Origin: Candidatus Iainarchaeum sp.
GTDB lineage: Archaea; Iainarchaeota; Iainarchaeia; Iainarchaeales; GCA-2688035
Reading direction: 5' to 3'
Assembly: GCA_017610205.1 (NCBI GenBank)
Contig: JAFCCL010000003.1
Span: 62,353-126,352, forward strand
DNA: 64,000 nt
Part shown: positions 1-64,000 of the stretch, one piece after another
How the letters are laid out: each line of letters begins with the position of its first letter
How positions within the stretch are numbered: position 1 is the stretch's first letter
Notes under the pieces: generated by a model
Told to the model about the DNA's origin: nothing
What the model saw: the letters and a program-made list of their open reading frames with translations, nothing else
Databases searched by the model: none
Position numbers and translations under genes: made by a program

Positions 1-1041
1 TCCGGCTTTTTCAATTACCTTTTTTACATTTCCCAAATCCCTTCCGTCTGCTGTTTCAAGTTTTGAAATAAGTTCGTTCAGCCTGTCAATTGAGTTCTGT
101 GCCGCTCTCAGTCCTTCAAAAGTAAAATTAAGTGGTTGCCTGTAGTGTCCTGAAATCATCAGGTATCTTACAGCAATTGGGTTGTTGTCTTTTAAGTCTT
201 GCAGGGTGTAAAAGTTTCCAAGGCTTTTGCTCATCTTTTCCCCATTCACCTGCAAAAATGCGTTGTGTATCCAGTATTTTGCAAAAGGCTTTCCTGTTGC
301 TCCCTCTGACTGTGCTATTTCGTTTTCGTGGTGTGGAAAAATCAGGTCTTGTCCTCCTGAGTGGATGTCAAAACTTTTGCCCAAATGCTTCATGCTCATT
401 GCACTGCATTCAATATGCCATCCTGGTCTTCCTTTTCCAAGTTCTGTTTCCCAGAAAACAGAACCGTCGTTTTTGTCCCAGGCTTTCCATAATGCAAAAT
501 CCTGCGCTTCGCCTTTTTCATATTCATCCTGTTTTACTCTTGCCCCTGCTTTTAATTTCCTAAAATCAATGTGTGCAAGTTTGCCATAGTCTTTGAATTT
601 TTTTATATTGTAGTAAACGCTTCCGTCTTCTCCTTTGTAAGCGTAGCCTTTTTTCAAAAGCTTTGCAATTAATTCAACCATTTCTTTTATGTGCTCTGTT
701 GCTTTTGGGTAAATATCTGCCGGTAACACTCTTGAGGCTTTCATATCTTCAAAGAAGGAATTGGTGTATTTTTCAGTGAATTCTTTTAAGGAAATTCCTT
801 CCTTTTGCGAGTCCCTAATGGTTTTGTCGTCGACATCAGTAATGTTTCTTACGTGTTTTACTTTAAATCCCTTGTAAAGCAAATAGCGCTTTAAAATGTC
901 TTCTGATAAAAAGCTTTTCAAATTGCCTATGTGAATAACGTTGTAAACAGTTGGCCCACAGGTGTACAATCCAACATTCTTTCCTTTTAACGGCTTGAAT
1001 TCCTCTTTCTTTCTGCTTATTGTGTTGTACAGTTTAAGCAT
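1..1041 (-). CDS. cysS: Cysteinyl-tRNA synthetase (3' end beyond window start)
   Basis: Not in ORF track. Manual translation gives MLKLYNTISRKKEEFKPL...YTCGPTVYNVIHIGN (HIGH-like) and a later KMSKSLG motif. Confidence 0.95.
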   Translation of the reverse strand, partial: MLKLYNTISRKKEEFKPLKGKNVGLYTCGPTVYNVIHIGNLKSFLSEDILKRYLLYKGFKVKHVRNITDVDDKTIRDSQKEGISLKEFTEKYTNSFFEDMKASRVLPADIYPKATEHIKEMVELIAKLLKKGYAYKGEDGSVYYNIKKFKDYGKLAHIDFRKLKAGARVKQDEYEKGEAQDFALWKAWDKNDGSVFWETELGKGRPGWHIECSAMSMKHLGKSFDIHSGGQDLIFPHHENEIAQSEGATGKPFAKYWIHNAFLQVNGEKMSKSLGNFYTLQDLKDNNPIAVRYLMISGHYRQPLNFTFEGLRAAQNSIDRLNELISKLETADGRDLGNVKKVIEKAG

Positions 1042-1110
1042 TTTAAATCAATAAATTAATGAATTAAAGAATATTAAAATGCTTGGGTTAGTGGCAAATG
1101 CCTATTCTGT

Positions 1111-2478
1111 TTAAATCCTGAACTGTGCCTTCCAGTACTTGCATACTTCCAGTGTTTTCTTTTCTGCAATTCCTGTGTATTTTTCAGGGTTTTGAAGGAT
1201 TTCTTTTTGCTGTTTTCCAAGCTTTTCAATGAAAGGCGTTATTTCTTCATCTGCAAGTACAAGGTCCATTAGCTTGTTTCCGCTTTTTTCTGCTTCAAGC
1301 GTTTTTTTCCTTACATACTCGTGTGCGTCAGGGTATCCTTTTGCTGCAAGTAGCAGGTAAAGTGGTTCTGCTACAATGCCTTCTTTGCAGGAATCAAAAT
1401 TCCTTTTCATGCTTTCTTTGTCAACAACCAGATTTGAGCAAACCTTGTTTAGCCTTTTAGCGCTTGCCACAACTCCTGCAAAAAGTTCCGGTACAAACCT
1501 TTGCGAAGCACTGTTGGTAAGGTCCCGTTGGTGTTCGCTTATTGCATCCATATTAAAGGTTATTGCGCGTGGCATGAATTCTTTCCAAAGGCTTTTCACG
1601 TTTTCAAAATTTATAGGGTTTCTTTTGTGCGGCATGGTTGAACTTCCAACCTGTTTTGCGCCAAAGGCTTCAGCAACCTCTGCAATTTCGCTTCTTTGCA
1701 GGTTTCTCATGTCATCTGCAAAATTTGCAAGTACGTTAAATGCTCCAACTAGTGCATTTAGTAAGTCAAGCAGTGTTTCCGGTGCAACAACCTGTGTTGA
1801 GTGCTTGCATTGTTTTAATCCAAGTTGTTCCATTATGCTTTTTTCAAAACCTGGTGGGTCTTGTACAAAAAGGCTGCTTCCGTTGAATGCTCCTACTGCT
1901 CCTGAAAACTTTCCTTCCAGTAAATCTTTTGTTTTTTCAATTGCTTTTATTCTGTTGCCAAGCCTGTTAACATATCCTGCAATTGCAAATCCAAAGGTTA
2001 TTGGTTCTGCGTGCTGGCCGTGTGTTCTTCCAATTTGAAGCGTGCTTTTTTCCCTTAAGGCAATTTCAATAAGTGTTTTTTCAAGCCTTACAAGTTCTGG
2101 AATAACAGTCTTTTCACAGGCTTCTTTGTATCTTACTGCATTTGCGGTGTCAACAATATCGTAAGAGGTTGCTCCAAAGTGTACAAATGGCTTTGCCCTA
2201 TCGCTTACCTTTTTTCTGATGCAGTTTGCCAATGCTCTTACATCGTGTTTTGTGATTTTTTCTTCCTCATAAACTTCTTCTGCCCTAACTTTTTCAGAGG
2301 CTTTTGCAATTTCTTCCGCAATTTGTCTGCTGCAAATGCCTTGCTTTGCCAAAGCCATTGCAAGTACTGCCTCTACTTTTGCCTGAAAGCCAATTCTTGC
2401 CTCTTCGCTTAAAAGTTTTGCGGTTTCCTTGTCCCAGTATCTGTAATCAAGTGGTGATATGAATTCAAATTTGTCCAT
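1111..2478 (-). CDS. purB: Adenylosuccinate lyase
   Basis: GRTHGQHAEP and GSSTMPHKRNP signatures; purine cluster context. Confidence 0.95.
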   Translation of the reverse strand: MDKFEFISPLDYRYWDKETAKLLSEEARIGFQAKVEAVLAMALAKQGICSRQIAEEIAKASEKVRAEEVYEEEKITKHDVRALANCIRKKVSDRAKPFVHFGATSYDIVDTANAVRYKEACEKTVIPELVRLEKTLIEIALREKSTLQIGRTHGQHAEPITFGFAIAGYVNRLGNRIKAIEKTKDLLEGKFSGAVGAFNGSSLFVQDPPGFEKSIMEQLGLKQCKHSTQVVAPETLLDLLNALVGAFNVLANFADDMRNLQRSEIAEVAEAFGAKQVGSSTMPHKRNPINFENVKSLWKEFMPRAITFNMDAISEHQRDLTNSASQRFVPELFAGVVASAKRLNKVCSNLVVDKESMKRNFDSCKEGIVAEPLYLLLAAKGYPDAHEYVRKKTLEAEKSGNKLMDLVLADEEITPFIEKLGKQQKEILQNPEKYTGIAEKKTLEVCKYWKAQFRI

Positions 2479-2481
2479 TTT

Positions 2482-3459
2482 TTAAGCCTCCATATTTTTT
2501 TCAAGAAATGCCTTGTACTGGTTCATTGTTTCTTCAATGCTTGGTGCTTTCCAGTGCTTTTCTCCTGTCCAGGTTTCACACACGCTTTTGTACATGTTTG
2601 AAGTAATTTCAATAAGCTCTTTTGGCAACAGGGGTGGAGTGGTAAATTCTCCGTGTCCCTTTCCTTCAGCTTTCTCCAATTCAATTGTTTCATACCAGGG
2701 AGTTGTTTTGTAATAGTCTCTTAAAATCTGCTTGCTTACATTGATTCCGTTGTACAAAAACCTGTTTTCGTCCAAGGTTCCGCATACATCTACCAGAATG
2801 AATTCTCTTTGTGGGTTTATTCCAAATTCAATTTTTCCATCAGCGTGCTCCAGTCCTATTTCTCTTGCTTTTTTTGTTAAAAAGTCGTTTATCTCCAAAG
2901 CCTTTCCCTTCAGGTCTTCAATTTCTGTCTGGTTTAAGCAGGAAATTTCCGCGGCTTCTTCCCATGTTAAATACCGGTCTGTTGGCTCAAGCTTTGTGCT
3001 GACATCCATTATTGGCAGGGTAAGTTTTTCTCCGGCTTCAGGCATTTTTTCAAGGCCAAGTTCCTCCAATGTTATTCTGCCTTTTGCAAGCCTTTTGAAT
3101 ACACTGCTTCCTTCCGGCAGAGAATTTCTGAAAATAATTTCCAGTGGCACAAGGTAATTTCCCATGCCTGGTTTTAGTTCTCCTTTTTGTGGAAATAACA
3201 CCCGTACTAGGTCAACTTCCATTTCGTTTCCTGAAATAAGCTTTCGAAAATGGCTTTTTATTCCTAGCTTTTCAAGTTCTTGAAAGTTATAAGTAGCCAT
3301 TCTGCATAATGCTTCACCTTTGTTTGGAATTGTGTTAGGCATCTTTCCATAATCAAACACAGAGTAATCGTCTGTAAACCTGAATACTCCTATGCCTTCC
3401 AAATCTGCTGTTGCCTGTTCGCTTACTGTTAAATCTTTTACACTTCCCATAAAACCCAA
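2482..3459 (-). CDS. purC: SAICAR synthetase (archaeal long form)
   Basis: GSVKD, FTDDYSVFD, IPNKGEAL, DGKIEFG, DENRF, SKQILRDYY motifs. Confidence 0.93.
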   Translation of the reverse strand: MGFMGSVKDLTVSEQATADLEGIGVFRFTDDYSVFDYGKMPNTIPNKGEALCRMATYNFQELEKLGIKSHFRKLISGNEMEVDLVRVLFPQKGELKPGMGNYLVPLEIIFRNSLPEGSSVFKRLAKGRITLEELGLEKMPEAGEKLTLPIMDVSTKLEPTDRYLTWEEAAEISCLNQTEIEDLKGKALEINDFLTKKAREIGLEHADGKIEFGINPQREFILVDVCGTLDENRFLYNGINVSKQILRDYYKTTPWYETIELEKAEGKGHGEFTTPPLLPKELIEITSNMYKSVCETWTGEKHWKAPSIEETMNQYKAFLEKNMEA

Positions 3460-3471
3460 CCTTGCTTTTTT

Positions 3472-4188
3472 TTACATTTTAATTATTTTTGCAGCGCACA
3501 ATGCAGCATTTTCTCCTCTTCCCAAGCCGACCCAAAGACCTTTTGTTGCAAGTGCTGACAATTTCAACGCGTCGCTTTTTTCTGAATCTTCCTTTATTGG
3601 TACAAAAATAACCAATTGTTTTTCAGGGTCAACTGCTTCAACTGTGCCAATTTCAATAAAGTCAATGTAAACTGCTTCACTGTCATTATAGGAATCCTCT
3701 TCCTGTTCTTCAAACGGAACGTCCAATTCTTTAAGTGTTTCTTTGCATGCTCTGATTCTTTTTTCAATTTCCGGGCTTTGCTCTGTTGCAACAAGAATTG
3801 CCTTTTTCTTTCCATGCAAAATGTTTACAACAGCGTCAACTGTTTCTTCAATTGCTTCAACTCCTGTTCCAAGCACTGCAAAGCCCTTTGGCATTTGATG
3901 AATGCTTAGTAAGGCATCCAATCCAAAATAGTTCGCATTTACTGGAATTCCTATTACTATTTTGTCTGAGTGTGATGCAATAAATCCTGGAAGTGCTGCA
4001 CTCAATCCTGCTCCTGCAATTACAACCTTTTCGTCGCTTTCTTTGAGTATTTTTTCAAGCCTTTTAGGTTCCCTGTGCGCAGAGCAAACCTCAAGCTTTG
4101 CCTCAATTCCTTTTTCTTCAAGCTTTTCCATTAGCTTGCTGTAAACAGCCTTGTCTGAATCACTGCCAAAAATTACCAGTACTCTCAA
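3472..4188 (-). CDS. purE: AIR carboxylase/N5-CAIR mutase with a second, degenerate PurE-like C-terminal domain
   Basis: GSDSD, SAHR, AGLSAALPG, GLDALLSIHQMPKG motifs; likely TTG start at 4188 (ORF track start 4248). Confidence 0.88.
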   Translation of the reverse strand: MRVLVIFGSDSDKAVYSKLMEKLEEKGIEAKLEVCSAHREPKRLEKILKESDEKVVIAGAGLSAALPGFIASHSDKIVIGIPVNANYFGLDALLSIHQMPKGFAVLGTGVEAIEETVDAVVNILHGKKKAILVATEQSPEIEKRIRACKETLKELDVPFEEQEEDSYNDSEAVYIDFIEIGTVEAVDPEKQLVIFVPIKEDSEKSDALKLSALATKGLWVGLGRGENAALCAAKIIKM

Positions 4189-4329
4189 AAATAAAACCCC
4201 TTGAAAGAATTCACAATAAAAGCGTTTTAAACCTATTGCCCTTCTCAAGGTTGTTTGTATGGCTTGTTTTTGTTAATATTTTAATCTCCTCATAAAAAGA
4301 TTAAATACCAGATTTCCACCCTATTTTTT

Positions 4330-4878
4330 GTGATGAATTCAAAAAAAGTTTCCAGCAAGCCCAAGCCATTCTCTCCAAAAAATAGAAAAAGTTTTGCAAA
4401 AAAAAGAGAAAGGCTGCAAAGGCAACAAAAAAAGGCTGCAAAGTGCAGAGCATTAGAGGACTATAAGAAATTTTCCTCTGAAGAGAATTTATGCAGGATT
4501 GTGAAACTAGTTACTTCTTTGCAGACACAACATAAGTGGACTGAAGCAAATACAGTAAATAACCTTTAATGGAATAATTAGGGGCATTGCAGTTCAAAGA
4601 GCCTTGATTGGTATTGGCATACTGGACAAAGCCAAAGTTAGGGAAATTCAAGAATTAACAGAAGGTATAACGCCCGGAGTGAGCTGGTATTGGGTGCTGG
4701 CAGGTCATTGGCAAAGTCAGATGAAAAACTGAATGAAATACCTAAAGAGTTAACAGAATGTTTTGGTGGATTCTTAAAGTCACATATCTTTGAGTTAAAA
4801 GCCGCTTTTTTTAAAAGAATGCTTGCGAACAAGCTGAAAAAAATTTTCGAAAATCGGTTAAAAAATGCTTTGCAATAA
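4330..4878 (+). pseudogene. Probable disrupted orphan gene with Lys/Pro-rich N-terminus
   Basis: ORFs 4330-4569 and 4690-4878 are in the same frame, separated by TAA (4567), TAG (4579) and TAG (4639). Confidence 0.45.
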
Positions 4879-4887
4879 TTTTTTATT

Positions 4888-6102
4888 ATGGGTTTGAACA
4901 AAAAGCAGGTGTTTGCATTTCTTGAAGAATTACAGGGTGGTGGAATAAAGCTTGGGTTGGAGCGCATAGAAAAATTTCTCACCTTTATTGGAAATCCTGA
5001 AAAAGAATTCAAGTCTGTTCACATTGCAGGCACAAACGGCAAGGGCAGTACTGCTACAATGATTGAACAAATTTTAAGACAGGCTGGTTTTAAGACCGGT
5101 CTGTTTACAAGCCCCCATCTTGTCTGCTTCAATGAAAGAATTAGGGTTAACGGTGTTGAAATAAGCGATAAATATCTGGTTAAGCTTGTTGGTGAATTGA
5201 GGAAAGAAATGAAAAAAAGCGGAATTGAATTAAGCTACTTTGAGTTTATTACAGCGCTTGCATTCAGGCACTTTGCAAATTCAAAAGTCGATATTGCCAT
5301 AATTGAAACAGGAATGGGCGGCAGGCTTGATGCAACAAACGTTATACATCCTCTGGTTTCTGTGATTACAAATATTGCAATGGAGCACGAAAAGTATTTG
5401 GGAAGCACTTTTGCACAGATTGCTGGAGAAAAAGCAGGAATAATAAAAGAAAAAGTCCCGGTTGTTACTTCTGCCAGAAACGATATAGTGCTTAGTGTGA
5501 TTCGAAGAGTGTGCAGGGAAAAAAACAGCAGTCTGTCCATTATACAAAGACCTTTGTTTAATGAAGTTGGCATGAAAGGCATTTTTCAGGGATGGAATGC
5601 TGCTTTGGCAGTGGCTGCTGTAAAGCAATTAAAGTTAGCTGGTTTTGAAGTGGGAAAGCAGGCAATTGAGGAAGGGCTTTCTCTTGCAAAGATTTCATGC
5701 AGGTTTGATATTGTAAGAAAAGAACCAATTGTTATACTTGATTGTGCTCACAATCCTGCCTGTTGTGTTGTTCTTGCAAAATCTTTTGCAAAAGAGTTTC
5801 CTGAAAAAAAGGCACTGCTTGTTTTTGGAGCAAGCAAGGGTAAAAATGTTCTGGCAATGGCTAAAAGGCTTGCTCCTGTTTCCAAAAAAGTGTTTGTTAC
5901 CAGTGCAAAGTACAGGGCAATGGATACTGAAAAGATTGCAAAAGTGTTTGAAGACCTTGGGCTAGAAATTGAAGTTGTTAAAAATGTTGAAAATGCTGTG
6001 AAGAAAGCAATTTCTTGCGCAAAACAGGGTGACGTTGTGCTTGTAACCGGAAGCTGTTTTGTTGCAGGGGAAGTTTTGGAATTTTTTAAAAAAAAGGAAT
6101 AA
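4888..6102 (+). CDS. folC: Folylpolyglutamate synthase/dihydrofolate synthase
   Basis: HIAGTNGKGST P-loop, FTSPHL, ETGMGGRLDATN, LDCAHN. Confidence 0.95.
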   Translation: MGLNKKQVFAFLEELQGGGIKLGLERIEKFLTFIGNPEKEFKSVHIAGTNGKGSTATMIEQILRQAGFKTGLFTSPHLVCFNERIRVNGVEISDKYLVKLVGELRKEMKKSGIELSYFEFITALAFRHFANSKVDIAIIETGMGGRLDATNVIHPLVSVITNIAMEHEKYLGSTFAQIAGEKAGIIKEKVPVVTSARNDIVLSVIRRVCREKNSSLSIIQRPLFNEVGMKGIFQGWNAALAVAAVKQLKLAGFEVGKQAIEEGLSLAKISCRFDIVRKEPIVILDCAHNPACCVVLAKSFAKEFPEKKALLVFGASKGKNVLAMAKRLAPVSKKVFVTSAKYRAMDTEKIAKVFEDLGLEIEVVKNVENAVKKAISCAKQGDVVLVTGSCFVAGEVLEFFKKKE

Positions 6103-6225
6103 TTATTTTTTACATGGTTTGTTTGGATTTTTTTTGTTTTTTTTTTTAAAAAAAGGGAATAGGTTTTTAAGGAGAATTTGTTTTTAATTTTGTAAGTTGT
6201 AAACAATTTTTTCAAGTGATTCTTA

Positions 6226-6906
6226 ATGGCCTGGACTATGGAGCGAAAGACAAACTTTCTTCTAGCTTTATTTATTGGGTGTCTTGTTGCAGCAAACCTT
6301 ATTGGGTTGAAAATTGCTTCTTTTGGAATGGCAGGAGTTTTCATTTTTGGGTTTCCTTTGTTTTTTGAGGCAAGTGTTGCAATTCTTGTTTTTCCGGTTC
6401 TTTTTCTAATAACTGACATTATCGCAGAGGTTCATGGAAAGCAAAAGGCAAAGGAATTTGTTTACCTTGGCCTTATTGTTTTGGTTTTCGTTCTCTTGGT
6501 TACTGCTATTGCTGTTTTGCTTCCTGCTGCGGAAAGGAGCTTTATTTCAGGTGAAGATTATGCTGCAATTTTTGGAACAACTTTGAGGATTTTCTTTGCT
6601 TCAATTATTGGGTTTTTCGTAAGCCAGATGCATGACGTTCAAGCTTTTCATTTTTGGAAGGAAAAAACAAACGGAAAGCATTTGTGGCTTAGAAACAATG
6701 CTTCCACAATGGTAAGCCAGTTTATTGACACAACAATTTTCATGTTTATTGCTTTTTATGCACTGACGCCAAAATTTACTGTTGAGTACATTTTTGCGTT
6801 AATAATTCCTTACTGGATTATTAAGGTTCTTTTTGCAGCATTTGACACGCCTTTCTGCTATTACGGCGTAAAATGGCTAAAGGGGAAAAGCGCACAAAAA
6901 GCCTAA
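6226..6906 (+). CDS. Queuosine/preQ0 precursor transporter (YhhQ/VUT family)
   Basis: Multi-TM protein with TDIIAEVHG, SQMHDV, LWLRNNASTMVSQFIDT, DTPF. Confidence 0.85.
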   Translation: MAWTMERKTNFLLALFIGCLVAANLIGLKIASFGMAGVFIFGFPLFFEASVAILVFPVLFLITDIIAEVHGKQKAKEFVYLGLIVLVFVLLVTAIAVLLPAAERSFISGEDYAAIFGTTLRIFFASIIGFFVSQMHDVQAFHFWKEKTNGKHLWLRNNASTMVSQFIDTTIFMFIAFYALTPKFTVEYIFALIIPYWIIKVLFAAFDTPFCYYGVKWLKGKSAQKA

Positions 6907-6974
6907 GCAACAATGCCCTTTTTATTTTCTTAAGCTCTATTTTTTTTGTTATATTTAAAAATAAGGTGTTTTTT

Positions 6975-7820
6975 TTGGGAAATGTTTTAGGCAGTAGTAA
7001 AATAGCAGCAAAGCTTTTTGAAGAAACCAGTGTTATGCTTGAGAATCTGCACATGAAAAAAATATATCCAAACCTTGCTGTAATCCTTGTAGGCAACAAT
7101 CCTGCATCCGAACTTTATGTTAAAAAAAAGAAAATTGCGTGTGACGAGCTTGGCATTGAATTTGAATTGTTAAGGTTTGCTGAAAACATTTCACAAAGAG
7201 ACATCCTTCAGATTATAAACGACCTCAATCACAAGATTTCAGTTAACGCAATTCTTGTCCAAATTCCTTTGCCAAAGCAACTTGACTCTTCAATAATTCT
7301 TAACACTGTTTCTCCACTAAAGGACGTTGATGGCTTTACTGCATTTAACCTTGGTCTTTTGAGTTATGGCAAGGAAGAAATTGTTTCATGCACTGCTCAG
7401 GGCATTGTAAAACTTTTGGAAAGTACTGGAACAACAATTGAGGGAAGCAATGCCTGTATTATAAACCACAGTATTATTGTTGGAAGGCCTTTGAGTCAGC
7501 TTTTACTTAACCGTGGTGCAACTGTTACCGTATGTCATGCTAAAACAACAGACCTTGCAATGCACACAAAAAATGCAGATATTCTTATTACAGCTGTTGG
7601 AAAACCAGGTCTTATTAATGGCGATATGGTAAAGCCAGGTGCGGTGGTAATTGATGCCGGAATTGCAAGAAAAAACGGAAAAACAGTTGGCGATGTTGAT
7701 TTTGAAAGTGTAAAAGACGTTGCTTCATATATTACTCCTGTTCCTGGTGGCATTGGTCCAATGACAATTGCCTGTCTTGTGAACAATGTTGCAAAGCTTG
7801 CAATGCTTCACAATCAATAA
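6975..7820 (+). CDS. folD: Methylene-THF dehydrogenase/cyclohydrolase
   Basis: YVKKK, KDVDGF, IVGRPL, VIDAGI, GDVDF, TPVPGGIGPMT; likely TTG start 6975 (ORF track 6873). Confidence 0.95.
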   Translation: MGNVLGSSKIAAKLFEETSVMLENLHMKKIYPNLAVILVGNNPASELYVKKKKIACDELGIEFELLRFAENISQRDILQIINDLNHKISVNAILVQIPLPKQLDSSIILNTVSPLKDVDGFTAFNLGLLSYGKEEIVSCTAQGIVKLLESTGTTIEGSNACIINHSIIVGRPLSQLLLNRGATVTVCHAKTTDLAMHTKNADILITAVGKPGLINGDMVKPGAVVIDAGIARKNGKTVGDVDFESVKDVASYITPVPGGIGPMTIACLVNNVAKLAMLHNQ

Positions 7821-7853
7821 TTAGATTCTTAAATTGTTCTTCCAAACTGGGAA

Positions 7854-8123
7854 TTATTCCTGCAAAAGCCCTTTTTCTTTGAGTGCTTCCAAAATTTTTT
7901 CCTTGTCAAAGCCGTGAATCATTATTCCATCAATGTCAAGCACTGGTGCGTTTATTTCTTCTGTTGAAAGTCCTGCAGCCTCCATTTTTTGCACAACTTC
8001 ACTGTTTTTTTCCTCGCTTTTCTGAACATTGAATTCTTCAAATGCAATATTTTTTCTTTTAAGCACGGCCTTTGCCGCAGCACACTTTGGGCAATTTGAA
8101 ATAGAGTAAACAATTACGCTCAT
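7854..8123 (-). CDS. Glutaredoxin/NrdH-like redoxin
   Basis: CPKC motif, APVLDIDG...GFD, 89 aa. Confidence 0.85.
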   Translation of the reverse strand: MSVIVYSISNCPKCAAAKAVLKRKNIAFEEFNVQKSEEKNSEVVQKMEAAGLSTEEINAPVLDIDGIMIHGFDKEKILEALKEKGLLQE

Positions 8124-8188
8124 ATTGAAAAATAGGCAGCGAAAACTATTTAATGAATTGTTAAATCAACTTATTCAACTTAGGGGGC

Positions 8189-8815
8189 GTGAAATTGACA
8201 AAGCTTATTATTGGAGTGCTTGCAAGTACTAAAGGAACTGATTTACAGGCTGTTATTGGTGCCATTGAACAAAAAGAGCTTGATGCGGAAATTGCTTGTG
8301 TAATAAGCAATAAAGAAGATAGCTTTGCATTAAAGAGGGCAAGAAAGCATGGCATTGAAGTAATTTTTCTTAATCCAAAAGATTTTGATTCAATGGAAAA
8401 ATATGATGGGGCAATTGCAAAACTTTTTAATAAAAGAAATGTTGGACTTGTTCTTTTGATTGGCTACAACAAGATTTTGTCAAAGGCTTTTGTTGATGCT
8501 TTTAAAAATAGGGTTATGAATATTCATCCAAGCCTGCTTCCTTTCTTTAAGGGCTGGTATGCAAGCATTTATCCAAGAGTGCTGGAGGCAAATGTAAAGG
8601 AAACAGGATGCACCTTATTTTTTGTTGACCAGAAGCCTGATGCAGGCCCGATAATTTTGCAAAAGATAGTTTCTGTTGATGAAAATGAAACAATTGATTC
8701 TTTGAAGAAAAAGGTGCAAAAGGCAGAACAGGAAGTTCTCCTCAAAGGCGTTAAGCTCTTTTTGGAAGGCAGGCTGAAGGTTGAAGGAAAAAGAGTTTAT
8801 GTAGCCAAAGCGTAA
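8189..8815 (+). CDS. purN: GAR transformylase (folate-dependent)
   Basis: ASTKGTDL, NIHPSLLP, ETGCT, DAGPII. Confidence 0.92.
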   Translation: MKLTKLIIGVLASTKGTDLQAVIGAIEQKELDAEIACVISNKEDSFALKRARKHGIEVIFLNPKDFDSMEKYDGAIAKLFNKRNVGLVLLIGYNKILSKAFVDAFKNRVMNIHPSLLPFFKGWYASIYPRVLEANVKETGCTLFFVDQKPDAGPIILQKIVSVDENETIDSLKKKVQKAEQEVLLKGVKLFLEGRLKVEGKRVYVAKA

Positions 8816-8883
8816 AGAAGCTTTTTATTCCTTTTCAACTTAATTTTTACAACTTATTTTTTTTTTAAAAAGGGGGGTTTTTA

Positions 8884-10176
8884 ATGGATCGAAAAAAACT
8901 TGAAGAACTTACTTCACCAAATGCTGCAAATGCAAAGAAATTAATGCTTCTTGGAAGCGGAGAACTTGGAAAAGAGATTGTAATTGAAGCAAAAAGGCTT
9001 GGCTTTAGTACTGTTGCTGTTGACAGATATCAGGGAGCGCCTGCCCAGCAGGTTGCTGACAAGTCTTACACTGGTTTGATGACAAACGCCGGCTTTTTGC
9101 GTTCGATTGTTGAAAAAGAAAAACCAGATTGTATAATTCCTGAAATTGAAGCAATAAACCTTGACCTGCTTTTTGATTTGGAAAAAGAGGGCTTTAATGT
9201 TATTCCAAATGCAAAAGCAACCCATACAACAATGCAAAGGGAAAGAATCAGAAAAGTAATTGCAGAAGATGCTGGGGTTAAAACTTCAAAGTATGCTTAT
9301 GCAGAATCCCTTGACGAATTAAAAGAAGCATGTGAAAAAGTAGGTTATTCCTGCTGGGTAAAGGCAATGATGTCAAGTTCTGGTCATGGCTCTGCTTTTG
9401 TTAAAGGGCCTGAAGATATTGAAAAAGCTTACAAAATTGCAACAGAGGAAGGTCGTGTTAAAGGAGCAAGAATTATTGTTGAAGAACACGTTGACTTTGA
9501 TATTGAGGTAACTGAACTTGCCGTAAGACATTTTAATGAAGACGGAAAAATTGTAACATCTTTTCCAAAGCCTGTTGGACATTATCAAATTGACGGCGAT
9601 TACCACAGCAGCTGGCAGCCGGCAGAAGTAAGTGAGCTTGCAGAAAAAAGAATCTACGAAGCTGCCGGAAAGATTACCGGAGCGCTTGGAGGGCTTGGCT
9701 TGTTTGGATGCGAACTCTTTGTAAAAGGAGATGAAGTTTATGCAAACGAATGCAGTCCAAGGCCGCATGATACTGGAATGGTTACTTTTGTAACACACCA
9801 GCTTGGCTTTACTCAGGCAGGACTGCATGTAAGGGCAATAACTGGCCTGCCTGTTCCGGCAATTGAAGAAGATGGCTTCAGAAAGATTCCTGCTTTAACA
9901 CCAGGGGCATCTCATGTTATATCCTGTCCAAGTGAAGGATATGATGCAATGCTTGGCAATGTTTTCAATGCCACAAATGAATTAGGTGTTTCGTTGCTTT
10001 TCTTTGGAAAGCCAGAAGCACATGTTGGAAGAAGAATGGGTGTTGTTCTTGCAACAGCCAACAAGGTTGAGAATGCAAAGAAAAAGGCTGAAAGAGTTGC
10101 TCACAAAATTGAAATGCAAACAAGACAGGTTGCAGAGTGGAAAAAACAGCAGTTAAAAGAAAAACACATTCTTTAG
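8884..10176 (+). CDS. purT: Formate-dependent GAR transformylase
   Basis: LLGSGELGKE, PEIEAI, MSSSGHG, SPRPHDTGMVT, FGKP, RRMGV. Confidence 0.95.
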   Translation: MDRKKLEELTSPNAANAKKLMLLGSGELGKEIVIEAKRLGFSTVAVDRYQGAPAQQVADKSYTGLMTNAGFLRSIVEKEKPDCIIPEIEAINLDLLFDLEKEGFNVIPNAKATHTTMQRERIRKVIAEDAGVKTSKYAYAESLDELKEACEKVGYSCWVKAMMSSSGHGSAFVKGPEDIEKAYKIATEEGRVKGARIIVEEHVDFDIEVTELAVRHFNEDGKIVTSFPKPVGHYQIDGDYHSSWQPAEVSELAEKRIYEAAGKITGALGGLGLFGCELFVKGDEVYANECSPRPHDTGMVTFVTHQLGFTQAGLHVRAITGLPVPAIEEDGFRKIPALTPGASHVISCPSEGYDAMLGNVFNATNELGVSLLFFGKPEAHVGRRMGVVLATANKVENAKKKAERVAHKIEMQTRQVAEWKKQQLKEKHIL

Positions 10177-10188
10177 GAAATGTTTTGA

Positions 10189-11739
10189 ATGGACAAAAAG
10201 ATTGCTTTAATATCTGTTTCAGATAAGTTCGGGCTTGGAGAATTTGCAAAAGGTCTTGAAGCAATTGGCTTTGAAATTGTTTCAACAGGCGGAACTGCAA
10301 AAGCAATTGAAAAAGAAGGCATAAAGGTAACTCAGGTTGAAGACCTTACAGGCTTTCCTGAAATGCTGGATGGCCGGGTAAAAACACTTCATCCAAAAAT
10401 TCACGCAGGCATTTTGGCAGACCGTTCCAAAAAAAAACATATGTCCACAATCAAAAAGCACGGAATAAGAGAAATTGAGCTGGTTGTTGTAAACTTTTAT
10501 CCTTTTAGGGAAACAATTTCAAAGAAAAACGTTTCATTGGAAGATGCAATTGAAAATATTGACATTGGCGGCCCTACTTTAATAAGGGCTGCGGCAAAAA
10601 ATAATGACACAGTGGCAGTTGTAACATCTTCTGACCAGTATGGAGATGTTTTGGCAGAATTAAACGAAAAGGGTGTGATTTCACCTGAAACAAGAAAAAG
10701 GCTTGCTGCAAAAGCCTTTGAATTAACTGCAGCATATGATGCAACAATAAGCAATTTTCTGCATGACAGGTTCCTTTCTGGTGAAAAATTCCCACAAAGT
10801 TTAAGCCTTTCATTTGAAAAATCCCAGTCTTTGCGTTATGGAGAAAATTGGCATCAGGAAGCCTGCTTTTACAAGGATGCTGTTTCAACTTCGTGCGGAA
10901 TTGGAGCCGCAGAACAGTTGCATGGAAAGGAAATTAGCTTTAACAATATTAATGATGCAAATGCTGCAATTGAATTGGTTAAAGAATTTGAAGAGCCGGC
11001 TGTTGTAATAATAAAGCATGCAAACCCCTGTGGTACCGCTGTCAATGCAGTGCTTTCTGTTGCTTTTAAGAATGCTCTTGCCTGTGACAGTACAAGTGCT
11101 TTTGGAAGCGTAATTGCTTTAAACCAAGAATGCGATGTTGCTACCGCAGAACAGATTACTTCTTTCTTCAATGAAATAGTTATTGCCCCTTCATTTGAGA
11201 AAAAGGCTTTGGCGGTTTTGAAGAAGAAAAAGAATCTTAGAATACTGCTTTTGCCTTGTTTAGGAAAGAAGAAGACAGAACCAGGGCTTGAAGTTAAGGC
11301 TGTTGAAGGCGGAATTTTGGTTCAAACCAAGGACTCGTTGCTATTAAATGACGGGGAGTTAAAGGTTGTGTCAAAGAGAAAGCCTTCTGAGAAAGAAATG
11401 AATGATCTTTTGTTTGGATGGAAGATTGCAAAGCACACTAAAAGCAATGCAATTGTTCTAGTCAAAGATCTTGCATCTGTTGGCGTTGGTGCAGGGCAAA
11501 TGTCAAGGATTGATGCTACTGAGATTGCTGTGAAGAAAAGCAATGGAAAGCACAAGGGCGCAGTTCTTGCATCAGATGCCTTTTTTCCCTTCCGTGACAA
11601 TGTTGACCTTGCAGCCAAGTCAGGCATTACTGCAATTATAGCTCCTGGTGGCTCTGTAAAAGACGAAGAAGTAATCAAGGCTGCAGACGAGCATGGAATT
11701 GCAATGGTTTTTACCGAAATAAGGCATTTTAAGCACTAG
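10189..11739 (+). CDS. purH: Bifunctional AICAR transformylase/IMP cyclohydrolase
   Basis: ALISVSDK, GRVKTLHPKIHAG, IDIGGPTL, LRYGEN, KHANPCG, SDAFFPF, RHFKH. Confidence 0.96.
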   Translation: MDKKIALISVSDKFGLGEFAKGLEAIGFEIVSTGGTAKAIEKEGIKVTQVEDLTGFPEMLDGRVKTLHPKIHAGILADRSKKKHMSTIKKHGIREIELVVVNFYPFRETISKKNVSLEDAIENIDIGGPTLIRAAAKNNDTVAVVTSSDQYGDVLAELNEKGVISPETRKRLAAKAFELTAAYDATISNFLHDRFLSGEKFPQSLSLSFEKSQSLRYGENWHQEACFYKDAVSTSCGIGAAEQLHGKEISFNNINDANAAIELVKEFEEPAVVIIKHANPCGTAVNAVLSVAFKNALACDSTSAFGSVIALNQECDVATAEQITSFFNEIVIAPSFEKKALAVLKKKKNLRILLLPCLGKKKTEPGLEVKAVEGGILVQTKDSLLLNDGELKVVSKRKPSEKEMNDLLFGWKIAKHTKSNAIVLVKDLASVGVGAGQMSRIDATEIAVKKSNGKHKGAVLASDAFFPFRDNVDLAAKSGITAIIAPGGSVKDEEVIKAADEHGIAMVFTEIRHFKH

Positions 11740-11786
11740 TTTTTTAAAGAATGAACCCGCAATATTTTTGTATGGTTTATTTTTTC

Positions 11787-12206
11787 ATGGCAAACAAGCC
11801 AAAACTTCAAAAGCCAAAGAAGCCAAAGGTTTCAAAACACGTTTTAACTTCTGAAAAGATTGCCCGCCTTGCAAGGCTGCAACATGCTGAAAAAATAAGG
11901 GCTAACAAAATCGGGAATGAATTTAAACAATCTCTTCTTGCCAAAAAAATTTCAAAAGAAGTTGAGAATTTGACAAATGAAGTGGAACTGTTGCTTGCCA
12001 TGAGAAAATTAGAGCAAAGCGCAATTAATGATGCAAAAATAAAAGCTCTTCTTATAAAAGGCGCTAAAAAAAATTTGGCTTTCTTTAAAAAATTGCTTAA
12101 TTTTGCTGTTTCAAAAAATGCAAACCACAAATACCTTGAGCACCTTAGAGAGAATATAACTGAGGCTCTAGAGCATGTTGAAAATGCGGAGAATTTTAAG
12201 TTTTAG
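11787..12206 (+). CDS. Hypothetical helical protein with Lys/Pro-rich N-terminus
   Basis: Fills the purH-purD gap; starts MANKPKLQKPKKPK; no recognised motif. Confidence 0.6.
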   Translation: MANKPKLQKPKKPKVSKHVLTSEKIARLARLQHAEKIRANKIGNEFKQSLLAKKISKEVENLTNEVELLLAMRKLEQSAINDAKIKALLIKGAKKNLAFFKKLLNFAVSKNANHKYLEHLRENITEALEHVENAENFKF

Positions 12207-13480
12207 CCCTTCCTGTTCAATGCCTTTTGTCCAATGTCTTTTCTAAACTGCATTCCTTCAAAGGAAATTTTTTCAACTGCTTTGTAGGCGTTGTCAATTG
12301 ATTCCTTGATTGTGTTTCCGCTTGCTGTAATTCCAAGAACTCTTCCTCCGTTTGTAACAACCTTTCCGTTGTCTGCTTTTGTTCCTGCGTGGAAGACAAT
12401 TGTTTCAGTGATTTTTGAATCCTTTTCAAGCCCTGTAATTTCTTTTCCTTTTTCGTATTTTCCAGGATAGCCTCCTGATGCCATAATAATGCAACAGTAT
12501 GCTTTTTGGCTCCATTTAACTTCCTGTTCTGCAAGATTTCCTTCAATGCATGCCTGCATTATTGAAATTAAGTCAGAGTCAAGCCTTGGAAGAATAACTT
12601 GTGTTTCAGGGTCTCCAAAGCGACAGTTGAATTCAACAATTTTTGGCCCTGTTTTTGAAATCATTAACCCTGCATAAAGAATGCCTTTGAATTCCCTTCC
12701 TTCTTTTGCCATTGCATCAACTGTTGGCTGCATTATTTCTTTCAAAATGCGTTGTTCCATTTCTTTTGTTACAATTGGTGCAGGAGAGTATGCCCCCATT
12801 CCTCCTGTATTTGGCCCCTTGTCGTTGTCAAAAATTCTTTTGTGGTCCTGGCTTGAAACCATTGGCTTGATGTTTTTTCCGTCTGTAAAAACAAGATAGC
12901 TTGCTTCTTCTCCCAAAAGCTTTTCTTCGAGTACGATTTTGCTTCCTGCTTCTCCAAACCTTTTGTCAGTCATCATTTCATCAATTGCTTTTTCTGCTTC
13001 TTCAATTGTTTCGGCTACAACAACTCCTTTTCCTGCTGCAAGGCCGTCTGCTTTTACTACAACTGGTGCTTCTTTTTCTTGCAGGTATTGTTTTGCTTTT
13101 TCTGCGTTGTCAAAGGCGGCATATTCTGCACTTGGAATTCCATATTTTTTCAGCAGGTCTCTTGTAAAAAGCTTGCTTCCTTCAATTGCAGCTGCCTTTT
13201 TGCTTGGGCCAAATGCATTAATTCCTTTTTCCTGCAAAAAATCCACAATGCCTTCAACAAGCGGGTTTTCGGGTCCGACAAACACCAGTCCGATTTCTTC
13301 TTTTTTTGCGAATTCTGCAATTTTTTCAAATTCGTCAACTTTTATGTCAACGTTTTCTCCAACAAGTGCTGTTCCTGCATTGCCTGGTGCAATAAAGACT
13401 TTTTCTGCAAGAGGGCTTTGCATTAGCTTTCTTGCAACAGCATGCTCTCTTCCTCCGTTTCCAATTACCAAAATTTTCAT
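12203..13480 (-). CDS. purD: Phosphoribosylamine-glycine ligase
   Basis: GNGGREHA, GPE, KADGLAAGKGV, QDHKR, GPNTGGMGAY, EFNCRFGDPE. Confidence 0.96.
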   Translation of the reverse strand: MKILVIGNGGREHAVARKLMQSPLAEKVFIAPGNAGTALVGENVDIKVDEFEKIAEFAKKEEIGLVFVGPENPLVEGIVDFLQEKGINAFGPSKKAAAIEGSKLFTRDLLKKYGIPSAEYAAFDNAEKAKQYLQEKEAPVVVKADGLAAGKGVVVAETIEEAEKAIDEMMTDKRFGEAGSKIVLEEKLLGEEASYLVFTDGKNIKPMVSSQDHKRIFDNDKGPNTGGMGAYSPAPIVTKEMEQRILKEIMQPTVDAMAKEGREFKGILYAGLMISKTGPKIVEFNCRFGDPETQVILPRLDSDLISIMQACIEGNLAEQEVKWSQKAYCCIIMASGGYPGKYEKGKEITGLEKDSKITETIVFHAGTKADNGKVVTNGGRVLGITASGNTIKESIDNAYKAVEKISFEGMQFRKDIGQKALNRKG

Positions 13481-13574
13481 GCAATTACCCCCTAAGAAAA
13501 ACATTTATACAATTACTCTATGAAAACAATCCAACTTCAAAGTTATTTTAATTCTTACCGCTCTCCATTTTTGT

Positions 13575-14225
13575 ATGAAAGCAGCAATTCTTGACTTTGA
13601 CGGTGTAATTGCTGACACCCTCCAATTAAATTTTGAGGTAAAGAAAGCAGCTTTCCTGCCCTATGGTGTTGAGCTAACCCTTAAAGAATTCATTGACATT
13701 TGGGTTAGCCCTGAAAAGGGAAAGGAGGGAACACCCTACTTTGTTAAATTAAAGAATCTTTCAATTGACCCTTTTGAAAGCCGGGCAAAACAGCGAAAGG
13801 CTTTTCGGGAATTGTACTGTGGAAAAGTGGGTTTGCTGCCTGGTGCCCTTGAACTAATTGGTTTGTTGAAGAAAAAAGGCCTGCCTCTTGCAATTGTTTC
13901 TTCAAACTTCAAGCCAAACATAGAGCTTCTTTTGGAAAACTTTAATTTGGCAAAAGAGTTTTGTTTTGTCCTTGGCTTTGATGATTTTGAAAGGCACAAG
14001 CCATTTCCAGATGCCTATCTTGCGGCGGTTAAAAGGCTTGGTTTTCAGGCAAAAGATGTTTTGGTTTTTGAGGATGCTGACACAGGTGTTGAAAGTGCAA
14101 AAACAGCCGGCTGCAGCTGCATTGCTATTCCAAACAGGTTTACTGAAAGGGGAGATTTTGGCAAAGCGGATCTTGTGCTCAAAAGCCTTTTGGAAATTGA
14201 TGAAAAAGTTCTTGCATTGTTTTAA
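13575..14225 (+). CDS. HAD-superfamily phosphatase (beta-PGM-like)
   Basis: DFDGVIAD, SSN, KPFPD, FEDADTG motifs I-IV. Confidence 0.88.
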   Translation: MKAAILDFDGVIADTLQLNFEVKKAAFLPYGVELTLKEFIDIWVSPEKGKEGTPYFVKLKNLSIDPFESRAKQRKAFRELYCGKVGLLPGALELIGLLKKKGLPLAIVSSNFKPNIELLLENFNLAKEFCFVLGFDDFERHKPFPDAYLAAVKRLGFQAKDVLVFEDADTGVESAKTAGCSCIAIPNRFTERGDFGKADLVLKSLLEIDEKVLALF

Positions 14226-14231
14226 TGCCTA

Positions 14232-14792
14232 TTACTTGCACCTTATTGTTTCTTTGTCTGTTATAACAATATCCATTTTTACATCGTGGCTTTCAGTTGG
14301 AATGCTTTCCTCTAAATTTTCTTCAAAGCACAGTCCAACTAATGGGGTTTTTGTGCTGGTTTTTCGCAAAAGCGAGTCATAGAACCCCATGCCTCTTCCA
14401 ATTCTTGAGCCGGCTTTGTCAAAGGCAACACCTGGAATTATAATCAGGTCAATTTCTTTTGATTCCACTGGCTTTTGGGTTTTTGGCTCAAAAAGCCCCT
14501 GTGTTGTTTCTTTAAGCTCTTCCAGTGAATTAATTTCTCTTGGAACCATTGCTCTTTTTTCAAAATTTGTTGCAGGCAAAGCAACTCTTTTTTCAAGCGC
14601 TATGGCTTTTTCTATTAGCTTGTTTGTTTCAACCTCGTTGTTTACACCGTAGTATAGAATAATGCATTTTGCTTTTTTAAATTCGGGCAATTCTTCTACA
14701 AGTTTTTGAATTGCATTGCTTTTTTCTTCAATTTCTTTTTTGGAAAGGCTGTTTCTTTTTGCAAGATTTTTCAGCCTTGTTATTTGTTTCAT
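14232..14792 (-). CDS. 5-formyltetrahydrofolate cyclo-ligase
   Basis: NEVET, IIPGVAFD, RIGRGMGFYD, HDVKMD. Confidence 0.92.
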   Translation of the reverse strand: MKQITRLKNLAKRNSLSKKEIEEKSNAIQKLVEELPEFKKAKCIILYYGVNNEVETNKLIEKAIALEKRVALPATNFEKRAMVPREINSLEELKETTQGLFEPKTQKPVESKEIDLIIIPGVAFDKAGSRIGRGMGFYDSLLRKTSTKTPLVGLCFEENLEESIPTESHDVKMDIVITDKETIRCK

Positions 14793-14874
14793 GTCAGTAT
14801 TCAGCTGAAAAAGATTTAATAATCCTTCAGAAGTTTTTTTTTAATTCTTCTTAGAATTTGGCTTTTAGGTTTTT

Positions 14875-15072
14875 TTATTCTTCGTAGAATTCGTCAAAGT
14901 CTGTTTCTTCCATGGCTTTTTCTTTTGAGACTCTGAGTTTTGGCTTGCCTTCGTTTACTTCTATGACTAGTTCAAGATTGCATTCAGAGCAATTTAACAG
15001 ATCTCCTTCATCAAAGTCCTCGAGCTCTATTTCAAACGTTCCTCCACATTCCGGACATCGTACTTTTTTCAT
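14875..15072 (-). CDS. LysW/ArgW-like zinc-ribbon protein
   Basis: CPECG...GDLLNCSECNLEL and acidic tail ending FDEFYEE; lacks canonical EDWGE. Confidence 0.6.
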   Translation of the reverse strand: MKKVRCPECGGTFEIELEDFDEGDLLNCSECNLELVIEVNEGKPKLRVSKEKAMEETDFDEFYEE

Positions 15073-15221
15073 GCTTTTGTCACCCTTTTTGGTAAGATTT
15101 TTTTCCACCATAAATTCTTTTAAAGTTTAGCTTTTTTCAAAAAAAGGGTTAATTTTGAAACTGTACTGAATTAATTGTTTTTTTTGGGGGGTTGTATTTG
15201 CGATTTTCTAATTTTTTTGGG

Positions 15222-15809
15222 TTATATTGGCAGAATTCCGAAAATAAGCAGGATTACTGCTGCAAGTACGAGGGCTGTAAATGCTCTTGTGCCAGTAACT
15301 TTTCTAATGCATTTGTAGAGAATGAAGATGCCTAATACAGTCAATGCTATTGCTATGATTAATGCTATTGCAAAAAATGCCAGGTTTACTGAGGCCGGAT
15401 TTGCTGCAATAAACTCGCCTATTTGGTTTGCATTTTCTGCAGTTGCTGCAAATTCAATTGCTTCCGGTGAAAATACTAAATTTATTGTCAGAAGCGAAAG
15501 TATGATGATTGTAAGTGACACAATTTGCAAAAGGGAAACTGCTGAAAGAACTTTTAAAAGCTGGCCTTTTTCTTTTTTTCCGTTGAAAATTATTCCAAGA
15601 GCGTAAACTATGAGGCCGAGAATAAAGAATGTTACGTATGCCAAAACAATTTGGTAAATTGCATATCCTGAAATGTCAATCCCATAAAGCATTTGGCCTC
15701 CGAGGAATGCAACTGAAGGCAAAAGCACCAACACAAGGGCAATTGCCAAATTTGGCTTTTCAAAAGCTGATTCAACAGCCTTTCCTGGCTTAAAAATGTT
15801 AATATTCAT
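15222..15809 (-). CDS. YIP1-family membrane protein
   Basis: About 5 TM helices; N-terminal IFKPGKAVES pattern. Confidence 0.55.
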   Translation of the reverse strand: MNINIFKPGKAVESAFEKPNLAIALVLVLLPSVAFLGGQMLYGIDISGYAIYQIVLAYVTFFILGLIVYALGIIFNGKKEKGQLLKVLSAVSLLQIVSLTIIILSLLTINLVFSPEAIEFAATAENANQIGEFIAANPASVNLAFFAIALIIAIALTVLGIFILYKCIRKVTGTRAFTALVLAAVILLIFGILPI

Positions 15810-15863
15810 CTGCTATATATATGGAATTGCAGTATTTAAAACTAACTAAGAAGCAGTTTTTTT

Positions 15864-16934
15864 CTATCTTGTAACCTTCATTTCCTGAACCTTTTCAAGA
15901 AGCTGTTTTGGCTTTCCTTTTGCAAAATGCTTTCTTACAGGTTCCAAAAGCTTGTTGATGTATCCTGCTGTTGCGTTCTTCAAATCCATCGGGTGCAATT
16001 TTCCTGCTACAAAGTCCTTTTCCAAATCCAAATAGTTGCAGTATTCAACATTTCCACCGAACTTTGCAGGGCGTTCAATTTTCATTTTTGGAAACTTTTC
16101 AAACACAATATATTTGCAGTACTCCAAAACAGGGTTTTCTTCAGCCTGCTTTTCAGGACAGTAGGCCTTGTTTATTTTTCTTTTAACTTCTTCTTCGGCG
16201 TCGGTCATAAAAATTGCTGAATCTGGATTGCTTTTGCTCATCTTCATTGCAATTGACCTTTCAACACCTGTTCCCTCTGCTTTTGGTTTTTGCAAACCCA
16301 TTAGCATATGGTGGCTTACTACAACCGGCTTCCAAAATCCAAGCTTTGGACCAACTTCTCTTGCAAGCATGTTTACTTTTCTCTGGTCCATCCCAAGCTG
16401 TGTAATGTCGCATTTTAAGTGAAAAATGTCTGCTGCCTGCATGCACGGGTAAATTATTTGCGAAGCGCTTAATGCCTCGCTTTCGCTTCTGCCCATTATC
16501 TGGCTGCATCTAACAATCCTTTTTACTGTGTTGTTTATTGCCAGGTCCATAACGGTTTTCCAATAATCTGAATTTTTTACAAGTTTGCTTGCCCAAACAA
16601 ATTCAACTTTTTTTGTGTCAAGTCCGCATGCCTTCCAAACTTCAATCAAATACTTCCCTGCCACTTGAATGTCATCCAAGTTTCCTCCGAGTTTTTTGTT
16701 TGCCATTGCATGCCAGTCTGCAACAAGCATTTTGAAAGAGCAGCCTGCCCTGAGCATTTTTTCAATATTTACTGCCCTTAAAAGCCCTTGGGCAATGTGA
16801 ACCTGGCCAGAGGGCTCAAAACCGTCGTATGCCACTGGCTTTTTCTTTTTTGAAAGCAGTGCCCTCAAATCTTCTTCTGTAATTATTTCTTCGCCAACCT
16901 CTTTAATGAGTGCAATTCTTTTATCCAAGTCCAT
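15864..16934 (-). CDS. tyrS: Tyrosyl-tRNA synthetase (archaeal/eukaryal type)
   Basis: YDGFEPSG, HIAQG, YPCMQAADI, GMDQRK, KMSKS, LHPMDLK. Confidence 0.95.
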   Translation of the reverse strand: MDLDKRIALIKEVGEEIITEEDLRALLSKKKKPVAYDGFEPSGQVHIAQGLLRAVNIEKMLRAGCSFKMLVADWHAMANKKLGGNLDDIQVAGKYLIEVWKACGLDTKKVEFVWASKLVKNSDYWKTVMDLAINNTVKRIVRCSQIMGRSESEALSASQIIYPCMQAADIFHLKCDITQLGMDQRKVNMLAREVGPKLGFWKPVVVSHHMLMGLQKPKAEGTGVERSIAMKMSKSNPDSAIFMTDAEEEVKRKINKAYCPEKQAEENPVLEYCKYIVFEKFPKMKIERPAKFGGNVEYCNYLDLEKDFVAGKLHPMDLKNATAGYINKLLEPVRKHFAKGKPKQLLEKVQEMKVTR

Positions 16935-16982
16935 TAAAAACCACTAAATTATATTAAGTTAGAAGTATTTATAAGTATTCAA

Positions 16983-17414
16983 TTGCAAAGCAGGTGTTTT
17001 TGTTTGGGTTGTGTAATGGCTTTTGGAACGTTTGACATTTTGCATCCTGGTCACAAGTTTTACTTAAAACAGGCAAAAAAGCTTGGTGGAAAGCTTGTTG
17101 TGGTTGTTGCAAGGGACAAAAATGTGCTGGAGGTCAAAGGAAAAAAGGCTTTGAATAATGAAAATGACAGGCTTGCTTTTGTAACGCATTTAAGCTTTGT
17201 TGACCAGGCTGTTTTGGGCGACAGGGAGTTGCGAAAATGGGCTGTTGTAAAGCGCTTTCACCCTGTAACAATTGCCTTGGGCTATGACCAGTGGGCAAGC
17301 ATTCTGAGTTTGAGAAAAGAGCTTGCAAAAATTGGCTTAAATCCCAAAATTGTTAGAATAAAGGCGTTTAAGCCAAAGAAAAACAAATCCAGTTTGCTGA
17401 AGAAATCCTCCTAA
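16983..17414 (+). CDS. ribL: Archaeal FAD synthetase/cytidylyltransferase-family protein
   Basis: GTFDILHPGH (HxGH), VVVARD, ALGYDQ. Confidence 0.75.
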   Translation: MQSRCFCLGCVMAFGTFDILHPGHKFYLKQAKKLGGKLVVVVARDKNVLEVKGKKALNNENDRLAFVTHLSFVDQAVLGDRELRKWAVVKRFHPVTIALGYDQWASILSLRKELAKIGLNPKIVRIKAFKPKKNKSSLLKKSS

Positions 17415-17668
17415 TTTGTTGTGGGGGTAACCTCTTTCTTTCTTCTGATTTCCATCCAGCCAAAGAAAGCTAGTACTAGGTAATAAACCGATATTCCCAA
17501 AACTGCCAGAAAAAGCATGCCAAAGAGTTCTGCCCAGGTCTGTTCTTCTACTCCGCCTGAAGCAATGCTTAATGTTGCCATAACAAAAGAACCGCCCATT
17601 GAAAAGAACATTAGTATAAGTCCGCTTCTTGAAAGAAGCCTTATTGTTTTATTGCTTATCGGCTGCAT
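17411..17668 (-). CDS. Small 2-TM hypothetical protein
   Basis: Two hydrophobic segments; fills intergenic gap; ATG at 17668. Confidence 0.55.
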   Translation of the reverse strand: MQPISNKTIRLLSRSGLILMFFSMGGSFVMATLSIASGGVEEQTWAELFGMLFLAVLGISVYYLVLAFFGWMEIRRKKEVTPTTN

Positions 17669-17763
17669 AGTAAACAAATGCCCTTCAAATATAAAAAAAC
17701 AGAGGTAACCCATTTTTGTTACGCATAACGTTTTTAAGTAGTTGCTATTGTTTTTCATTTGTT

Positions 17764-18306
17764 ATGCACAAGTACAAGTTACTTATTGGCAGTGCAATGC
17801 TTGCTGTTGTAAGTGTATTGCTTCAGATTTACAAAATTGCCTATCCCTGGGGCGGGTTTATTGATATAGATGCTGTTGGTGTTCCCTGGCTTATTTCAAC
17901 ATTTTTGTTTGGAATTTACGGGGGGGTAATAACTTCTGTTGTTTCTGCGTTAGGAATTGCTATTTTTGCCCCAACTGGTCCTATTGGCGCTTTTATGAAA
18001 TTGGTTGCAACAATTGCAATGGTTGTTATTGTTGGGGCTGTTGGAAAAACAATTGGCTTTGGCAAAAAAGGCATTGCTGTTGCATTTCTCGGATGCCTTG
18101 TGGCAAGGCCTGTTTTGATGGTTTTGTTTAATTATTATCTTGGAATTCCGCTCTTTTTTGGAATAGCTACTGATGTTGCCTTGCAGAAGTTTCCTCTGGA
18201 ACTTTTTATCATTCCAAATGCACTTCTTGCAATTATAGACTTCTGGGTTGCATATGCTCTTGTTTTTGGAACTAAGCTGAGGGCGCGGGTAAATGTTAAA
18301 TCTTGA
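17764..18306 (+). CDS. ECF transporter S-component
   Basis: About 6 TM helices; overlaps the downstream ATPase gene, followed by the T-component gene. Confidence 0.75.
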   Translation: MHKYKLLIGSAMLAVVSVLLQIYKIAYPWGGFIDIDAVGVPWLISTFLFGIYGGVITSVVSALGIAIFAPTGPIGAFMKLVATIAMVVIVGAVGKTIGFGKKGIAVAFLGCLVARPVLMVLFNYYLGIPLFFGIATDVALQKFPLELFIIPNALLAIIDFWVAYALVFGTKLRARVNVKS

Positions 18307-19459
18307 AAATTTTTCAGTTTCTTTTGGTCAAAAAAATGTTTTGAACCAGTTGAATTTTTCTGCCGGGTCAGGTGAAAAACTTTCAATTATTGGTCCTAAT
18401 GGATGTGGTAAATCAACGCTTGCGTTGGCAATTTCCGGGGTAATTCCTGATTTTATTCAGGCTGATGTTTCTGGAAAAGTTTTTTGTGAAAACAGTGTTA
18501 TAATAATGCAGAATCCTTCATCACAGTTTTTTGCAATGACTGTGAAAGAAGAGCTTGGTGAAACTGGAATGGCTTTTGCAAAACGGTTTGGCTTGAATGA
18601 TTTGTTTGACAGAAATGTCTTTCAATTGAGCGAAGGTGAACGGCAAAAAGTAAATCTTGTGGCAAATCTTTCTTTGGACCCAGAACTTTTGCTTCTTGAC
18701 GAACCGCTTGAGCTTCTTGACCCTGTTGAAGCAAACCGGTTTAAGGCTCTTCTTTCAAAAGTTGAAGGGAAAACAATTGTCTGGTTTGACAAGGAAGATC
18801 CAAAAATTTTAAGTGCACGAAAGGTATTTTTGGGAGACTGCAAAAAGCAAAGGCTTCCTAAAAAAAAAGTCCGCAGATTGCATGGAACAGCACTTAAGGC
18901 TGATTTTTTGGTTAAAAAGGAAGATTTTTGCATCAGGGCAGATTTTTCCATGCAAAATCAGGAAAAGATTGCTTTGATTGGGCGTAATGGATGCGGAAAA
19001 ACAACAGTATTAAAGACGATTGCAGGAATTGAAAAATTTTCCGGAAAAGTTTCCTTCAGTGGAAGGCCAAGCTTTGTCCCACAAAACCCTTCGCATCTTT
19101 TTTTCAATGAAACAGCTGAAGCAGAACTTGCTGAGCCAGGCAATGCAAAAAAGCTTGGAATAAGCCATTTGCTAAAACAAAATCCTGCTGCATTAAGCAA
19201 GGGCCAGCAGAAGCTTTTGAGTGTTGCAACAATCAAAAGTGAAGAAAGGGGTCTTGCATTGCTTGATGAGCCAACAACATGGCTTGATCAAAAAAACAAG
19301 TCAGCAGTTTACAAATTTATTACTGAAAGCACCCATCCTATGGTTATTGCAACCCACGACAGGAAGCTTTTGCAGTACTGTGACAGGGTTTTCTTGGTTG
19401 AAGGGGGTGAAATGCGCGCATGTTCCAGTACAGCAGCAAATCGCTTTTTTCAGAAGTGA
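18293..19459 (+). CDS. ECF transporter ATPase, fused A-A' (compact)
   Basis: Two Walker A (GPNGCGKS, GRNGCGKT), two QNP Q-loops, LSEGE/LSKGQ signatures, two LLDEP. Confidence 0.88.
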   Translation: MLNLENFSVSFGQKNVLNQLNFSAGSGEKLSIIGPNGCGKSTLALAISGVIPDFIQADVSGKVFCENSVIIMQNPSSQFFAMTVKEELGETGMAFAKRFGLNDLFDRNVFQLSEGERQKVNLVANLSLDPELLLLDEPLELLDPVEANRFKALLSKVEGKTIVWFDKEDPKILSARKVFLGDCKKQRLPKKKVRRLHGTALKADFLVKKEDFCIRADFSMQNQEKIALIGRNGCGKTTVLKTIAGIEKFSGKVSFSGRPSFVPQNPSHLFFNETAEAELAEPGNAKKLGISHLLKQNPAALSKGQQKLLSVATIKSEERGLALLDEPTTWLDQKNKSAVYKFITESTHPMVIATHDRKLLQYCDRVFLVEGGEMRACSSTAANRFFQK

Positions 19460-20019
19460 AAGAGCAGTATAAGCTTGGTTTTCTTTTTCTTGCCTTTGCA
19501 GCGGCGTTTCTATTGCAGGATATTTTTCTTTTGCTTTGCCTTTTTGCAGTTCTCTTAACACTTCTTGCAGTTGCCGGTTACCGTGGCTTTTTTGGGCTTT
19601 TTATTGGACTGCTTCCGTTTCTTGCCCTTGCCGACATTGGTTTTGTAATATTTCTATCCAATTCCGGTCTTGACTTACTGCACCTTACAATTAGTTCAAA
19701 TCTTCGAATACTCTGCCTTTTTACAGCAACTGCCTTTTTTACTTTTTCAACAGATGTCTTTGCCCTTCACAAGCTTTTCAGCAAAATGCATTTTCCTGAA
19801 GAAATTTGCCTTCCTGTATATGTTCTGTTCAGGTTTTTGCCTGAAATAGAGCACGACCTTGTTGAAATTGCAGGCATTCAAAAGATTAGGGGAATAACCA
19901 AAAGAAACCCTGTTCTTTACATAAAATCTGTTATGATTCCGCTTTTGTTTACTGTCCTGCAAAAATCTGATGACCTTGCAATAGCTTACTATCTCAGAAA
20001 AAAAAGGGAAACAAGTTAA
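19420..20019 (+). CDS. ECF transporter T-component
   Basis: TM protein with RFLP...QKIRG coupling helix. Confidence 0.8.
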   Translation: MFQYSSKSLFSEVKEQYKLGFLFLAFAAAFLLQDIFLLLCLFAVLLTLLAVAGYRGFFGLFIGLLPFLALADIGFVIFLSNSGLDLLHLTISSNLRILCLFTATAFFTFSTDVFALHKLFSKMHFPEEICLPVYVLFRFLPEIEHDLVEIAGIQKIRGITKRNPVLYIKSVMIPLLFTVLQKSDDLAIAYYLRKKRETS

Positions 20020-20029
20020 TGGAAAAAAG

Positions 20030-21286
20030 CTAGCGCACTATTGTTTCTTCCCTTCCTGGTCCTATTGAAACAATTTTTGCTTCAATTCCAAGTTCTTTTT
20101 CAACAAAGGCAACATAGTCCTGTGCCTCTTTTGGAAGCTGGCCAAAGCTTGTTGCACTGCTGTCCATTTCAAATCCTGGCATTTCTTTGTAAACTGGTTT
20201 GCATTTGGAGAGCTTTTCAAGGTCTGCAGGCAGTTCCTGAATTTTTTCCCTTTCCCATTTGTATTCTGTGCAAACCATTATTTTTTCAAGTCCTGTTAAT
20301 ACATCAAGCTTTGTTAATGCAATTTCCGTAAATCCGTTAAGCCTGATTGAAGTTTTCAACAGAACTAAATCAAGCCAGCCTACACGCCTTGGTCGCCCGG
20401 TTGTTGTTCCAAATTCTTTTCCTTTTTCCCTAATTTCGTCTCCAAGCTTTCCTTCAAGTTCTGTTACAAACGGCCCTTCGCCAACCCTTGTTGTATAAGC
20501 TTTTACAATCCCAATAATTCTTTCAATTGGCCTTACTCCAATTCCAACTCCTGTAAAGATTGCGCCTGCAGTTGGATGAGAGCTTGTAACATAGGGGTAG
20601 GTTCCAAAATCGTTGTCCAAAAAAGTTCCCTGCGCCCCTTCAAACAAAACATTTTTTCCTTCTTTTAACGCATTGCTTACTTTCAATGAAACGTCTCCGT
20701 AATAGCTTGCAAATTCTTTTCCCAAAGCATTGTATTCTGCAAAAATTTCCTCTTTTGAAGCAGGCATTTCTGCACCGTAAACATTTTTCAAAATCTTTTC
20801 CTTTGCCTCAAACCCTGTGCCAATTTTTTCCTTTAATTTTTCTGAGTCAACGAGTTCGCAAAATCTTATCCCTGTTCTTGAAGCCCTGTCTGCATAACAC
20901 GGGCCAACTCCCCGTCCTGTTGTTCCAATTTTGCCCTTGCCTTTTGCAGTTTCTTTTGCATTGTCCAATGCATTGTGCCAGGGCATAATAATTTGCGTTC
21001 TTGGGTCAATTACAAGATCAATTTCTTGCTCTAATTGCCCTAATTCTTTCTTCAAAACGTTTGGGTCCAAAGCAATTCCTGCTGCAACAAGGCATTTCTT
21101 TTCCTGAATTGCGCCTGACGGCATTAAATGAAATTTGTATTTCTTGCCCTGCACTACAACAGTGTGTCCTGCGTTGTTGCCACCGTTAAATCTTACAACC
21201 AAATCAGCGTCTTTTGCAAGCAGGTCAACAACCTTGCCTTTTCCTTCATCGCCCCACTGGGCTCCAATTACAATTGTAGAAGTCAT
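20030..21286 (-). CDS. purA: Adenylosuccinate synthetase (bacterial-length)
   Basis: QWGDEGKGK, GGNNAGHT, EGAQG, GTYPYVTSS, GTTTGRPRR, TKLDVL. Confidence 0.96.
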   Translation of the reverse strand: MTSTIVIGAQWGDEGKGKVVDLLAKDADLVVRFNGGNNAGHTVVVQGKKYKFHLMPSGAIQEKKCLVAAGIALDPNVLKKELGQLEQEIDLVIDPRTQIIMPWHNALDNAKETAKGKGKIGTTGRGVGPCYADRASRTGIRFCELVDSEKLKEKIGTGFEAKEKILKNVYGAEMPASKEEIFAEYNALGKEFASYYGDVSLKVSNALKEGKNVLFEGAQGTFLDNDFGTYPYVTSSHPTAGAIFTGVGIGVRPIERIIGIVKAYTTRVGEGPFVTELEGKLGDEIREKGKEFGTTTGRPRRVGWLDLVLLKTSIRLNGFTEIALTKLDVLTGLEKIMVCTEYKWEREKIQELPADLEKLSKCKPVYKEMPGFEMDSSATSFGQLPKEAQDYVAFVEKELGIEAKIVSIGPGREETIVR

Positions 21287-21379
21287 AAAATTGCTCTCTT
21301 CAAACAAAAAAAAGGCAGAGCATTTTTTAAATTAAACCCAGAAATTCCCTTTTTAAACCATTCGCCTGATTTAAATTAT

Positions 21380-22840
21380 ATGGTTGGAAAAGACATTTTA
21401 CATGTTAAAGAGGCGTTGACCTTTGATGACGTTCTACTTGTTCCTGGTTCAAGCAAAATTTTGCCAAAAGACGTTAATCTAAACACAAGGCTTTCAAAGA
21501 AACTAAAAATTAACATTCCTCTGGTTTCTGCTGCAATGGACACTGTTACTGAATCGCAGACAGCAATTGCAATTGCAAGAGAGGGTGGAATTGGAATAAT
21601 TCACAAAAATTTAAACGCAGAACAGCAGTCGGCAGAAGTAAGCAAGGTTAAAAGAAGCGAATTTTTGATTGTAAGCAATCCACTGTGTGTAAGCCCTGAT
21701 AACTCCTTACAGCAGGTTTTTGAATTGCAGAAAGCAAAGGGCATTGGAAGCTTTCCTGTTGTAAAAAACGGAAAGCTTGTTGGAATTTTGACCCAAAGAG
21801 ACCTTTCCTTTGAATCGGATTTTTCAAAAAAGGTTTTGGAACTTATGACAAAAGACGTTGTAAGCATTGACCACAAGCCAAGCATTGATGAAGCAAAGGA
21901 AATTTTGCACAAGTACAGGATTGAAAAATTGCCAATAATTGATTCAAGTGGAAAAATTACCGGAATGCTTACTGCAACAGACATTAGAAAGCAGGAGCTT
22001 TATCCAAATGCTGCCAAGGACAAAAAAGGCCAGCTTGTTGTAGGTGCTGCGGTTGGAGTAAATGACAGGGAAAGAATTGGAAAACTTATTGAAGCAGGGG
22101 TTGACACCATAGTTGTTGACACCGCTCACGGCCACAGCAAAGGTGTTGTTGAAGTAGTTAAACGCTACAAAAAACAATTTGATGTCGAGCTTATTGCGGG
22201 AAATGTTGCAACACCAGAAGCAGTACATGACCTTGCATCAGCCGGAGCAGACGCTGTAAAGGTAGGTGTTGGGCCAGGAGCAATTTGTACTACCAGAATA
22301 ATAAGTGGTGTTGGCGTTCCGCAATTTACTGCCGTTCTTGAATGCAGTAAAGCGGCAAAAAAATACAATGTTCCAATTATTGCCGATGGTGGCATTCGCT
22401 ACAGTGGCGACATTGTTAAAGCCTTGGCTGCAGGGGCTTCAAGCATTATGCTTGGCTCGCTGTTTGCAGGCTGTGAGGAAACCCCTGGCAGGACGGTTTT
22501 TCTTTACAACAGGAAATTTAAACAGTACAGAGGAATGGGTTCTTTGGGGGCAATGCAAAAGGGCGGAAAGGAAAGATACTTTCAAGGCGATGTAAGTGAT
22601 GCAAGCAAGCTTGTGCCTGAGGGTGTTGAAGGAATTGTTCCCTACAAAGGAATGGTTAGTGAAATGGTTTTCCAATTGCTTGGAGGGCTTCGTTCAGGAA
22701 TGGGAATGATTGGAGCAAAAGACATTGCTACCTTGAAAAAGAACACTAAGTGGATTAAAATTACTGCTGCAGGAGTAAAGGAATCACACCCTCACAATAT
22801 TAATATTACTGAGGAAAGCCCAAATTATTCAGGAAAGTAG
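21380..22840 (+). CDS. guaB: IMP dehydrogenase with CBS pair
   Basis: [37 protein letters not shown]; ATG at 21380 (ORF track extends upstream). Confidence 0.96.
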
Positions 22841-22854
22841 TTATTTTTTGTTTT

Positions 22855-23535
22855 TTAAGGGGTTAATTCTAACTCGTGGCGCTCAATATACTCTCTTAAT
22901 TTAGTTTTTACCCTTGATATTCTACTTTTAACTATTGAAACATTCTCGCCCAAATGTTTGGCTGTTTGTTCTAATGTCCTAGGAGACCTGTCTGAGTATA
23001 CATAAGATTCTCTAATTTTATAACGGTATGCAAAAGTTTTTTTTGACTTTTCATCAATTCCGATTTTTTTTAAAATATTCCCAACTACATTAAACACCCC
23101 TTGTTCAGGCATTTCAACTTTTGCCCTTTTGTCAACCATTTTGAGAAACATTTCAAAAGACCTTGTTTGAGCCAACTTTCTTTCATATTTTTCCTGTCTT
23201 AAAATATTACGCATTGCATTTTTTGCTGTTCTCAAAAAATAATGTCTTGTTTTCCGAACAGACGGCATTCCTGCAGCAGTCATGATGTGTATCACGGCTT
23301 CTGAAATCATTTGGTCATGAAGTGAATTTTTTTCACTAGGTTTTTTATCCCAGGGTGATGCCTTTTTTACATATGGTTTCTTTCGTGCATACCTTTCTGC
23401 CATTTTTTCCAGAATAGGCATGATTGGCTCTACAAATTTAGCATATCTTCTTTCTCCTTCTGCTTTTGGCATCTGCAGTCTTTTAGCAGTCTTAAATCCC
23501 ATTACTCTCTTTTCCGGCCTATTTCTTAACACCAT
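22855..23535 (-). CDS. Sigma-70-like protein (region 2-like and region 4-like HTH), divergent
   Basis: ILEKMAERYA...DQMISEAVIHI...YFLRTAKNAMRNILR; C-terminal RTLEQTAKHLGENVSIVKSRISRVKTKLRE. Confidence 0.65.
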   Translation of the reverse strand: MVLRNRPEKRVMGFKTAKRLQMPKAEGERRYAKFVEPIMPILEKMAERYARKKPYVKKASPWDKKPSEKNSLHDQMISEAVIHIMTAAGMPSVRKTRHYFLRTAKNAMRNILRQEKYERKLAQTRSFEMFLKMVDKRAKVEMPEQGVFNVVGNILKKIGIDEKSKKTFAYRYKIRESYVYSDRSPRTLEQTAKHLGENVSIVKSRISRVKTKLREYIERHELELTP

Positions 23536-23591
23536 AACACAATTAGTTCACTGCTGATTAATAATCTTTTCTAAATAAATTAGTTTTTGCT

Positions 23592-24291
23592 TTACGCAAT
23601 CCCTTTCAAGTAAGCAAGCCTTTTTTCTTCTTCAAACCTTTCAATTGCATACCTTAGCATAGTGCGTGGCATTTTCTTGTAGTGCTTTTTTCAAAAACTT
23701 TTCTTCCACTGCCAAATCCCTTTTTCCAACTTCTCTTAACATCCAGCCAACTGCTTTGTGAATGAGGTCGTGTTTGTCGTGCAAAAGAATTTCTGAAATT
23801 TTTAACGTGTCGTCAAAATCGTTGTTTTTGATAAATGCAAGCGTTGAAATTATTGCAATCCTTTTTTTCCAAAGTTTGCTTGATTTGGCAAGCTTGTACA
23901 AAACCTGCCTGTTCTTTTTCATTAAATACACTCCCACAATCTTTGGAGCAGTTAGGTCTACTAAATCCCAGTTGTTTACTCCCTGCAGGTTTTCAAAATA
24001 AAAATCAAATACCTTTTTTTTCTCAGCATCGTCTGCTTTTTCAAACTTTTCTACCAGAATCAGCAATGCTACAAGCCTTTCCTCGTGAATTTTTGAATTC
24101 AAAAAAGGCTTTAGTTTTTGCAGTTCAATTTCACTGAATTTTTTTGCAACCTTTCTTTGCTCTCCAACACTTGCCCCGATAAAAACGTCGCCTTCACCAT
24201 ACTGTCCCTTTCCTGTTTTGAAAAAACCCTGAAGTATTTTTGCCTTTTCCGGGTTAGAATGAATTGCAATTTCTTGCTTTAGAGAAATCAT
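23592..24291 (-). pseudogene. AlkD-family DNA alkylation repair enzyme, frameshifted near the 3' end
   Basis: FFKTGKGQYGEGD, NNWDLVD, IHKAVGWMLREVGKR; conserved tail MPRTMLRYAIE lies in another frame after an A6 run (23686-23691). Confidence 0.85.
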
Positions 24292-24426
24292 TTAAAAACC
24301 AACATTACTTCTTTGCCGCAAGTCCATTCAGAAGCTTTTTTTTTATTTAAAATAATTAGGCCTGTTTTCCATTAAAAGTTGTTACTTATTCCTTTTTTCC
24401 CCTCCGAACTATTATGGGAATTAGTT

Positions 24427-25020
24427 CTATTTTTCTGAAAGCATTTCCTTCAATTTTTTTCTTGCATTGAAGATAACCCTTTGAGCTGTTCCTGTTGGAA
24501 CGCCAAAATGTGCAGCGGTTTCCCTGTATTTCTTTGGAGTGTTTCCTCCAAGGCCTGTGTGGTGGAGAAACATTGCCTTGTCCCTTTGGCTTAAATCAGA
24601 AACGTCCACAAGCATTTTTACAACCTTTATTATTTCCTTCTCATTTGACCTGCCTAACTTGTTCAAAATATTCTTTGTTCCTGGGTTTCTGTTTGAACTA
24701 GTTGTGATATATTCCCTGATGGTTCTTCTGTAGCTTCTTTCAGCTAAGGCATCGTTTAGCATAGAATGTCTTGCAATAACTATTGCAAAGTTTTGTTTGG
24801 GTCTTCCTTTTTGATAATTGCCTGTTCCGGAAACAATTTTTAAGGTGGCCTTTGCCAAATAATCTTCTGCCAGTTCACGCTTTCCGTTTGCAATCCTTAG
24901 AGCCATATGCCCTAACGTTTTCTCAAATGGCTTAACAAATCGGTTGAACCTTTCTTCCGCAACATTCTGTTTCTTTGGCCATTTTTTCATCCACGCAGGG
25001 TTTGCTTTTTTCTTTGCCAT
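24427..25020 (-). CDS. Sigma-70-family (ECF-like) factor
   Basis: Region 2: LGHMALRIANG...LAEDYLAKATLKI...FAIVIARHSML; region 4: LSQRDKAMF...GLGG...YRETAAHFGVPTGTAQRVIFNARKKLKE. Confidence 0.75.
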   Translation of the reverse strand: MAKKKANPAWMKKWPKKQNVAEERFNRFVKPFEKTLGHMALRIANGKRELAEDYLAKATLKIVSGTGNYQKGRPKQNFAIVIARHSMLNDALAERSYRRTIREYITTSSNRNPGTKNILNKLGRSNEKEIIKVVKMLVDVSDLSQRDKAMFLHHTGLGGNTPKKYRETAAHFGVPTGTAQRVIFNARKKLKEMLSEK

Positions 25021-25179
25021 AAAAGAATTTAACATTCAACTATTTAAATAAATAGTGCAACAGGATGGTTTTGAATAAATGGATTGCAGTGTAAGATATT
25101 CAAACCAGCATTAGTACCAGCTATATACTAATGTTGTTAAATTTTGTTGTTCTTAAAGTATTCTATTAACTGTAACAGT

Positions 25180-26649
25180 TTAAATTTTTCCCGTTAGCTG
25201 GGTGGTGAGGCTGTCGTGCAGTATTTGGTAATATTGTTGGTTGCGGTGTTTGCTGGTCATGTATAGGGATGCTTGCATGGCATAGCTTTGCATGTGTTTT
25301 GTGCTTCTGTTTTGTTGGCTGATTTTGCGTTTTAGGACTTCGTGTCTTAGGTCTCGTTCTGCTCTGTTGTTTGTGGGGTCAACGTATGGGTATTCGAGGA
25401 AGGTGAACCACTTGCCTTGTTGTTTAAGGATGTATTTTTTGAGGCGCAGGGTGTTTTTTCCAAACCATCTGTTTTGTCGCCTGTTTTTTTCTCCTAATAG
25501 GGTTAGGATTTCTGTGTCGTATTTTTGTCTGAGTTCTTTGGAGCAGCCGATTTCGCGTTTGTCTTTTTTTGCTTGGCTAAAGGGTTGCATGATTTTTTCT
25601 ACAAGTGTTTCGTAGTCTCTTTTTTCCTTTTTTGTTTTGAAGTAGTGCTTGGGCTTTTTTGCAAGCCTGGATAGGTGTTCCCAGCACTTTTGCTGTTTTT
25701 TGCTGGTTTTATTGTATGCTGCAAGCGCGTCAGAGATTGTAACGCAGTCTTTGTTGGTTTTTAGGGAGCATGCTGTTTCCGAGTTTCGTTTTTCTGTTAT
25801 TTGAAAGTAAACTGTTTGTGCTGTGCTTGCAACCCATAGCCAGTTTAGTTTTCCGTTTTTTTGCCACCCTGTTTCGTCACGATGCACGAACAAGGCCTTT
25901 TGTATTTCTTCCTCAAGATTTTTGTAATCTTCTTTTAGGTAGTCTTTGAGTCGTTGCAGGGTATTGCTTACTGTTGCAGGCGAGATGTCCAAGCTGAAGA
26001 TGGTTGAGAACAGTTCGCTTATTTTCCTATCAGACATGTTAAAGCCTGTGAACAGCACTGATATGAGGATTGCTGTATTTAAGTCAAACTTGCTGCCAGG
26101 CAAAGCGTCAGGTAGCCTTGGAATAACCTCTTTCTTGCAGTCCAGGCAGTAGTATGCTCAGATCTTGTTGAGTACGCGTTCAAGTGTTGGGGACTTGATG
26201 TGGATTGTCGTGCGAAAATACTTTTTCTTCTTTCTTGTTATCCTTGTTCCTCCACAGCAAGGGCAACGCTTCATAGTAACGTCTCTCTCCCTATCATGGA
26301 CTTTTGGCCTGGAGTTGCGCAGGTTCTGTTTAGGTTTTCCCTGTTCTGGTTTCAACGCTTCCTGCACTTTGTTCCTCAAACCAGGTTTCAAATGGGGTGG
26401 GATACTGCCTGAAGGGGTGTTCTCGTTCTGATATTTTCGCAGCTCTCCTAAAAGCCGCTTATTTTCCTTAAGTAAGAACATAAGCTGATCTTTAAACTCG
26501 AAAATAATCTTGTCCTTTTCAGCGATGATTTTTCTTTGTCCAGCAACTATCTCTTTTAGTACAGTAACCTGTTCAGCAATCTTCTTTTCCAGTTCTACAG
26601 TGTTAGCTTCAAAGCGTTCTGTTATTTTGCGAAGTTTAGCCTTGTTCAT
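25180..26649 (-). pseudogene. IS66 transposase with a single in-frame TGA
   Basis: Coiled coil, PSGSIPP, CPCC/CLDC zinc finger, DETGW, SD, QKCWEHL, PTNNRAERDLR; the two ORFs are in frame across TGA at 26158-26160. Confidence 0.88.
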
Positions 26650-26783
26650 GATATCAACACAACTCTAACTCTCTTACCAATCCACTTCTTTGGCAAGTAA
26701 ACCCTGCCACTATTACCGCTAGATTGAACGAGCTTCTCAATGACCTCATAGCCCTCCAATCGAATCGAAATAGCCTTTTTCAT
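26646..26783 (-). CDS. DUF2080-like transposon-associated small protein (AbrB-like)
   Basis: Manual translation MKKAISIRLEGYEVIEKLVQSSGNSGRVYLPKKWIGKRVRVVLIS; ATGA overlap with transposase start. Confidence 0.8.
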   Translation of the reverse strand: MKKAISIRLEGYEVIEKLVQSSGNSGRVYLPKKWIGKRVRVVLIS

Positions 26784-26804
26784 GTAGCTACAATGTAGCT
26801 ACAT
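26782..26804. promoter_or_regulatory. Double palindromic operator at the DUF2080 start
   Basis: TGTAGCTACA twice (26783-26792, 26794-26803); the whole 23-mer is palindromic. Confidence 0.6.
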
Positions 26805-26980
26805 AGATTGGTTAAACATATCTATCAGCCAAAACAACACAAAATGCGTCAAAAAGAGGATATTTTTAAACTGTTACTATTTTTTGACAAGTTATTTATA
26901 AATAAAACAACATATAATTGACAAAAAATAGCTATTTATCGAGTATATTTTTGACAATTACTTTATAAATAGAATCTATT

Positions 26981-27166
26981 TTGAATGACAATTTGCATAA
27001 TCTAAAGGGGTGGGGTGATGAAATTATACCCAAAATCGAACTTGAAATCAAAGCCCAGGTGGAAAAGGAGATTTACGAAACTTTTGAAGCAAAACTCAAG
27101 ATATCTGGCTATAACTCAAAAGCTGAGTGGTTGAGAGAGCAAATAAGGAATTTCCTTGAAAAATAA
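26981..27166 (+). CDS. Small ribbon-helix-helix (CopG/NikR-like) protein; start uncertain
   Basis: IKAQVEKEIYETFE...GYNSKAEWLREQIRNFL pattern. Confidence 0.6.
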   Translation: MNDNLHNLKGWGDEIIPKIELEIKAQVEKEIYETFEAKLKISGYNSKAEWLREQIRNFLEK

Positions 27167-27252
27167 TTATGCATACTACCAATGTGATTTACTGCCTTAA
27201 TTTTAAGGAACTTTTATTAAATTATTTAGCTGTTTTCTAATAGGTGAAAATT

Positions 27253-27396
27253 ATGGCAGATAATAAATTTTCTGGCCCTGTTGTAATGCAATGTAATGGT
27301 CTTGATTGTTCTTTTAGAGGTAAAACAAAACATGTGCCAGTTACTGCAAATGGTGATTTAAAGTGTCAGTGTACTGAATGCGGCCATATAGAATAA
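27253..27396 (+). CDS. 47-aa zinc-ribbon microprotein
   Basis: AGGTGA SD; MADNKFSGPVVMQCNGLDCSFRGKTKHVPVTANGDLKCQCTECGHIE. Confidence 0.6.
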   Translation: MADNKFSGPVVMQCNGLDCSFRGKTKHVPVTANGDLKCQCTECGHIE

Positions 27397-27494
27397 TAAC
27401 CAATATTCTTCCTTATTTTTATCTATAAATCCCTTATTTGTCTCCATAAACCCTCTTAGTCATTGCGCATGATTGCAGGGGGGATGATTCGAAA

Positions 27495-27548
27495 GCCGTC
27501 TCGCCCGGCTAGTGCGAGTGCCATCTTCGTTTGGACTCGATGACACAG
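27495..27548. repeat. Structured dispersed element, copy 1
   Basis: gccgtctcgcccggctagtgcgagtgccatcttcg...ctcgatgacac; similar to copies at 28891 and 59586. Confidence 0.75.
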
Positions 27549-27550
27549 TT

Positions 27551-27634
27551 TGCACGGGAGCGGATTCGAACCGCTGAACGCACTAAGCGACAGGATCTTG
27601 AGTCCTGCGGGTTTGACCGCTTCCCTACCCGTGC
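27551..27634 (-). tRNA. tRNA-Leu(CAA)
   Basis: Cloverleaf with long variable arm, anticodon loop CT-CAA-GA, GGTTCGAATCC; no encoded CCA. Confidence 0.93.
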
Positions 27635-27686
27635 ATATAGAAGGAAAACAAGTGAAATAATTTAAATTCGTTGGTTGGAGCCTGTT

Positions 27687-28052
27687 TTAGAATTCTAGCT
27701 CGTCGCCAATTTTTATGTTTGGAAACTTTCCCTTTGATGCTTTTAAAAACAATGCGCCTTTTTGCCCTTCTTCAATTAAATCAGTTTCTTTGTTTTCAAT
27801 CTGAATGCTTTTAACTTCAAATTTTTGGCCCCTGAATTTTGCTTTGCTTTTTTTCCTAATGCTTCCTCCAGCTATCCCTTTTACCATTAGGCTGTCGTGC
27901 ACGTGAAAGATTCCTGTTACAGCAAACCCGTGGCTTGCCGGAACAATTTCTTCCGTTTCCAATCCCTTTTTTGCCCTGCTTACGTCAGGAATGCATACTC
28001 CCAAATCGTGCTTTTTTTTGTCTTTTTGAAAAAGCTCTTGAAAAAGCCTCAA
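27687..28052 (-). CDS. Small protein with EF-Tu domain-II-like beta-barrel
   Basis: FAVTGIFHV...VKG...GSIRK...EVKSIQIE...EGQKGALFL pattern. Confidence 0.55.
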   Translation of the reverse strand: MRLFQELFQKDKKKHDLGVCIPDVSRAKKGLETEEIVPASHGFAVTGIFHVHDSLMVKGIAGGSIRKKSKAKFRGQKFEVKSIQIENKETDLIEEGQKGALFLKASKGKFPNIKIGDELEF

Positions 28053-28152
28053 AACAAAAACACCCCTATATCTATAGCCCTTGAAAAGTATAAAAAGCTA
28101 TCAACAAAGAGATTTTTTTTAAAAAAAACCACGGTGAGATTATCCGGACAAG

Positions 28153-28848
28153 TTATCCCTGGCCATAGTAAGCGTTCTTTCCGTGCTTTCTCAAAAAGTG
28201 CTTGTCCAGCAGAGCCTGGTCAATTGCTTTTGTTTCAGGATTAACCTTCAATGTTTCAATGTTCATTCTTGCAACCTGCTCCAAAACAACAGCGTTCTCA
28301 ACAGTCTTTTCTGCTGTTTCACCGAAAACAAACGGGCCATGGTTTGCAACCAAGCAGGCAGGCACTTGCAGGGGGTCAATCTTTTTTTCTTCAACGGTTT
28401 CAACAATTACTTTACCAGTGTTTGCCTCGTAATCGTTGACAATTTCCTCTTCACTAAGTTTTCTTGTAACCGGAACCTTTCCAAAAAAATGATCAGCATG
28501 CGTTGTTCCAAAGCACTCAATTCCCTTCAATGCCTGTGCAAAAGTCGTTGCATGAGTGGAGTGTGTGTGAACAACGGACTTTATTTTCGGAAAATTGCGG
28601 TAAATCTCCAAATGCGTTGGAGTATCAGAACTTGGTCTTTTATCCCCTTCAACAACCTTTCCTTCAAGGTCTACGAGAACAATGTCCTCTGTTTCCAATT
28701 CCTCAAAGGAAACCCCACTTGGCTTTATTGCAACAATTTTTTTCTCAAAATCAATTTCGCTCAAATTGCCCCAGGTAAAAATAACCAGACCATGCTCTGC
28801 CAACGCCACATTTCCTTCACAAACCCTTTCCTTTAATTCTTCAAGCAT
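28153..28848 (-). CDS. araD: L-ribulose-5-phosphate 4-epimerase (class II aldolase family)
   Basis: TWGNLS, IKPSGV, PSSDTPTH, HTHS, GTTHADHF, HGPF, KHFLRKHGKNAYYGQ. Confidence 0.92.
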   Translation of the reverse strand: MLEELKERVCEGNVALAEHGLVIFTWGNLSEIDFEKKIVAIKPSGVSFEELETEDIVLVDLEGKVVEGDKRPSSDTPTHLEIYRNFPKIKSVVHTHSTHATTFAQALKGIECFGTTHADHFFGKVPVTRKLSEEEIVNDYEANTGKVIVETVEEKKIDPLQVPACLVANHGPFVFGETAEKTVENAVVLEQVARMNIETLKVNPETKAIDQALLDKHFLRKHGKNAYYGQG

Positions 28849-28890
28849 TTTAGTATTAAATTTGGATTAGTTTAAATCACTTTTGGCAAA

Positions 28891-29015
28891 GCCGTCACGC
28901 CCGGCAGCCGCCACAGCCGGCTGATCAGAGTGTCATCTTCCGCCGAAAACCCGGAGATTGTTACACTATCTTCACAACCTTCGGTTGCTCGATAGAGTAG
29001 CTCGATGACACGAGC
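28891..29015. repeat. Structured dispersed element, copy 2 (with nested hairpin)
   Basis: gccgtcacgcccggc...gagtgtcatcttc...ctcgatgacacg. Confidence 0.7.
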
Positions 29016-29131
29016 CGAAAATACAAAAAATAAAAAAGTTAACATTATCATCTTTCCACTGGTTCTTTTAATTTCGCAGCATATACTGAATTCGATATAT
29101 TTTTATATTACAATGTATAACATAGTATCTT

Positions 29132-29443
29132 ATGGATAAGTTAGATAAAATGGATAATATTTGCATTAGACTGGATACAGGGCTTTCTAGGAAAATCGAA
29201 AGGGATATGAAAGAGTTTCATTATAGCACTAAAACTGATTTTGTTAGGGATGCTATTAGAACCAAACTTTCTTTGTTGGATGAACAGAGGGCAAAGAAAA
29301 AAGCTTGGGCTGCGTTATTTGCCGCAAGAGGTTCTTTGAAAGGAAAGTTTCCAGTGAGAACTAATGAAGAAGAGCAAGTGTTTGAAAAAAGGCTTAATAA
29401 GGAAATATTAGAACATTTTGAGAAAAAATTTAGCCTTAAGTAA
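29132..29443 (+). CDS. Ribbon-helix-helix antitoxin-like protein
   Basis: NICIRLD...HYSTKTDFVRDAIR. Confidence 0.75.
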   Translation: MDKLDKMDNICIRLDTGLSRKIERDMKEFHYSTKTDFVRDAIRTKLSLLDEQRAKKKAWAALFAARGSLKGKFPVRTNEEEQVFEKRLNKEILEHFEKKFSLK

Positions 29444-29864
29444 AATAAATATCTTCTGGCTTTTGCACTTCAACAATTGAAGACAAAGAGTCAAAGAAAT
29501 GGTTATCACGAGCAACTAATACTGCCTGATTGTCTCTTGCAATAATGGCATGAAGAACACCCTTAAACGGAAGCGCTTTGTTTCTTTTTCTCCATTCTTC
29601 TCTTGCTTCTGAAGTCTGTTCGGCACTAGCATCAAGCCAAGTAATCATACTTTCAAAAGAAGAAAAAATTTCCTTTGATTGTTCTTCAGAAAAACGGATT
29701 TTTAGCTCCAAAACAACAACATCCGAAACAAAAATCACAGCATTGTTTTCACTGCATTTTCTAAGGAATTGAAATGCAAACTCTCCAAGAGGCCTGGTGC
29801 CATCGCCCCTGTCCTCAAAGTAATCCCGCCAAATTGCAGTATCCAAGTAAAACTTTTTGACCAT
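29436..29864 (-). CDS. PIN-domain (VapC-like) protein
   Basis: YLDTAIW, VVLEL, LHAIIA, LVARDNHF. Confidence 0.85.
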   Translation of the reverse strand: MVKKFYLDTAIWRDYFEDRGDGTRPLGEFAFQFLRKCSENNAVIFVSDVVVLELKIRFSEEQSKEIFSSFESMITWLDASAEQTSEAREEWRKRNKALPFKGVLHAIIARDNQAVLVARDNHFFDSLSSIVEVQKPEDIYFT

Positions 29865-30165
29865 AGGAACACCATGCCGGCAACTTATTTAAAGCAAAAC
29901 CCCTTTTTACGGCGCCTCTTTTTAATTCCAACAAATTTCCAATCTTTCCTTCTTCAACTGAAAAACAGTTGAAGTCTTTCTGTGAGTGCTCTATCATTTG
30001 GTTTAATCGCAGGGGACGTGCGAAATCAATTTCTCTAACGCAGGCTTCAGAAACATTTTGATGATTTTATTCTGATAATACTTTTTGCAATTGAACCAAA
30101 AACTGCTTTAATTCAGGAAACAGCAATTTGTTTATAGGTAAAAATGTTTTGGTTGTGGTGGGTAA

Positions 30166-30510
30166 ATGTATAGCAAAGTGAAATCAAAATTTATTAAGAA
30201 TAAAATCAAAGAGCGAAACTGGAAGAGCAAGGATTACATTGACGATTTAATTTATTTAGAGGAATATATATCAGGGGAAATTTACGGACTTGGCGGGAAT
30301 TGGAAAGCTGCTTCGATGAAAAGCGAATATAAAAAGGAATACGATGCCATATTCAAAGAATTAAAGCCCAAGGACTTTAAACAATACATTAAACAGGAAA
30401 GGCGGGAAGCAGAAAGGGAACGGAAAGAAAACGAAAAATTTGAAAAGCGAGAGCAAAGAGAGCACAGAGAAGCGAAGAAAGACTGGATTAAAGCAGGTGG
30501 AAAAACCTAG
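30166..30510 (+). CDS. Hypothetical charged protein
   Basis: 114-aa ORF with upstream SD-like GGTG. Confidence 0.6.
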   Translation: MYSKVKSKFIKNKIKERNWKSKDYIDDLIYLEEYISGEIYGLGGNWKAASMKSEYKKEYDAIFKELKPKDFKQYIKQERREAERERKENEKFEKREQREHREAKKDWIKAGGKT

Positions 30511-30590
30511 GCTTTGTCGGCAACGCCCTAACGAAAGAATATGAAAAGCTCAAAGAATTGCAGGAAATGGAACCTTATTCAACCTTTCCC

Positions 30591-30708
30591 CAAAACCCAA
30601 CCCGTACCCGTTTGCTCTGACCTGCAAATGCCTCGTCAATGCCTTGTCAATCCTCTCGCAATTTTTTTTGTTTTTTTTATTTTTTTGTTTCTTTTTTTTA
30701 TTTTTTTG
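30591..30708. repeat. ~120-bp triple-box + T-tract repeat, copy 1
   Basis: caaaacccaacccgtacc...gcaaatgc/gtcaatgc/gtcaatcc...ctcgcaa followed by T-tracts. Confidence 0.85.
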
Positions 30709-30719
30709 TGGTTTGTTGT

Positions 30720-31895
30720 TTAGGGTTTGCTGAGTTTTTCTTTGAGTTTGAAGGCGTTTGTGAATGTGATTTTGCAGCCGTTGATTTTGGTTGTTTCGTT
30801 TGTTTCCTTATAGGTTATTACAAAGCCTTCTTTTGGTTTGTAGGTTTCAATAAAAGACCTTAGGCTTTTTCCCACCTTGTCTGGTTTTGCATTTAGCTTT
30901 ACTTCTATTGGAATAGGCTTGCCGTTCTTTTCTACAACAAAGTCAACTTCTGCTTTTGCCTTTGTTCTCCAGTACTTTGGAGAAAAACCAGCCTTAACCA
31001 ACTCTGACAAGACATAGTTTTCAAACAGCAGGCCGTCAGGTTCAGGGCTAAAATTGTCAACTATGCTGTTTCTTAAGCCAGTGTCCACAAAATAGAGTTT
31101 TGGCTGTTTTGTAATTTCCTTGGTTTTGTTTGTATGAAACGGAGACACCCTTAGGATAAGATAGCTTTTTTCCATGGCGTCAAGATACCGTTTGACTGTT
31201 TGAAAAGAGACATTCATCTGTTTTGAAATGCTTTCGTAAGAAAGAGCTGTTCCGGTATTGACAGCCAGGTATTTGCTAAACTGTTCAAGGCTTCCAATAT
31301 CATTAATGGAAAAAGTTCCGGCAATGTCTTTGAAAATCATTGTGCTATAAAGGTCTTTGAGAATGATTTTTTTTGTTTCAACATCCTGAGTTAAAACCAC
31401 TTTAGGATAGCCACCAAAAATCAAGTGTTCCCAAACAGCCCTTTTTAGGATAGCGGGCGTTAAGCTTTTTTGCTTTCTTGCAGCCAAAAATTCATTAAGT
31501 GAAAAGGGGTAAAGTTTGAGAATGGAAACCCTTCCAACAAGAAATGACAAAATATCCTTGCTTAAAATCATTTCAGACGAAGCTGTTATCCAAGCCTTTT
31601 TTCCAGTATCAGCCAAATACTTTAATTTTGTTCCAGCCCCCTTGCAATACTGCACTTCATCCAAAACACTAACATCAAAACCCTCAATATACTGCTTTTC
31701 AAACTTTTTTATATCTTCCTCAAAAAGGCCCCTGGCATCGGGATCATCAAACAAGACATAAGAAGAATTCATACGCTTTGTTTGTTCCCTGAGAAAAGTG
31801 GTTTTGCCAGCCTGCCTGGCTCCAACCAAAGCAATGATATTGTAGGCACTTGCAACCTTTCCAAACCTTTTCTCAATATCCCTTTCTACAAACAT
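30720..31895 (-). CDS. AAA+ ATPase with DUF4143/PD-(D/E)xK C-terminus
   Basis: GARQAGKT, LDEVQ, GGYP, KLYFVDTG, FEN, EVDFV...IEVK. Confidence 0.88.
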   Translation of the reverse strand: MFVERDIEKRFGKVASAYNIIALVGARQAGKTTFLREQTKRMNSSYVLFDDPDARGLFEEDIKKFEKQYIEGFDVSVLDEVQYCKGAGTKLKYLADTGKKAWITASSEMILSKDILSFLVGRVSILKLYPFSLNEFLAARKQKSLTPAILKRAVWEHLIFGGYPKVVLTQDVETKKIILKDLYSTMIFKDIAGTFSINDIGSLEQFSKYLAVNTGTALSYESISKQMNVSFQTVKRYLDAMEKSYLILRVSPFHTNKTKEITKQPKLYFVDTGLRNSIVDNFSPEPDGLLFENYVLSELVKAGFSPKYWRTKAKAEVDFVVEKNGKPIPIEVKLNAKPDKVGKSLRSFIETYKPKEGFVITYKETNETTKINGCKITFTNAFKLKEKLSKP

Positions 31896-31990
31896 GAAAA
31901 AAATATTGCACAAAACAATTTAAAAACCTTACTAAAATTAAACTTGAGTTAAGGAATAGTGCGACTAAAATTGAAGTGCTGTTTAATTTT

Positions 31991-32149
31991 GGTGAAAAAG
32001 GGGCAGACAAACGTTACAAAAACGATTATTTCCTCAAAGGCTTCTGCTTTGAAATAATCCCAAAATACCTCAAAAACTACATTAAAATTGTCAAAAACAA
32101 CAAAGAACTCAAAGAAGAACTAAACGCGTTTAGAAAAAAACTTCAATAA
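31991..32149 (+). pseudogene. Gene remnant (C-terminal fragment)
   Basis: Open frame GEKGADKRYKNDYFLKGFCFEIIPKYLKNYIKIV...KLQ* without a clear start. Confidence 0.35.
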
Positions 32150-32194
32150 ATTTCACTCAGTAAATTTTATCAGCCAACCAGCCTTTAAAAAAAT

Positions 32195-32313
32195 CAAAAC
32201 CACCCTCCCTGTACGGCCCTTCGGGCATATGTTAATGCTGTGTCAATGCAGGTCAATGCTCTCGCAATTTTTTTTATTTTTTTTTGTTTTTTTTTGTTTT
32301 TTTTTATTTTTTT
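32195..32313. repeat. ~120-bp triple-box + T-tract repeat, copy 2
   Basis: gttaatgc/gtcaatgc/gtcaatgc, ctcgcaa, T-tracts interrupted at 32276, 32286, 32296 and 32306. Confidence 0.85.
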
Positions 32314-32332
32314 AGGGGGAAATTGAGAGAGA

Positions 32333-32983
32333 TTAAATTGTTTTTAGTTCTCCGTTTGGTTCATTGATTTGTCTACATGTTTCAAGGTAAGCTAGGTCTG
32401 CTTCCTTTTTACTAAAATAATCATAATGGGTTCTTTCCCCAATATTTAGTTTTGCAGGAGAAAAAGGTTGCTTTGACCTATGGCCAAAGGAAATTACTGC
32501 AAGAGGAATATGTGATTTTGGTATGTTGGCTGCTTTAGTAATTGTTGCATCATCAAAACTACTCATCCACAAGGAATCAATATCAAGAGCTGTTGCTGTT
32601 AAAAGCATGTTTTGAATTGCCGCAGCAGCATCCATGTAAATGAACATTTTTTCACCTTTTTCCTTTGTTGTAATATCATGACTTGAAATTTCTCCAACTT
32701 TTCCGGCAAGTTCAAGATTTCCAACTACCAGGATTGATAATGGAGCAGTTTTTGGCTGGTTTTGCCTGCAGGCATCAGCAATCCTTTCCTTTTGCTTTTC
32801 ATCTTTTAAAATAATAAATTCAAGCGGTTGCAGGTTTCTTGCACTAGGAGCATGTTTTGCAGCTTCAAGAATAAGCCCAAGAGAATGCCTTGAAATAACG
32901 TCATTTTGCTGGAAAGACCTCACACTCCTTCTTTTCCTGATTAATTCAGAAAGCAATTTATAGGAAGCCATTGCTTTGCCCAT
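32333..32983 (-). CDS. Nitroreductase-family protein
   Basis: RRSVRSF, APSARNLQP, DAAAAIQNMLLTA. Confidence 0.9.
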   Translation of the reverse strand: MGKAMASYKLLSELIRKRRSVRSFQQNDVISRHSLGLILEAAKHAPSARNLQPLEFIILKDEKQKERIADACRQNQPKTAPLSILVVGNLELAGKVGEISSHDITTKEKGEKMFIYMDAAAAIQNMLLTATALDIDSLWMSSFDDATITKAANIPKSHIPLAVISFGHRSKQPFSPAKLNIGERTHYDYFSKKEADLAYLETCRQINEPNGELKTI

Positions 32984-33096
32984 ACTAAATAATAGTGAAT
33001 ATGCTCTATCTATAGTTTTCCTCTATTTAATATATGCATTGAAAAAATTCCAAAATAAATATATTTATGAATAGTTGCATATTATTTTCATATGTA

Positions 33097-34062
33097 ATGA
33101 AGAGGCGTATTATAAAACAGGGAAAGGACAGTTTTACCCTTACTTTGCCAAAAAGCTGGATTAGGAGTCTTGGACTCAAAGGAGGGGACGAGATTGATTT
33201 ACTTGAAGAAAAAGGCCTTCTTATTATTGGCGCAAAAAAGGCCATGCCAAGCTCAAAACTTATTGTTAACGCAGACAAGTTTGGCAATGCATTGCTTCAC
33301 TATCTTTGCGCAGTATACAGGGGAGGAGTTGACGAAATAGAAATCACGTTTTCAGAATCTAACACAATTGAAACAGTGCAAAAGATTTTAAGCGATTATT
33401 TAATTGGTTTTGAAATAGTTTCCCAAGGCAAGGGTTTTTGTATAATCAAAAGCATTTCAATGCCTTTAGAAGCAGAATTTGAAACAATTCTAAACAGGTT
33501 TTTTCTGCAAACAGTTGCAATGGCAAAAAGCATCGCTGAAGCAATAAAAAACAAAGACCTTGACCACCTAAAAGACGTGAGAAAATACGAGATTCCAATA
33601 AACAGGTTTTCAATTTATTGCAGAAGAACACTAAACAAAAGAGGCATTGGAGCATACGAAAATGCAATTCCATTGTATGCATTTATTGACGAACTTGAAA
33701 TAATTGCTGACAGCTACAAGCACTTGTGTGACTACTTTCTCATATTAGGTGGCAAAATTGAAGCCATTAACCCAGAAGTTCAAAAACTGCTTGGTCAATT
33801 GTTTGAATTACTTGAACAAAACCAAAACCTTTTCCACAAATTCAGCGAAGAAAAAGCAGTTTCTTTTTGGAAAAAAAAGCAAGAGGTTTTGAAAGAAACC
33901 CTTTCTCTGTTTAAGAAAAGCAGCGGAGAAAATACAAAAGTTCTTGGATACATTATTAATATCATAGAACTACTTACCCATATATTCTACCTGAAGATGA
34001 CTATAGAAGTTAAAATTAAGCTCTTCGAAAAAAATCAAAAAGAAACAATAAATAGCACCTAA
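33097..34062 (+). CDS. AbrB-PhoU phosphate uptake regulator-like protein
   Basis: RRIIKQG...LTLPKSW...GDEI N-terminal AbrB; PhoU-like helical repeats, LEIIAD. Confidence 0.8.
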   Translation: MKRRIIKQGKDSFTLTLPKSWIRSLGLKGGDEIDLLEEKGLLIIGAKKAMPSSKLIVNADKFGNALLHYLCAVYRGGVDEIEITFSESNTIETVQKILSDYLIGFEIVSQGKGFCIIKSISMPLEAEFETILNRFFLQTVAMAKSIAEAIKNKDLDHLKDVRKYEIPINRFSIYCRRTLNKRGIGAYENAIPLYAFIDELEIIADSYKHLCDYFLILGGKIEAINPEVQKLLGQLFELLEQNQNLFHKFSEEKAVSFWKKKQEVLKETLSLFKKSSGENTKVLGYIINIIELLTHIFYLKMTIEVKIKLFEKNQKETINST

Positions 34063-34118
34063 CAAATTCGTTTTCTTGTAAAAAACACCTAAAAAGGTTT
34101 TGGAATTCACCTTTTCCT

Positions 34119-34234
34119 CAAAACCCAACCCGTACCCGGCCCTTTGGACATGTGTTAATGCTGCGTCAATGCATGTCAATTCTCTCGCAATTTTTTTTAT
34201 TTTTATTTTTTGTTTTTTTTTTTGTTTTTTTTTG
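34119..34234. repeat. ~120-bp triple-box + T-tract repeat, copy 3
   Basis: caaaacccaacccgtacccg...gttaatgc/gtcaatgc/gtcaattc...ctcgcaa followed by T-tracts. Confidence 0.85.
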
Positions 34235-34262
34235 TCAGAAAAAAAGAGTGCAGTGGGTGAGA

Positions 34263-34721
34263 TTATTTTTTTCCCAGTTTCAGCAACTTTTTGATTCTTT
34301 CAACAAAATTTTCGACTTCATCGTAAATTTCTTCCAAATCTTCCTCTAATTCTGGTTGCTCAAGCGAGTACTGAATAGTGTTTCTTCTTTGCCTTAGGGA
34401 ATCCAGGACAATAGCTTGCCTCATTGTGATTATTTCCTTTTCACCATACTTTTCTTCAATGTATTTGCTTACGCAGTAATGGCTTCTCTCCTTTACTCCG
34501 TCTTTGAATAGCAGGGCTCTTGCTGCGTGAAAGGATGCATTGTATAATGCAATGAATGCCATGTCCTTGATTTTTGTTTCAATCAGTTCTTCGGCTTCCT
34601 TAAGGAAGTGTTCTGGCTGCTTAATGCTTTGTTTTGCATAATTCGTGTTTGGCTCAATCTTTTTGAGCATTCCTTCCTCAAAGCACTTTTCAACCTTGCT
34701 TTTAGCCAAGTTTTTCACCAT
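34263..34721 (-). CDS. HEPN domain protein
   Basis: YNASFHAARALL...ERSH, RNTIQY. Confidence 0.85.
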   Translation of the reverse strand: MVKNLAKSKVEKCFEEGMLKKIEPNTNYAKQSIKQPEHFLKEAEELIETKIKDMAFIALYNASFHAARALLFKDGVKERSHYCVSKYIEEKYGEKEIITMRQAIVLDSLRQRRNTIQYSLEQPELEEDLEEIYDEVENFVERIKKLLKLGKK

Positions 34722-35259
34722 GCAGTATTTTTGACTTGTATTCCAATTCTCGGTAGAAAATTTTGTCCCTTGCTTTAAGTTTCTCTAATGACCTGTAAGT
34801 TAAAAACTTTAAGTTAGTTTCCTTCCCAAGCTCTTTGGATATTTTGGCACTGATTTCAGCCGAGTCTCCAAACCCGATTTTTTTTCCAGACAAAATCCAT
34901 ATGTCAATGTCACTGTGCTTGTCAACGCTTCCTTCAACCACGCTTCCAAAGACCCCGATTGCCTTGCTGTTTTTCTTCAACTCGGAAAACGACCGGCTTT
35001 CCAAAATTTTTTTTATGAAGACAAGGGAAACAATCTCTTTTGTAAGCGGGTTTTTCCTGTTTAATTCAACAATCTTCATGTTCTTTTTTGGTTTTATATT
35101 AATCAAGTTGTCCCCCCCAAACAATTTTACAAACTGGGTTATTTTTGCAGGAGAACAGCCTATTTCCTTTGCCAGGTCTCTGACAGAAAAAGATTTGTTA
35201 ACAAGTATTTCAAAAATTCGCAAATTGAATCCTGTCATTAGCCTTGAAAGTTCAACCAT
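34702..35259 (-). CDS. wHTH + minimal nucleotidyltransferase (MNT) antitoxin
   Basis: N-terminal HTH; FGSVVEG...SDIDI. Confidence 0.88.
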   Translation of the reverse strand: MVELSRLMTGFNLRIFEILVNKSFSVRDLAKEIGCSPAKITQFVKLFGGDNLINIKPKKNMKIVELNRKNPLTKEIVSLVFIKKILESRSFSELKKNSKAIGVFGSVVEGSVDKHSDIDIWILSGKKIGFGDSAEISAKISKELGKETNLKFLTYRSLEKLKARDKIFYRELEYKSKILHGEKLG

Positions 35260-35316
35260 AACAAAACAAATATTGTTAACTATTTATAAACATAATGTTT
35301 ACAAAAAATAAGAAAA

Positions 35317-35400
35317 CGCAGGGGACGAGATTCGAACTCGCGCGTCCAAAAGGACACGAGCTTAGCAGGCTCGCGCATTAAACCACTCTGCCACCCCTGC
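35317..35400 (-). tRNA. tRNA-Ser(GCT)
   Basis: Cloverleaf, CGAGC-CTGCTAA-GCTCG anticodon arm, long variable arm, GTTCGAATC. Confidence 0.93.
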
Positions 35401-35571
35401 ATTATATTTTGCAATGGTGGCAGTCATTTTTCCCGAGGCTTTTGCCCGGAAGGGGAAAAAGCTTTCTGCCACCCCTGCAGGTTAAACAAATTAGCTGTGT
35501 TATCTATTTAATTGTTTTCATGCTTTTGAAAAGAAGCCTTTTTATACTTGAAAATGCTTTTAGTTTAATTA

Positions 35572-35877
35572 ATGGAAAACATTAAGCCATTTGAACTTTA
35601 TGCAGTACTGCTTATTCTCTGTGCAGCAGTGCTTTTCTTTGGCTTGTTTCAAATGCAGGCAAGCCTTAATGCAGTAATGAACAAGCAGGCCTTTTCATCG
35701 TTTCAATTTGCTTTGAAGGGGGTTCAAATTTCTGCAATAGGACTTCTTCTAACCACATTTATTCTTTTTGTTTTTTTCAGACGGCTTCGCAAAAAGCACA
35801 GGGTACTGCGCAAAAAGCACAGGGAACTAAAGGAAAAAGTTGAATCAAAAAAGAAAAAACCGTCTAAGAAGAAATGA
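35572..35877 (+). CDS. 2-TM hypothetical protein with basic tail
   Basis: Two hydrophobic helices; Lys-rich C-terminus. Confidence 0.6.
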   Translation: MENIKPFELYAVLLILCAAVLFFGLFQMQASLNAVMNKQAFSSFQFALKGVQISAIGLLLTTFILFVFFRRLRKKHRVLRKKHRELKEKVESKKKKPSKKK

Positions 35878-35910
35878 GCGCGAGAAACAATAACTTGGTT
35901 TTTTTTGTGG

Positions 35911-36894
35911 TCACTTTTTGAGTTGTTTTTTTGAGTGTTGTTTTATTACTTCTTCTGCGAGGAATTTTGTGAATGGCTTGTAGTCTTTTTTGTTTCCGGC
36001 TGTCTGTGTTTTCATGTAGTTTTGTCTTCTTTTCAGGGGAATGCTTGTGAAAGGGAAGTTTTGTTGTTGCAGTATGTAGTTCATAAGTAGTCTCGCCATT
36101 CTTCCGTTGCCGTCAGCAAATGGGTGAATTGAAGTAAATTTTGTGTGGAATTTTGCTGCTAATTCAACTGGATGAATTAAGGGTTTGTTTTCTTCAAACA
36201 ATTCAATTAGTTTTTTCATTTGGCTTGGAACCTGTTGTGGCGGTGGGAACTCGTGTGTAGAGCCTCTTATGTAAACTTGAACCGGCCTGTAAATTCCTTG
36301 GTATTTTTCATAGCCTTGAATCTTTTCAAGCAAGATGTAGTGCAGTTGCAGTATTATTTTTTCTGAAATTTTTGCATTTATTTTTTTGTATCGGTTGTAT
36401 CTGTCCAAGCAGGCTTTTAGGTTTAAGGCTTCTTGTTCTTCCCTGTTAATTCCTGTTACAATAATGTGCTTTTTTTCAGCGGCTTTGATTTCTTTTTCGT
36501 GTTCAAGAATTTCCTCAGTTTCACTGTATTTCAGGCTACTTCCTTCAATGGCGTTACTGTCGGTTATGAAGGTTATTCTTTCTCTTTTAATGAACTCTTC
36601 TCTTTGCTTTTTTGAGAGTTTTCTCAAAAACTTCTTTTTGTTCGACATTGCTTTCCAAAGATTTAATGCTGTTTTGTTTGAGATAAACTCTGTTAAAGGC
36701 AAGACAAGAATTGCGTGATTTTTTTGCTTACATTTTTTTTCCAAGGATTTAAAAGCAGCCAGCAATTTTTCGTTTGAAGGTTTTTCAGAGCCAAGGTAAA
36801 TGCTTTCCTTTCGCCACTTTCCCTTCAACTTAAAGCTCTCTTCCAAGTAAAAGTATTTCTTTCCCTTAACAGTTCTTGTGCTTAAATGACTCAT
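35911..36894 (-). CDS. Fic-domain protein
   Basis: SNAIEG, canonical HPFADGNGRMAR. Confidence 0.93.
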   Translation of the reverse strand: MSHLSTRTVKGKKYFYLEESFKLKGKWRKESIYLGSEKPSNEKLLAAFKSLEKKCKQKNHAILVLPLTEFISNKTALNLWKAMSNKKKFLRKLSKKQREEFIKRERITFITDSNAIEGSSLKYSETEEILEHEKEIKAAEKKHIIVTGINREEQEALNLKACLDRYNRYKKINAKISEKIILQLHYILLEKIQGYEKYQGIYRPVQVYIRGSTHEFPPPQQVPSQMKKLIELFEENKPLIHPVELAAKFHTKFTSIHPFADGNGRMARLLMNYILQQQNFPFTSIPLKRRQNYMKTQTAGNKKDYKPFTKFLAEEVIKQHSKKQLKK

Positions 36895-36899
36895 AAAAA

Positions 36900-36941
36900 G
36901 TTATCACTGCAAAAACCATTTAAACACATGCCGGTGATAAC
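36900..36941. promoter_or_regulatory. Inverted repeat bracketing the Fic promoter TATA-like box
   Basis: GTTATCAC (36900-36907) ... GTGATAAC (36934-36941) around TTTAAA. Confidence 0.45.
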
Positions 36942-37061
36942 TCAGGGAGTTATTACCCAAACAGTTTTAGCCACCCAAACCAGTGATAATTAAAGTTAAA
37001 AAGAATGTTGTCTACAACAAAATCGCCTTCCAAATTAAATGCTGAACCTTTGTTGGCTGGC

Positions 37062-37676
37062 TTAAATAGTTTGTTTAGGTTTAGCAAAGTCTTTGGTTTC
37101 TTCAAGTGAATATTTAATTTTGAGTTCTTTTGCAGTTTTTTCAATGATTTCAGACGGTTGTTTGTTTGCTGAAAGAAATATTAGGCCTTCGCCAAAAATC
37201 ATACAAAACGATTGAAGATCTGAGAGGGCTTCTGAATTATGCATTTCTTTACACAATTCAAAAATTTTTGTCTTCAGAAATTTTTTCCCGATATCTTTTT
37301 TGTCGATTTCAAACGCGTTTGTTATAGTGCCCTCATAAAGTCTGAAAAGTATAATTTTTTCTGTTTTTGCTTGTTTGATAATTTGGAAAACAAGCTGTAC
37401 TGCCTTCTTGTTTTCAACAAGGATTTCAAAATATTTCTCAAAAGCGTATTTTTCTTCAAAGAAAGACTCGTTTTTTTCAAGGAATACTTGAAGTTCTGGT
37501 TTTAAAATCCGTCGTTGATTTTCTATTTCCTTTCTTGCTACTTCAGGATCTGGCTCTGGAAAAAACTCTTCAAAGAAACACTTGTCACAAAACCCTTCAT
37601 GAAGATAAATATTATGACCTCCAATTCTCTTACCGCACTTTTTACAATTGTCTTTTTTCTCTTTTACTTCAGTCAT
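37062..37676 (-). CDS. Hypothetical protein with N-terminal CxxC...CxxC
   Basis: CKKCG...CDKC; 204-aa ORF. Confidence 0.6.
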   Translation of the reverse strand: MTEVKEKKDNCKKCGKRIGGHNIYLHEGFCDKCFFEEFFPEPDPEVARKEIENQRRILKPELQVFLEKNESFFEEKYAFEKYFEILVENKKAVQLVFQIIKQAKTEKIILFRLYEGTITNAFEIDKKDIGKKFLKTKIFELCKEMHNSEALSDLQSFCMIFGEGLIFLSANKQPSEIIEKTAKELKIKYSLEETKDFAKPKQTI

Positions 37677-37718
37677 TTAAAACTATTATTATTTGGTAAT
37701 ATTTAATATTGGTGTTGT

Positions 37719-38402
37719 TCAAAGATTCTTCAATAGTGCAACCAGCTTTTTTTTGCTTGTTTCAAATTGTTTTTCTGGAAGCATTCCAAAAACTCCTTGC
37801 AGTGAATCCTTGAATCCCTTTGAGTTTATTTTTTCCACGATTTTTTCAATGCTTTCTGCTGGAATTGGAACCTCTTTTGTTATTTGCAGAATCTTTGCCT
37901 TGTCAAGCTTTGTTGAGGCAAGCATAAACACGTCCCTGATGTCCGGTTTTCTGCAGCTGACTGCCTTCATTGCAAAAAGCATTTCTGGGTCAGCTACTCT
38001 TGTTTCAATGTTTGCAGGATTACTTTTGCCAAAAATTGTTCTTTTTGTCGAATTCTTGAAAATGAGTTCTGCTGGAAACATTGTTCCAGTAATCCTGTCC
38101 TCAACGTTTCCGGCCAAAACGTCAAAAGTTGTAATAACAGGCTTTTTTGTCGCAAGGCAGAGAAATTCTCCCCTATAGCCAGGCAAGGCACCTATTGTTC
38201 TTTTGGCAAAGCCCTTTAATTCAAGCAATTTTTTGACTGCAAGCATTGCTTTCCTGTCTTTTACTACAAGGTCACAGTCAACAGAAAAACGAGGCAGGGT
38301 GTAAGCGTTAATTGCATAACCATCAATAACAACAAAGTCAACCTTGCTTTTCAGTCCCTCAAGCATGGAAAAAATAAATTTTTCTCTTTCCTCAAAAATC
38401 AT
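37719..38402 (-). CDS. Nucleotidyltransferase, AbiEii/type IV toxin-like
   Basis: VVIDGYA, RFSVDCD, AMK...R.PDIRD. Confidence 0.65.
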   Translation of the reverse strand: MIFEEREKFIFSMLEGLKSKVDFVVIDGYAINAYTLPRFSVDCDLVVKDRKAMLAVKKLLELKGFAKRTIGALPGYRGEFLCLATKKPVITTFDVLAGNVEDRITGTMFPAELIFKNSTKRTIFGKSNPANIETRVADPEMLFAMKAVSCRKPDIRDVFMLASTKLDKAKILQITKEVPIPAESIEKIVEKINSKGFKDSLQGVFGMLPEKQFETSKKKLVALLKNL

Positions 38403-38433
38403 AACAATTCCTCCGAAATTAATTTCCCTGAAA

Positions 38434-39078
38434 TCATAACGCTTCCCTTGCCTTGATTAACATCTCCTTTGATGCTGTGGTTTTCTTCCTGTATTTGTTG
38501 GAAAAATAGGCCAAGACATACTCAAAGCTATCCTTGTTGGCCTCACAAAATGCAATGGTTTCCTGCAATGGCTCAACAGGCTTCCCACTATGAAAGTCAA
38601 TTTTTATTGAAGCAACTGGGACCAATACAACAAATTCTCCAACAGTGTTTGAGGGTTTGTTGACAAAGAATTTTATTTCTTCAGAATCCAAGAATTGCTT
38701 CCACTTCTTTAAGTCCTTTCTCAAAACTTTGACAAAAAACGGGCTGTACTCCCAGCTTCTCTGAATGTATGTTTCGTTGCTCCAGACTTCAGCAGCACTG
38801 GCTTTTGTAAAACAGTAGCTCGACTTGGATTCCTGCAACGCTTTCCCAACCTTTGGTTCAAACAAAGCAGTTACTGCTTCCCTTGGGGCAATGCAGGCAT
38901 AAACTCCTCTGCCCTGCCTTTTCAACCAGCCTGCTTCAACCAAGTTAAAAACCAACTTCTTCAACGTCTGGCTTGAAAAGTACCAGCGCACGCTATCCAA
39001 ACCAAACTGCTTGCCTCCAAACTTTAAGAACAACAAGCTGTACAAAGAGAATTCCTGCCCTGTCAATGCCTCAGTCAT
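38434..39078 (-). CDS. wHTH protein, AbiEi-like antitoxin
   Basis: LVEAGWLKRQGRGVY wing motif; directly upstream of the NTase. Confidence 0.6.
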   Translation of the reverse strand: MTEALTGQEFSLYSLLFLKFGGKQFGLDSVRWYFSSQTLKKLVFNLVEAGWLKRQGRGVYACIAPREAVTALFEPKVGKALQESKSSYCFTKASAAEVWSNETYIQRSWEYSPFFVKVLRKDLKKWKQFLDSEEIKFFVNKPSNTVGEFVVLVPVASIKIDFHSGKPVEPLQETIAFCEANKDSFEYVLAYFSNKYRKKTTASKEMLIKAREAL

Positions 39079-39109
39079 ATTACTATCTAGGGAAAGAAAA
39101 GAATAAAAA

Positions 39110-39128
39110 GGTTACCATATAGGTAACC
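39110..39128. promoter_or_regulatory. Palindromic operator upstream of the AbiE-like pair
   Basis: GGTTACC-atata-GGTAACC. Confidence 0.5.
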
Positions 39129-39129
39129 A

Positions 39130-39202
39130 CGCCCCCGGTAGGACTTGAACCTACGACCTTCCGGTTAACAGCCGAGCGCTCTACCTACTGAGCTACAGGG
39201 GC
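39130..39202 (-). tRNA. tRNA-Asn(GTT)
   Basis: GCCCCTG acceptor stem, TAGCTCAG D-arm, CT-GTT-AA loop, GGTTCAAGTCC. Confidence 0.93.
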
Positions 39203-39280
39203 ATTTAATACTAAAATTGGGTAAGTTAAATTTATTAAAGGTATTTGAATTTTTCTTGGAAACGCTTAGGCCTTTTTCTT

Positions 39281-39616
39281 TCAAACCCTTCTGCGTATTT
39301 GAATTGATTTGTGGCTTTGCATCCAATTGTTTAGCTTTATCTGTGTTTTCTCAATATATGTTTCCAATGCTTTTTTGTCAGAACCCTTTTTTGCCATGGC
39401 CTCTTTAAAAATTTCAATCATTGAAAGAAGTTTTTCCCCAGCGTTTACGTGGAAAGTGTGATAAAAGCATTTTCCAAGCCTTTTTGACAGCTCGCCTTTT
39501 ACTGCAGGATACTCTCTTTTAACCATTGCCTGAAAAGTTGTCTTTTCGCCTCTTGGTGGTTTGTAAGTGGAAAGAGGTTTTTTGTCAGAGATTCTTCTTT
39601 TTCTTTGTCTAGGCAT
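39281..39616 (-). CDS. Hypothetical protein with Arg/Lys/Pro-rich N-terminus
   Basis: AGGTGA SD; starts MPRQRKRRISDKKPLSTYKPPR. Confidence 0.65.
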   Translation of the reverse strand: MPRQRKRRISDKKPLSTYKPPRGEKTTFQAMVKREYPAVKGELSKRLGKCFYHTFHVNAGEKLLSMIEIFKEAMAKKGSDKKALETYIEKTQIKLNNWMQSHKSIQIRRRV

Positions 39617-40003
39617 TTTTTATCACCTACTAATTACATGCTTTTGATATAAAAAACTTTTTGCAAGAAAGAATGAAACGCCTTGAAAGAAAGGTTTTGA
39701 AAACCATGTAAAAAACCATTATTTGTTAAAATAGCCCCATATAACGCTTTTTTGCTAATTTCTTTGTTTGTTAAGTGGTTTTTAGTTAATTTTCTTGTTT
39801 TTTTGCTTTAAAAGCAGAAATAAACCTGATAATGGCGTATACATAACATATTTTGTGTTATCCTGCCTCTCTTTTCAAAACAAGCCTAATTTAGGCTTTT
39901 ATACATAAAAGTAAACCTATATTAAGGACTTTAGACGTATTATAAGTGGCAAATTAAGTGCCTTAGTAAAAAAACAGAATCCTTTTGGGAGAGGTGATAA
40001 AAT

Positions 40004-41077
40004 TTGAAATCAATTGTGGAAAATGCCATGACAAAAACAGATAAAATGGATGATGACCGACTTGAAGAGTTTGGTACTCCAAAGATAATGGTAGTAGGAG
40101 CAGGCGGTGCAGGATGCAATGCTGTTAACAGGCTTGCTGGAATGGGAATTTCAGGAGCACAGCTTGTTGCAGTAAACACTGATAAGCAGCACCTTGCTTT
40201 GGTTAACGATGAGTTAACAAAAATTCTTATTGGGAAGAGTGTTACAAGGGGACTTGGCGCAGGCGGCTATCCTGAGATTGGAGCAAAGGCTGCAGAGGTT
40301 TCGAGGTCTGCTTTGGAGGAAGTACTGTGCGATGTTGACATGCTTTTTATTTCTGCCGGAATGGGTGGAGGAACAGGAACAGGCTCTGCCCCTATCGTTG
40401 CAGAAATTGCAAAAGAACAGGGGGCAATTGTTATTGCAATTGTAACATATCCTTTTGCTTTGGAAAAGGCAAGGCTGATTAAAGCAGAGGAAGGAATTGA
40501 AAATTTGAGGGGTGTTACAGACACTGTTGTAGTAATTGACAACAACAGGCTTGTTGAGCTTGTTCCAAATTTGCCTATTCAGGATGCATTCAAGGTTGCT
40601 GACGAAGTAATTGCAAGAACTGTTAGGGGAATTACTGAAACAATCACCCAGCCAAGCTTAATCAACCTTGATTATGCTGACGTAAGAAGTGTTATGAGCA
40701 GCAAGGGCCTTAGCGTAATAGCTGTTGGAGAAAGCAAGAGCGTTGACAAGGTAAACGAGGTTGTTGAAGACACTCTTAGGAATGCATTGCTTGATGTGGA
40801 TATTGGTGGAGCAACAGGTGCCTTAATTCACATTACTGGAGGACCTGAACTTACTTTGGGTGAAGCCAATGCTATTGGTGAATTGCTGACTGAAAGAATT
40901 GATCCAAAGGCACAGGTTATTTGGGGTTCAAGGGTTGATCCAACCTTTGAAAACAAAATAGAAGTAATAACAATCTTCACCGGAGTTCACTCGCCTTATA
41001 TAAGGGGTCCTGCCCAGGAAGCGGCAATAGATAAAAGGGGCAGCAGAGGCGAACTTGACATAGCATTTGTAAAGTAA
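40004..41077 (+). CDS. ftsZ: Cell division protein FtsZ
   Basis: GAGGAGCN, NTD, GMGGGTGTG tubulin signature, INLDYADV; GAGGTGA SD. Confidence 0.96.
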   Translation: MKSIVENAMTKTDKMDDDRLEEFGTPKIMVVGAGGAGCNAVNRLAGMGISGAQLVAVNTDKQHLALVNDELTKILIGKSVTRGLGAGGYPEIGAKAAEVSRSALEEVLCDVDMLFISAGMGGGTGTGSAPIVAEIAKEQGAIVIAIVTYPFALEKARLIKAEEGIENLRGVTDTVVVIDNNRLVELVPNLPIQDAFKVADEVIARTVRGITETITQPSLINLDYADVRSVMSSKGLSVIAVGESKSVDKVNEVVEDTLRNALLDVDIGGATGALIHITGGPELTLGEANAIGELLTERIDPKAQVIWGSRVDPTFENKIEVITIFTGVHSPYIRGPAQEAAIDKRGSRGELDIAFVK

Positions 41078-41178
41078 ATTGTGGAGGAAAATTCTCCTTC
41101 CCAATTCTTTTTCTTTTTTTTTTACAAAATTCGAAAATTCTTTCAATGCAGTACTTCTTATATCTAAGGATTATTTGT

Positions 41179-41853
41179 TTAAGTATCAATTTCTCTGGCC
41201 CAGTTATATACTTCGATACAATATTCTTTAGTAAATTGGTCTTGTATATTGTCACAAACAGAAGCATCGTCGCCATGGTAGGCTAAAAAGAAATAACAGT
41301 CGTTCTTTTTCTCTTTATCTTTAATTTTGTCACAGGCTAAAATATTGTTATAAGCATCGGCTATGCCTGAATAGCAATAGTCTTTTCGTTCCTGTTCCGT
41401 GATATTATCACAAACTGATATTGACGGAGCAGTGTGATAATAGCATGACCTCAAAATTGTTGTATAACTGCAGGCATAACTTGGGCTTTTTTCGATTGGA
41501 ATTTTATCACAAGCAGTTGAATCTTTTTTGTAAAAAGCAAGTTCTGCATAACAGGTATTTCTTTCAATTGGTGTAAGTGAAGGTTCCTTGCAATAGGATA
41601 TATCAAATTCCTCCAAATCAACTTTGCAGGTTCCGGATGTGCATTCGCAGGGAATGAATGAAATTTCTGGTGAAAGAATGCCAACTAAGCTAAATGGATA
41701 GTTATTATTTACACAGCCGAAAGTACATTCATCGCCATAGGTATAAACGCAGTCAGAGTCAGTTTGGCATTTAGGTTGATTTACCTAATTAACACAACCA
41801 CTTAATGCAATTACTAAAACTAGCAACACGATTAGTAAAATTTTTCCTTTCAT
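41179..41853 (-). pseudogene. Cys-rich repeat lipoprotein, disrupted
   Basis: MKGKILLIVLLVLVIALSGC lipobox, in-frame TAG at 41785-41787, frameshift near 41708, then CDKI...CY repeats (ORF 41179-41616). Confidence 0.75.
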
Positions 41854-41906
41854 TTGACAGTTATTAAGTCCTTTTCCATATTTAAAAGTGCTGGGAATTC
41901 TTTTTT

Positions 41907-43430
41907 TCACAAAAACAGCGGAAGCGCGTTTAGTAAGAGAAGTCCTAAAATTATCCAGAGCATTGCTCTGCCAATGAATTTTTCGGTGTCTGCCTTGCCC
42001 ATTTTTAGGAATCCAAAGTATGGCAGGAAAACAATTTTTGCCATTTTGCCTCCGTCAAAAGGTTCCATTGGCAAAAAGTTAATCATTGCAATTGCAAAGC
42101 TCAGCATAAGAAGCCAGCCGAAGAAGATTGAAAGCCCGCTCAGCATTGACACAAGGCTGATATATTCCTGTGTTGGCTCTTTTCCTTGAACGTAATTCAG
42201 GCTTGTTCTTATTCCAATTTCACCGCGTTGGTTTTTTACAATATTTTTTTCAACAATTTTTCCTGTTTGCGTTTCAAAAACCATTGAAACGTTTTTGTCT
42301 GCCTTGCTAAATGCCTGTTTGAAATCGTAAACGGTTTTCAGCTCAATGCCGTTGTGCTTCCTTAAAATCCACCCTTCTTCAATTACTCCATGGGCTGGAA
42401 CATCAAATTCGTTGCCGCATAGGTCGTAATCTTCAAGCACTTCTTCTATTGTAACAGACTCCAGTTCAATGTCTTTTTCCATTGCATCTATTTGTGGTCC
42501 AAGTACTGGAGTAAATGCTGCTGAAACAATTGTAATAATTGCAAAAAATACAATCATTGAGTAAATGTTTGAAGCAGGACCAATTGCATAAACTCTTAAC
42601 TGATTTTTTTCACTGCTTTTTTTAAGAAGTTTTTCATCTGGCTCAACAAATGCACCAACTGGCAAAAGTCCAAGCAAAAGAATGCCGGTTGATTTTATTT
42701 TCAGCTTTGCCCTTTTCATTAAAGCTCCATGTGAGAACTCGTGCACTACTAAAATTATTAGGAACGCGCCCCAAACATATATTGGAGGGGTTAAGAATGT
42801 TGGAACGTTTGGAATCTGCAAGCCAGGAATCACAGGTGCAATGCCTGGGCAGGGCATTTTGCCTGCAAGAAGCTTTAAAATTATGTCAAGTGCCTGCCAT
42901 GCAAGCGAAACAATTGCAAAAAGCATTAGTCCGCCTAATGCAAAGCCAATTGACCAGAGGAGTACAATGTCAAAGAGCGCTGGGTTTTTTGATGCAAAAA
43001 AAACCCATGCTGTTGTAAAAAATATTGCAAAAAGCACTAGTGCTGAGGCAAGGTCTATTGCAATTCTTTTGTCCAATCCTTTTTTTCTGCCGTATTTGTA
43101 GTCTACTGCAATTGCTCCAAAGCCAAGGATTAACCCTAAATCTGCAAGCAGGTCCCAAATTCCTGCCTTGCTAATCCATTTAATAAAACCAAGTGGTTTT
43201 TTTGTTTTTGCCACGGTTATTACATAAAAGGTATCGTGTTTGGTAAGTTTTGCAATTATGTAAGTTGGAATTAAAAGAAAGCCCACTATTGCAAAAATAA
43301 GAAGTGGGAATGAAAGGTCAAGTGCTGGAAATGCAATTGTTGTTACAAGCAAGAGCAATCCTACTGCTCCAAAAGCCAAAATGATTTTTGAAAAGCGATC
43401 CATTTTTGTAAAGCGATTCATAAAAATCAA
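41907..43430 (-). CDS. Site-2 protease (M50) with PDZ-like insert
   Basis: HEFSH, GAFVEPD, GPASN, NFLPMEPFDGG. Confidence 0.92.
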   Translation of the reverse strand: MIFMNRFTKMDRFSKIILAFGAVGLLLLVTTIAFPALDLSFPLLIFAIVGFLLIPTYIIAKLTKHDTFYVITVAKTKKPLGFIKWISKAGIWDLLADLGLILGFGAIAVDYKYGRKKGLDKRIAIDLASALVLFAIFFTTAWVFFASKNPALFDIVLLWSIGFALGGLMLFAIVSLAWQALDIILKLLAGKMPCPGIAPVIPGLQIPNVPTFLTPPIYVWGAFLIILVVHEFSHGALMKRAKLKIKSTGILLLGLLPVGAFVEPDEKLLKKSSEKNQLRVYAIGPASNIYSMIVFFAIITIVSAAFTPVLGPQIDAMEKDIELESVTIEEVLEDYDLCGNEFDVPAHGVIEEGWILRKHNGIELKTVYDFKQAFSKADKNVSMVFETQTGKIVEKNIVKNQRGEIGIRTSLNYVQGKEPTQEYISLVSMLSGLSIFFGWLLMLSFAIAMINFLPMEPFDGGKMAKIVFLPYFGFLKMGKADTEKFIGRAMLWIILGLLLLNALPLFL

Positions 43431-43507
43431 TTACTCGATTTTTTTTGCTGAATGCGTTTAATTTTTTTTGCGTTTAATTGTTAGATTTTTTTGTTTACTG
43501 CATTCAA

Positions 43508-43912
43508 TTACTCTATTTTCTTTTTTAATTGTATGCCAAGCTGTTTTCCAAGCTTTTCAATCATTGCATCGCTTGGCTTGATTGCCTGGTTTTCAATTCT
43601 GTGCAAAAGGCTTTCTTTTTCAAAAATTTTCATTGCCAGTTCCTTTGTAGTAAGCCCTTTTGCTTCCCTTGCCTTTCTTATCTGTTTTCCAAAGTCGTCA
43701 ACAATTTCAAGACCCAAATCAAAGTCCTTTTCCTTAAATCTTGGTGGCAGGACAACTCTTTGAGGCGCTGGTTTTTGCAGTCCTTTGCTTGTTTCTTTTA
43801 CTGCTTTTTCTTTTCCAAAAATAGCGCATTTTTCACATACAAACAATGTGTTTCCATCCAAAACAGTTTGTCTCAATTTTCCAATTTCCTTTCCGCAGAT
43901 TTCACAATCCAT
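43508..43912 (-). CDS. Archaeal multiprotein bridging factor 1 (aMBF1)
   Basis: CEICG...VCEKC zinc ribbon and IRKARE...ELA HTH. Confidence 0.88.
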   Translation of the reverse strand: MDCEICGKEIGKLRQTVLDGNTLFVCEKCAIFGKEKAVKETSKGLQKPAPQRVVLPPRFKEKDFDLGLEIVDDFGKQIRKAREAKGLTTKELAMKIFEKESLLHRIENQAIKPSDAMIEKLGKQLGIQLKKKIE

Positions 43913-43982
43913 CAAAAGAATTATTTTCAAAACCTGTTAAAAAACCTCTTTTTTAATTAGTTTTGTCCCTTACTGGTTTATT

Positions 43983-45008
43983 ATGGGTACTGCGATTGGA
44001 AACCTTTTGGAAAAGGAAGAAATAGACCTTGATTTTCTTCAAAGCAGGGTGGTTTCAGTTGACAGCTTTAACATTTTGTACCAGTTCCTTTCAGTAATAA
44101 GGGGAATGGATGGCTCTCCTTTAAAGGACAGCAATGGCAGAGTAACTTCCCATCTTGCAGGACTTTTTTATCGAACCATAAATTTGCTTGAACGTGATAT
44201 CAAGCCTGTTTTTGTTTTTGACGGAAAACCATTGGAGTTAAAAAGCAAGACAAGGGCGAAAAGGCGTGCTATTAGAACCGCGGCTGAAGAAAAGATGCTG
44301 AAAGCTCAAAAGGAAGGCGACTTAAAGGAGGCAAGAAAGTATGCCCAGCAGGCTGTAAGGCTTACTCCTGAATTGGTTGAACAGGCAAAAGAGCTTGTAA
44401 CTCTTATGGGTTTGCCTGTAGTGCTGGCTTCAGGTGAAGGTGAAGCTCAGGCTGCTCAAATGGTTGCAGACGGAAAGGTTTACGGTTGCATTTCGCAGGA
44501 TTACGATGCCTTGTTGTTTGGCACCAAGCGATTGCTTCGAAACATTACTGTTTCTGGAAAGCGAAAGGTTCCTGGAAAGTCTTACTATTATGAAATTAAG
44601 CCTGAAATGATTGAGCTTGATAAAACTTTGCATGCTTTGAATATTGACAGGCAAAAGCTTGTGTGGATTGGAATTCTTATTGGAACAGATTTCAATGAAA
44701 AGTTTCCAAAGGTTGGACCAAAGACTGCATTAAAGCTAGTGCAAGAGCATAATAAGTTTGAGAACATTGTAAAGAAAACAGGTTTTGAACCGGATTTTGA
44801 TTACAAAGAAATTGAAGATATTTTTCTCAAGCCAAATGTAACAAAAAAATATGATATTGATTTTAGCTTGCCTGATAATGCAAAGTTGAAGGAATTTTTG
44901 TGCGAGGATTTTGGTTTTTCAGCAAATCGTGTTGACTCTGCGCTTGAAAAGCTTGATGCAAAGTTGAGGGAAAAAGGAAAGCAAAGCAGGCTGGGGCAAT
45001 GGGGTTAA
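43983..45008 (+). CDS. fen: Flap endonuclease 1
   Basis: YQFLS, TSHLAGLFYRT, VFDGKP, EGEAQ, SQDYD, GTDFN; C-terminal PIP box QSRLGQW. Confidence 0.96.
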   Translation: MGTAIGNLLEKEEIDLDFLQSRVVSVDSFNILYQFLSVIRGMDGSPLKDSNGRVTSHLAGLFYRTINLLERDIKPVFVFDGKPLELKSKTRAKRRAIRTAAEEKMLKAQKEGDLKEARKYAQQAVRLTPELVEQAKELVTLMGLPVVLASGEGEAQAAQMVADGKVYGCISQDYDALLFGTKRLLRNITVSGKRKVPGKSYYYEIKPEMIELDKTLHALNIDRQKLVWIGILIGTDFNEKFPKVGPKTALKLVQEHNKFENIVKKTGFEPDFDYKEIEDIFLKPNVTKKYDIDFSLPDNAKLKEFLCEDFGFSANRVDSALEKLDAKLREKGKQSRLGQWG

Positions 45009-45017
45009 GCCTTGGCG

Positions 45018-45950
45018 TCACTGCTTTGTGTTTTCCCTTTCCTGTATTAGTTTCATTAAGTCCTTAAATTTTGAAAGGGATTCAAGTTCTTCTTCTGCAA
45101 CTATTGGAATGTCTGCAACATGTCTGTACCTGAATTCCTGTGAAATTATTAACGGCTTGCCTTCAAAGGCCTCTTTTGCTTTTGCAAGATCTGCTGCTTT
45201 TTTTTCAATTCCCTTCCTTGCAGTTGCCTTTCCAATTACAAGAGAATCGCCTGGATGTGCAACTGCTTTAAATGGGGCATGTTTAAATACTGCAACCTTT
45301 ACTCCCAAATCATGTACTTTTTCCAAAGCATGGTCTTCAAAGTTTTCTGCAAACAATTGTTTTTCTTTTTCCCTTTCAAGTTTTTGCTCTTCAAACAGGT
45401 TGATTTTTTTCACAAGGTTTGCGTTTAATACGTTTTCAAGTTTTTCAGCTGTGTTTAATGACGTGGAAGCGCCTTTTTCATACCTGTGCACTGATTCAAT
45501 TGTTGAATCGATTTTTCTTGCAAGTTCCTTTAATGTAAGTCCCATTTCCTTTCGCTTTTCCCTAAGTTTTCCTGCGTCAAGCTCTACAATGCTTTTTCCC
45601 TTAAAGTATTTTACTGAGGGAAAGTGTTCGTCCAAAAGACCTTTAAGACTTGAAAGGCTTAATGCTGTCAGGCCAAGCCTTTCGTACAAAACCCCTTTCT
45701 TCAATGAAAATGCCTTGCTTTTTTCACCGATTATTAAAACCGTTGCGTTGAAAACCGCAGCAATTTTTCTTAATTCTGCTGCGTGCTCTTCCCTTAATGC
45801 ATCAATGTTGTTGAAAACCTTGAGTACAAGTGTCATATCCAGTCTTTTTGCAACAAGGTCAAAGCAGGCGTTTGAGCGTACAAAGCTTTCAACTGCAAAG
45901 CCATTTTCTTTAAGCAAGGCTGTTGTTTTCAGTAAAAGTGCTTCCCTCAT
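45018..45950 (-). CDS. Archaeal HTH transcriptional regulator (COG1395-like)
   Basis: CFDLVAKR, KVFNNID, central XRE HTH. Confidence 0.8.
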   Translation of the reverse strand: MREALLLKTTALLKENGFAVESFVRSNACFDLVAKRLDMTLVLKVFNNIDALREEHAAELRKIAAVFNATVLIIGEKSKAFSLKKGVLYERLGLTALSLSSLKGLLDEHFPSVKYFKGKSIVELDAGKLREKRKEMGLTLKELARKIDSTIESVHRYEKGASTSLNTAEKLENVLNANLVKKINLFEEQKLEREKEKQLFAENFEDHALEKVHDLGVKVAVFKHAPFKAVAHPGDSLVIGKATARKGIEKKAADLAKAKEAFEGKPLIISQEFRYRHVADIPIVAEEELESLSKFKDLMKLIQERENTKQ

Positions 45951-46775
45951 TTAAACCACGCCTAAAAGGAATCCGATTAGTGCAAGAAACATTGCTCCTT
46001 TTGCAAGCAGTTGAGCTCTTCCATAATCTTTTTTCAAGGTTTCCTTAAAACTGTACAGGAACATAAAGTTTGCAATTGAAACCACTACTACAAACATTGG
46101 CTTTCCAAATGAAAGAAGCAGGACAGGAATGTAGACTGCGATTACAGCAATCATGTAATCAAGAAAAATAAAGCTTAACACCTTTTTTTCTTTAATTATC
46201 ATTGGAAGAGTAATTTTTGTACCAGTATCCGATTCCTTGTCTTCCATGTCTTTTATTAGTTCTCTTGCAAGATTTGCAAACAAGGCGGCAATTGCAAGGG
46301 GTGCAACTATAAGGTAGTTGCCTGCAAGTGATGCGCCAAAAACAAGTGTAATGGCTGTTCCGGATGCCACTACCAAATTTCCAATGTATTTTGCCTTTGT
46401 TAGTATTGCAGAATATGTGATTAAAAGAACTGTAAAAACAATTGCAATAATTATTGAAATTTGCGGCAAAAACAGTACTGTAATCAGGTTGCCGGCAATG
46501 AATAAAATCAGGGAATAATAAATTGCTGTTTTTGGAAAAATGCGACCTTTTGCAATTGGCTTGTTTGGATGCATTTTTTTGTCAATATGCCTGTCAAAAT
46601 AATCATTGATTACCATTCCGCCGCCGCATATCAAAAAGGCAACAAGCATTGCAATTCCAATTTCCTGCGTAAATTCAATTGTCTTCACTGCAATGCTGTA
46701 CCCAATGAAGGTTCCAAGTGCTGCCATTGCGCAGTTAAACGGCCTTAGTATTGAAACAAAATCCTTTAACGCCAT
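45951..46775 (-). CDS. Digeranylgeranylglyceryl phosphate synthase (UbiA family)
   Basis: RPFN, NDYFDRHIDK..HP, RELIKDMEDKESD. Confidence 0.85.
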   Translation of the reverse strand: MALKDFVSILRPFNCAMAALGTFIGYSIAVKTIEFTQEIGIAMLVAFLICGGGMVINDYFDRHIDKKMHPNKPIAKGRIFPKTAIYYSLILFIAGNLITVLFLPQISIIIAIVFTVLLITYSAILTKAKYIGNLVVASGTAITLVFGASLAGNYLIVAPLAIAALFANLARELIKDMEDKESDTGTKITLPMIIKEKKVLSFIFLDYMIAVIAVYIPVLLLSFGKPMFVVVVSIANFMFLYSFKETLKKDYGRAQLLAKGAMFLALIGFLLGVV

Positions 46776-46850
46776 TAACGCAATTAATTGTAAAAAAGGA
46801 TTATAAAATGATTATGTCATTGGTAGATTAACAAAAGAAGGGGGGTTTAC

Positions 46851-47651
46851 TTGATTGATGCTGCCAGCTTGCTTAAAGCAATTCGCGCCAAAAAACCGCT
46901 TGTGCACCATATAACCAATTGGGTTACAATTTACGACTGTGCAAATATTGTGAGAATGGTTGGAGCCCTGCCTGTAATGGCTCATGCAAAAGAGGAAAGT
47001 GCAGAAATGCAGGCAATTTCAAGTTCGCTTGTTTTAAACATTGGAACACTTACCCCTGAACTTGTTGAATCAATGATTTTGGCAGCAAAAAAAGCCAACG
47101 AATTAAAGCATCCAATAGTTCTTGATGCAGTTGGTGTTGGGGCAACAAAATTTAGGGCTGCCAAGGCATTGGAAATAATGGATTCAGTGCATGTTGACAT
47201 TGTAAAAGGAAACGGAAGCGAGATTGCAAAACTTGCCGGTTCAAATGTTTTAACAAAAGGGGTTGAGGCAACTGAAGTAAAAGACGACCTTCTTATTTTG
47301 ACAAAAAAGCTTGCCAAAAAATATAATTGCACGGTTGCTGTAACCGGTGCAGAGGACATTATTGTTTCTGCAAAAGGAACAGGCTTTCTTGTCAAAAATG
47401 GTAATAGTTTGTTAAGTGAATTTGTTGGAACCGGCTGCATGGCTGCCTCCTTGCTTGGTTGCTTTGCTGCAGTTGAAGAAAATTACACAGTTGCAAGTGC
47501 TGTGGCACTAAGTTGTTTTGGAATTGCATCAGAACTTGCTGCAAAAAAGGAAGCAAAACCAGCTGCTTTTAAACAAGAGCTCTTTGACCAATTGTATTCT
47601 CTGAGTTCGGAAAATGCAAACGTATTGCAAAAGATTGATGTGTTAAAATGA
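46851..47651 (+). CDS. thiM: Hydroxyethylthiazole kinase
   Basis: PLVHHITNWV, NIGTL, LDAVGVGAT, KGNGSEI, GTGC. Confidence 0.93.
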   Translation: MIDAASLLKAIRAKKPLVHHITNWVTIYDCANIVRMVGALPVMAHAKEESAEMQAISSSLVLNIGTLTPELVESMILAAKKANELKHPIVLDAVGVGATKFRAAKALEIMDSVHVDIVKGNGSEIAKLAGSNVLTKGVEATEVKDDLLILTKKLAKKYNCTVAVTGAEDIIVSAKGTGFLVKNGNSLLSEFVGTGCMAASLLGCFAAVEENYTVASAVALSCFGIASELAAKKEAKPAAFKQELFDQLYSLSSENANVLQKIDVLK

Positions 47652-47696
47652 TTAAAGGATTGTATTTGGGTGTGTTAAAATGATTAAAGGATTGTA
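47639..47696 (+). repeat. 26-bp direct duplication of the thiM/thiE junction
   Basis: tgtgttaaaatgattaaaggattgta at 47639 and 47671. Confidence 0.85.
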
Positions 47697-48315
47697 CTTT
47701 GTAACAGACAGCATTCTGTCAAACCAGGGTATTCTAAAGGATGCAGAGCAAGTGATTAAAGCAGGATGCAAACTTGTTCAATATCGCGAAAAGAATAAAT
47801 CCTTTAAAGAAATGTTTGAAGAAGCAAAACAGCTTGCAGGCTTGTGCAAAAGCAACGGGGTTTTGTTTATTGTTAATGACCGGCTGGATATTGCTTTGGC
47901 AGTTGACGCAGACGGTGTTCATTTGGGTCAAAATGATTTTCCAATAGTTCTTGCAAGAAAGATTCTGGGAAAGGAAAAGATAATCGGCACAAGCAACCAC
48001 TGTGTTGAAGAAGCCAGGCAGTCAGAGAAAGCAGGAGCGGATTATATCAGCGTTGGTCCTGTTTTTCACACCAGAACAAAAAATGATGCAGGCGCTCCGC
48101 TTGGATTGGGGCTTTTGAAGCAGGTTAGGGCAATTACAAAATTACCACTTGTTGCCATTGGTGGCGTGAATGAAGAAAACATTGACGGGGTTTTGCAGGC
48201 TGGTGCTGATTCGGTTGCAGTAATTTCGGCAATAGTTTCAACAGAAAATCCTGAAAAGTCTGCTAAAATAATTATTAAAAAAATCAAAAACTTAAAGAAA
48301 AATAAGGGGCTTTAA
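47680..48315 (+). CDS. thiE: Thiamine-phosphate synthase
   Basis: QYREK, IVNDRLD, GVHLGQND, TRTK, AIGG. Confidence 0.94.
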   Translation: MIKGLYFVTDSILSNQGILKDAEQVIKAGCKLVQYREKNKSFKEMFEEAKQLAGLCKSNGVLFIVNDRLDIALAVDADGVHLGQNDFPIVLARKILGKEKIIGTSNHCVEEARQSEKAGADYISVGPVFHTRTKNDAGAPLGLGLLKQVRAITKLPLVAIGGVNEENIDGVLQAGADSVAVISAIVSTENPEKSAKIIIKKIKNLKKNKGL

Positions 48316-49557
48316 ATGACTCAATTAGATATTGCAAAAAGCGGAAAGGTAAGCAGAGAAGTAAGGTTTGCTGCAAAAAACGAACCGGTTAGTGCTGAAG
48401 GGCTGCGGAGGCTGATTGCGTCAGGCAAGGCTGTTTTGCCTGCAAACGAATTGCACAAAAAGCTTAAGCCAATTGCAATTGGCCAGGGGCTTAAAACAAA
48501 AATTAATGCAAATCTTGGAACTTCTAAGTTAAATGCAAGTTTGAAGAAAGAGCTTGAAAAAATGGATGTTGCAATAAAATTTGGAGCTGACGCCGTAATG
48601 GATTTGAGTACTGGCGGAAACATTGACAGGATAAGAAAGGAAATTATAAAAAGGTCAAATGTTCCTGTTGGAACAGTTCCGATTTACCAGGCTTTTGCAG
48701 GAAAAGGAATCAAGGATGTAACAGGGGACGATATGTTTGCAGCAATTGAAAAACACTGCAATGACGGGGTTGACTTTGTAACACTTCACTGCGGTGTAAC
48801 AAAAAAGGCACTGTCTCTTTCAAAGAAAAGGCTTGCAGGGGTTGTAAGCAGAGGCGGTTCCTTGTTATTAAAGTGGATTGCGTGTAACTCTGCTGAAAAT
48901 CCTTTGTACAAAAATTTTGATTATGTTTTGGAGATTGCAAGAAAGCATGATGTAACTTTAAGTTTGGGCGACGGATTAAGACCTGGGTGCATTAAGGATG
49001 CTACTGATAAACTGCAATTGCTGGAATTGAAGCTTATTGCAAGTCTTGCAAAAAGGGCAAGGGCTGCAAATGTTCAAGTATTAATTGAGGGCCCTGGTCA
49101 CATTCCCCTAAATCAGATTGAGAAAAATGTAAAATTGCAAAAAAAGCTTTCGGGAAACACTCCATTTTACGTTCTTGGGCCAATTGTTACAGACATAGCT
49201 CCTGGTTATGACCACATTACAAGTGCAATTGGCGGAGCTCTTGCAGCCTTTTACGGAGCCGATTTCTTATGCTATGTCACTCCAAGTGAACATCTGTGTC
49301 TTCCAAATGTTCAGGATGTAAAAGAGGGCATAATTGCTGCAAAGATTGCAGCCCATGCTGCAGACCTTGCCAGTAGATTAAAGGGTGTTCAGGAACAGGA
49401 TGACAAAATTTCTTTTTATAGAAGAAATCTTAACTGGAAGAAAATGTTTGATTTGGCTTTGGATAAGGAAAAGGCAATTGCTTACAGAAAAAAATCAAAG
49501 GCAAAAGGAAAAAACTGCACAATGTGCGGAGAGTTGTGTTCCTTAAAGGGGCTGTGA
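48316..49557 (+). CDS. thiC: Phosphomethylpyrimidine synthase
   Basis: KINANLG, MDLSTG, GTVPIYQ, SRGGS, EGPGH, CYVTPSEHL, CTMCGELC. Confidence 0.96.
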   Translation: MTQLDIAKSGKVSREVRFAAKNEPVSAEGLRRLIASGKAVLPANELHKKLKPIAIGQGLKTKINANLGTSKLNASLKKELEKMDVAIKFGADAVMDLSTGGNIDRIRKEIIKRSNVPVGTVPIYQAFAGKGIKDVTGDDMFAAIEKHCNDGVDFVTLHCGVTKKALSLSKKRLAGVVSRGGSLLLKWIACNSAENPLYKNFDYVLEIARKHDVTLSLGDGLRPGCIKDATDKLQLLELKLIASLAKRARAANVQVLIEGPGHIPLNQIEKNVKLQKKLSGNTPFYVLGPIVTDIAPGYDHITSAIGGALAAFYGADFLCYVTPSEHLCLPNVQDVKEGIIAAKIAAHAADLASRLKGVQEQDDKISFYRRNLNWKKMFDLALDKEKAIAYRKKSKAKGKNCTMCGELCSLKGL

Positions 49558-49560
49558 AAG

Positions 49561-50505
49561 ATGCAAATAAAAACAATTGGCGGAGAGCAAGCGCTCATAA
49601 AGATGATTAAAAGAAAACCAAGAAACAAAAATGTTTTGCTTGGAATCGGAGACGATGCCGCAATAATTAAGGCTGGAAAAAAGGTTGTTTTGACAACAGA
49701 CCTTTTGGTTGAAGACGACCACTTTTCACTAAAGTGGTCAACTCCAAAACAGGTTGGGGCGAAAGCAATAGAAGTCAATGTGAGCGACATTGCTGCAATG
49801 AATGCCAGTCCATTGTATGCTTTGGTAAGCGTTTGTCTGAAAAAAAACACAAGTGTTGAATTTGTTAAAGGGCTGTACAATGGCATTAATTCTGCTGCAA
49901 AAAAATACGGAATTGACGTAATTGGCGGAGACTTTACACACGGAGAAAAAATTGTCATAAACATTGCAATGATTGGAGAGCCTGTTGGAAAGCCTGTTTT
50001 GAGAAAGGGAGCAAAGCCAAACGATTACATTTTTGTTTCAGGAAAAACCGGGGAAAGCACTGCCGGTCTGGAGCTTTTTAGAAAAAAAGCAAAGGGGTTT
50101 AAGCGAATTAAAAAAAAGCACCTTGAGCCAAAAGCTGAGCTGAAAAAAGCTCTGCAAATTGGAAAAATTGCAACGTCAATGGAGGATGTAAGCGACGGCA
50201 TTGCCTCTGAAGTAAAAAACATTTGTGCCCAAAGCAAATGCGGTGCAGAAATCTTTACTGACAAAATTCCAATTGCTTTTGATGTAAAAAAGGCCGCTGA
50301 AAGAGTTGGAAAAAATGCGTTAAGTTTTTCGCTGTTTGGAGGCGAAGACTTTCAGTTGGTTTTCACTGTTGGCAAAAAAAATCTGGGCAAGGCAAAAAAG
50401 CTTGGAACATTAATTGGAAGAATAACTTCTGGAAAAAAGATTTTTTTGGTTGAAAACTTCAAAAAAAGTGAATTGAAAAAAGCAGGCTATGACCATTTTG
50501 CCTAA
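49561..50505 (+). CDS. thiL: Thiamine-monophosphate kinase
   Basis: GIGDDAA, NVSDIAAM, GGD, DVSDG, GGEDFQL. Confidence 0.93.
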   Translation: MQIKTIGGEQALIKMIKRKPRNKNVLLGIGDDAAIIKAGKKVVLTTDLLVEDDHFSLKWSTPKQVGAKAIEVNVSDIAAMNASPLYALVSVCLKKNTSVEFVKGLYNGINSAAKKYGIDVIGGDFTHGEKIVINIAMIGEPVGKPVLRKGAKPNDYIFVSGKTGESTAGLELFRKKAKGFKRIKKKHLEPKAELKKALQIGKIATSMEDVSDGIASEVKNICAQSKCGAEIFTDKIPIAFDVKKAAERVGKNALSFSLFGGEDFQLVFTVGKKNLGKAKKLGTLIGRITSGKKIFLVENFKKSELKKAGYDHFA

Positions 50506-50592
50506 CTGGATTAATTTGAGTGCTTTTGGTTACTTTGAGGTCTTTTAAGAGTACTTTAAGGTCTTTTGATTACTTTGCAGTTTTTTCAGGAA

Positions 50593-50757
50593 TTACTTTG
50601 TGACCTTTTTTACCTTGTGCTTTAATCTTAGGCGAATGCTTCCGCATTTTCTGCACTTTCTCGGCTTTCCGCTTGGACATCTGTTTTTTGCATTGCATTT
50701 CATGCAAATCCAGATATTTTTGAAAAGTCTATTTTCTGCTTCTTCAAACTTTACCAT
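50593..50757 (-). CDS. rpl40e: 50S ribosomal protein L40e
   Basis: Not in ORF track: [48 protein letters not shown]. Confidence 0.9.
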
Positions 50758-50823
50758 AAAAAAACCACTCAAACTCAGGGCAGTAGAAATATTTTGCAGG
50801 GCAATAGCTTTTTAAAACAAACT

Positions 50824-51363
50824 TCAAGCCTTGCCTGGTTTTCCTCTAATTCCTGACTTTTTTCCCTTTGCTGTATTGCCTTTCTTTGCAAAAATCAGAT
50901 AAATAAAATGTATCCAGGTTACTATTGCAATAATTATTGCTGTGTAAAAAATCCAAGCAGTTTCAGGGTTTACCACAATCTGCATATTTGGCTCACTTGC
51001 AACCAGTGTTGGAGTTGTAGCAAGTATTGCCGGATAAGTTGGATAAGCCATGTTTCCAATAAAGCCAAGCATTGAAGTTGGAGAAAGTGCAGTAATCAAA
51101 AGTATAAGATTCAAAGCAAGCAGTATTGTGCTTATTGTTGATTTCTTCAAAAATATGTTTCCCAATCCTGGCAAAAAAACATTTGCAATAATTCCAACCA
51201 AAACCTTTTTGCTTTTAGTCCTATGTTCTGTTACTGGGGCATTTCCTTTTAGTACCCTAGGGTCGATCTTTTCGTCTTTAGTAATTGGATATACATCTGG
51301 TTTTTGGTCTTCTATTTCGTGTATATCAAATGTTCCAGGGTCAAATGTTCCAGACATGTCCAA
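50824..51363 (-). CDS. Membrane protein (TM2-like motif)
   Basis: ANVFLPGLGNIFL motif, about 3 TM segments. Confidence 0.6.
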   Translation of the reverse strand: MDMSGTFDPGTFDIHEIEDQKPDVYPITKDEKIDPRVLKGNAPVTEHRTKSKKVLVGIIANVFLPGLGNIFLKKSTISTILLALNLILLITALSPTSMLGFIGNMAYPTYPAILATTPTLVASEPNMQIVVNPETAWIFYTAIIIAIVTWIHFIYLIFAKKGNTAKGKKSGIRGKPGKA

Positions 51364-51430
51364 TTAATAGGGTGATTTGATTTAAAAAAGTTGCCCTTAA
51401 TAATTTCTTTAATAATTGGAGCTTTTTCTT

Positions 51431-51505
51431 GCCCCGATAGTGTAGTCCGGTTAAGCACTCGAGCCTTTCAAGCTCGTAGCCTGGGTTCAAATCCCGGTCG
51501 GGGCA
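51431..51505 (+). tRNA. tRNA-Glu(TTC)
   Basis: GCCCCGA/TCGGGGC acceptor stem, CGAGC-CTTTCAA-GCTCG, GGTTCAAATCC. Confidence 0.93.
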
Positions 51506-51673
51506 TCAGCTCTCCAATTCCGTGCCCTAAGGCCCTTCTTTAAAAAGGCTTCGGTTGAGGAAAGTGAAAAGTATGTAAAAAGCTTTTGATTGAAAAGAAG
51601 ATGTTTGATAACACAATGGAAGAAACAGATTCAGCAAATGCCTTTTTATTAATTTTCTTAGGAAAAATTAGTT

Positions 51674-53755
51674 ATGGTAGGCGGGTTGAATAGATTCAAA
51701 GAAATTTGTGTAATAGCTTTTGTTTTAACGTTAATTTTGGTTGCTGTTAATGCGACAAAGATTGATGCTGTTTTTGAAAATGCTCCACTGGCATTTGTTG
51801 ATGAAAAAACTTATGAGCTAAATGAAAATAAAGTGGTTATTAAAAACCTTGAAGAACCGTTAGAACAAAAAACAATTCAGGCAAAGGAAAACTTGCAATT
51901 CATTTTTGTTGATAAAGAAAACATTTACGCCGGCAACAACGGCAAGATATTTGTTTGGAAAAAAGACACCTTGAATTTAATAGAGGAAATTGTTTTTTTG
52001 CAAAACAATTTGGAATACGTTTTTGCAAACCCATTCGCCCTCCAGGGAATTGACAGCGAAGGAAACGTTTACTCCTTGGACAAGAGTTCTTTTAAAAACC
52101 AAGAGCGTATGGAGCCGCAGTCTCTTACAGCAATGACTACATCTAGTAAAGGCTTAGATATGCAAATTACAAATGAAAGCGCATCTAATCCTTTAAGCGT
52201 CCAAATCACCTATCCAAATGGAGAAGAGTATTTGCACGGGAAAACGAGCGTAAAATTTAATTGGAAAAGTAGCAGCAAACAAAATCAACTACTTGCAAAC
52301 ATCTATACAAGAAACACTTACTGGTGTACGCTGGCCCAAGACGTGAATCTTTTAGACCAAACAATTTGCGTTGATTCTGACAACAACCAGGCAACAACAA
52401 ACCAGTGCGTTTACCAAGTAGATTTAAAGAACTGCTATATGTCAACGATATCGTATCCTCCAACCTATTTAGAAGAGCAAGTAAAATTTTTTGTTGCAAT
52501 TGCAAGCCCTTCCTACTCAGCCCAAGATTATTCAAACAATTTCTTAAAAATTTATAACACAGTTCCAATAATAGAACTCATTAACCCGACCCCAGAGGGA
52601 GCTACTAGTTGTGGAGCCTATACATACAAGTTTACAGTAGAAGACACTGAAGGAGACCCTATCAAGTACGCAATACTTGTTTTAAATCCCCAGCAAAAGT
52701 GGGGAACCGAATGCCAACAACAGCTAGGAGATATAGATATCAACCAATACTGCAACTTTGACGGCAACACAGCACACAAATTCACTTGCGAAATTCCATT
52801 AAACTTGCCAGAATTATACGACCCTTGGGAATCATGCTGCTATAACCCAACTTCAGGTTGCAGTGACTCAAACTTCAGTGTAAAGATCTGGATTGGCGAC
52901 GACTACTATGGATATAACTTTGGACTCTACACCCCGTATGTCTATTTCCCGCCTTACTGCCAGGCACCAAGTATGCCATATTATCTGGAGCCACAATCCG
53001 GAACATTCAACAGATATATGAGAATTTATACTGCCGGTAGTTCTTCCACACATTACCCTTTTTGCATAGACACGTTTGATCCAGAAATGATGATGATAAC
53101 AACACCATGTTGGTTCTATGAAATAGAAGCAACAATAAATGGAAGCAATTGGATTCCACTAACATATTGGTTTGACAGGTTGGGCACAGGAAATTTTTAT
53201 CTTACAAAAAGCGCATTGGATTTCATTACACCCATACCAGCAGAAACACACCAAATAGATTTAAGGTCAAAGGCATGTCTTGGAGACCCAGAAACACCTC
53301 CAGAATGGCCTCAATGGCGCTTCCAAAGCTGCTCAAACTATTATAACCCACAAGAGACAATAACACTAACAAGTGGACCAAATTGCAACGACGGAATAAA
53401 AAACGGTGACGAAACCGACATCGACTGCGGAGGCATATGCAGCCCTTGCCAAAACGCCAAAAACTGTTTGGTGAATGAAGACTGTGAAAGCGGATACTGC
53501 AATCCAGACAAGGTTTGTGCTGTTAAAAGAAACCTGTACATTGAATGGATTAAACCAATCCAGGTAGTTGAAGACGTTCCGCTTGTCGCAGGCAAGGCAA
53601 CGGTTGTAAGGGTAAAGGTTGTAAACGACGGGCCTGCTGTTGACACAAGCGTTAAAATAAACTACAACGGCTGGATTTCAGAACAGCCAGTTCACATTAA
53701 CGAATTTGATTTCAAAATAGTGGATTTTTACCCACCAAACCAATACACAAACTAA
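51674..53755 (+). CDS. Secreted Cys-rich multidomain surface protein
   Basis: Signal peptide, Ig-like YPNGEE module, CNDGIKNGDETDIDCGG repeat, C-terminal PIQVV..VPLVAGKATVVRV. Confidence 0.8.
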   Translation: MVGGLNRFKEICVIAFVLTLILVAVNATKIDAVFENAPLAFVDEKTYELNENKVVIKNLEEPLEQKTIQAKENLQFIFVDKENIYAGNNGKIFVWKKDTLNLIEEIVFLQNNLEYVFANPFALQGIDSEGNVYSLDKSSFKNQERMEPQSLTAMTTSSKGLDMQITNESASNPLSVQITYPNGEEYLHGKTSVKFNWKSSSKQNQLLANIYTRNTYWCTLAQDVNLLDQTICVDSDNNQATTNQCVYQVDLKNCYMSTISYPPTYLEEQVKFFVAIASPSYSAQDYSNNFLKIYNTVPIIELINPTPEGATSCGAYTYKFTVEDTEGDPIKYAILVLNPQQKWGTECQQQLGDIDINQYCNFDGNTAHKFTCEIPLNLPELYDPWESCCYNPTSGCSDSNFSVKIWIGDDYYGYNFGLYTPYVYFPPYCQAPSMPYYLEPQSGTFNRYMRIYTAGSSSTHYPFCIDTFDPEMMMITTPCWFYEIEATINGSNWIPLTYWFDRLGTGNFYLTKSALDFITPIPAETHQIDLRSKACLGDPETPPEWPQWRFQSCSNYYNPQETITLTSGPNCNDGIKNGDETDIDCGGICSPCQNAKNCLVNEDCESGYCNPDKVCAVKRNLYIEWIKPIQVVEDVPLVAGKATVVRVKVVNDGPAVDTSVKINYNGWISEQPVHINEFDFKIVDFYPPNQYTN

Positions 53756-53769
53756 AGGATGATGAGAAA

Positions 53770-54150
53770 ATGGAAAAAGGAAAGAATTTCAAAGAAGGAT
53801 TGAAAAGTTTTCTAAAACAGGCCTGGTTAAAGATAATTATTGTCTTTGTGCTTTTTTTGCCAATTATCTTAGACAGTATAACTACTTTTTGTGTTATTTC
53901 CAAAGAAGGCGTCACCAATTGTTCCGGATTGGTGAGCACAGTTGCCGAACCTATTTTCCAGCCTTATTTGATAGCTATGACAGCACTGCCTGCAGCAGTT
54001 GCCGCATATTGGCAAGGATTAGCTCCAGGAAATGGCCTTATAATGCTCACAGGAGTAGTGATATTCTTGTGCCTGCAAATTTTCTACGTTTACTTAATCA
54101 GCTGTGTAATAAACTACATCTGGATTAAAATAAGAGGTTACAAAAAATGA
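53770..54150 (+). CDS. Small membrane protein
   Basis: About 3 hydrophobic segments; ATGA overlap with the next gene. Confidence 0.7.
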   Translation: MEKGKNFKEGLKSFLKQAWLKIIIVFVLFLPIILDSITTFCVISKEGVTNCSGLVSTVAEPIFQPYLIAMTALPAAVAAYWQGLAPGNGLIMLTGVVIFLCLQIFYVYLISCVINYIWIKIRGYKK

Positions 54151-55904
54151 GTAAAGAAGAATTTCTTAAAAGAATAGTTTTCAGTCTTATTTTTTTGATA
54201 GCCCTAAGTAGTAATGTCAATTCAATGATTCAGATAGAAGCTACTATAGATCCAAATAACTTAATTAATGAAAGTGATGAAAGTAACACAATACTTGTCG
54301 AAAACCAAGTAGTAGAAACAAGAGGACTCAGAATTTTATTTTTGCCAATTGATTTTGACATGGAAAATGATGAAGAGAAAAAAAGTTATGAAAAAGCTGT
54401 TGAAGAACAGAAAGAATATCTTAAGGCAGTATATCCATTAGCAGAAGATGGTTTGGAAGTTTCGGCATTTTCAAACAGTATATATACAGCAGAAAGAACT
54501 ACACTGATTGAAACAATCCTTCTAGTAAAAGTGGCGAAAGAACTTGCGGGGTTTTTTGATTTTGGGATTGGAATAGTTCCTGAAAACTGGTTTTATGAAA
54601 AATTTGGTACAAGTTCCGGAGGCGCAAAATTTCCAATAATACCTAACGCGGTCTTAGCAGATATATCATCAAAAGAGATAGTCGCACATGAGATAGGACA
54701 CGAATTTGGTTTGTGTGATGAGTACAATGGCTATTGTGGGAATGTAGTTTGCTTTTATGAAGGTATTCCAATTCTTGGCGGATTGGGTTGTACTTTTTGT
54801 CCAAACAAATATGGACAAAGTTGCGAAATAGAAGGCAGTTGCGTTGCAGGACAACAAGCAGCCACTTGCATAGGCGAATCAAATTTGAAAGGATTTTGGG
54901 TTAACAAAAGAAAAGAGATTGGTCAAAATATTAATTACTTTAGTTTTATGGGACAGGGAGGAAGTTATAGATGGGCAAGCCAAGATGTTTACAACCACTT
55001 ACTCTCGAAATTGTCCGTTTCTCCTCTTTCTTTTTCTTCAACTTCGTTCAGTTCTCTTGACAAGGTCGCTTACTTTTCTTCTTCTAATCAGCAGATTCTA
55101 GTTTCAGGCCTAGTTGACAAAAACGGATGGGTTGGCTTGCAGGGATTTTATGTTATTGACAATAGCCCTGAACAGGATATCCCAACAGGAGACTACTCTT
55201 TGAAGCTTTTGGATTCTCAAAACAATATTTTGCTTGACCAAAGCTTTGGAGTTTCCTTCCTGCTTTTGAGCGACCCTCCAATTGACTTGAACACAAGCGG
55301 TTTTGTCTTCACAGTGCCGTTTATTGAGGGAACAAAAACAATTGAAGTAATCTACAACGGCGAAATAAAGGCAGAACGCGTTGTTTCAGACAACCCGCCA
55401 ACAGTTTCAATAATTTCACCAAACGGCAACGAAAAATGGAACGGTGTGCGAACAATAGAGTGGAATGCAGGCGATGCAGATGGCGACAGCCTTAGTTTCG
55501 TACTCCAATACAGTGACGACAACGGAAGCATATGGAACCCAATTGCCATAAACCTAAGTGAAACAAATTATGACCTCAACTTTGACATTCTCAAACCAGC
55601 CAATACTTACAAAATCAAGGTAATTGCAACAGACGGTATTCTAACAGAAGAAGCAACCTCAAACACATTCACCATCCAGCCACAAGACTCTACTGACATA
55701 GATTCCGATGGCGACGGAGTAAATGATGAATTTGACAAATGCCCAAATACAATTAGAGTACTAGAGGTATACGGCTGTTCCTGCGAGCAAATACTTGAAT
55801 TAAAACCAGGCAAGGATGAAGGCGAACTAAAAAATGGCTGCTCTCCAGGCACAATAAAAGTTTTCAAAAAACAAATAGGATGGGCAAAAAACATATTTGA
55901 ATAG
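54147..55904 (+). CDS. Secreted zinc metallopeptidase with Ig-like and TSP3-like domains
   Basis: Signal peptide, IDPNNLINESDESN, HEIGHEFGLCDEY, SFMG Met-turn-like motif, DADGD, DSDGDGVNDEFDKCPNT. Confidence 0.82.
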   Translation: MSKEEFLKRIVFSLIFLIALSSNVNSMIQIEATIDPNNLINESDESNTILVENQVVETRGLRILFLPIDFDMENDEEKKSYEKAVEEQKEYLKAVYPLAEDGLEVSAFSNSIYTAERTTLIETILLVKVAKELAGFFDFGIGIVPENWFYEKFGTSSGGAKFPIIPNAVLADISSKEIVAHEIGHEFGLCDEYNGYCGNVVCFYEGIPILGGLGCTFCPNKYGQSCEIEGSCVAGQQAATCIGESNLKGFWVNKRKEIGQNINYFSFMGQGGSYRWASQDVYNHLLSKLSVSPLSFSSTSFSSLDKVAYFSSSNQQILVSGLVDKNGWVGLQGFYVIDNSPEQDIPTGDYSLKLLDSQNNILLDQSFGVSFLLLSDPPIDLNTSGFVFTVPFIEGTKTIEVIYNGEIKAERVVSDNPPTVSIISPNGNEKWNGVRTIEWNAGDADGDSLSFVLQYSDDNGSIWNPIAINLSETNYDLNFDILKPANTYKIKVIATDGILTEEATSNTFTIQPQDSTDIDSDGDGVNDEFDKCPNTIRVLEVYGCSCEQILELKPGKDEGELKNGCSPGTIKVFKKQIGWAKNIFE

Positions 55905-56880
55905 CCACTTTTTTCCAAAAACTAAACGAATCTATTTAATGATAGTGGAAAATAGAACATGTGAAGGGTTTTTGGAAAAAAATTCTTTGAAAAAAGTTGC
56001 AGAAGAAGGCCTGAAGACTTTTCAAAGCAAAGAAAAGAGAGCAAACCTATTGAAAGAATATGAATTAATCGGAAAAAAAGTCTTTGCTTTTATTGAGTCG
56101 CAAAAAGATTTGGCTTCTTTGACCCCAGAACAATTAATGGAAATTCTAAAACAAATAAAACAAATGTTTGAATCGTCTGTTGGCACCTACTTTTTAACAG
56201 AACCAGAGACAACTATAAAGGTCGCCAAAGAAATGAATGATCTGGAATGGGTTCCTATGGTTGCAAAAGCAAGGTTCAAGCTTCGGAAAGCATGGTCTTC
56301 ACTAGTCAATTGGACAGAAGAAACCTTTTTTAGAGAACTTGGCAAGCGATTAAATATAGATTCCGAAATTATTAGTCACTTTTTATTTGAAGAACTGGTA
56401 AGTAAAAATCCAAAAGACAGTTCAATTGCCCAAAGAAGAATGGATTTGTTTGTTTGTCAATTCGAGCAAAACGTCAAGATTCTTTCAGTTGAAAAAAAAG
56501 ATGTAAACAACTTCCGTAAAACTATCTTCAAGTCATCAGGCATCTTGACTGGAAGCCCAGTATACCATGGCTACACAGTTGGAAATGTTATTGTATGCAG
56601 CTTTGAAAAATTGGAAAAAAATCTAGAAAAACTCAAGAATTTGAAAGAAAAACGAATCTTAATAACTGAAATGACTCGACCAGAGCTAGTGCCATTCTTT
56701 AGCAAATTATCAGGCATTGTAACAGATGAAGGCGGCTTACTTTGCCACGCAAGCATAGTTGCACGCGAATACAAACTGCCGTGTGTTGTAGGAACAAATA
56801 GTGCCACACGTTTACTCAAAGACGAAGATGAAATTGAACTAGACGCTGAAAGCGGAACCATTAAAAAATTAAATCACTAG
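55897..56880 (+). CDS. PEP-utilising enzyme mobile (swivelling His) domain protein
   Basis: MTRPE, VTDEGGLLCHASIVAREYKLPCVVG; no ATP-grasp domain; start may be 55939. Confidence 0.82.
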   Translation: MNSHFFPKTKRIYLMIVENRTCEGFLEKNSLKKVAEEGLKTFQSKEKRANLLKEYELIGKKVFAFIESQKDLASLTPEQLMEILKQIKQMFESSVGTYFLTEPETTIKVAKEMNDLEWVPMVAKARFKLRKAWSSLVNWTEETFFRELGKRLNIDSEIISHFLFEELVSKNPKDSSIAQRRMDLFVCQFEQNVKILSVEKKDVNNFRKTIFKSSGILTGSPVYHGYTVGNVIVCSFEKLEKNLEKLKNLKEKRILITEMTRPELVPFFSKLSGIVTDEGGLLCHASIVAREYKLPCVVGTNSATRLLKDEDEIELDAESGTIKKLNH

Positions 56881-56983
56881 CTGAAATAATTTGGAGGTAA
56901 TCTAAGATGAGAAAAGAAAACGCATTTCAGGTTCAGTTTTCCCAAACCTCCTACAACAAACCCCAAACTAACCACAAGAAAGA

Positions 56984-57000
56984 TTCAAATCCTGGTCGGG
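56984..57000 (+). repeat. Copy of tRNA-Glu 3' end (att-like)
   Basis: ttcaaatcctggtcggg vs tRNA ttcaaatcccggtcggg (16/17). Confidence 0.7.
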
Positions 57001-57040
57001 TATAATTCTATTTTTTAACAATATATTTAAATATGTGTAA

Positions 57041-57140
57041 CTACCGAAGTGAACATTCAGGAAAACAAAGAATAGTGTTTTCCATAAAAGGCAAATTAGT
57101 GATAATTGCAAAAATCGAGCACAGAAAAAAAAGCTTATAT
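57041..57140 (+). pseudogene. RelE-like toxin remnant
   Basis: YRSEHSGKQRIVFSIKGKLVIIAKIEHRKK resembles the RelE C-terminus. Confidence 0.5.
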
Positions 57141-57248
57141 AAAAAGGTAATTCTTAGGAGAGTTCAAATCCAGCCTGTGGCAAATTCATTTTTTTGTTAG
57201 TGCAATATGTTTTTATAATGGAAAAGACATTATTACTGTAGTGATTTT

Positions 57249-57440
57249 ATGCCGGCATCTATTACAATGGAAATCCTTTACAGGGAAATTAAAGACCTGA
57301 GAAAGGATATTGAAACTGTAAAACACGCACTAATTTCTGAAGAAAAGCTTTCGGCAAAAGAACTTGCAGAAATAAGAAAAACAAGAAAGGAAATGGAAGC
57401 AGGCAAAGAAAAAAGCTTTGAAGAGGTTTTTGCAGAATAA
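57249..57440 (+). CDS. Putative antitoxin
   Basis: 63 aa, EEKLSAKELAEI...GKEKSFEEV; directly upstream of RelE. Confidence 0.7.
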   Translation: MPASITMEILYREIKDLRKDIETVKHALISEEKLSAKELAEIRKTRKEMEAGKEKSFEEVFAE

Positions 57441-57723
57441 AAAGGCGGTTTCCTTATTTGAAGTAAAATTCAGCAATAAAGCAGAGAAAGCAATCAACAA
57501 AAGCGATTCAAAACTAAGAAAACGCTTAAAGGATCTGTTTGAAAAATTAATGCAAAACCCTGTGCCTGCCAAAAAATACGATTTGAGAAAAATTGCTGGC
57601 GAAGAAGACACTTACAGAATAAGACTTTCAAGTTTTAGGACAACCTACACAGTCTACTGGGAACAAAAGCTAATAAGAGTAACAAAAGTCAAGAAACGAA
57701 AAGAAAGCACATACAAACGATAA
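57418..57723 (+). CDS. RelE/ParE-family toxin
   Basis: FEVKFSNKAEK, NPVP, YRIRLSSFR. Confidence 0.85.
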   Translation: MKRFLQNKKAVSLFEVKFSNKAEKAINKSDSKLRKRLKDLFEKLMQNPVPAKKYDLRKIAGEEDTYRIRLSSFRTTYTVYWEQKLIRVTKVKKRKESTYKR

Positions 57724-57750
57724 CTAATCCCGGTCTTGGCAATTTTAATT

Positions 57751-58272
57751 TCATTCTTTTTTAATTATTTTGAGAATTTCTTTGGCTGTTTGTTTGGCTG
57801 TTTGTTTTGTTGTGTCAATTGTGTGCCATCTTTTTTCATTGTTTCTTTTGCTGAATTTGTTATGTAAATATATTGCTCTTTTTCCAACCACTAGTTTTTT
57901 GCTTCTGCCAGTGTCTCTTTTTTGAAGAGTTTTTTTGTCCGAACAAAGTCTGAAAATCAAAATGTTTTTCCCAAGGCGTTTGAAGAGAAAGTCAATGTCT
58001 TTTTTTGAAAAGGCCACGTCGTCAATGAAAACATTGAAGCCTGCTTTGGAAAAGTTTTTTGCAAGAACGCAGGCGTTTTCTGAAGCAAGGGCTATTTGCC
58101 TATGTGATTCACTGCTTTCCTGAGCTGGTTCAACGTTTCCATTTTGAATCATTTCTCTTAATAAATCAACGTCAATTCTTGCAGTTTTTGGAAATGCTTT
58201 GGCAAGTTCTTTTGTAACACTTGACTTGCCTACTCCTGGTGGCCCTGTTACAATGCAAATTATTGGTTTCAT
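57751..58272 (-). CDS. P-loop kinase (AAA_33-like)
   Basis: GPPGVGKS, IDVD, RD lid, IDTT. Confidence 0.75.
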   Translation of the reverse strand: MKPIICIVTGPPGVGKSSVTKELAKAFPKTARIDVDLLREMIQNGNVEPAQESSESHRQIALASENACVLAKNFSKAGFNVFIDDVAFSKKDIDFLFKRLGKNILIFRLCSDKKTLQKRDTGRSKKLVVGKRAIYLHNKFSKRNNEKRWHTIDTTKQTAKQTAKEILKIIKKE

Positions 58273-58331
58273 AACAAATATGTTTTAGGTGGCAAATCCC
58301 TTAAAAGACTTTTTTTCCCCAAATTCTTTTC

Positions 58332-59072
58332 ATGGGTGTTTTTCGCTTTTGGGAGATTGATGCATTGCGTGGGGTTGCTGTTGTGGCAATGATTGTATTG
58401 CACGTTTTTTTCAACCTGCGTTTTTTTTCCGACATTGTTTTCTTAGATCCTTATATTTTGTGGTTTGCTGCATGGCTTGCAACAAGAACAGCGTTTATTC
58501 TCCTATGCGGACTTTCTTTGACAATAAGCTTTTCAAAAATGCACAGAAAGGAAAAGCCAATTATTAGAAAAAAGTATGTAAAAAGGGGTCTTAGGGTTTT
58601 TGGGCTTGGACTGATTATTACTGTTTTTACGTTTCTTGCCTTCCCTGAACAAATCATTTTTTTCGGAATACTGCACTTTATTGGCATAAGCATTATCCTT
58701 GCAATGCCCTTATATGGCTTGAAATGGAAGAACCTTTTTCTTGCACTGCTGTTTTTTGCAACTGGCTTTTTTCTCGAAGGAACACGTGTTAATACACTGT
58801 GGCTTAGCTGGGTTGGATTTATACCAGGAACATTTCCAACCTTTGACCTTGTTCCACTAATTCCCTGGTTTGGATTCATATTGATAGGTCTTTTCCTGGG
58901 AAACGTACTCTATCCAAAAGGAAAAAGGCTGTTTGCAGTAAAGGAAAGGGGTAGCCAAAAAGGAATTGCACAGCTTACCTGGCTTGGAAGAAATTCTTTA
59001 ATCATATACTTTGCCCACCAGCCAATTTTAATAGCAACTATTGTATTTCTAACAAACACAATGTCAAATTAA
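58332..59072 (+). CDS. DUF1624/heparan-alpha-glucosaminide N-acetyltransferase-like membrane protein
   Basis: RFWEIDALRG, FGILHFIG, DLVPLIPW, LGRNSLIIYFAHQP. Confidence 0.85.
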   Translation: MGVFRFWEIDALRGVAVVAMIVLHVFFNLRFFSDIVFLDPYILWFAAWLATRTAFILLCGLSLTISFSKMHRKEKPIIRKKYVKRGLRVFGLGLIITVFTFLAFPEQIIFFGILHFIGISIILAMPLYGLKWKNLFLALLFFATGFFLEGTRVNTLWLSWVGFIPGTFPTFDLVPLIPWFGFILIGLFLGNVLYPKGKRLFAVKERGSQKGIAQLTWLGRNSLIIYFAHQPILIATIVFLTNTMSN

Positions 59073-59181
59073 CCAACGTTGCCAAATTACCAAACATTCC
59101 TAAATTATCCAAACACCCCCCAAATTAATTCGACACAGTGAAATAGTTAGGTTTATATACTTTGGTTGATGCAATCATTAT

Positions 59182-59586
59182 ATGAAGGCAAAATTTTTGC
59201 TTGTAATCATTTCGTTAATTTTAATGGCTGCAGGAGCCAGTGCTTCCTGTGGTGCCTATTGCTATGGTTCACAGGGCTATTCTGCTATAGACAACGGCTA
59301 TTATGCTGGAACACCAAGCTATTATGGCGGTTCATATTCTAGCTATGAAAGATGGAATGGTTACGAAAACTGGGAATATTATTCTGCTGACGGAAGATAT
59401 TACTCCTATTATGGTCCGTCTTATTATGGTTCTTATTACAATTATCCAAGCTACAATTATTACCATGCCTACAATTACAATTCCTATTATCCTCCTGCAG
59501 TGTATTATTACGAACCCTATTACAACTACTATAATTACGGGGTTCAATACTACAAGCCTGGCTTTAGCATAAGTGTTGGCTGGTAG
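59182..59586 (+). CDS. Secreted Tyr-rich low-complexity protein
   Basis: Signal peptide followed by about 38 Tyr in 134 aa. Confidence 0.7.
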   Translation: MKAKFLLVIISLILMAAGASASCGAYCYGSQGYSAIDNGYYAGTPSYYGGSYSSYERWNGYENWEYYSADGRYYSYYGPSYYGSYYNYPSYNYYHAYNYNSYYPPAVYYYEPYYNYYNYGVQYYKPGFSISVGW

Positions 59587-59646
59587 CTGTCACGCCCGGC
59601 TAGTGCGGGCAAGAGTGCCATCTTCGCTTGGGCTCAATGGCACGGC
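59586..59646. repeat. Structured dispersed element, copy 3
   Basis: gctgtcacgcccggctagtgcgggcaagagtgccatcttcgcttgggctcaatggcacggc. Confidence 0.75.
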
Positions 59647-59729
59647 TTCGCAAGCAAAAGAAGAAGCTTTATAAACTCTTTTTCTTTTAATTTCATAAAA
59701 TTCTGCTTTTTTTTTTAAGTGGTTTAACT

Positions 59730-59861
59730 ATGGGTACTAGAAAGAAGGATTCGTCGCGTTTCAAGAAATCGCACTCTAAACAGCGGTGGAAATGGCATAA
59801 GAAAAAGATGCGAAGAAAGCAGAAGAAAAAGCGCTATTTGAGAAAAAGAGCTAAAAGCTAA
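59730..59861 (+). CDS. rpl41e: Ribosomal protein eL41 (eS32)-like
   Basis: Not in ORF track: MGTRKKDSSRFKKSHSKQRWKWHKKKMRRKQKKKRYLRKRAKS; RWKWxKKxxRR core. Confidence 0.75.
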   Translation: MGTRKKDSSRFKKSHSKQRWKWHKKKMRRKQKKKRYLRKRAKS

Positions 59862-60066
59862 ATGCTTTTAAGCTAAGAGCTAAATGCTTTTGAGTCAAAA
59901 GCTAAATGCTTTTAAGCTAAGAGCTAAATGCTTTTGAGCTAAGAGCTAAATGCTTTTAAGCTAAGAGCTAAATGCTTTTGAGTCAAAAGCTAAATGCTTT
60001 TTTTTTTTGGAAAATTGCCAAGAGCTAAATGCTTTTTTTTAAGAGAATTAAAAGCTAATTGTTTTT
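59853..60066. repeat. 22-bp tandem repeat of hairpin AARAGC-TAAAT-GCTTTT
   Basis: Units at 59853, 59875, 59897, 59919, 59941, 59963 and 59985, plus detached copies near 60020 and 60050. Confidence 0.92.
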
Positions 60067-60078
60067 TTTTACTTTTTT

Positions 60079-60963
60079 TTACAATGGAAGCTGCAGCAAG
60101 TAAATTACTATAAATCCTGCAATGAATACAAGGTATTGTGCGTAGGTAACCCAGTACATTTTTCCCATGTCAATTTTTTGTGGATCTTTTAATGCGGTTT
60201 TGTACAATGGCAGTGCAAGAATCATTGCAATGCCCAAGAAAAGATAAATTGTTGGTAGCACTGTAAGGCAGGTGTAAACGTATGACAGTGCCCCAATTGC
60301 GAGAGAGGCATAAGCAAGCCTTTTCATATTCTTTTCTCCAAACAAAACAACCGAGCTCTTGAGGCCTATTTTTTTCTCGTGCACTTTGCTTGACATTCTG
60401 TACAATCCAAAGCCTCCGAATTGCACTCCAAGGATAAATAACAGCAGGCTTAAAGGCGCGTTGAATGCTGGGACAAACAAAACCCATCCTGCATAAAAGC
60501 GAAAAATTGGATTTACAAGCGAACCGCTTATTAGGTCAACAACAGGTCTCTTTTTCAGATTAAAAGGAGGCATGGTATACATTAATTGGTTGGCAAGCAT
60601 TGCAAGAATGCAGATTGTAAAAAGTCCTGCACAGTCAATAAACCAGGAAATTGAAAGTGAAATAAAAACAAGCAAAATTGAAAAAACCAATGATGCGTTT
60701 GCAGAAACTTTGCCTGAAGGAATTGCCCTGAGCTTTTTTACCGGGTGCATTGCGTCTGCTTTTCTGTCAGTGTAATCGTTTAATGCATAAAGTCCTGACC
60801 AAAGCAATGCAACTGAAGCAAAGCCCCAAATAAATCTTATTGGGTCAAGGCCAATGTGTAAAAAGAGTCCAACTGTAACAGCGGCAATAGCCATGTTTCC
60901 AAAGCTTTTGCTCCATTCTAATGGCCGCATTAACTGCAACAGGCCGTAAAAAAACTTTGACAT
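60079..60963 (-). CDS. UbiA-family prenyltransferase (second paralog)
   Basis: LMRPLEWSK, YALNDYTDRKADAMHPVKKLRAIPSG. Confidence 0.85.
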   Translation of the reverse strand: MSKFFYGLLQLMRPLEWSKSFGNMAIAAVTVGLFLHIGLDPIRFIWGFASVALLWSGLYALNDYTDRKADAMHPVKKLRAIPSGKVSANASLVFSILLVFISLSISWFIDCAGLFTICILAMLANQLMYTMPPFNLKKRPVVDLISGSLVNPIFRFYAGWVLFVPAFNAPLSLLLFILGVQFGGFGLYRMSSKVHEKKIGLKSSVVLFGEKNMKRLAYASLAIGALSYVYTCLTVLPTIYLFLGIAMILALPLYKTALKDPQKIDMGKMYWVTYAQYLVFIAGFIVIYLLQLPL

Positions 60964-61132
60964 AGTTTTATTTGAAGTAAAAAGAATAAATACTTTTGCA
61001 ATTTAATGAATTTGAGTAATTGCTTTCTAAAATGTGAAAGTAAACCTTTTTATTGCAGTTTGGCATTATAGGGTATTGAATAAGCGAAAAAAGGGCTTAT
61101 GTTAAAACAAAAAAAGAGGTGCGGAAAGTAAA

Positions 61133-61501
61133 ATGGCAAAAAAGGTTTTGATTGTTGACGACGAGCCTGATATCAGGATATCAGTGAGGCAGGCTGTTGA
61201 AAATGAGGGTTTTGAGGCAAAAACAGCCAACAATGCAAAACAGGCATTGCGATTACTCCATGGAGAAAAATTTGATCTTGTTCTAATGGATATTTTTATG
61301 CCGGAGATGTCTGGAAGGGACGCGGTTAAAGAAATAAGGGCTGATTCCAAAATTAAAAATCAAAAAGTTGCATTTTTGACGGTTGCTGAGTTGAGTTCTA
61401 ATGGAAAGGCAATAATCAAAAAAATGAATCCTGTTGACTACTTTCAGAAGCCGATTGAATTGAAAGACTTTATCAGGAGATTGAAAAAAATACTGAAATA
61501 A
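61133..61501 (+). CDS. Single-domain response regulator
   Basis: VLIVDDE, DLVLMDIFMPEMSG, FLT, KP. Confidence 0.93.
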   Translation: MAKKVLIVDDEPDIRISVRQAVENEGFEAKTANNAKQALRLLHGEKFDLVLMDIFMPEMSGRDAVKEIRADSKIKNQKVAFLTVAELSSNGKAIIKKMNPVDYFQKPIELKDFIRRLKKILK

Positions 61502-61519
61502 GCATCAAAGTTTTTTTCT

Positions 61520-62074
61520 TTGAAAAAATGGTTGTTTTTAAAAATGGGTTTTTCAAAAGAGCTGGTTGAAAACCAGAACGTGGTTTTGGAATTTGAAAGA
61601 GGTGAATACAATTGTGGAGTTTTAACCGCGAACAGTATTGTTTCAGGTAAATTCAAATCAATTTGTTACATAACTATGTCAAAGTCTGCTACTGCTGTGG
61701 AGGAATTTTTAAAAAAGAGTGGTGTGGATTCAAAAAAATACCGGTTTATTGACTGTGTAAGTAAAAAAACCGGCTTTAAAAAAAACACAAAAAAAACTGT
61801 TTTCATTTCTTCTCCAAGTTCATTGACTGAAATTGGCATTGCAGTAAGCAAATCATTTAAAGAAAAAAAAATAGACCTTCTTTTTTTTGATTCAATTAGT
61901 TCTCTTTTGGTTTACAACAATGAACTTGACTCGGTAAAATTTCTTCATTCTCTTATGGTTTTGGTAAAGGGAACAAAAGCAAAAGCGGTTTATTTAATAA
62001 TGAAAAGCGACCTTAGCAAAAAAGTAGTCAGGGATATAGAGATTTTTTCAGATTCAATAACCTGGCTTGAATAA
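61520..62074 (+). CDS. Degenerate KaiC/RecA-like ATPase-fold protein
   Basis: CYIT, FIDCVS, SPSSLTEI, FFDSISSLLVYN; no Walker A. Confidence 0.65.
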   Translation: MKKWLFLKMGFSKELVENQNVVLEFERGEYNCGVLTANSIVSGKFKSICYITMSKSATAVEEFLKKSGVDSKKYRFIDCVSKKTGFKKNTKKTVFISSPSSLTEIGIAVSKSFKEKKIDLLFFDSISSLLVYNNELDSVKFLHSLMVLVKGTKAKAVYLIMKSDLSKKVVRDIEIFSDSITWLE

Positions 62075-62158
62075 TTCTTTCCTTAAGAGAAAGTCCGTGA
62101 AATAGAGAATTATTAAGTAAAAGAGTTTATTTTAATGTAAATAATCCGGTGCTAAAAA

Positions 62159-63178
62159 ATGTATATGGTTATTGTTCTTGATTTGATTTCTGTTTTCTTA
62201 AGCATTCTTGTTTTCAGTTTATCCCACAAGCTAAAGTCAAGTTTTAAATCACTTCTAAAGCCAACAATTTCTGTTTTTTATATAATCTGCATTTTGGCAC
62301 TTTCACTGGCTTTTCTTGAATTAACAGGTTTTATAGTTGTTGATGACACTCCATTCAATGTCGGGCTTCATATTGCAATTCTTGCAATAATACTTTTGAT
62401 TGTTTTAAGTCTGAACAAAATTAGGGTAAACCAGTTAACAAATGAGTTGAAGGCAAGCAAAGAACTCAACAAATTAAAAATAGAGTTTTTGGCAAGAACA
62501 TCACACGAGCTAAAAACGCCGCTGACCCCTTTGCTGATGCAATTGCAAATGCTGCAAAAAGGTACTTTTGGAAAACTTGATAGAAAACAGCTGGACAGTA
62601 TTGGAATGATTGAACGCAATATCAGAAGATTAAGTGCTTTGATTAATGACATACTTTATTTTAGCAGTTCGAGTTCTGGAAAACTCAAGCTGAATAAATC
62701 GTTGGAAAATCTTAACAAGCTGGTATTTAATGCAGTTAAAACAATGGAAAACAAAGCCAAAAAGAAAGAAATTAAAATTTTGGTTAAAAAAGAAACCATT
62801 CCCCTGATTGAATGTGATTCGGACAGAATCACGGAAATTTTGGTTAATCTTATTGACAATGCAGTAAAGTTTTCTCCAAAAGGAAGCCAGGTTTTAATTG
62901 AAACAAAACAAAAAAACAGTTCTGTTTTGGTAAGTGTGAAAGATGGCGGCATTGGAATAACTGGAGAAAACATGTCAAAATTATTTGAGTCATTTACCCA
63001 ATTTTCTAATGTTACTACACGAAAATATGGCGGCACAGGAATTGGTTTAAGCATTTGCAAAAATTTAATAAACTTGCACAATGGAAAAATTTGGGCAGAA
63101 AGCCAGGGTCCGGGCCAAGGAACAACTCTTTATTTTACTCTGCCACTTAAAAAATCTGACAGAAAGGTATTTAAATGA
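62159..63178 (+). CDS. Membrane sensor histidine kinase
   Basis: SHELKTPLT H-box, NLIDNAVKF, DGGIG, GGTGIGL. Confidence 0.94.
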   Translation: MYMVIVLDLISVFLSILVFSLSHKLKSSFKSLLKPTISVFYIICILALSLAFLELTGFIVVDDTPFNVGLHIAILAIILLIVLSLNKIRVNQLTNELKASKELNKLKIEFLARTSHELKTPLTPLLMQLQMLQKGTFGKLDRKQLDSIGMIERNIRRLSALINDILYFSSSSSGKLKLNKSLENLNKLVFNAVKTMENKAKKKEIKILVKKETIPLIECDSDRITEILVNLIDNAVKFSPKGSQVLIETKQKNSSVLVSVKDGGIGITGENMSKLFESFTQFSNVTTRKYGGTGIGLSICKNLINLHNGKIWAESQGPGQGTTLYFTLPLKKSDRKVFK

Positions 63179-63573
63179 GTATAAAGAATAGATAATAAGT
63201 GAGAGCCTAACTACAGTGTTAAAACTGTAGTTTTTCCAGAAAATGCGAATTTTTACCAACTTTGTTGGTAGCAATGGGAAAATGTTGGTCGCACACACCG
63301 TGCTGTCAGCATGCAGGTTCAATGAGCGAAAATGAGTTCCGCAGTTTTTTGTGGGATGATGTAGGCTTGCGTTGAATGAGTTCAATAAACGCAAAGACAA
63401 CCAATTCTAAGTAAGTTTCTAAAACACTTTACAACACTCTACGCGGAGCGAAATGAATTTGCAACAGCAAATTCGCTTTTTCGCAAACCTTTTGGAAAAA
63501 GGTTTTTTGCCTGATGCGATTCATCCCAATTCTGGCAACAGCCAATTTGTGGCAAGAAGAATTGTATAGTGTA

Positions 63574-64000
63574 ATTCCAGCTGATCCTGCTGGAGGATAC
63601 TGCTATCGAAATCCGATTTAGACATGCAAGTCTTAAAGACGTATACGGCGTCTTTGGCGGACGGCTCAGTAACACGTGGGTAATCTACCCTTGAGATTGG
63701 TAAATCCCGGGAAACTGGGGATAATGCCTAATAGGCAATTGGCACTGGAATGTCCTTTTGCCCAAAGCTCTTGCACCATGCAAGCAAGCGCTCAAGGATG
63801 AGCCTGCGGTGGATTAGGTAGTTGGTGGGGTAAATGCCCACCAAGCCGTTGATCCATACGGGCCTTGAGAGAGGTAGCCCGGAGAAGGACACTGAGATAA
63901 GGGTCCTAGCCCTACGGGGTGCAGCAGTCGCGAAACCTTTACAATGCACGAAAGTGTGATAGGGGGATTTCGAGTGCAAGCTTTGCTTGCTTTTGCCAAG
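63574..64000 (+). rRNA. rrs: Archaeal 16S rRNA, 5' part (truncated by window end)
   Basis: ATTCCAGCTGATCCTGCTGGA, CATGCAAGTC, GCTCAGTAACACGTG, CCTACGGGGTGCAGCAG. Confidence 0.96.

Follow-up and report, generated by a model that had tools for sequence, protein, structure and literature searches.

ECF-type sigma-70-like proteins encoded in an archaeal chromosome, candidate DNA-binding regulators of the Iainarchaeales

The locus considered here lies in a window of 64,000 nucleotides, the whole stretch of DNA that was analysed, on a contig of Candidatus Iainarchaeum sp. A preliminary description, made from the sequence alone, saw two bacterial sigma-70-like genes flanking alkD beside an IS66 element, and we find the locus arranged in just this way. 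ORF-A (22855..23535, minus strand) encodes an ECF-sigma-like protein of 226 aa with sigma-2 and sigma-4 domains, the N-terminal domain carrying an insertion at about residues 50-70. ORF-B (24427..25035, minus strand) is also ECF-sigma-like and is 202 aa as the longest open reading frame; the public gene call is 197 aa, so the second ATG, at 25020, is the likely start. Both strings quoted from these genes earlier, LAEDYLAKATLKI and FAIVIARH, are in ORF-B, and the two proteins are indeed highly diverged from each other, being collinear and 19% identical. Between them lies alkD (23641..24291, minus strand), a DNA alkylation repair gene with HEAT-like repeats (PF08713, E 7e-55). Its 3' end has an apparent frameshift at a run of A (about 23686-23691), and the C-terminus conserved in the ortholog of sister genome G006 is encoded in the other frame, at 23592-23690. 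The gene for IMPDH (guaB; 21380..22840, plus strand, start codon estimated) is convergent with ORF-A and is a syntenic anchor common to the sister genomes, with 85% and 71% identity to its orthologs in G006 and G007. Upstream of ORF-B is the DDE part of an IS66-family transposase (25180..26103, minus strand; DDE_Tnp_IS66, PF03050, E 1e-30). The N-terminal part of this split gene is a separate ORF (26158..26649, minus strand; weak zf-IS66 match, E 0.06); the transposase next to ORF-B is degenerate.

The upstream regions of both sigma-like genes look archaeal. Reading from the sequence, we see a TATA-like string, ATTATTAAT (23557..23565, minus strand), whose centre is about 26 nt before the ATG of ORF-A, and another, TTTATTTAAATA (25041..25052, minus strand), whose centre is about 26-27 nt before the ORF-B ATG at 25020, the second one. 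The spacing of the latter fits the TATA-to-start rule for leaderless archaeal transcripts. The strings are consistent with leaderless archaeal promoters, as candidates of a kind that is common in AT-rich spacers. In several orthologs of the sigma-like genes the spacer to the upstream gene is just 34-43 bp.

Sigma factors are a hallmark of bacteria, and one relative of these genes is on record under the title of a Chloroflexi MAG, both of which would favour a chimeric assembly or a bacterial contaminant. We give this reading almost no credence. The archaeal SSU rRNA gene (16S) starts at position 63574, about 39 kb from the sigma-like genes on the same contig, and the only TFB gene of the genome is on that contig as well, about 52 kb away from them, so that the sigma-like genes sit between archaeal TFB and archaeal 16S on one contig of 126 kb. 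The genome (1.4 Mb, 92% complete, 0.6% contaminated) has two TBP genes. For the large subunit of RNAP it has one gene, which is of the Rpo1N type, and a second was not found in it. The earlier view that this is an archaeal chromosome is borne out. The composition of ORF-A and ORF-B is native, their GC, GC3 and codon-usage z-scores lying within +/-1.1 when compared with 828 ORFs of the genome. The layout is repeated in independent assemblies, as IMPDH/sigma-like/alkD in G006 and as IMPDH/sigma-like/sigma-like in G007, and the family has five paralogs on four contigs of the present genome (G000). Sigma-like genes that score over the curated cut-off also occur in genomes of the order that consist of one or two contigs (G038, G179, G037). 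As for the "Chloroflexi" contig, it has a pair of a sigma-like and a PIN gene like the pair at the locus on contig C11 of our genome, with 48% and 80% identity.

A second suspicion is that the genes are cargo of a mobile element or virus and arrived with the IS66 element. The transposase is directly upstream of ORF-B, and ORF-B has weak matches to phage sigma factors (phrog_1740, E 4e-6), but ORF-A has no PHROG match and the viral contig collection, searched with an alignment of four subfamily sequences, holds no relative. The two IS66 ORFs are compositional outliers against the same 828 ORFs (25180-26103: GC3 z +2.8, codon-usage z -1.8; 26158-26649: GC3 z +2.3, codon-usage z -3.0), which ORF-A and ORF-B are not. 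A second, partial IS66 copy lies on contig C16 (87% identity), and the stretch common to both copies, 25172-26321 of the window, ends about 140 bp short of ORF-B. Since the insertion sequence is foreign in composition, the sigma-like genes are native, and the shared stretch stops before ORF-B, we take the IS66 neighbour to be incidental. The sigma-like/IMPDH layout in G006 and G007 comes without an IS66-like ORF in the stretches inspected. Arrival as mobile cargo is thus improbable in our view.

The sigma identity of the two proteins is seen with the NCBIfam model TIGR02937 (sigma70-ECF superfamily; model length 165, curated cut-off 42.9 bits). ORF-B matches it at E 3e-9 and 36.7 bits over positions 3-165 of 165, and ORF-A at E 1.3e-6 and 28.2 bits over positions 13-164 of 165; both scores are below the cut-off, which a paralog on contig C10 of the same genome exceeds with 66.7 bits. 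The search with Sigma70_r2 and Sigma70_r4_2 that had been proposed earlier gave less. ORF-B matches both weakly, with 15.1 bits (E 0.02) against a gathering score of 24 for r2 and 17.0 bits against 25.7 for r4_2, while ORF-A has no r2 match and reaches 16.5 bits against the gathering score of 24.1 for Sigma70_r4. Neither protein reaches a curated cut-off alone, whether of Pfam or of TIGR02937, and Pfam alone would miss both. Because their own r2 scores fall below gathering, their sigma-2 membership rests on intermediate relatives and on models. Five of the six close subfamily members scanned do pass the Sigma70_r2 gathering score (P0005 31.3, P0006 24.3, P0007 34.5, P0010 45.5 and P0011 24.3 bits), the sixth, P0009, being below it; the paralog on C11, 31% identical to ORF-B, passes with 24.3 bits. 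A profile built from four subfamily sequences collects 1,054 proteins at E <= 1e-3 among 1.84 billion. Four proteins scanned from the tail of these matches all pass Sigma70_r2, and two of them also pass r4_2 and Sigma70_ECF. The same profile matches seven PDB sequences at E <= 0.01, and all seven are sigma factors, six of them named ECF. In a protein atlas the clusters nearest to ORF-A are unnamed "hypothetical protein" sets, with one sigma-70 cluster at rank 18. On this profile evidence, the sigma likeness of the pair is more than chance. Stand-alone HTH regulators of the LuxR/GerE type, which have no sigma-2 domain, were considered and set aside: neither protein has a GerE match at E <= 1, the sigma models cover both of them from region 2 onward, and the predicted structure of each includes a helical domain at the N-terminus.

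The structure models agree with the profiles. AlphaFold gives a pLDDT of 90.1 for ORF-B and 82.7 for ORF-A. When the ORF-B model is searched against the PDB with Foldseek, ranks 1-14 are all ECF sigma chains with probability 1.0 (SigH, 5zx2_F, E 6.7e-4). With the ORF-A model the first rank goes to an integrative-model entry and ranks 2-9 go to sigma factors; the best E among the top matches is 5e-3, and none is at E <= 1e-3. The query-length normalised TM-scores are 0.29-0.35 for ORF-B and 0.21-0.29 for ORF-A, with rmsd of 11-22 A, in what is a superposition of whole proteins; we attribute the low TM-scores to a probably variable angle between the two domains. Both proteins are thus predicted to share the two-domain helical fold of the solved ECF sigma factors, at global TM-scores of 0.21-0.35. 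Between TIGR02937, AlphaFold and Foldseek the claim of bacterial sigma-70-like identity holds up: the archaeal chromosome is real, and each of the two proteins combines a sigma-2 with a sigma-4 domain.

The closest known system is the bacterial ECF (group 4) sigma-70 family, represented by SigH (5zx2_F) and SigE (9m9d_F) of M. tuberculosis, SigW of B. subtilis (5wuq) and sigma-E of E. coli (1or7). Like these, the archaeal proteins consist of sigma-2 and sigma-4 in about 200 aa without regions 1.1 and 3, and they resemble them in the near full-length HMM alignment, the profile matches to PDB chains and the top structural matches. Most subfamily members also have the GTVKSRI-type signature of the region 4.2 helix-turn-helix. 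They differ in having a host without bacterial RNAP, in the lack of a detected anti-sigma domain, in scores below the curated cut-offs and in upstream regions that resemble archaeal promoters. The subfamily also has an N-terminal motif of its own, AE-x-RY-xx-FV-x-P. At position 83 a tryptophan stands in 85% of the bacterial-type tail of the profile matches but in 0/13 subfamily members, which mostly have F or Y there, and region 2 is relaxed (D58 54% versus 95% in the bacterial-type tail, Q61 38% versus 90%). The part of the subfamily that is best kept is the region 4.2 helix-turn-helix, where T173 and A174 are each found in 92% of the 13 members, F177 in 85%, and T183 and I188 in 77%. The canonical D-L-V-Q-E string of region 2.2 is retained in several members.

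Archaeal TFB and eukaryotic TFIIB must also be compared, since they too are HTH-based initiation factors, and a distant homology of sigma and TFB has been proposed in the part of PMC8131849 drawn on here. The TFB HTH in this genome gives a weak TIGR02937 match of its own (C17:32871-32969, E 0.004). However, TFB is built from a zinc ribbon and two cyclin folds, both of which are missing from ORF-A and ORF-B, whose alignments to sigma models run the full length of the proteins. A canonical TFB is retained in the genome.

A word search for close homologs finds one relative of ORF-B, P0002 (65% identical and also 197 aa), and none of ORF-A beyond itself; with the G007 copy that neighbours IMPDH, ORF-A shares 45% identity. 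The four-sequence alignment finds 2 loci in genome contigs, and a metagenome scan with ORF-B finds 4 distant loci with 24-60% identity over partial stretches. The distribution is patchy, the family occurring in 9 of 41 relatives (this genome included) and in 14 of 196 genomes of the order. Strong subfamily matches are confined to G000, G004, G005, G007 and G165 among these 196, and 39 of the 196 have a TIGR02937 match over the cut-off. A survey at the level of the phylum covered 215 genomes, 196 of them from the same order; of the other 19, 1 had a match. The subfamily is monophyletic (100/99) against 8 chosen bacterial-type ECF outgroups, the three G000 paralogs that belong to it sit in three subclades, and ORF-B is on a long branch. 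We read this as a narrow, fast-evolving archaeal subfamily whose three paralogs in this genome stem from old duplications.

Fast evolution raises the question of whether the genes still do anything. Identity is 25-48% for the sigma-like genes where the neighbouring genes have 66-85%, with dN of 0.37-0.52 versus 0.10-0.25. Broken copies exist: in this genome the one on C16 is interrupted by a TAA, and in G007 the first of the copies is split. ORF-B has replaced most signature residues and has the derived residues A61, K62, H90 and L97, with GTAQRVI instead of GTVKSRI; it may be losing or changing its function. Together with the patchy distribution, this is what one would expect if the genes, ORF-B in particular, were decaying leftovers of horizontal transfer without a present function. 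Such decay is unlikely, though more believable than contamination or mobile cargo. ORF-A and ORF-B are intact, of full length and confidently modelled with two domains, and P0002 has the same derived residues as ORF-B except at position 90. Syntenic copies persist across genera, and the native composition of the genes implies that a genome of just 1.4 Mb has kept them for long. The omega estimates for the sigma-like genes are 0.04-0.47 by two methods and so below 1, though they are rough, dS being saturated (ML dS up to 11.7; alkD beyond NG86). To judge by these alignments, selection is relaxed yet purifying, and the genes are maintained but loosely constrained.

What the proteins do is a separate question. 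The preliminary description offered two choices, stand-alone DNA-binding regulators or factors for the RNA polymerase of a bacterial partner. In favour of the second, with the bacterium as partner or host cell, one can cite just the resemblance of the family to bacterial sigma factors and the canonical region 2.2 and 4.2 strings of some members; we found nothing else for it in the sequence and neighbourhood. No export signal is visible by eye, the N-termini are basic and their conserved motif looks cytoplasmic, ORF-B has lost the signature residues of region 2, and the neighbourhood gives no hint of a delivery system. The published hosts of DPANN archaea are mostly other archaea, according to PMC8204110. 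We consider this choice very improbable.

Docking on the clamp of the archaeon's own RNAP is an option that the earlier either/or did not include. Here the sigma-2 domain would dock on the coiled-coil of the Rpo1N clamp, which is homologous to the beta-prime clamp helices of bacteria, and the protein would act as an accessory or alternative promoter-specificity factor alongside or instead of TFB and TFE. The sigma-2 domain is kept in all deep branches of the subfamily, and five members (P0004, P0005, P0010, P0011, P0014) keep D/E-L/M-x-Q-E/D/Q at region 2.2, a string that contacts beta-prime in bacteria. The Rpo1N coiled-coil region (about residues 220-270 by our own assignment) is invariant or nearly so at most positions in 29 genomes. 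A complex prediction had been suggested for both bacterial and archaeal polymerases; run against the archaeal clamp, with Rpo1N 1-340 and ORF-B 20-118, it gives weak support, with a median score of 0.34 where the highest-scoring of 3 controls had 0.01. The three runs share at least 69% of their contacts, and the partner pLDDT is 78 or higher. The mark was calibrated on solved complexes, of which 58/80 reach it, and on mismatched pairs, of which 2/110 do. However, a pass at 0.60 or below was reached by 7 of the 80 solved complexes and by both passing mismatches, so a pass in this range is more often wrong than right, and the predictor could recall solved sigma/beta-prime complexes. The candidate contact positions vary (D58, Q61, and A61 and K62 in ORF-B) although Rpo1N is invariant, and TBP and TFB are retained in the genome. 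In G005 TFB is followed after 43 bp, on the same strand, by a family member, but this adjacency is not conserved: the G000 TFB is 98% identical to the G005 protein and is not followed by a sigma-like gene. We do not use TFB linkage as evidence, as it is a single case. Clamp docking is doubtful on balance, while somewhat ahead of decay. In its fullest form sigma-2 would clamp the coiled-coil of Rpo1N, which is also where TFE and Spt4/5 dock, and sigma-4 would read a DNA element, adding bacterial-style promoter selectivity on top of TBP/TFB; this elaboration is a little less likely again. With it, a damage-response regulon would fit the repair genes of bacterial type that recur next to members of the family (alkD in this genome and in G006, uvrC and uvrB in G096 and in G100).

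We believe the reading that best fits the evidence is that ORF-A and ORF-B are domesticated ECF-type (group 4-like) sigma-70 proteins that act as sequence-specific, DNA-binding transcription regulators and not as promoter-specificity subunits, and we give it a probability of about 0.55. In a cell whose only RNAP is archaeal, which has TBP and TFB and in which an anti-sigma partner was not detected, this role is the most likely. The search for such a partner covered the families zf-HC2 (PF13490) and RskA_C (PF10099), and neither has a match in the 92%-complete genome; nor is there a co-oriented candidate anti-sigma ORF next to ORF-A or ORF-B. The ancestral gene probably came from bacteria, since the subfamily belongs with a large body of ECF sigmas of bacterial type, an argument from membership. 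An ancient duplication followed by long residence would have led to the host-like composition and the archaeal-looking promoters. In the proteins as we picture them, a sigma-2-like helical domain and a sigma-4 HTH are joined by a flexible linker, the sigma-4 recognition helix would bind an operator, and the retained sigma-2 domain would serve as a partner-binding or DNA-binding module. A stand-alone regulator is plausible given that the region 4.2 HTH is best kept and the bacterial-type positions of region 2 are relaxed. The long retention of sigma-2 would be unexplained if the HTH alone were needed, and with the weak pass of the clamp prediction this leaves room for RNAP binding.

Sigma-like genes are not new to DPANN archaea, as was already stated in the preliminary description. 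Rinke et al. reportedly saw sigma-70 genes in DPANN single-cell genomes in 2013. Castelle 2021 reported them as fam00359, mostly from Woesearchaeota, and the portion of that paper used here (PMC8204110) describes TBP, TFB and archaeal RNAP as present, anti-sigma factors as absent, mis-binning as excluded and the function as unknown. The phenomenon is thus already published, and ORF-A and ORF-B are further members of it. By the description in that portion they share with fam00359, compared by description only, a small archaeal genome, TBP/TFB, archaeal RNAP and the lack of a detected anti-sigma factor, and they differ in forming a narrow, divergent subclade. Our literature searches found no experimental study of sigma-like proteins in archaea in print.

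What the locus supplies is objects for such a study: a pair of paralogs that are intact, far diverged and confidently modelled, a subfamily whose limits and orthologs are defined, evidence of nativeness and selection, and a specific if weakly supported hypothesis of docking on the Rpo1N clamp. Sigma factors versus TBP/TFB is the textbook divide between bacterial and archaeal transcription initiation. Archaeal sigma-like genes that have been kept for so long lead one to ask whether an archaeal polymerase and a bacterial initiation module can work together, or whether such a module can be re-purposed around that polymerase. If docking is true, these archaea would have a hybrid initiation, with a bacterial-style layer of promoter selectivity on the archaeal TBP/TFB system.

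Three minus-strand genes lie between 22.8 and 25.1 kb of the window: ORF-B (24427-25035, 202 aa), alkD (23641-24291; PF08713, E 7e-55) and ORF-A (22855-23535, 226 aa). The preliminary description had this layout right: the two sigma-70-like ORFs are present, the strings it quoted are in ORF-B, alkD sits between the two and an IS66-family transposase is directly upstream of ORF-B. It also called the two ORFs highly diverged, and they are collinear at 19% identity. The public gene call makes ORF-B 197 aa long, which fits a start at its second ATG (25020). A TATA-like string, TTTATTTAAATA (25041-25052), has its centre 26-27 nt upstream of that ATG, and another, ATTATTAAT (23557-23565), about 26 nt upstream of the ATG of ORF-A. 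A TATA-to-ATG spacing of about 26 nt is typical of leaderless archaeal genes, and we regard these strings as only consistent with such promoters because they are frequent in AT-rich spacers. IMPDH lies downstream of ORF-A and is convergent with it. The alkD gene is apparently frameshifted at a six-A run at about 23686-23691 (site 23592-23691, minus strand); the annotated frame stops early and another frame encodes the C-terminus kept in the ortholog of G006, a genome of the same genus (KKHYKKMPRTMLRYAIERFEEEKRLAYLKGIA). Either the gene is truly truncated or the assembly has a homopolymer error here. Purine-biosynthesis genes mark the first third of the window (1-22840): a purB-like lyase, purT, a bifunctional purH (AICARFT/IMPCHase type), purD, purA and guaB. 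An ABC-type ATPase gene with an adjoining membrane-protein gene is there too.

The proteins of ORF-A and ORF-B are sigma-fold and ECF-like, and they lie below the family cut-offs. The HMM search that had been proposed as a check gave a divided answer. Pfam models stay below their gathering scores for ORF-B (Sigma70_r2 15.1 bits, r4_2 17.0 bits) and ORF-A (r4 16.5 bits), and the Pfam scan found no Sigma70_r2 match in ORF-A. But the NCBIfam sigma70-ECF superfamily model, TIGR02937, aligns nearly end to end with ORF-B (E 3e-9, model positions 3-165 of 165) and ORF-A (E 1.3e-6, positions 13-164), both still under its curated cut-off of 42.9 bits. A paralog on contig C11, 31% identical to ORF-B, narrowly passes the Sigma70_r2 gathering score (24.3 bits). 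A profile of ORF-A, ORF-B, this paralog and the relative P0002, searched against 1.84 billion representatives, had 1,054 matches at E <= 1e-3, of which 15 reach E <= 1e-10 and 8 reach E <= 1e-30. When ten matches were scanned against Pfam, Sigma70_r2 was passed by five of six close relatives (P0009 fails) and by all four proteins from the bacterial-type tail, two of which also pass r4_2 and Sigma70_ECF. Against the PDB, everything that the same profile retrieves at E <= 0.01 is a sigma factor: 7 sequences, of which 6 bear the name ECF (SigE, SigH, SigW and others).

AlphaFold models built on 97-row alignments (pLDDT 90.1 for ORF-B, 82.7 for ORF-A) each have two helical domains with a low-confidence linker between them, so neither protein is predicted to be the HTH alone, lacking sigma-2, that the preliminary description had kept in view. 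For ORF-B, every PDB match from rank 1 to 14 is an ECF sigma chain with probability 1.0 (E 6.7e-4 for the best); for ORF-A, sigma factors take the top ranks, none at E <= 1e-3. Global TM-scores are low for both (0.21-0.35), which on this whole-model comparison we would ascribe to a variable inter-domain angle.

The host is archaeal. There is an archaeal SSU rRNA gene at the window end, and the source genome (G000; 1.37 Mb in 24 contigs, completeness 92%, contamination 0.6%) has two TBP genes and one TFB gene, the latter about 52 kb away on the contig that bears the ORFs. Its single RNAP large-subunit gene is of the Rpo1N type, and a bacterial beta-prime is thus absent from the bin. We find it extremely improbable that the proteins act on the polymerase of a bacterial partner. 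The preliminary description named a chimeric assembly of the segment as something that would count against it. This is not borne out, and we give the idea practically no weight: GC, GC3 and codon-usage z of both ORFs are all within +/-1.1 (828 genome ORFs), and the layout recurs in independent assemblies. G006 has IMPDH, a convergent sigma-like gene and then alkD; G007, of another genus, has a tandem sigma-like pair beside IMPDH without alkD. By composition and synteny we judge the assembly to be sound.

The IS66 transposase is split in two ORFs, and this copy is foreign to the genome in composition: among the 828 genome ORFs both are outliers, the first (25180-26103, 307 aa; DDE_Tnp_IS66, E 1e-30) with a GC3 z of +2.8 and a codon-usage z of -1.8, the second (26158-26649, 163 aa) with +2.3 and -3.0. 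A second, partial copy matches window 25172-26321 at G000:C16:33489-34638 with 87% identity. That ORF-A and ORF-B are themselves cargo of a mobile element is very improbable. No viral relatives were found in the viral contig collection, and phage matches were limited to generic phage sigma families. Flanking the sigma-like loci are housekeeping genes usual for archaea (MCM, fibrillarin-like, RIO kinase, TFB).

Five sigma-like genes of nearly full length are spread over four contigs of the source genome. The most canonical is L001 (G000:C10, 1372-2280, 302 aa), over the cut-off of TIGR02937 at 66.7 bits and with 32.1 bits for Sigma70_r2; it may represent the order's more widespread sigma-like family. 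It lies between a RIO-type kinase gene and a 186-aa ORF of no assigned family, beyond which a 150-aa ORF was guessed to be histone-fold, without Pfam support. The fifth gene (L003, G000:C16, 1225-2151) has an extra N-terminal HTH and adjoins an MCM gene, and a TAA interrupts it, leaving ORFs of 195 and 106 aa; the first tandem copy of G007 is likewise split in two frames.

TIGR02937 exceeds its curated cut-off in 39 of 196 genomes of this archaeon's order, including the one- or two-contig assemblies G038, G179 and G037. At E <= 1e-11, a threshold with no match in four archaeal control genomes, it matches 32 of the 196 and, among 19 genomes sampled outside the order, one. That sole outside match (G211:C75:1746-2420) scores higher than any other (130 bits; open frame of 491 aa). 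It lies in a fragmented genome of 0.6 Mb and may stem from a recent transfer or from contamination. Rinke et al. in 2013 reportedly also gave sigma-70 genes in DPANN, from single-cell genomes. The 13-member profile of the archaeal subfamily of ORF-A and ORF-B matches 14 of the 196 at E <= 1e-6 and is strong only in G000, G004, G005, G007 and G165; judged by these matches, the subfamily is far narrower than the order's sigma-like genes overall. The order-wide matches agree with Castelle et al. 2021 (PMC8204110), who describe sigma-70 genes in DPANN, most of them in Woesearchaeota, and exclude mis-binning; this bears out the earlier statement that such genes had been noted before. That paper reports no anti-sigma factors beside them and leaves the mechanism unexplained. 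In the source genome, too, we found no anti-sigma domains zf-HC2 or RskA_C.

We built a maximum-likelihood tree with eight selected bacterial-type ECF proteins for outgroup, and in it the subfamily forms one clade (support 100/99). The three G000 paralogs each group with partners from other genomes in a subclade of their own, which dates the duplications as old. A long stem (1.21) is common to ORF-B and P0002. A record titled as a Chloroflexi MAG (JAFCCG010000034.1, L026) bears a relative, with a sigma-like and PIN pair as in the C11 locus (48% and 80% identity). Its ORFs agree letter for letter with those of a genome in the archaeal genus of G000 (L014, G004:C10), and we therefore read the title as a labelling problem and not as a bacterial donor.

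The sigma-like genes diverge much faster than their neighbours between sister genomes: 48% identity against 80% for PIN (G000 and G004), 45% against 71% for IMPDH (G007), and 25% over 97 aa against 66% for alkD and 85% for IMPDH (G006). Because dS is saturated, omega (0.04-0.47, depending on method) shows only maintenance under loose purifying selection. Decay of the two genes we hold to be quite unlikely.

We compared columns between 84 tail proteins and the 13 subfamily members. At position 58 D falls from 95% to 54% (D in ORF-B), at 61 Q from 90% to 38% (A), at 62 E from 61% to 46% (K), at 90 N from 90% to 54% (H) and at 97 R from 65% to 62% (L). The W of position 83 (85% of the tail) is in 0/13 members, F being commonest (62%) and present in ORF-B, the most derived member. 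The best kept part of the subfamily is the region 4.2 scaffold (T173 92%, A174 92%, F177 85%), where the tail has GTVKSRI and ORF-B GTAQRVI. There is also a subfamily-specific N-terminal motif of the type AE-x-RY-xx-FV-x-P.

In bacteria, region 2.2 positions contact beta-prime, and sigma-2 might likewise dock on the clamp coiled-coil of Rpo1N. The structure check against the archaeal clamp, run with Rpo1N residues 1-340 (29-row alignment) and ORF-B residues 20-118 (13-row alignment), passed but weakly: the predicted complex has "weak support", with a median score of 0.34 against 0.01 for the best of three controls. Between the three runs at least 69% of contacts agree, partner pLDDT is at least 78, and the verdict comes without an interface. 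Of 80 solved complexes 58 reach the docking mark, as do 2 of 110 mismatched pairs, but passes at 0.60 or under are rare among the solved complexes (7/80) and include both passing mismatches. The predictor's recall of solved sigma/beta-prime complexes could be a source of the pass. Since the Rpo1N coiled-coil is invariant yet the candidate contact residues vary in the subfamily, we consider such docking doubtful.

Bacterial-type repair genes recur by sigma-like genes: alkD here and in G006, and, in another family of the same order, uvrC and uvrB in G096 (L038, C22; the sigma-like gene directly follows uvrC and precedes uvrB) and uvrC, again directly upstream, in G100 (L039, C160). With no more than three or four loci, partly related to one another, this is a lead and not a result. 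In G005 (C12 565-2115, L016) P0010, a 200-aa subfamily member, lies 43 bp downstream of TFB on the same strand. The linkage is not conserved in G000, where a 98%-identical TFB is followed by about 470 bp without a long ORF.

We believe, with a probability of roughly 0.55, that ORF-A and ORF-B encode sigma-fold proteins domesticated as transcription regulators, which would bind DNA through sigma-4. Because the phenomenon has been published already, they add members and not a new kind: these proteins are new, unusually divergent members of it.

Follow-up and report, generated by a model that had tools for sequence, protein, structure and literature searches.

We lean towards reading the segment between 28.1 and 35.3 kb of the window (the whole 64,000-nt stretch of DNA analysed here) as four or five short integrase-less elements stacked at the 3′ end of tRNA-Ser(GCT), three of which carry a common repeat, R, as their tRNA-facing end. 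The tRNA-Ser core is an insertion hot spot. Because two copies of R stand beside scars of this core and the island is missing at the empty site of a relative, R would end three small, site-specifically integrated elements. All the comparisons reported here rest on metagenome-assembled genomes.

The tRNA-Ser target and the island boundaries

The target, tRNA-Ser(GCT), was located by ARAGORN at 35316–35401 on the minus strand, with the attachment core (CGCAGGGGACG...) running from 35317 on the plus strand, and the island occupies window positions 28100–35303. To its left lies conserved backbone with tRNA-Leu(CAA) (27550–27635, minus strand, ARAGORN), which is syntenic with tRNA-Ser(GCT) on contig C32 of G002, a genome of the same genus. 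The site is empty there: tRNA-Ser(GCT) is followed by 30 nt, a homologue of window 28099–27686 and then tRNA-Leu. A first-pass annotation, made from the sequence, had proposed insertion at the tRNA-Ser 3′ end with no integrase in the window; the empty site and the core scars support the insertion, and a profile search with PF00589, PF16795 and PF00239 gave no match on C17, the contig that holds the window, extending the absence of PF00589 to the entire contig.

The outer island boundary carries core scar c0 (CCACGGTGAGATTAT, 28129–28143), where the alignment with the tRNA-Ser flank of G002:C32 loses synteny. Scar c1 (CGCAGGGGACG, 30006–30018) reproduces 11 nt of the tRNA-Ser 3′ end without mismatch, and its match grows to 13 nt when compared with tRNA-Ser(GGA). 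The 11/11 agreement of 30008–30018 with 35317–35327 had been noticed at first pass and is weak alone (blastn-short E 0.19); it is validated by G002 contigs C94 and C118, in which the c1-homologous flank is joined to a longer tRNA-Ser 3′ part.

Structure and rarity of repeat R

R is about 119 nt long and present as three direct copies on the plus strand, R1 (30591–30709), R2 (32195–32313) and R3 (34119–34235); these copies had been recognised in the first-pass annotation, and the CAAAACC... motif that opens each of them was verified at 30591, 32195 and 34119. The layout comprises, in order, a C-rich start, three GTYAATGC-like boxes, CTCTCGCAA and a T tract of 45–48 nt. The boxes are GCAAATGC (30624), GTCAATGC (30635) and GTCAATCC (30646) in R1; GTTAATGC (32231), GTCAATGC (32242) and GTCAATGC (32252) in R2; and GTTAATGC (34154), GTCAATGC (34165) and GTCAATTC (34175) in R3. 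Their spacing, given earlier as 10–11 bp, measures 11+11, 11+10 and 11+10 bp, respectively. The sequence CTCTCGCAATTTTTT is exact in 3/3 copies, with a zero-mismatch occurrence nowhere else in the window, and a canonical G4 motif lies on the minus strand in the C-rich starts of R1 and R3. The T tracts extend over 30662–30709, 32268–32313 and 34191–34235. Helical phasing of these tracts holds for the second copy, which is interrupted exactly every 10 bp at 32276, 32286, 32296 and 32306 (runs of 8, 9, 9, 9 and 7), as first described; it does not hold for R1 (8, 8, 7, 3, 8, 7) or R3 (8, 5, 6, 11, 9), neither of which is regularly phased.

The copies are mosaic. R2 has a divergent C-rich start, whereas R3 combines an R1-like start with an R2-like middle: in the left part, R1 and R3 are identical at 29/33 positions versus 11–13/33 for R2, and in the middle R2 and R3 are identical at 21/24 versus 10–11/24 for R1. 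Boxes 2 and 3 together with CTCTCGCAA keep 23–25 identical of 28–29 columns in every pair, and to their left the pairs involving R1 or R2 reach only 10–13 of 24–33. The copies differ in the spacers between boxes, including a 1-nt indel, with the boxes themselves conserved, a pattern in favour of the accretion of elements.

The first-pass annotation had warned that a terminator or MITE would be scattered genome-wide at ordinary convergent gene ends. The repeat proved instead to be confined to the island: its three copies are the only ones in the 1.37-Mb genome (G000), and none occurs at its other convergent gene ends. A MITE or other dispersed repeat is not what was found, with three copies only, all in the island, a result that holds for direct repeats only. 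As read by eye, no terminal inverted repeats are evident in the R copies. Single matches to GTYAATGC number 158 genome-wide, with clusters within 40 bp solely in R, and of the five tracts with at least 35 T in 40 nt in the whole genome, three belong to R. A pattern search found the repeat in none of 60 relatives and a model search of 151 order-level genomes gave no convincing match; among 22 family genomes, the model recovered fragments on G002:C109 only, where two boxes and the T tract are retained with linkers different from those of R1–R3.

The R consensus folds at only −2.8 and −2.5 kcal/mol with 0 compensatory pairs and no consensus helix, and as single-stranded DNA both strands fold more weakly than shuffles (z +0.6 to +1.4). 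An Rfam search of 27000–37000 returned tRNAs only, besides two sub-threshold chance matches. An open frame traverses R2 and R3, R1 has a frame-breaking indel, and in the box region R2 and R3 differ at four places, each of which (4/4, alignment read by eye) alters a residue in this frame.

Scars beside the repeat

Scar c2 (AGGGGGA...GAGAGATTA, 32314–32335) lies directly after the T tract of R2 and is one of only three plus-strand matches of at least 8/9 to GTGAGATTA within 27000–36000. Scar c3 (GCAGTGGGTGAGATTA, 34250–34265) matches the tRNA 3′ end at 12/15 positions over 34250–34264 (nominal p 0.009) and has GGTGAGATTAT in common with c0. This second remnant, too, had been picked out at first pass, and it gains weight from the 10-mer GTGAGATTAT, which has just two occurrences in the genome, at the synteny-defined boundary (28134, c0) and at 34257 (c3). 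On the plus strand of 27000–36000, GAGATTA is found only at 28136, 32329 and 34259.

Scars c2 and c3 start 0–14 nt to the right of R2 and R3, and the box triad ends 62–75 nt before them; R2 and R3 thus adjoin core scars in the geometry expected of an attachment-site arm, with direct repeats that are distinct from the core and within about 50–150 bp of it. A match of at least 8/9 to GTGAGATTA, whose probability is 0.0018 per 40-nt window, occurs downstream of 3/7 T-tract ends, namely R2, R3 and the R-like piece C of G002:C109, and is missing after the T tracts of R1, of G002 pieces A and B and of G004:C59. Two observations weigh against accretion here. No scar is detectable after R1, for which a box-to-scar distance is not demonstrable. 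Moreover, the TTA of c2 is the nitroreductase stop codon and that of c3 the HEPN stop codon, so that a longer repeat unit could account for part of the similarity.

Layers and cargo of the island

The leftmost layer, A (28153–29997), has no repeat and is absent from G002:C32. Its cargo consists of a class II aldolase (28153–28848, minus strand, Pfam), an RHH protein (29132–29443, plus strand, Pfam), a PIN protein (29436–29864, minus strand, a weak match below the Pfam cut-off) and a 60-aa ORF (29815–29997, minus strand). A second copy of the aldolase, 81% identical, is found at G000:C3:209933–210677.

The cargo of element B (30019–30590, plus strand) comprises a 114-aa ORF of unassigned family (30166–30510) followed by a frame-0 gene 3′ remnant (...EMEPYSTF), and its homology to G005:C155 ends exactly at the start of R1. 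Element C carries on the minus strand an AAA_14/DUF4143 ATPase (30720–31913) with its upstream region (30720–32001; Pfam and blastn), 93% identical to G004:C59:1–1046 as far as 32001. Then comes, on the plus strand, a 3′-terminal helicase gene fragment (32002–32149, listed as a 57-aa ORF), recognised by sequence comparison with the full gene at G000:C14:49119–50501 (85% nt identity). Element D cargo (32333–34062; Pfam and NCBIfam) comprises a nitroreductase (32333–32983, minus strand, Pfam) and, divergently, an AbrB/MazE-like protein with a PhoU-like part (33067–34062, plus strand). Element E (34263–35259, minus strand), whose tRNA-facing end is without the repeat, encodes HEPN (34263–34721, Pfam) and an MNT nucleotidyltransferase (34702–35259; Pfam, NCBIfam MntA-like). 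The region also holds gene fragments, an IS66 transposase and the duplicated aldolase.

As the first-pass annotation had it, each copy of R adjoins the 3′ end of a different minus-strand cassette, namely the ATPase after R1, the nitroreductase after R2 and HEPN then MNT after R3; the gaps to the stop codons measure 10, 19 and 27 nt, respectively. Divergent intergenic regions of their own are present in the cassettes.

Use of the core in relatives and candidate recombinases

Cargo at the core varies among relatives, a point on which the first-pass proposal depended: the site is empty in G002:C32, and the ATPase has different neighbours on G004:C59, from the same genus. On the latter contig the ATPase module (93%) is followed by other DNA, then by a T-tract element, an unrelated gene of 236 aa and finally tRNA-Ser(GGA), which has the same 3′ 24–27 nt as tRNA-Ser(GCT). 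On G002:C118, a 76-bp insert lies between 20-nt repeats at the core, and G000:C3 carries a 540-bp TA-like pair flanked by a 16/16 repeat and then an integrase N-terminal remnant. Finally, G016:C1, from a family-level relative, contains beside tRNA-Ser(GCT) a 7.2-kb element between CGCAGGGGACGAGA(G/T)T repeats (14/15, at 102 and 7342) with a SAM-like ORF and a PF00589 catalytic ORF, i.e. a tyrosine integrase; an integrase element on exactly this core thus exists. This element has no T tract. Since layer A, the HEPN–MNT element, the 540-bp C3 TA cassette and the G016 integrase element all use the core without R, R is not needed for integration there, which counts against accretion with R as a required end.

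The first-pass annotation suggested looking for a tyrosine recombinase encoded elsewhere; PF00589 has five matches elsewhere in the G000 genome. The large tyrosine recombinases that are intact in G000, three in number, are located at other tRNAs and only ~28% identical to the G016 enzyme; the genome-wide box search showed no GTYAATGC cluster near G000 integrases, and no recombinase matching the boxes was found.

Interpretation of the repeat

Under accretion, tyrosine-integrase-type site-specific recombination would lay down elements in succession at the tRNA-Ser(GCT) 3′ end, every new arrival restoring the tRNA end and pushing the older elements, with a decaying core copy, leftward. R would be the conserved tRNA-facing end of elements B (30019–30709), C (30710–32313) and D (32336–34235), and for this reason R2 and R3 would now stand immediately left of the scar of the next insertion. 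We infer that the phased boxes bind a protein, most plausibly serving as arm-type sites for a recombinase that comes from elsewhere, and that the 45–48-nt T tract is a flexible spacer from the boxes to the core. The tract may also act as a very strong archaeal U-tract terminator, which would stop plus-strand transcription of the element from running antisense into the tRNA gene, and the gene 3′ fragments before R1 and R2 could be host DNA taken up by imprecise excision from earlier sites. Against this stand the left (far) ends of elements B, C and D, which are unlike each other; classical attachment sites carry sites on both arms. Downstream of 782 ORFs of G000, moreover, T runs are not enriched over A runs (363 versus 409), so that terminator use is drawn from other archaea only.

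More tentatively, R may be the working attachment arm of putative miniature cassettes, each made up of the core, one or two genes, the box triad, poly(dT) and a G4 stretch. A tyrosine recombinase specific to tRNA-Ser and encoded elsewhere would excise these cassettes as circles and stack them at tRNA-Ser genes. If true, this would amount to an integron-like cassette-stacking platform in DPANN archaea, in which a tRNA core and double-stranded arm sites replace attI/attC hairpins.

It is possible, though we doubt it, that R is merely a transcription boundary between convergent units, copied among cassettes by duplication or homologous recombination, with no role in recombination and with boxes that bind a regulator or nothing; the T tract would be the plus-strand U-tract terminator, and perhaps the G-rich stretch with T4–7 would serve the minus strand. 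All five box-plus-T-tract instances (R1–R3 and pieces A and B of G002:C109) lie downstream of a plus-oriented ORF or remnant, the T tract is in each the first run of at least 5 T after that ORF, and four of the five face a convergent gene. The mosaic copies fit homologous exchange. U tracts are the archaeal termination signal, whose efficacy rises with their number and length (PMC8716108). However, the boundary would have to be extreme, as in the 80 nt that follow each of 782 ORFs of G000 the longest run of T is mostly 3–7 against a tract of 45–48 nt, and it leaves unexplained the phased boxes kept in two genomes, the core scars right after R2 and R3 and the absence of R from every other convergent gene end in G000.

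We consider it unlikely that R is functionless debris, i.e. segmental duplicates in a decaying, rearranging region. The gene fragments, transposase and duplicated aldolase would suit such a history, as would a repeat almost private to one genome, but identity is uneven, being higher at boxes 2–3 and CTCTCGCAA than leftward for pairs with R1 or R2, G002:C109 again pairs boxes with a T tract, there with different linkers, and R keeps one orientation and one position with respect to the scars. It is highly unlikely that R is a replication origin of the iteron type, or a partition site, left from integrated small plasmid-like circles. Three 8-bp direct repeats at 10–11 bp beside a long A/T tract do form the classical layout, and two unrelated viral contigs (L088, L089) contain 11-bp arrays built on a GTCAATGC core; yet these arrays have only the boxes in common with R, a replication initiator gene is absent from all cassettes, the two Orc1/Cdc6 genes are located on other contigs and it would be odd for 4 kb to hold three origins. 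Least credible of all is R as an integron-type attC (CALIN array), as the gene of a small structured RNA or as coding sequence with a poly-Phe tail: repeat-punctuated cassettes with TA and defence cargo resemble CALINs (PMC9668308) and an open frame does run through R2 and R3, but the weak folds, the Rfam search, the residue-changing differences and the R1 indel already contradict these readings.

Comparison with known systems

Accretion in tandem, as in the CIMEs of streptococcal ICEs and IMEs, is the closest parallel: integration genes are lost and flanking attachment sites kept. The island likewise shows insertion at a tRNA 3′ target with direct core repeats, decayed older scars, an empty site, no integrase and an integrase-bearing relative. 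Unlike streptococcal CIMEs, it has an archaeal (DPANN-like) host and units of 0.5–1.9 kb with one or two TA, defence or stress genes and no conjugation or mobilisation genes, and three units have a common, peculiar end module.

In the attP of lambda-like phages, the P′ arm holds three sites in tandem, and a protein bends the DNA that separates this arm from the core. R resembles such an arm in its three direct repeats spaced by about one helical turn, some 60–80 bp from the core, and in a putatively bendable or flexible stretch between boxes and core. It differs in having no linked integrase, a single conserved arm, candidate binding sites, poly(dT) instead of a bending-protein site and exact phasing in one copy only.

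The first-pass analogy with integrons fails structurally: R forms no hairpin on either strand and is therefore not an attC, and the cassettes contain divergent intergenic regions of their own. CALINs, reported in Archaea including DPANN (PMC9668308), are similar in their short, TA- and defence-rich cassettes and in a recurring site whose integrase is missing and assumed to work in trans; the island differs in a recurring site lacking the attC hairpin, in an anchor that is a tRNA core and not attI, and in cassettes of mixed orientation with their own promoter regions. With the U-tract terminators that aCPSF1 recognises in archaea (PMC8716108), R, as a putative terminator, shares sense-strand runs of at least 4–7 T downstream of genes; it departs from the usual ones in five or six consecutive T7–T11 runs over 45–48 nt, which is extreme, and in a T tract tied to boxes and a G4-capable stretch.

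Organization and distribution of the repeat

Three direct copies of a ~119-nt repeat, R, are found in the window, namely R1 (30591-30709), R2 (32195-32313) and R3 (34119-34235). From 5' to 3', R is composed of a C-rich stretch starting with CAAAACC, ~20 variable nt, three GTYAATGC-like boxes of 8 nt whose starts are 11 and then 10-11 bp apart, CTCTCGCAA, and a T tract of 45-48 nt whose breaks are single bases, nearly always purines. The first-pass annotation had reported that the T tract of the second copy is broken every 10 bp. These break coordinates are exact, with T runs of 8, 9, 9, 9 and 7 in R2, but the runs of R1 (8, 8, 7, 3, 8, 7) and R3 (8, 5, 6, 11, 9) are irregular, and helical phasing is therefore not a conserved property of the tract.

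R is far beyond chance expectation. The 15-mer CTCTCGCAATTTTTT has exact matches only in R1, R2 and R3, none of the 158 single box matches in the genome forms a cluster (within 40 bp) outside R, and three of the five tracts with at least 35 T in 40 nt in the 1.37-Mb genome belong to R. The sole other long T tracts of this genome (G000), at G000:C11:12200-12370 and G000:C22:7640-7900, are followed by AT-rich repeats at one and repeated AGTGTAATATATAAGAGTGTAA boxes at the other, and neither adjoins an Orc1/Cdc6 gene. Overall likeness among the copies is 62-86% and their longest shared exact stretches are ~25 nt, which makes a collapsed-repeat assembly error unlikely. R3 is a mosaic, its left part resembling R1 (29/33) and its middle R2 (21/24), and such mosaic copies show exchange among R copies, either site-specific or homologous. 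The minus strand of the C-rich start in R1 and R3 reads as a canonical quadruplex motif (four runs of at least three G, loops of 2-4); these are the only such motifs in the whole genome, a count that is not unusual (2 observed versus 0.6 expected genome-wide). Variants in two same-genus genomes, at G004:C59 and G002:C109, keep the four G runs with different loops.

A genome-wide scatter of R, which the first-pass annotation had named as evidence against its proposal of a recombination module, was not found, as blastn-short with the R cores matched nothing in the genome besides R1, R2 and R3. In 0 of 60 relatives was there a match to a 22-nt pattern, two mismatches being tolerated. The exact-pattern scan for GTCAATNCTCTCGCAATTTT yielded 0 viral, 5 metagenome and 3 genome matches, all devoid of boxes and T tract and therefore due to chance. 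The left-part and box patterns gave 6 and 3 matches, respectively, and 0 homologues in viral contigs; the viral contigs L088 and L089 were rejected as R homologues, their 11-bp iteron arrays being merely analogous. A sequence-only model of R, run against 22-23 family and 150-151 order genomes, was convincing only in fragments on G002:C109, the remaining matches (E 1e-3 to 0.1) being chance on inspection. A DNA search of genomes G006 and G014-G017 with positions 30019-35316 gave no match apart from the tRNA.

The 3.4-kb contig G002:C109 is a run of small cassettes encoding a YoeB-like protein, a membrane protein, two unknowns and an AbrB-PIN pair. Three R-like pieces are found on it: one has two boxes and a short T tract, in another the two boxes are fused to such a tract, and the third is the C-rich left part, which matches R1 at 19/20 and has T8 behind it. 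Directly 3' of cassette-gene stop codons lies a second repeat family, AAACCAC..CCC..ATTCC.AACCA..CACCAC.GCATACTT.CC, the start of which is related to the C-rich part of R; it occurs on this same contig (L060, 100-200 and 830-910), at G000:C14:43419 and in a relative's genome (L027, G005:C155, ~3770-3810).

Gene neighbourhood and cargo variation

The G000 genome (37.5% G+C, 92% complete) is archaeal; it harbors two TBP genes, and among controls TBP matches were obtained only in archaeal ones. The tRNA-Leu gene (27550-27635) is followed by a class II aldolase gene (28153-28848), an RHH-PIN pair (29132-29864, both Pfam matches below curated cut-offs), a 114-aa ORF between this pair and the next gene, an AAA_14/DUF4143 ATPase gene (30720-31913, minus strand), a nitroreductase gene (32333-32983, minus), the gene of an AbrB/MazE-like protein with a PhoU-like part (33067-34062, plus), HEPN and MNT genes (34263-35259, minus) and tRNA-Ser(GCT) (35316-35401, minus). 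Past the latter come Fic, an AbiEii/AbiEi-like pair (weak matches, below curated cut-offs) and tRNA-Asn. As first described, each R copy abuts the 3' end of a minus-strand gene; gene ends are convergent there, with the stop codon 10, 19 and 27 nt away.

Several features of the surroundings are recorded here. An IS66-family transposase gene (25180-26103) lies in a stretch (24300-27550) missing at the syntenic locus G002:C32. The aldolase gene has a second copy at G000:C3:209933-210677 (81% DNA identity), and both copies sit a few kb from some tRNA-Ser gene. At 59826-60023, a 22-nt unit, GAGCTAAAAGCTAAATGCTTTT, is repeated in tandem in ~9 copies.

Cargo invariance among relatives had also been named beforehand as evidence against the recombination module, and the cargo proved variable. 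Up to window position 32001, G004:C59 is 93% identical in the ATPase module; past this point come unrelated DNA, a CAAAACC...GTAC...T-tract element without boxes, a 236-aa gene unrelated to any window cargo, and tRNA-Ser(GGA). Ten genus or family genomes were searched for the nitroreductase, AbrB-like and HEPN-MNT genes, and none gave a close DNA match. Directly before R1 lies a gene 3' end, whose homologue in G005 stops where R1 begins; R2 is directly preceded by the final ~145 bp of a helicase gene (32002-32149, formerly listed as a 57-aa ORF), an intact copy of which is found at G000:C14:49119-50501 (85% nucleotide identity). The helicase homology begins abruptly at 32002, the endpoint of the G004:C59 homology. 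These gene 3' fragments are best read as host DNA carried from earlier sites.

The tRNA-Ser core as an insertion hot spot

On G002:C32, 30 nt separate tRNA-Ser(GCT) from the homologue of window 28099-27686, which is followed by tRNA-Leu; all of the DNA between ~28100 and 35303 in the window is thus an insertion relative to G002. At 30006-30018, where the first pass had reported a tRNA remnant (30008-30018), 11 nt of the tRNA 3' end are repeated exactly, a match that is weak alone (E 0.19 in 8.3 kb). On G002:C94 and C118, a flank homologous to window 29961-30018 runs directly into a longer tRNA-Ser 3' part; since ARAGORN finds no whole tRNA on these two contigs, they carry a scar and not an empty site. 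On C118 (L025, ~3130-3360), two 20-nt copies of the core, i.e. the attachment sequence at the tRNA-Ser 3' end, enclose a 76-bp insert. In sequence it is similar to window 27472-27547, a stretch immediately 3' of tRNA-Leu.

The tRNA-Ser core is a general insertion hot spot. On G000:C3, tRNA-Ser(GGA) shares its 3' 24-27 nt with tRNA-Ser(GCT). It is followed, within 205765-206700, by two small convergent ORFs that together span 540 bp and are, in our own reading, TA-like, then by a 16/16 tRNA-end repeat and an integrase N-terminal-domain remnant with stops (206487-206669). G016, a family-level relative, carries a 7.2-kb element bounded by 14/15 core repeats; its tyrosine integrase, encoded directly beside tRNA-Ser(GCT), consists of a SAM-like ORF overlapping a PF00589 ORF. 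A 13-bp inverted repeat, CTTACGCACTGAC / GTCAGTGCGTAAG, is present 10-13 nt inside both of these core repeats (L118, G016:C1, 117-141 and 7316-7341). Inserts at the core common to the two tRNA-Ser genes range from 76 bp to 7 kb, and several are single TA/defence units without their own recombinase. A further 13-nt exact match to the tRNA-Ser 3' end, at 33183-33195, lies inside the intact AbrB-like domain of a 331-aa gene and is probably due to chance.

Position of R relative to the scars

The synteny-defined outer boundary of the island carries a decayed form of the core, CCACGGTGAGATTAT (28129-28143). Within 27000-36000, the plus strand contains the 7-mer GAGATTA only at 28136, at 32329 (16 nt past the R2 T tract) and at 34259 (24 nt past that of R3), and the 10-mer GTGAGATTAT has two occurrences in the whole genome, 28134 and 34257. 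The 12/15 remnant noticed in the first-pass annotation at 34250-34264 is a real scar, because it shares this variant-core motif with the outer boundary. The genome holds 125 matches of at least 8/9 to GTGAGATTA, equivalent to P 0.0018 per 40-nt window; such a match is found right of R2, R3 and piece C of G002:C109 and is absent after R1, pieces A and B and the G004 element, the latter having GTGAAGATT with one extra base. Similarity of the post-T-tract sequence to the tRNA core proper is nominally significant for R3 only, the variant-core motif being the informative one.

If the array was built by successive integration at the tRNA, each scar has on its immediate left the tRNA-facing end of an older element. 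R2 and R3 occupy this position, and therefore R2, R3 and, by analogy, R1 are the conserved tRNA-facing ends of three small elements: B (30019-30709, ending in R1), C (30710-32313, ending in R2) and D (32336-34235, ending in R3). HEPN-MNT (layer E) is a later arrival and the aldolase/RHH-PIN layer (A) an older one, both without R. The region is thus a tRNA-anchored stack of integrase-less cassettes, in which R is the common tRNA-facing end module of three.

Possible functions of R

We lean towards R being a module at the element end that is linked to the attachment site and has both an arm and an insulator role. The boxes display the signature of a putative double-stranded protein-binding site, because the 8-mers are conserved, the spacers are free and the pairing with the T tract is kept in G002:C109 despite different linkers. 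They end 62-75 nt before the scars, with the T tract in between. Against the arm role count the lack of a scar right of R1, the unrelated opposite ends of B, C and D, the insertion of R-less elements at the same core, and the intact G016 element, which has neither boxes nor T tract. The recombinase inventory counts against it as well: no recombinase gene was found on the window's contig, no box clusters were found near the five PF00589 matches of G000 (one Xer-like, three large recombinases, one pseudogene), and the large enzymes are only ~28% identical to that of G016. The large recombinases on C18 (C18:40686) and C3 (C3:179562) directly adjoin other tRNAs and that on C24 (C24:5773) lies ~4 kb from tRNA-Thr; direct repeats of these three tRNAs, queried with their 3'-most 14-24 nt, were not found in G000. 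Neither an archaeal phage integrase (PF16795) nor, in the genome, a serine recombinase was found. A tyrosine recombinase pseudogene with 2 internal stops at G000:C1:76227-80730, ~2.4 kb from the second Orc1/Cdc6 gene, possibly marks another integrated element.

For the elements' plus-strand genes, the T tract is on the sense strand, and it is the first run of at least 5 T after them. Several U tracts are described as a strong terminator in other archaea (PMC8716108). At integration, the tract would separate the element from the tRNA gene and would block antisense read-through. That R serves as a transcription boundary only is, in our view, unlikely; the arm and terminator/insulator roles can coexist. 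Downstream of ORFs in G000, T runs show no enrichment relative to A runs, a further point against the arm reading.

The remaining probability is shared by an origin or partition site, debris, and the RNA, attC and coding readings. An attC-type site and a structured RNA are ruled out because no fold is conserved on either strand (consensus energies of -2.8 and -2.5 kcal/mol, 0 compensatory pairs) and the ssDNA folds are weaker than those of shuffles in all six strand-copies (z +0.6 to +1.4); Rfam gave no relevant match. A coding R was rejected, as R2-R3 differences in the box spacers alter a residue of the only long frame (by our own frame reading) and R1 differs by a 1-nt indel in the same region. 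A MITE is dismissed with only three, clustered copies, and a retro-copy with the A tract as tail by the lack of any reverse transcriptase in the genome, the T-tract interruptions being moreover the wrong bases for archaeal tails.

Significance and comparison with known systems

DPANN-type small-genome archaea rely on gene flow, but little is known about the ways in which they gain and reshuffle defence and toxin-antitoxin genes. If R is a recombinase-binding arm, it would represent a second, structurally distinct route to integron-like cassette stacking, and the GTCAATGC triad would be a concrete DNA probe for finding the enzyme. Should R be an insulator only, it would still stand as an extreme case of a natural terminator in archaea, positioned so as to shield a tRNA gene.

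Lambda-like attachment sites contain arm-type sites with a comparable geometry, and the succession of boxes, T tract and scar at R2 and R3 resembles this arrangement, which is compatible with the proposed recombination module used in trans. The integron analogy drawn in the first pass is only a loose one: the stacked integrase-less cassettes agree with it, whereas an attC-type hairpin is ruled out for R. The stack itself belongs to a known general kind, the tandem accretion of decayed integrative elements (PMC5704250).
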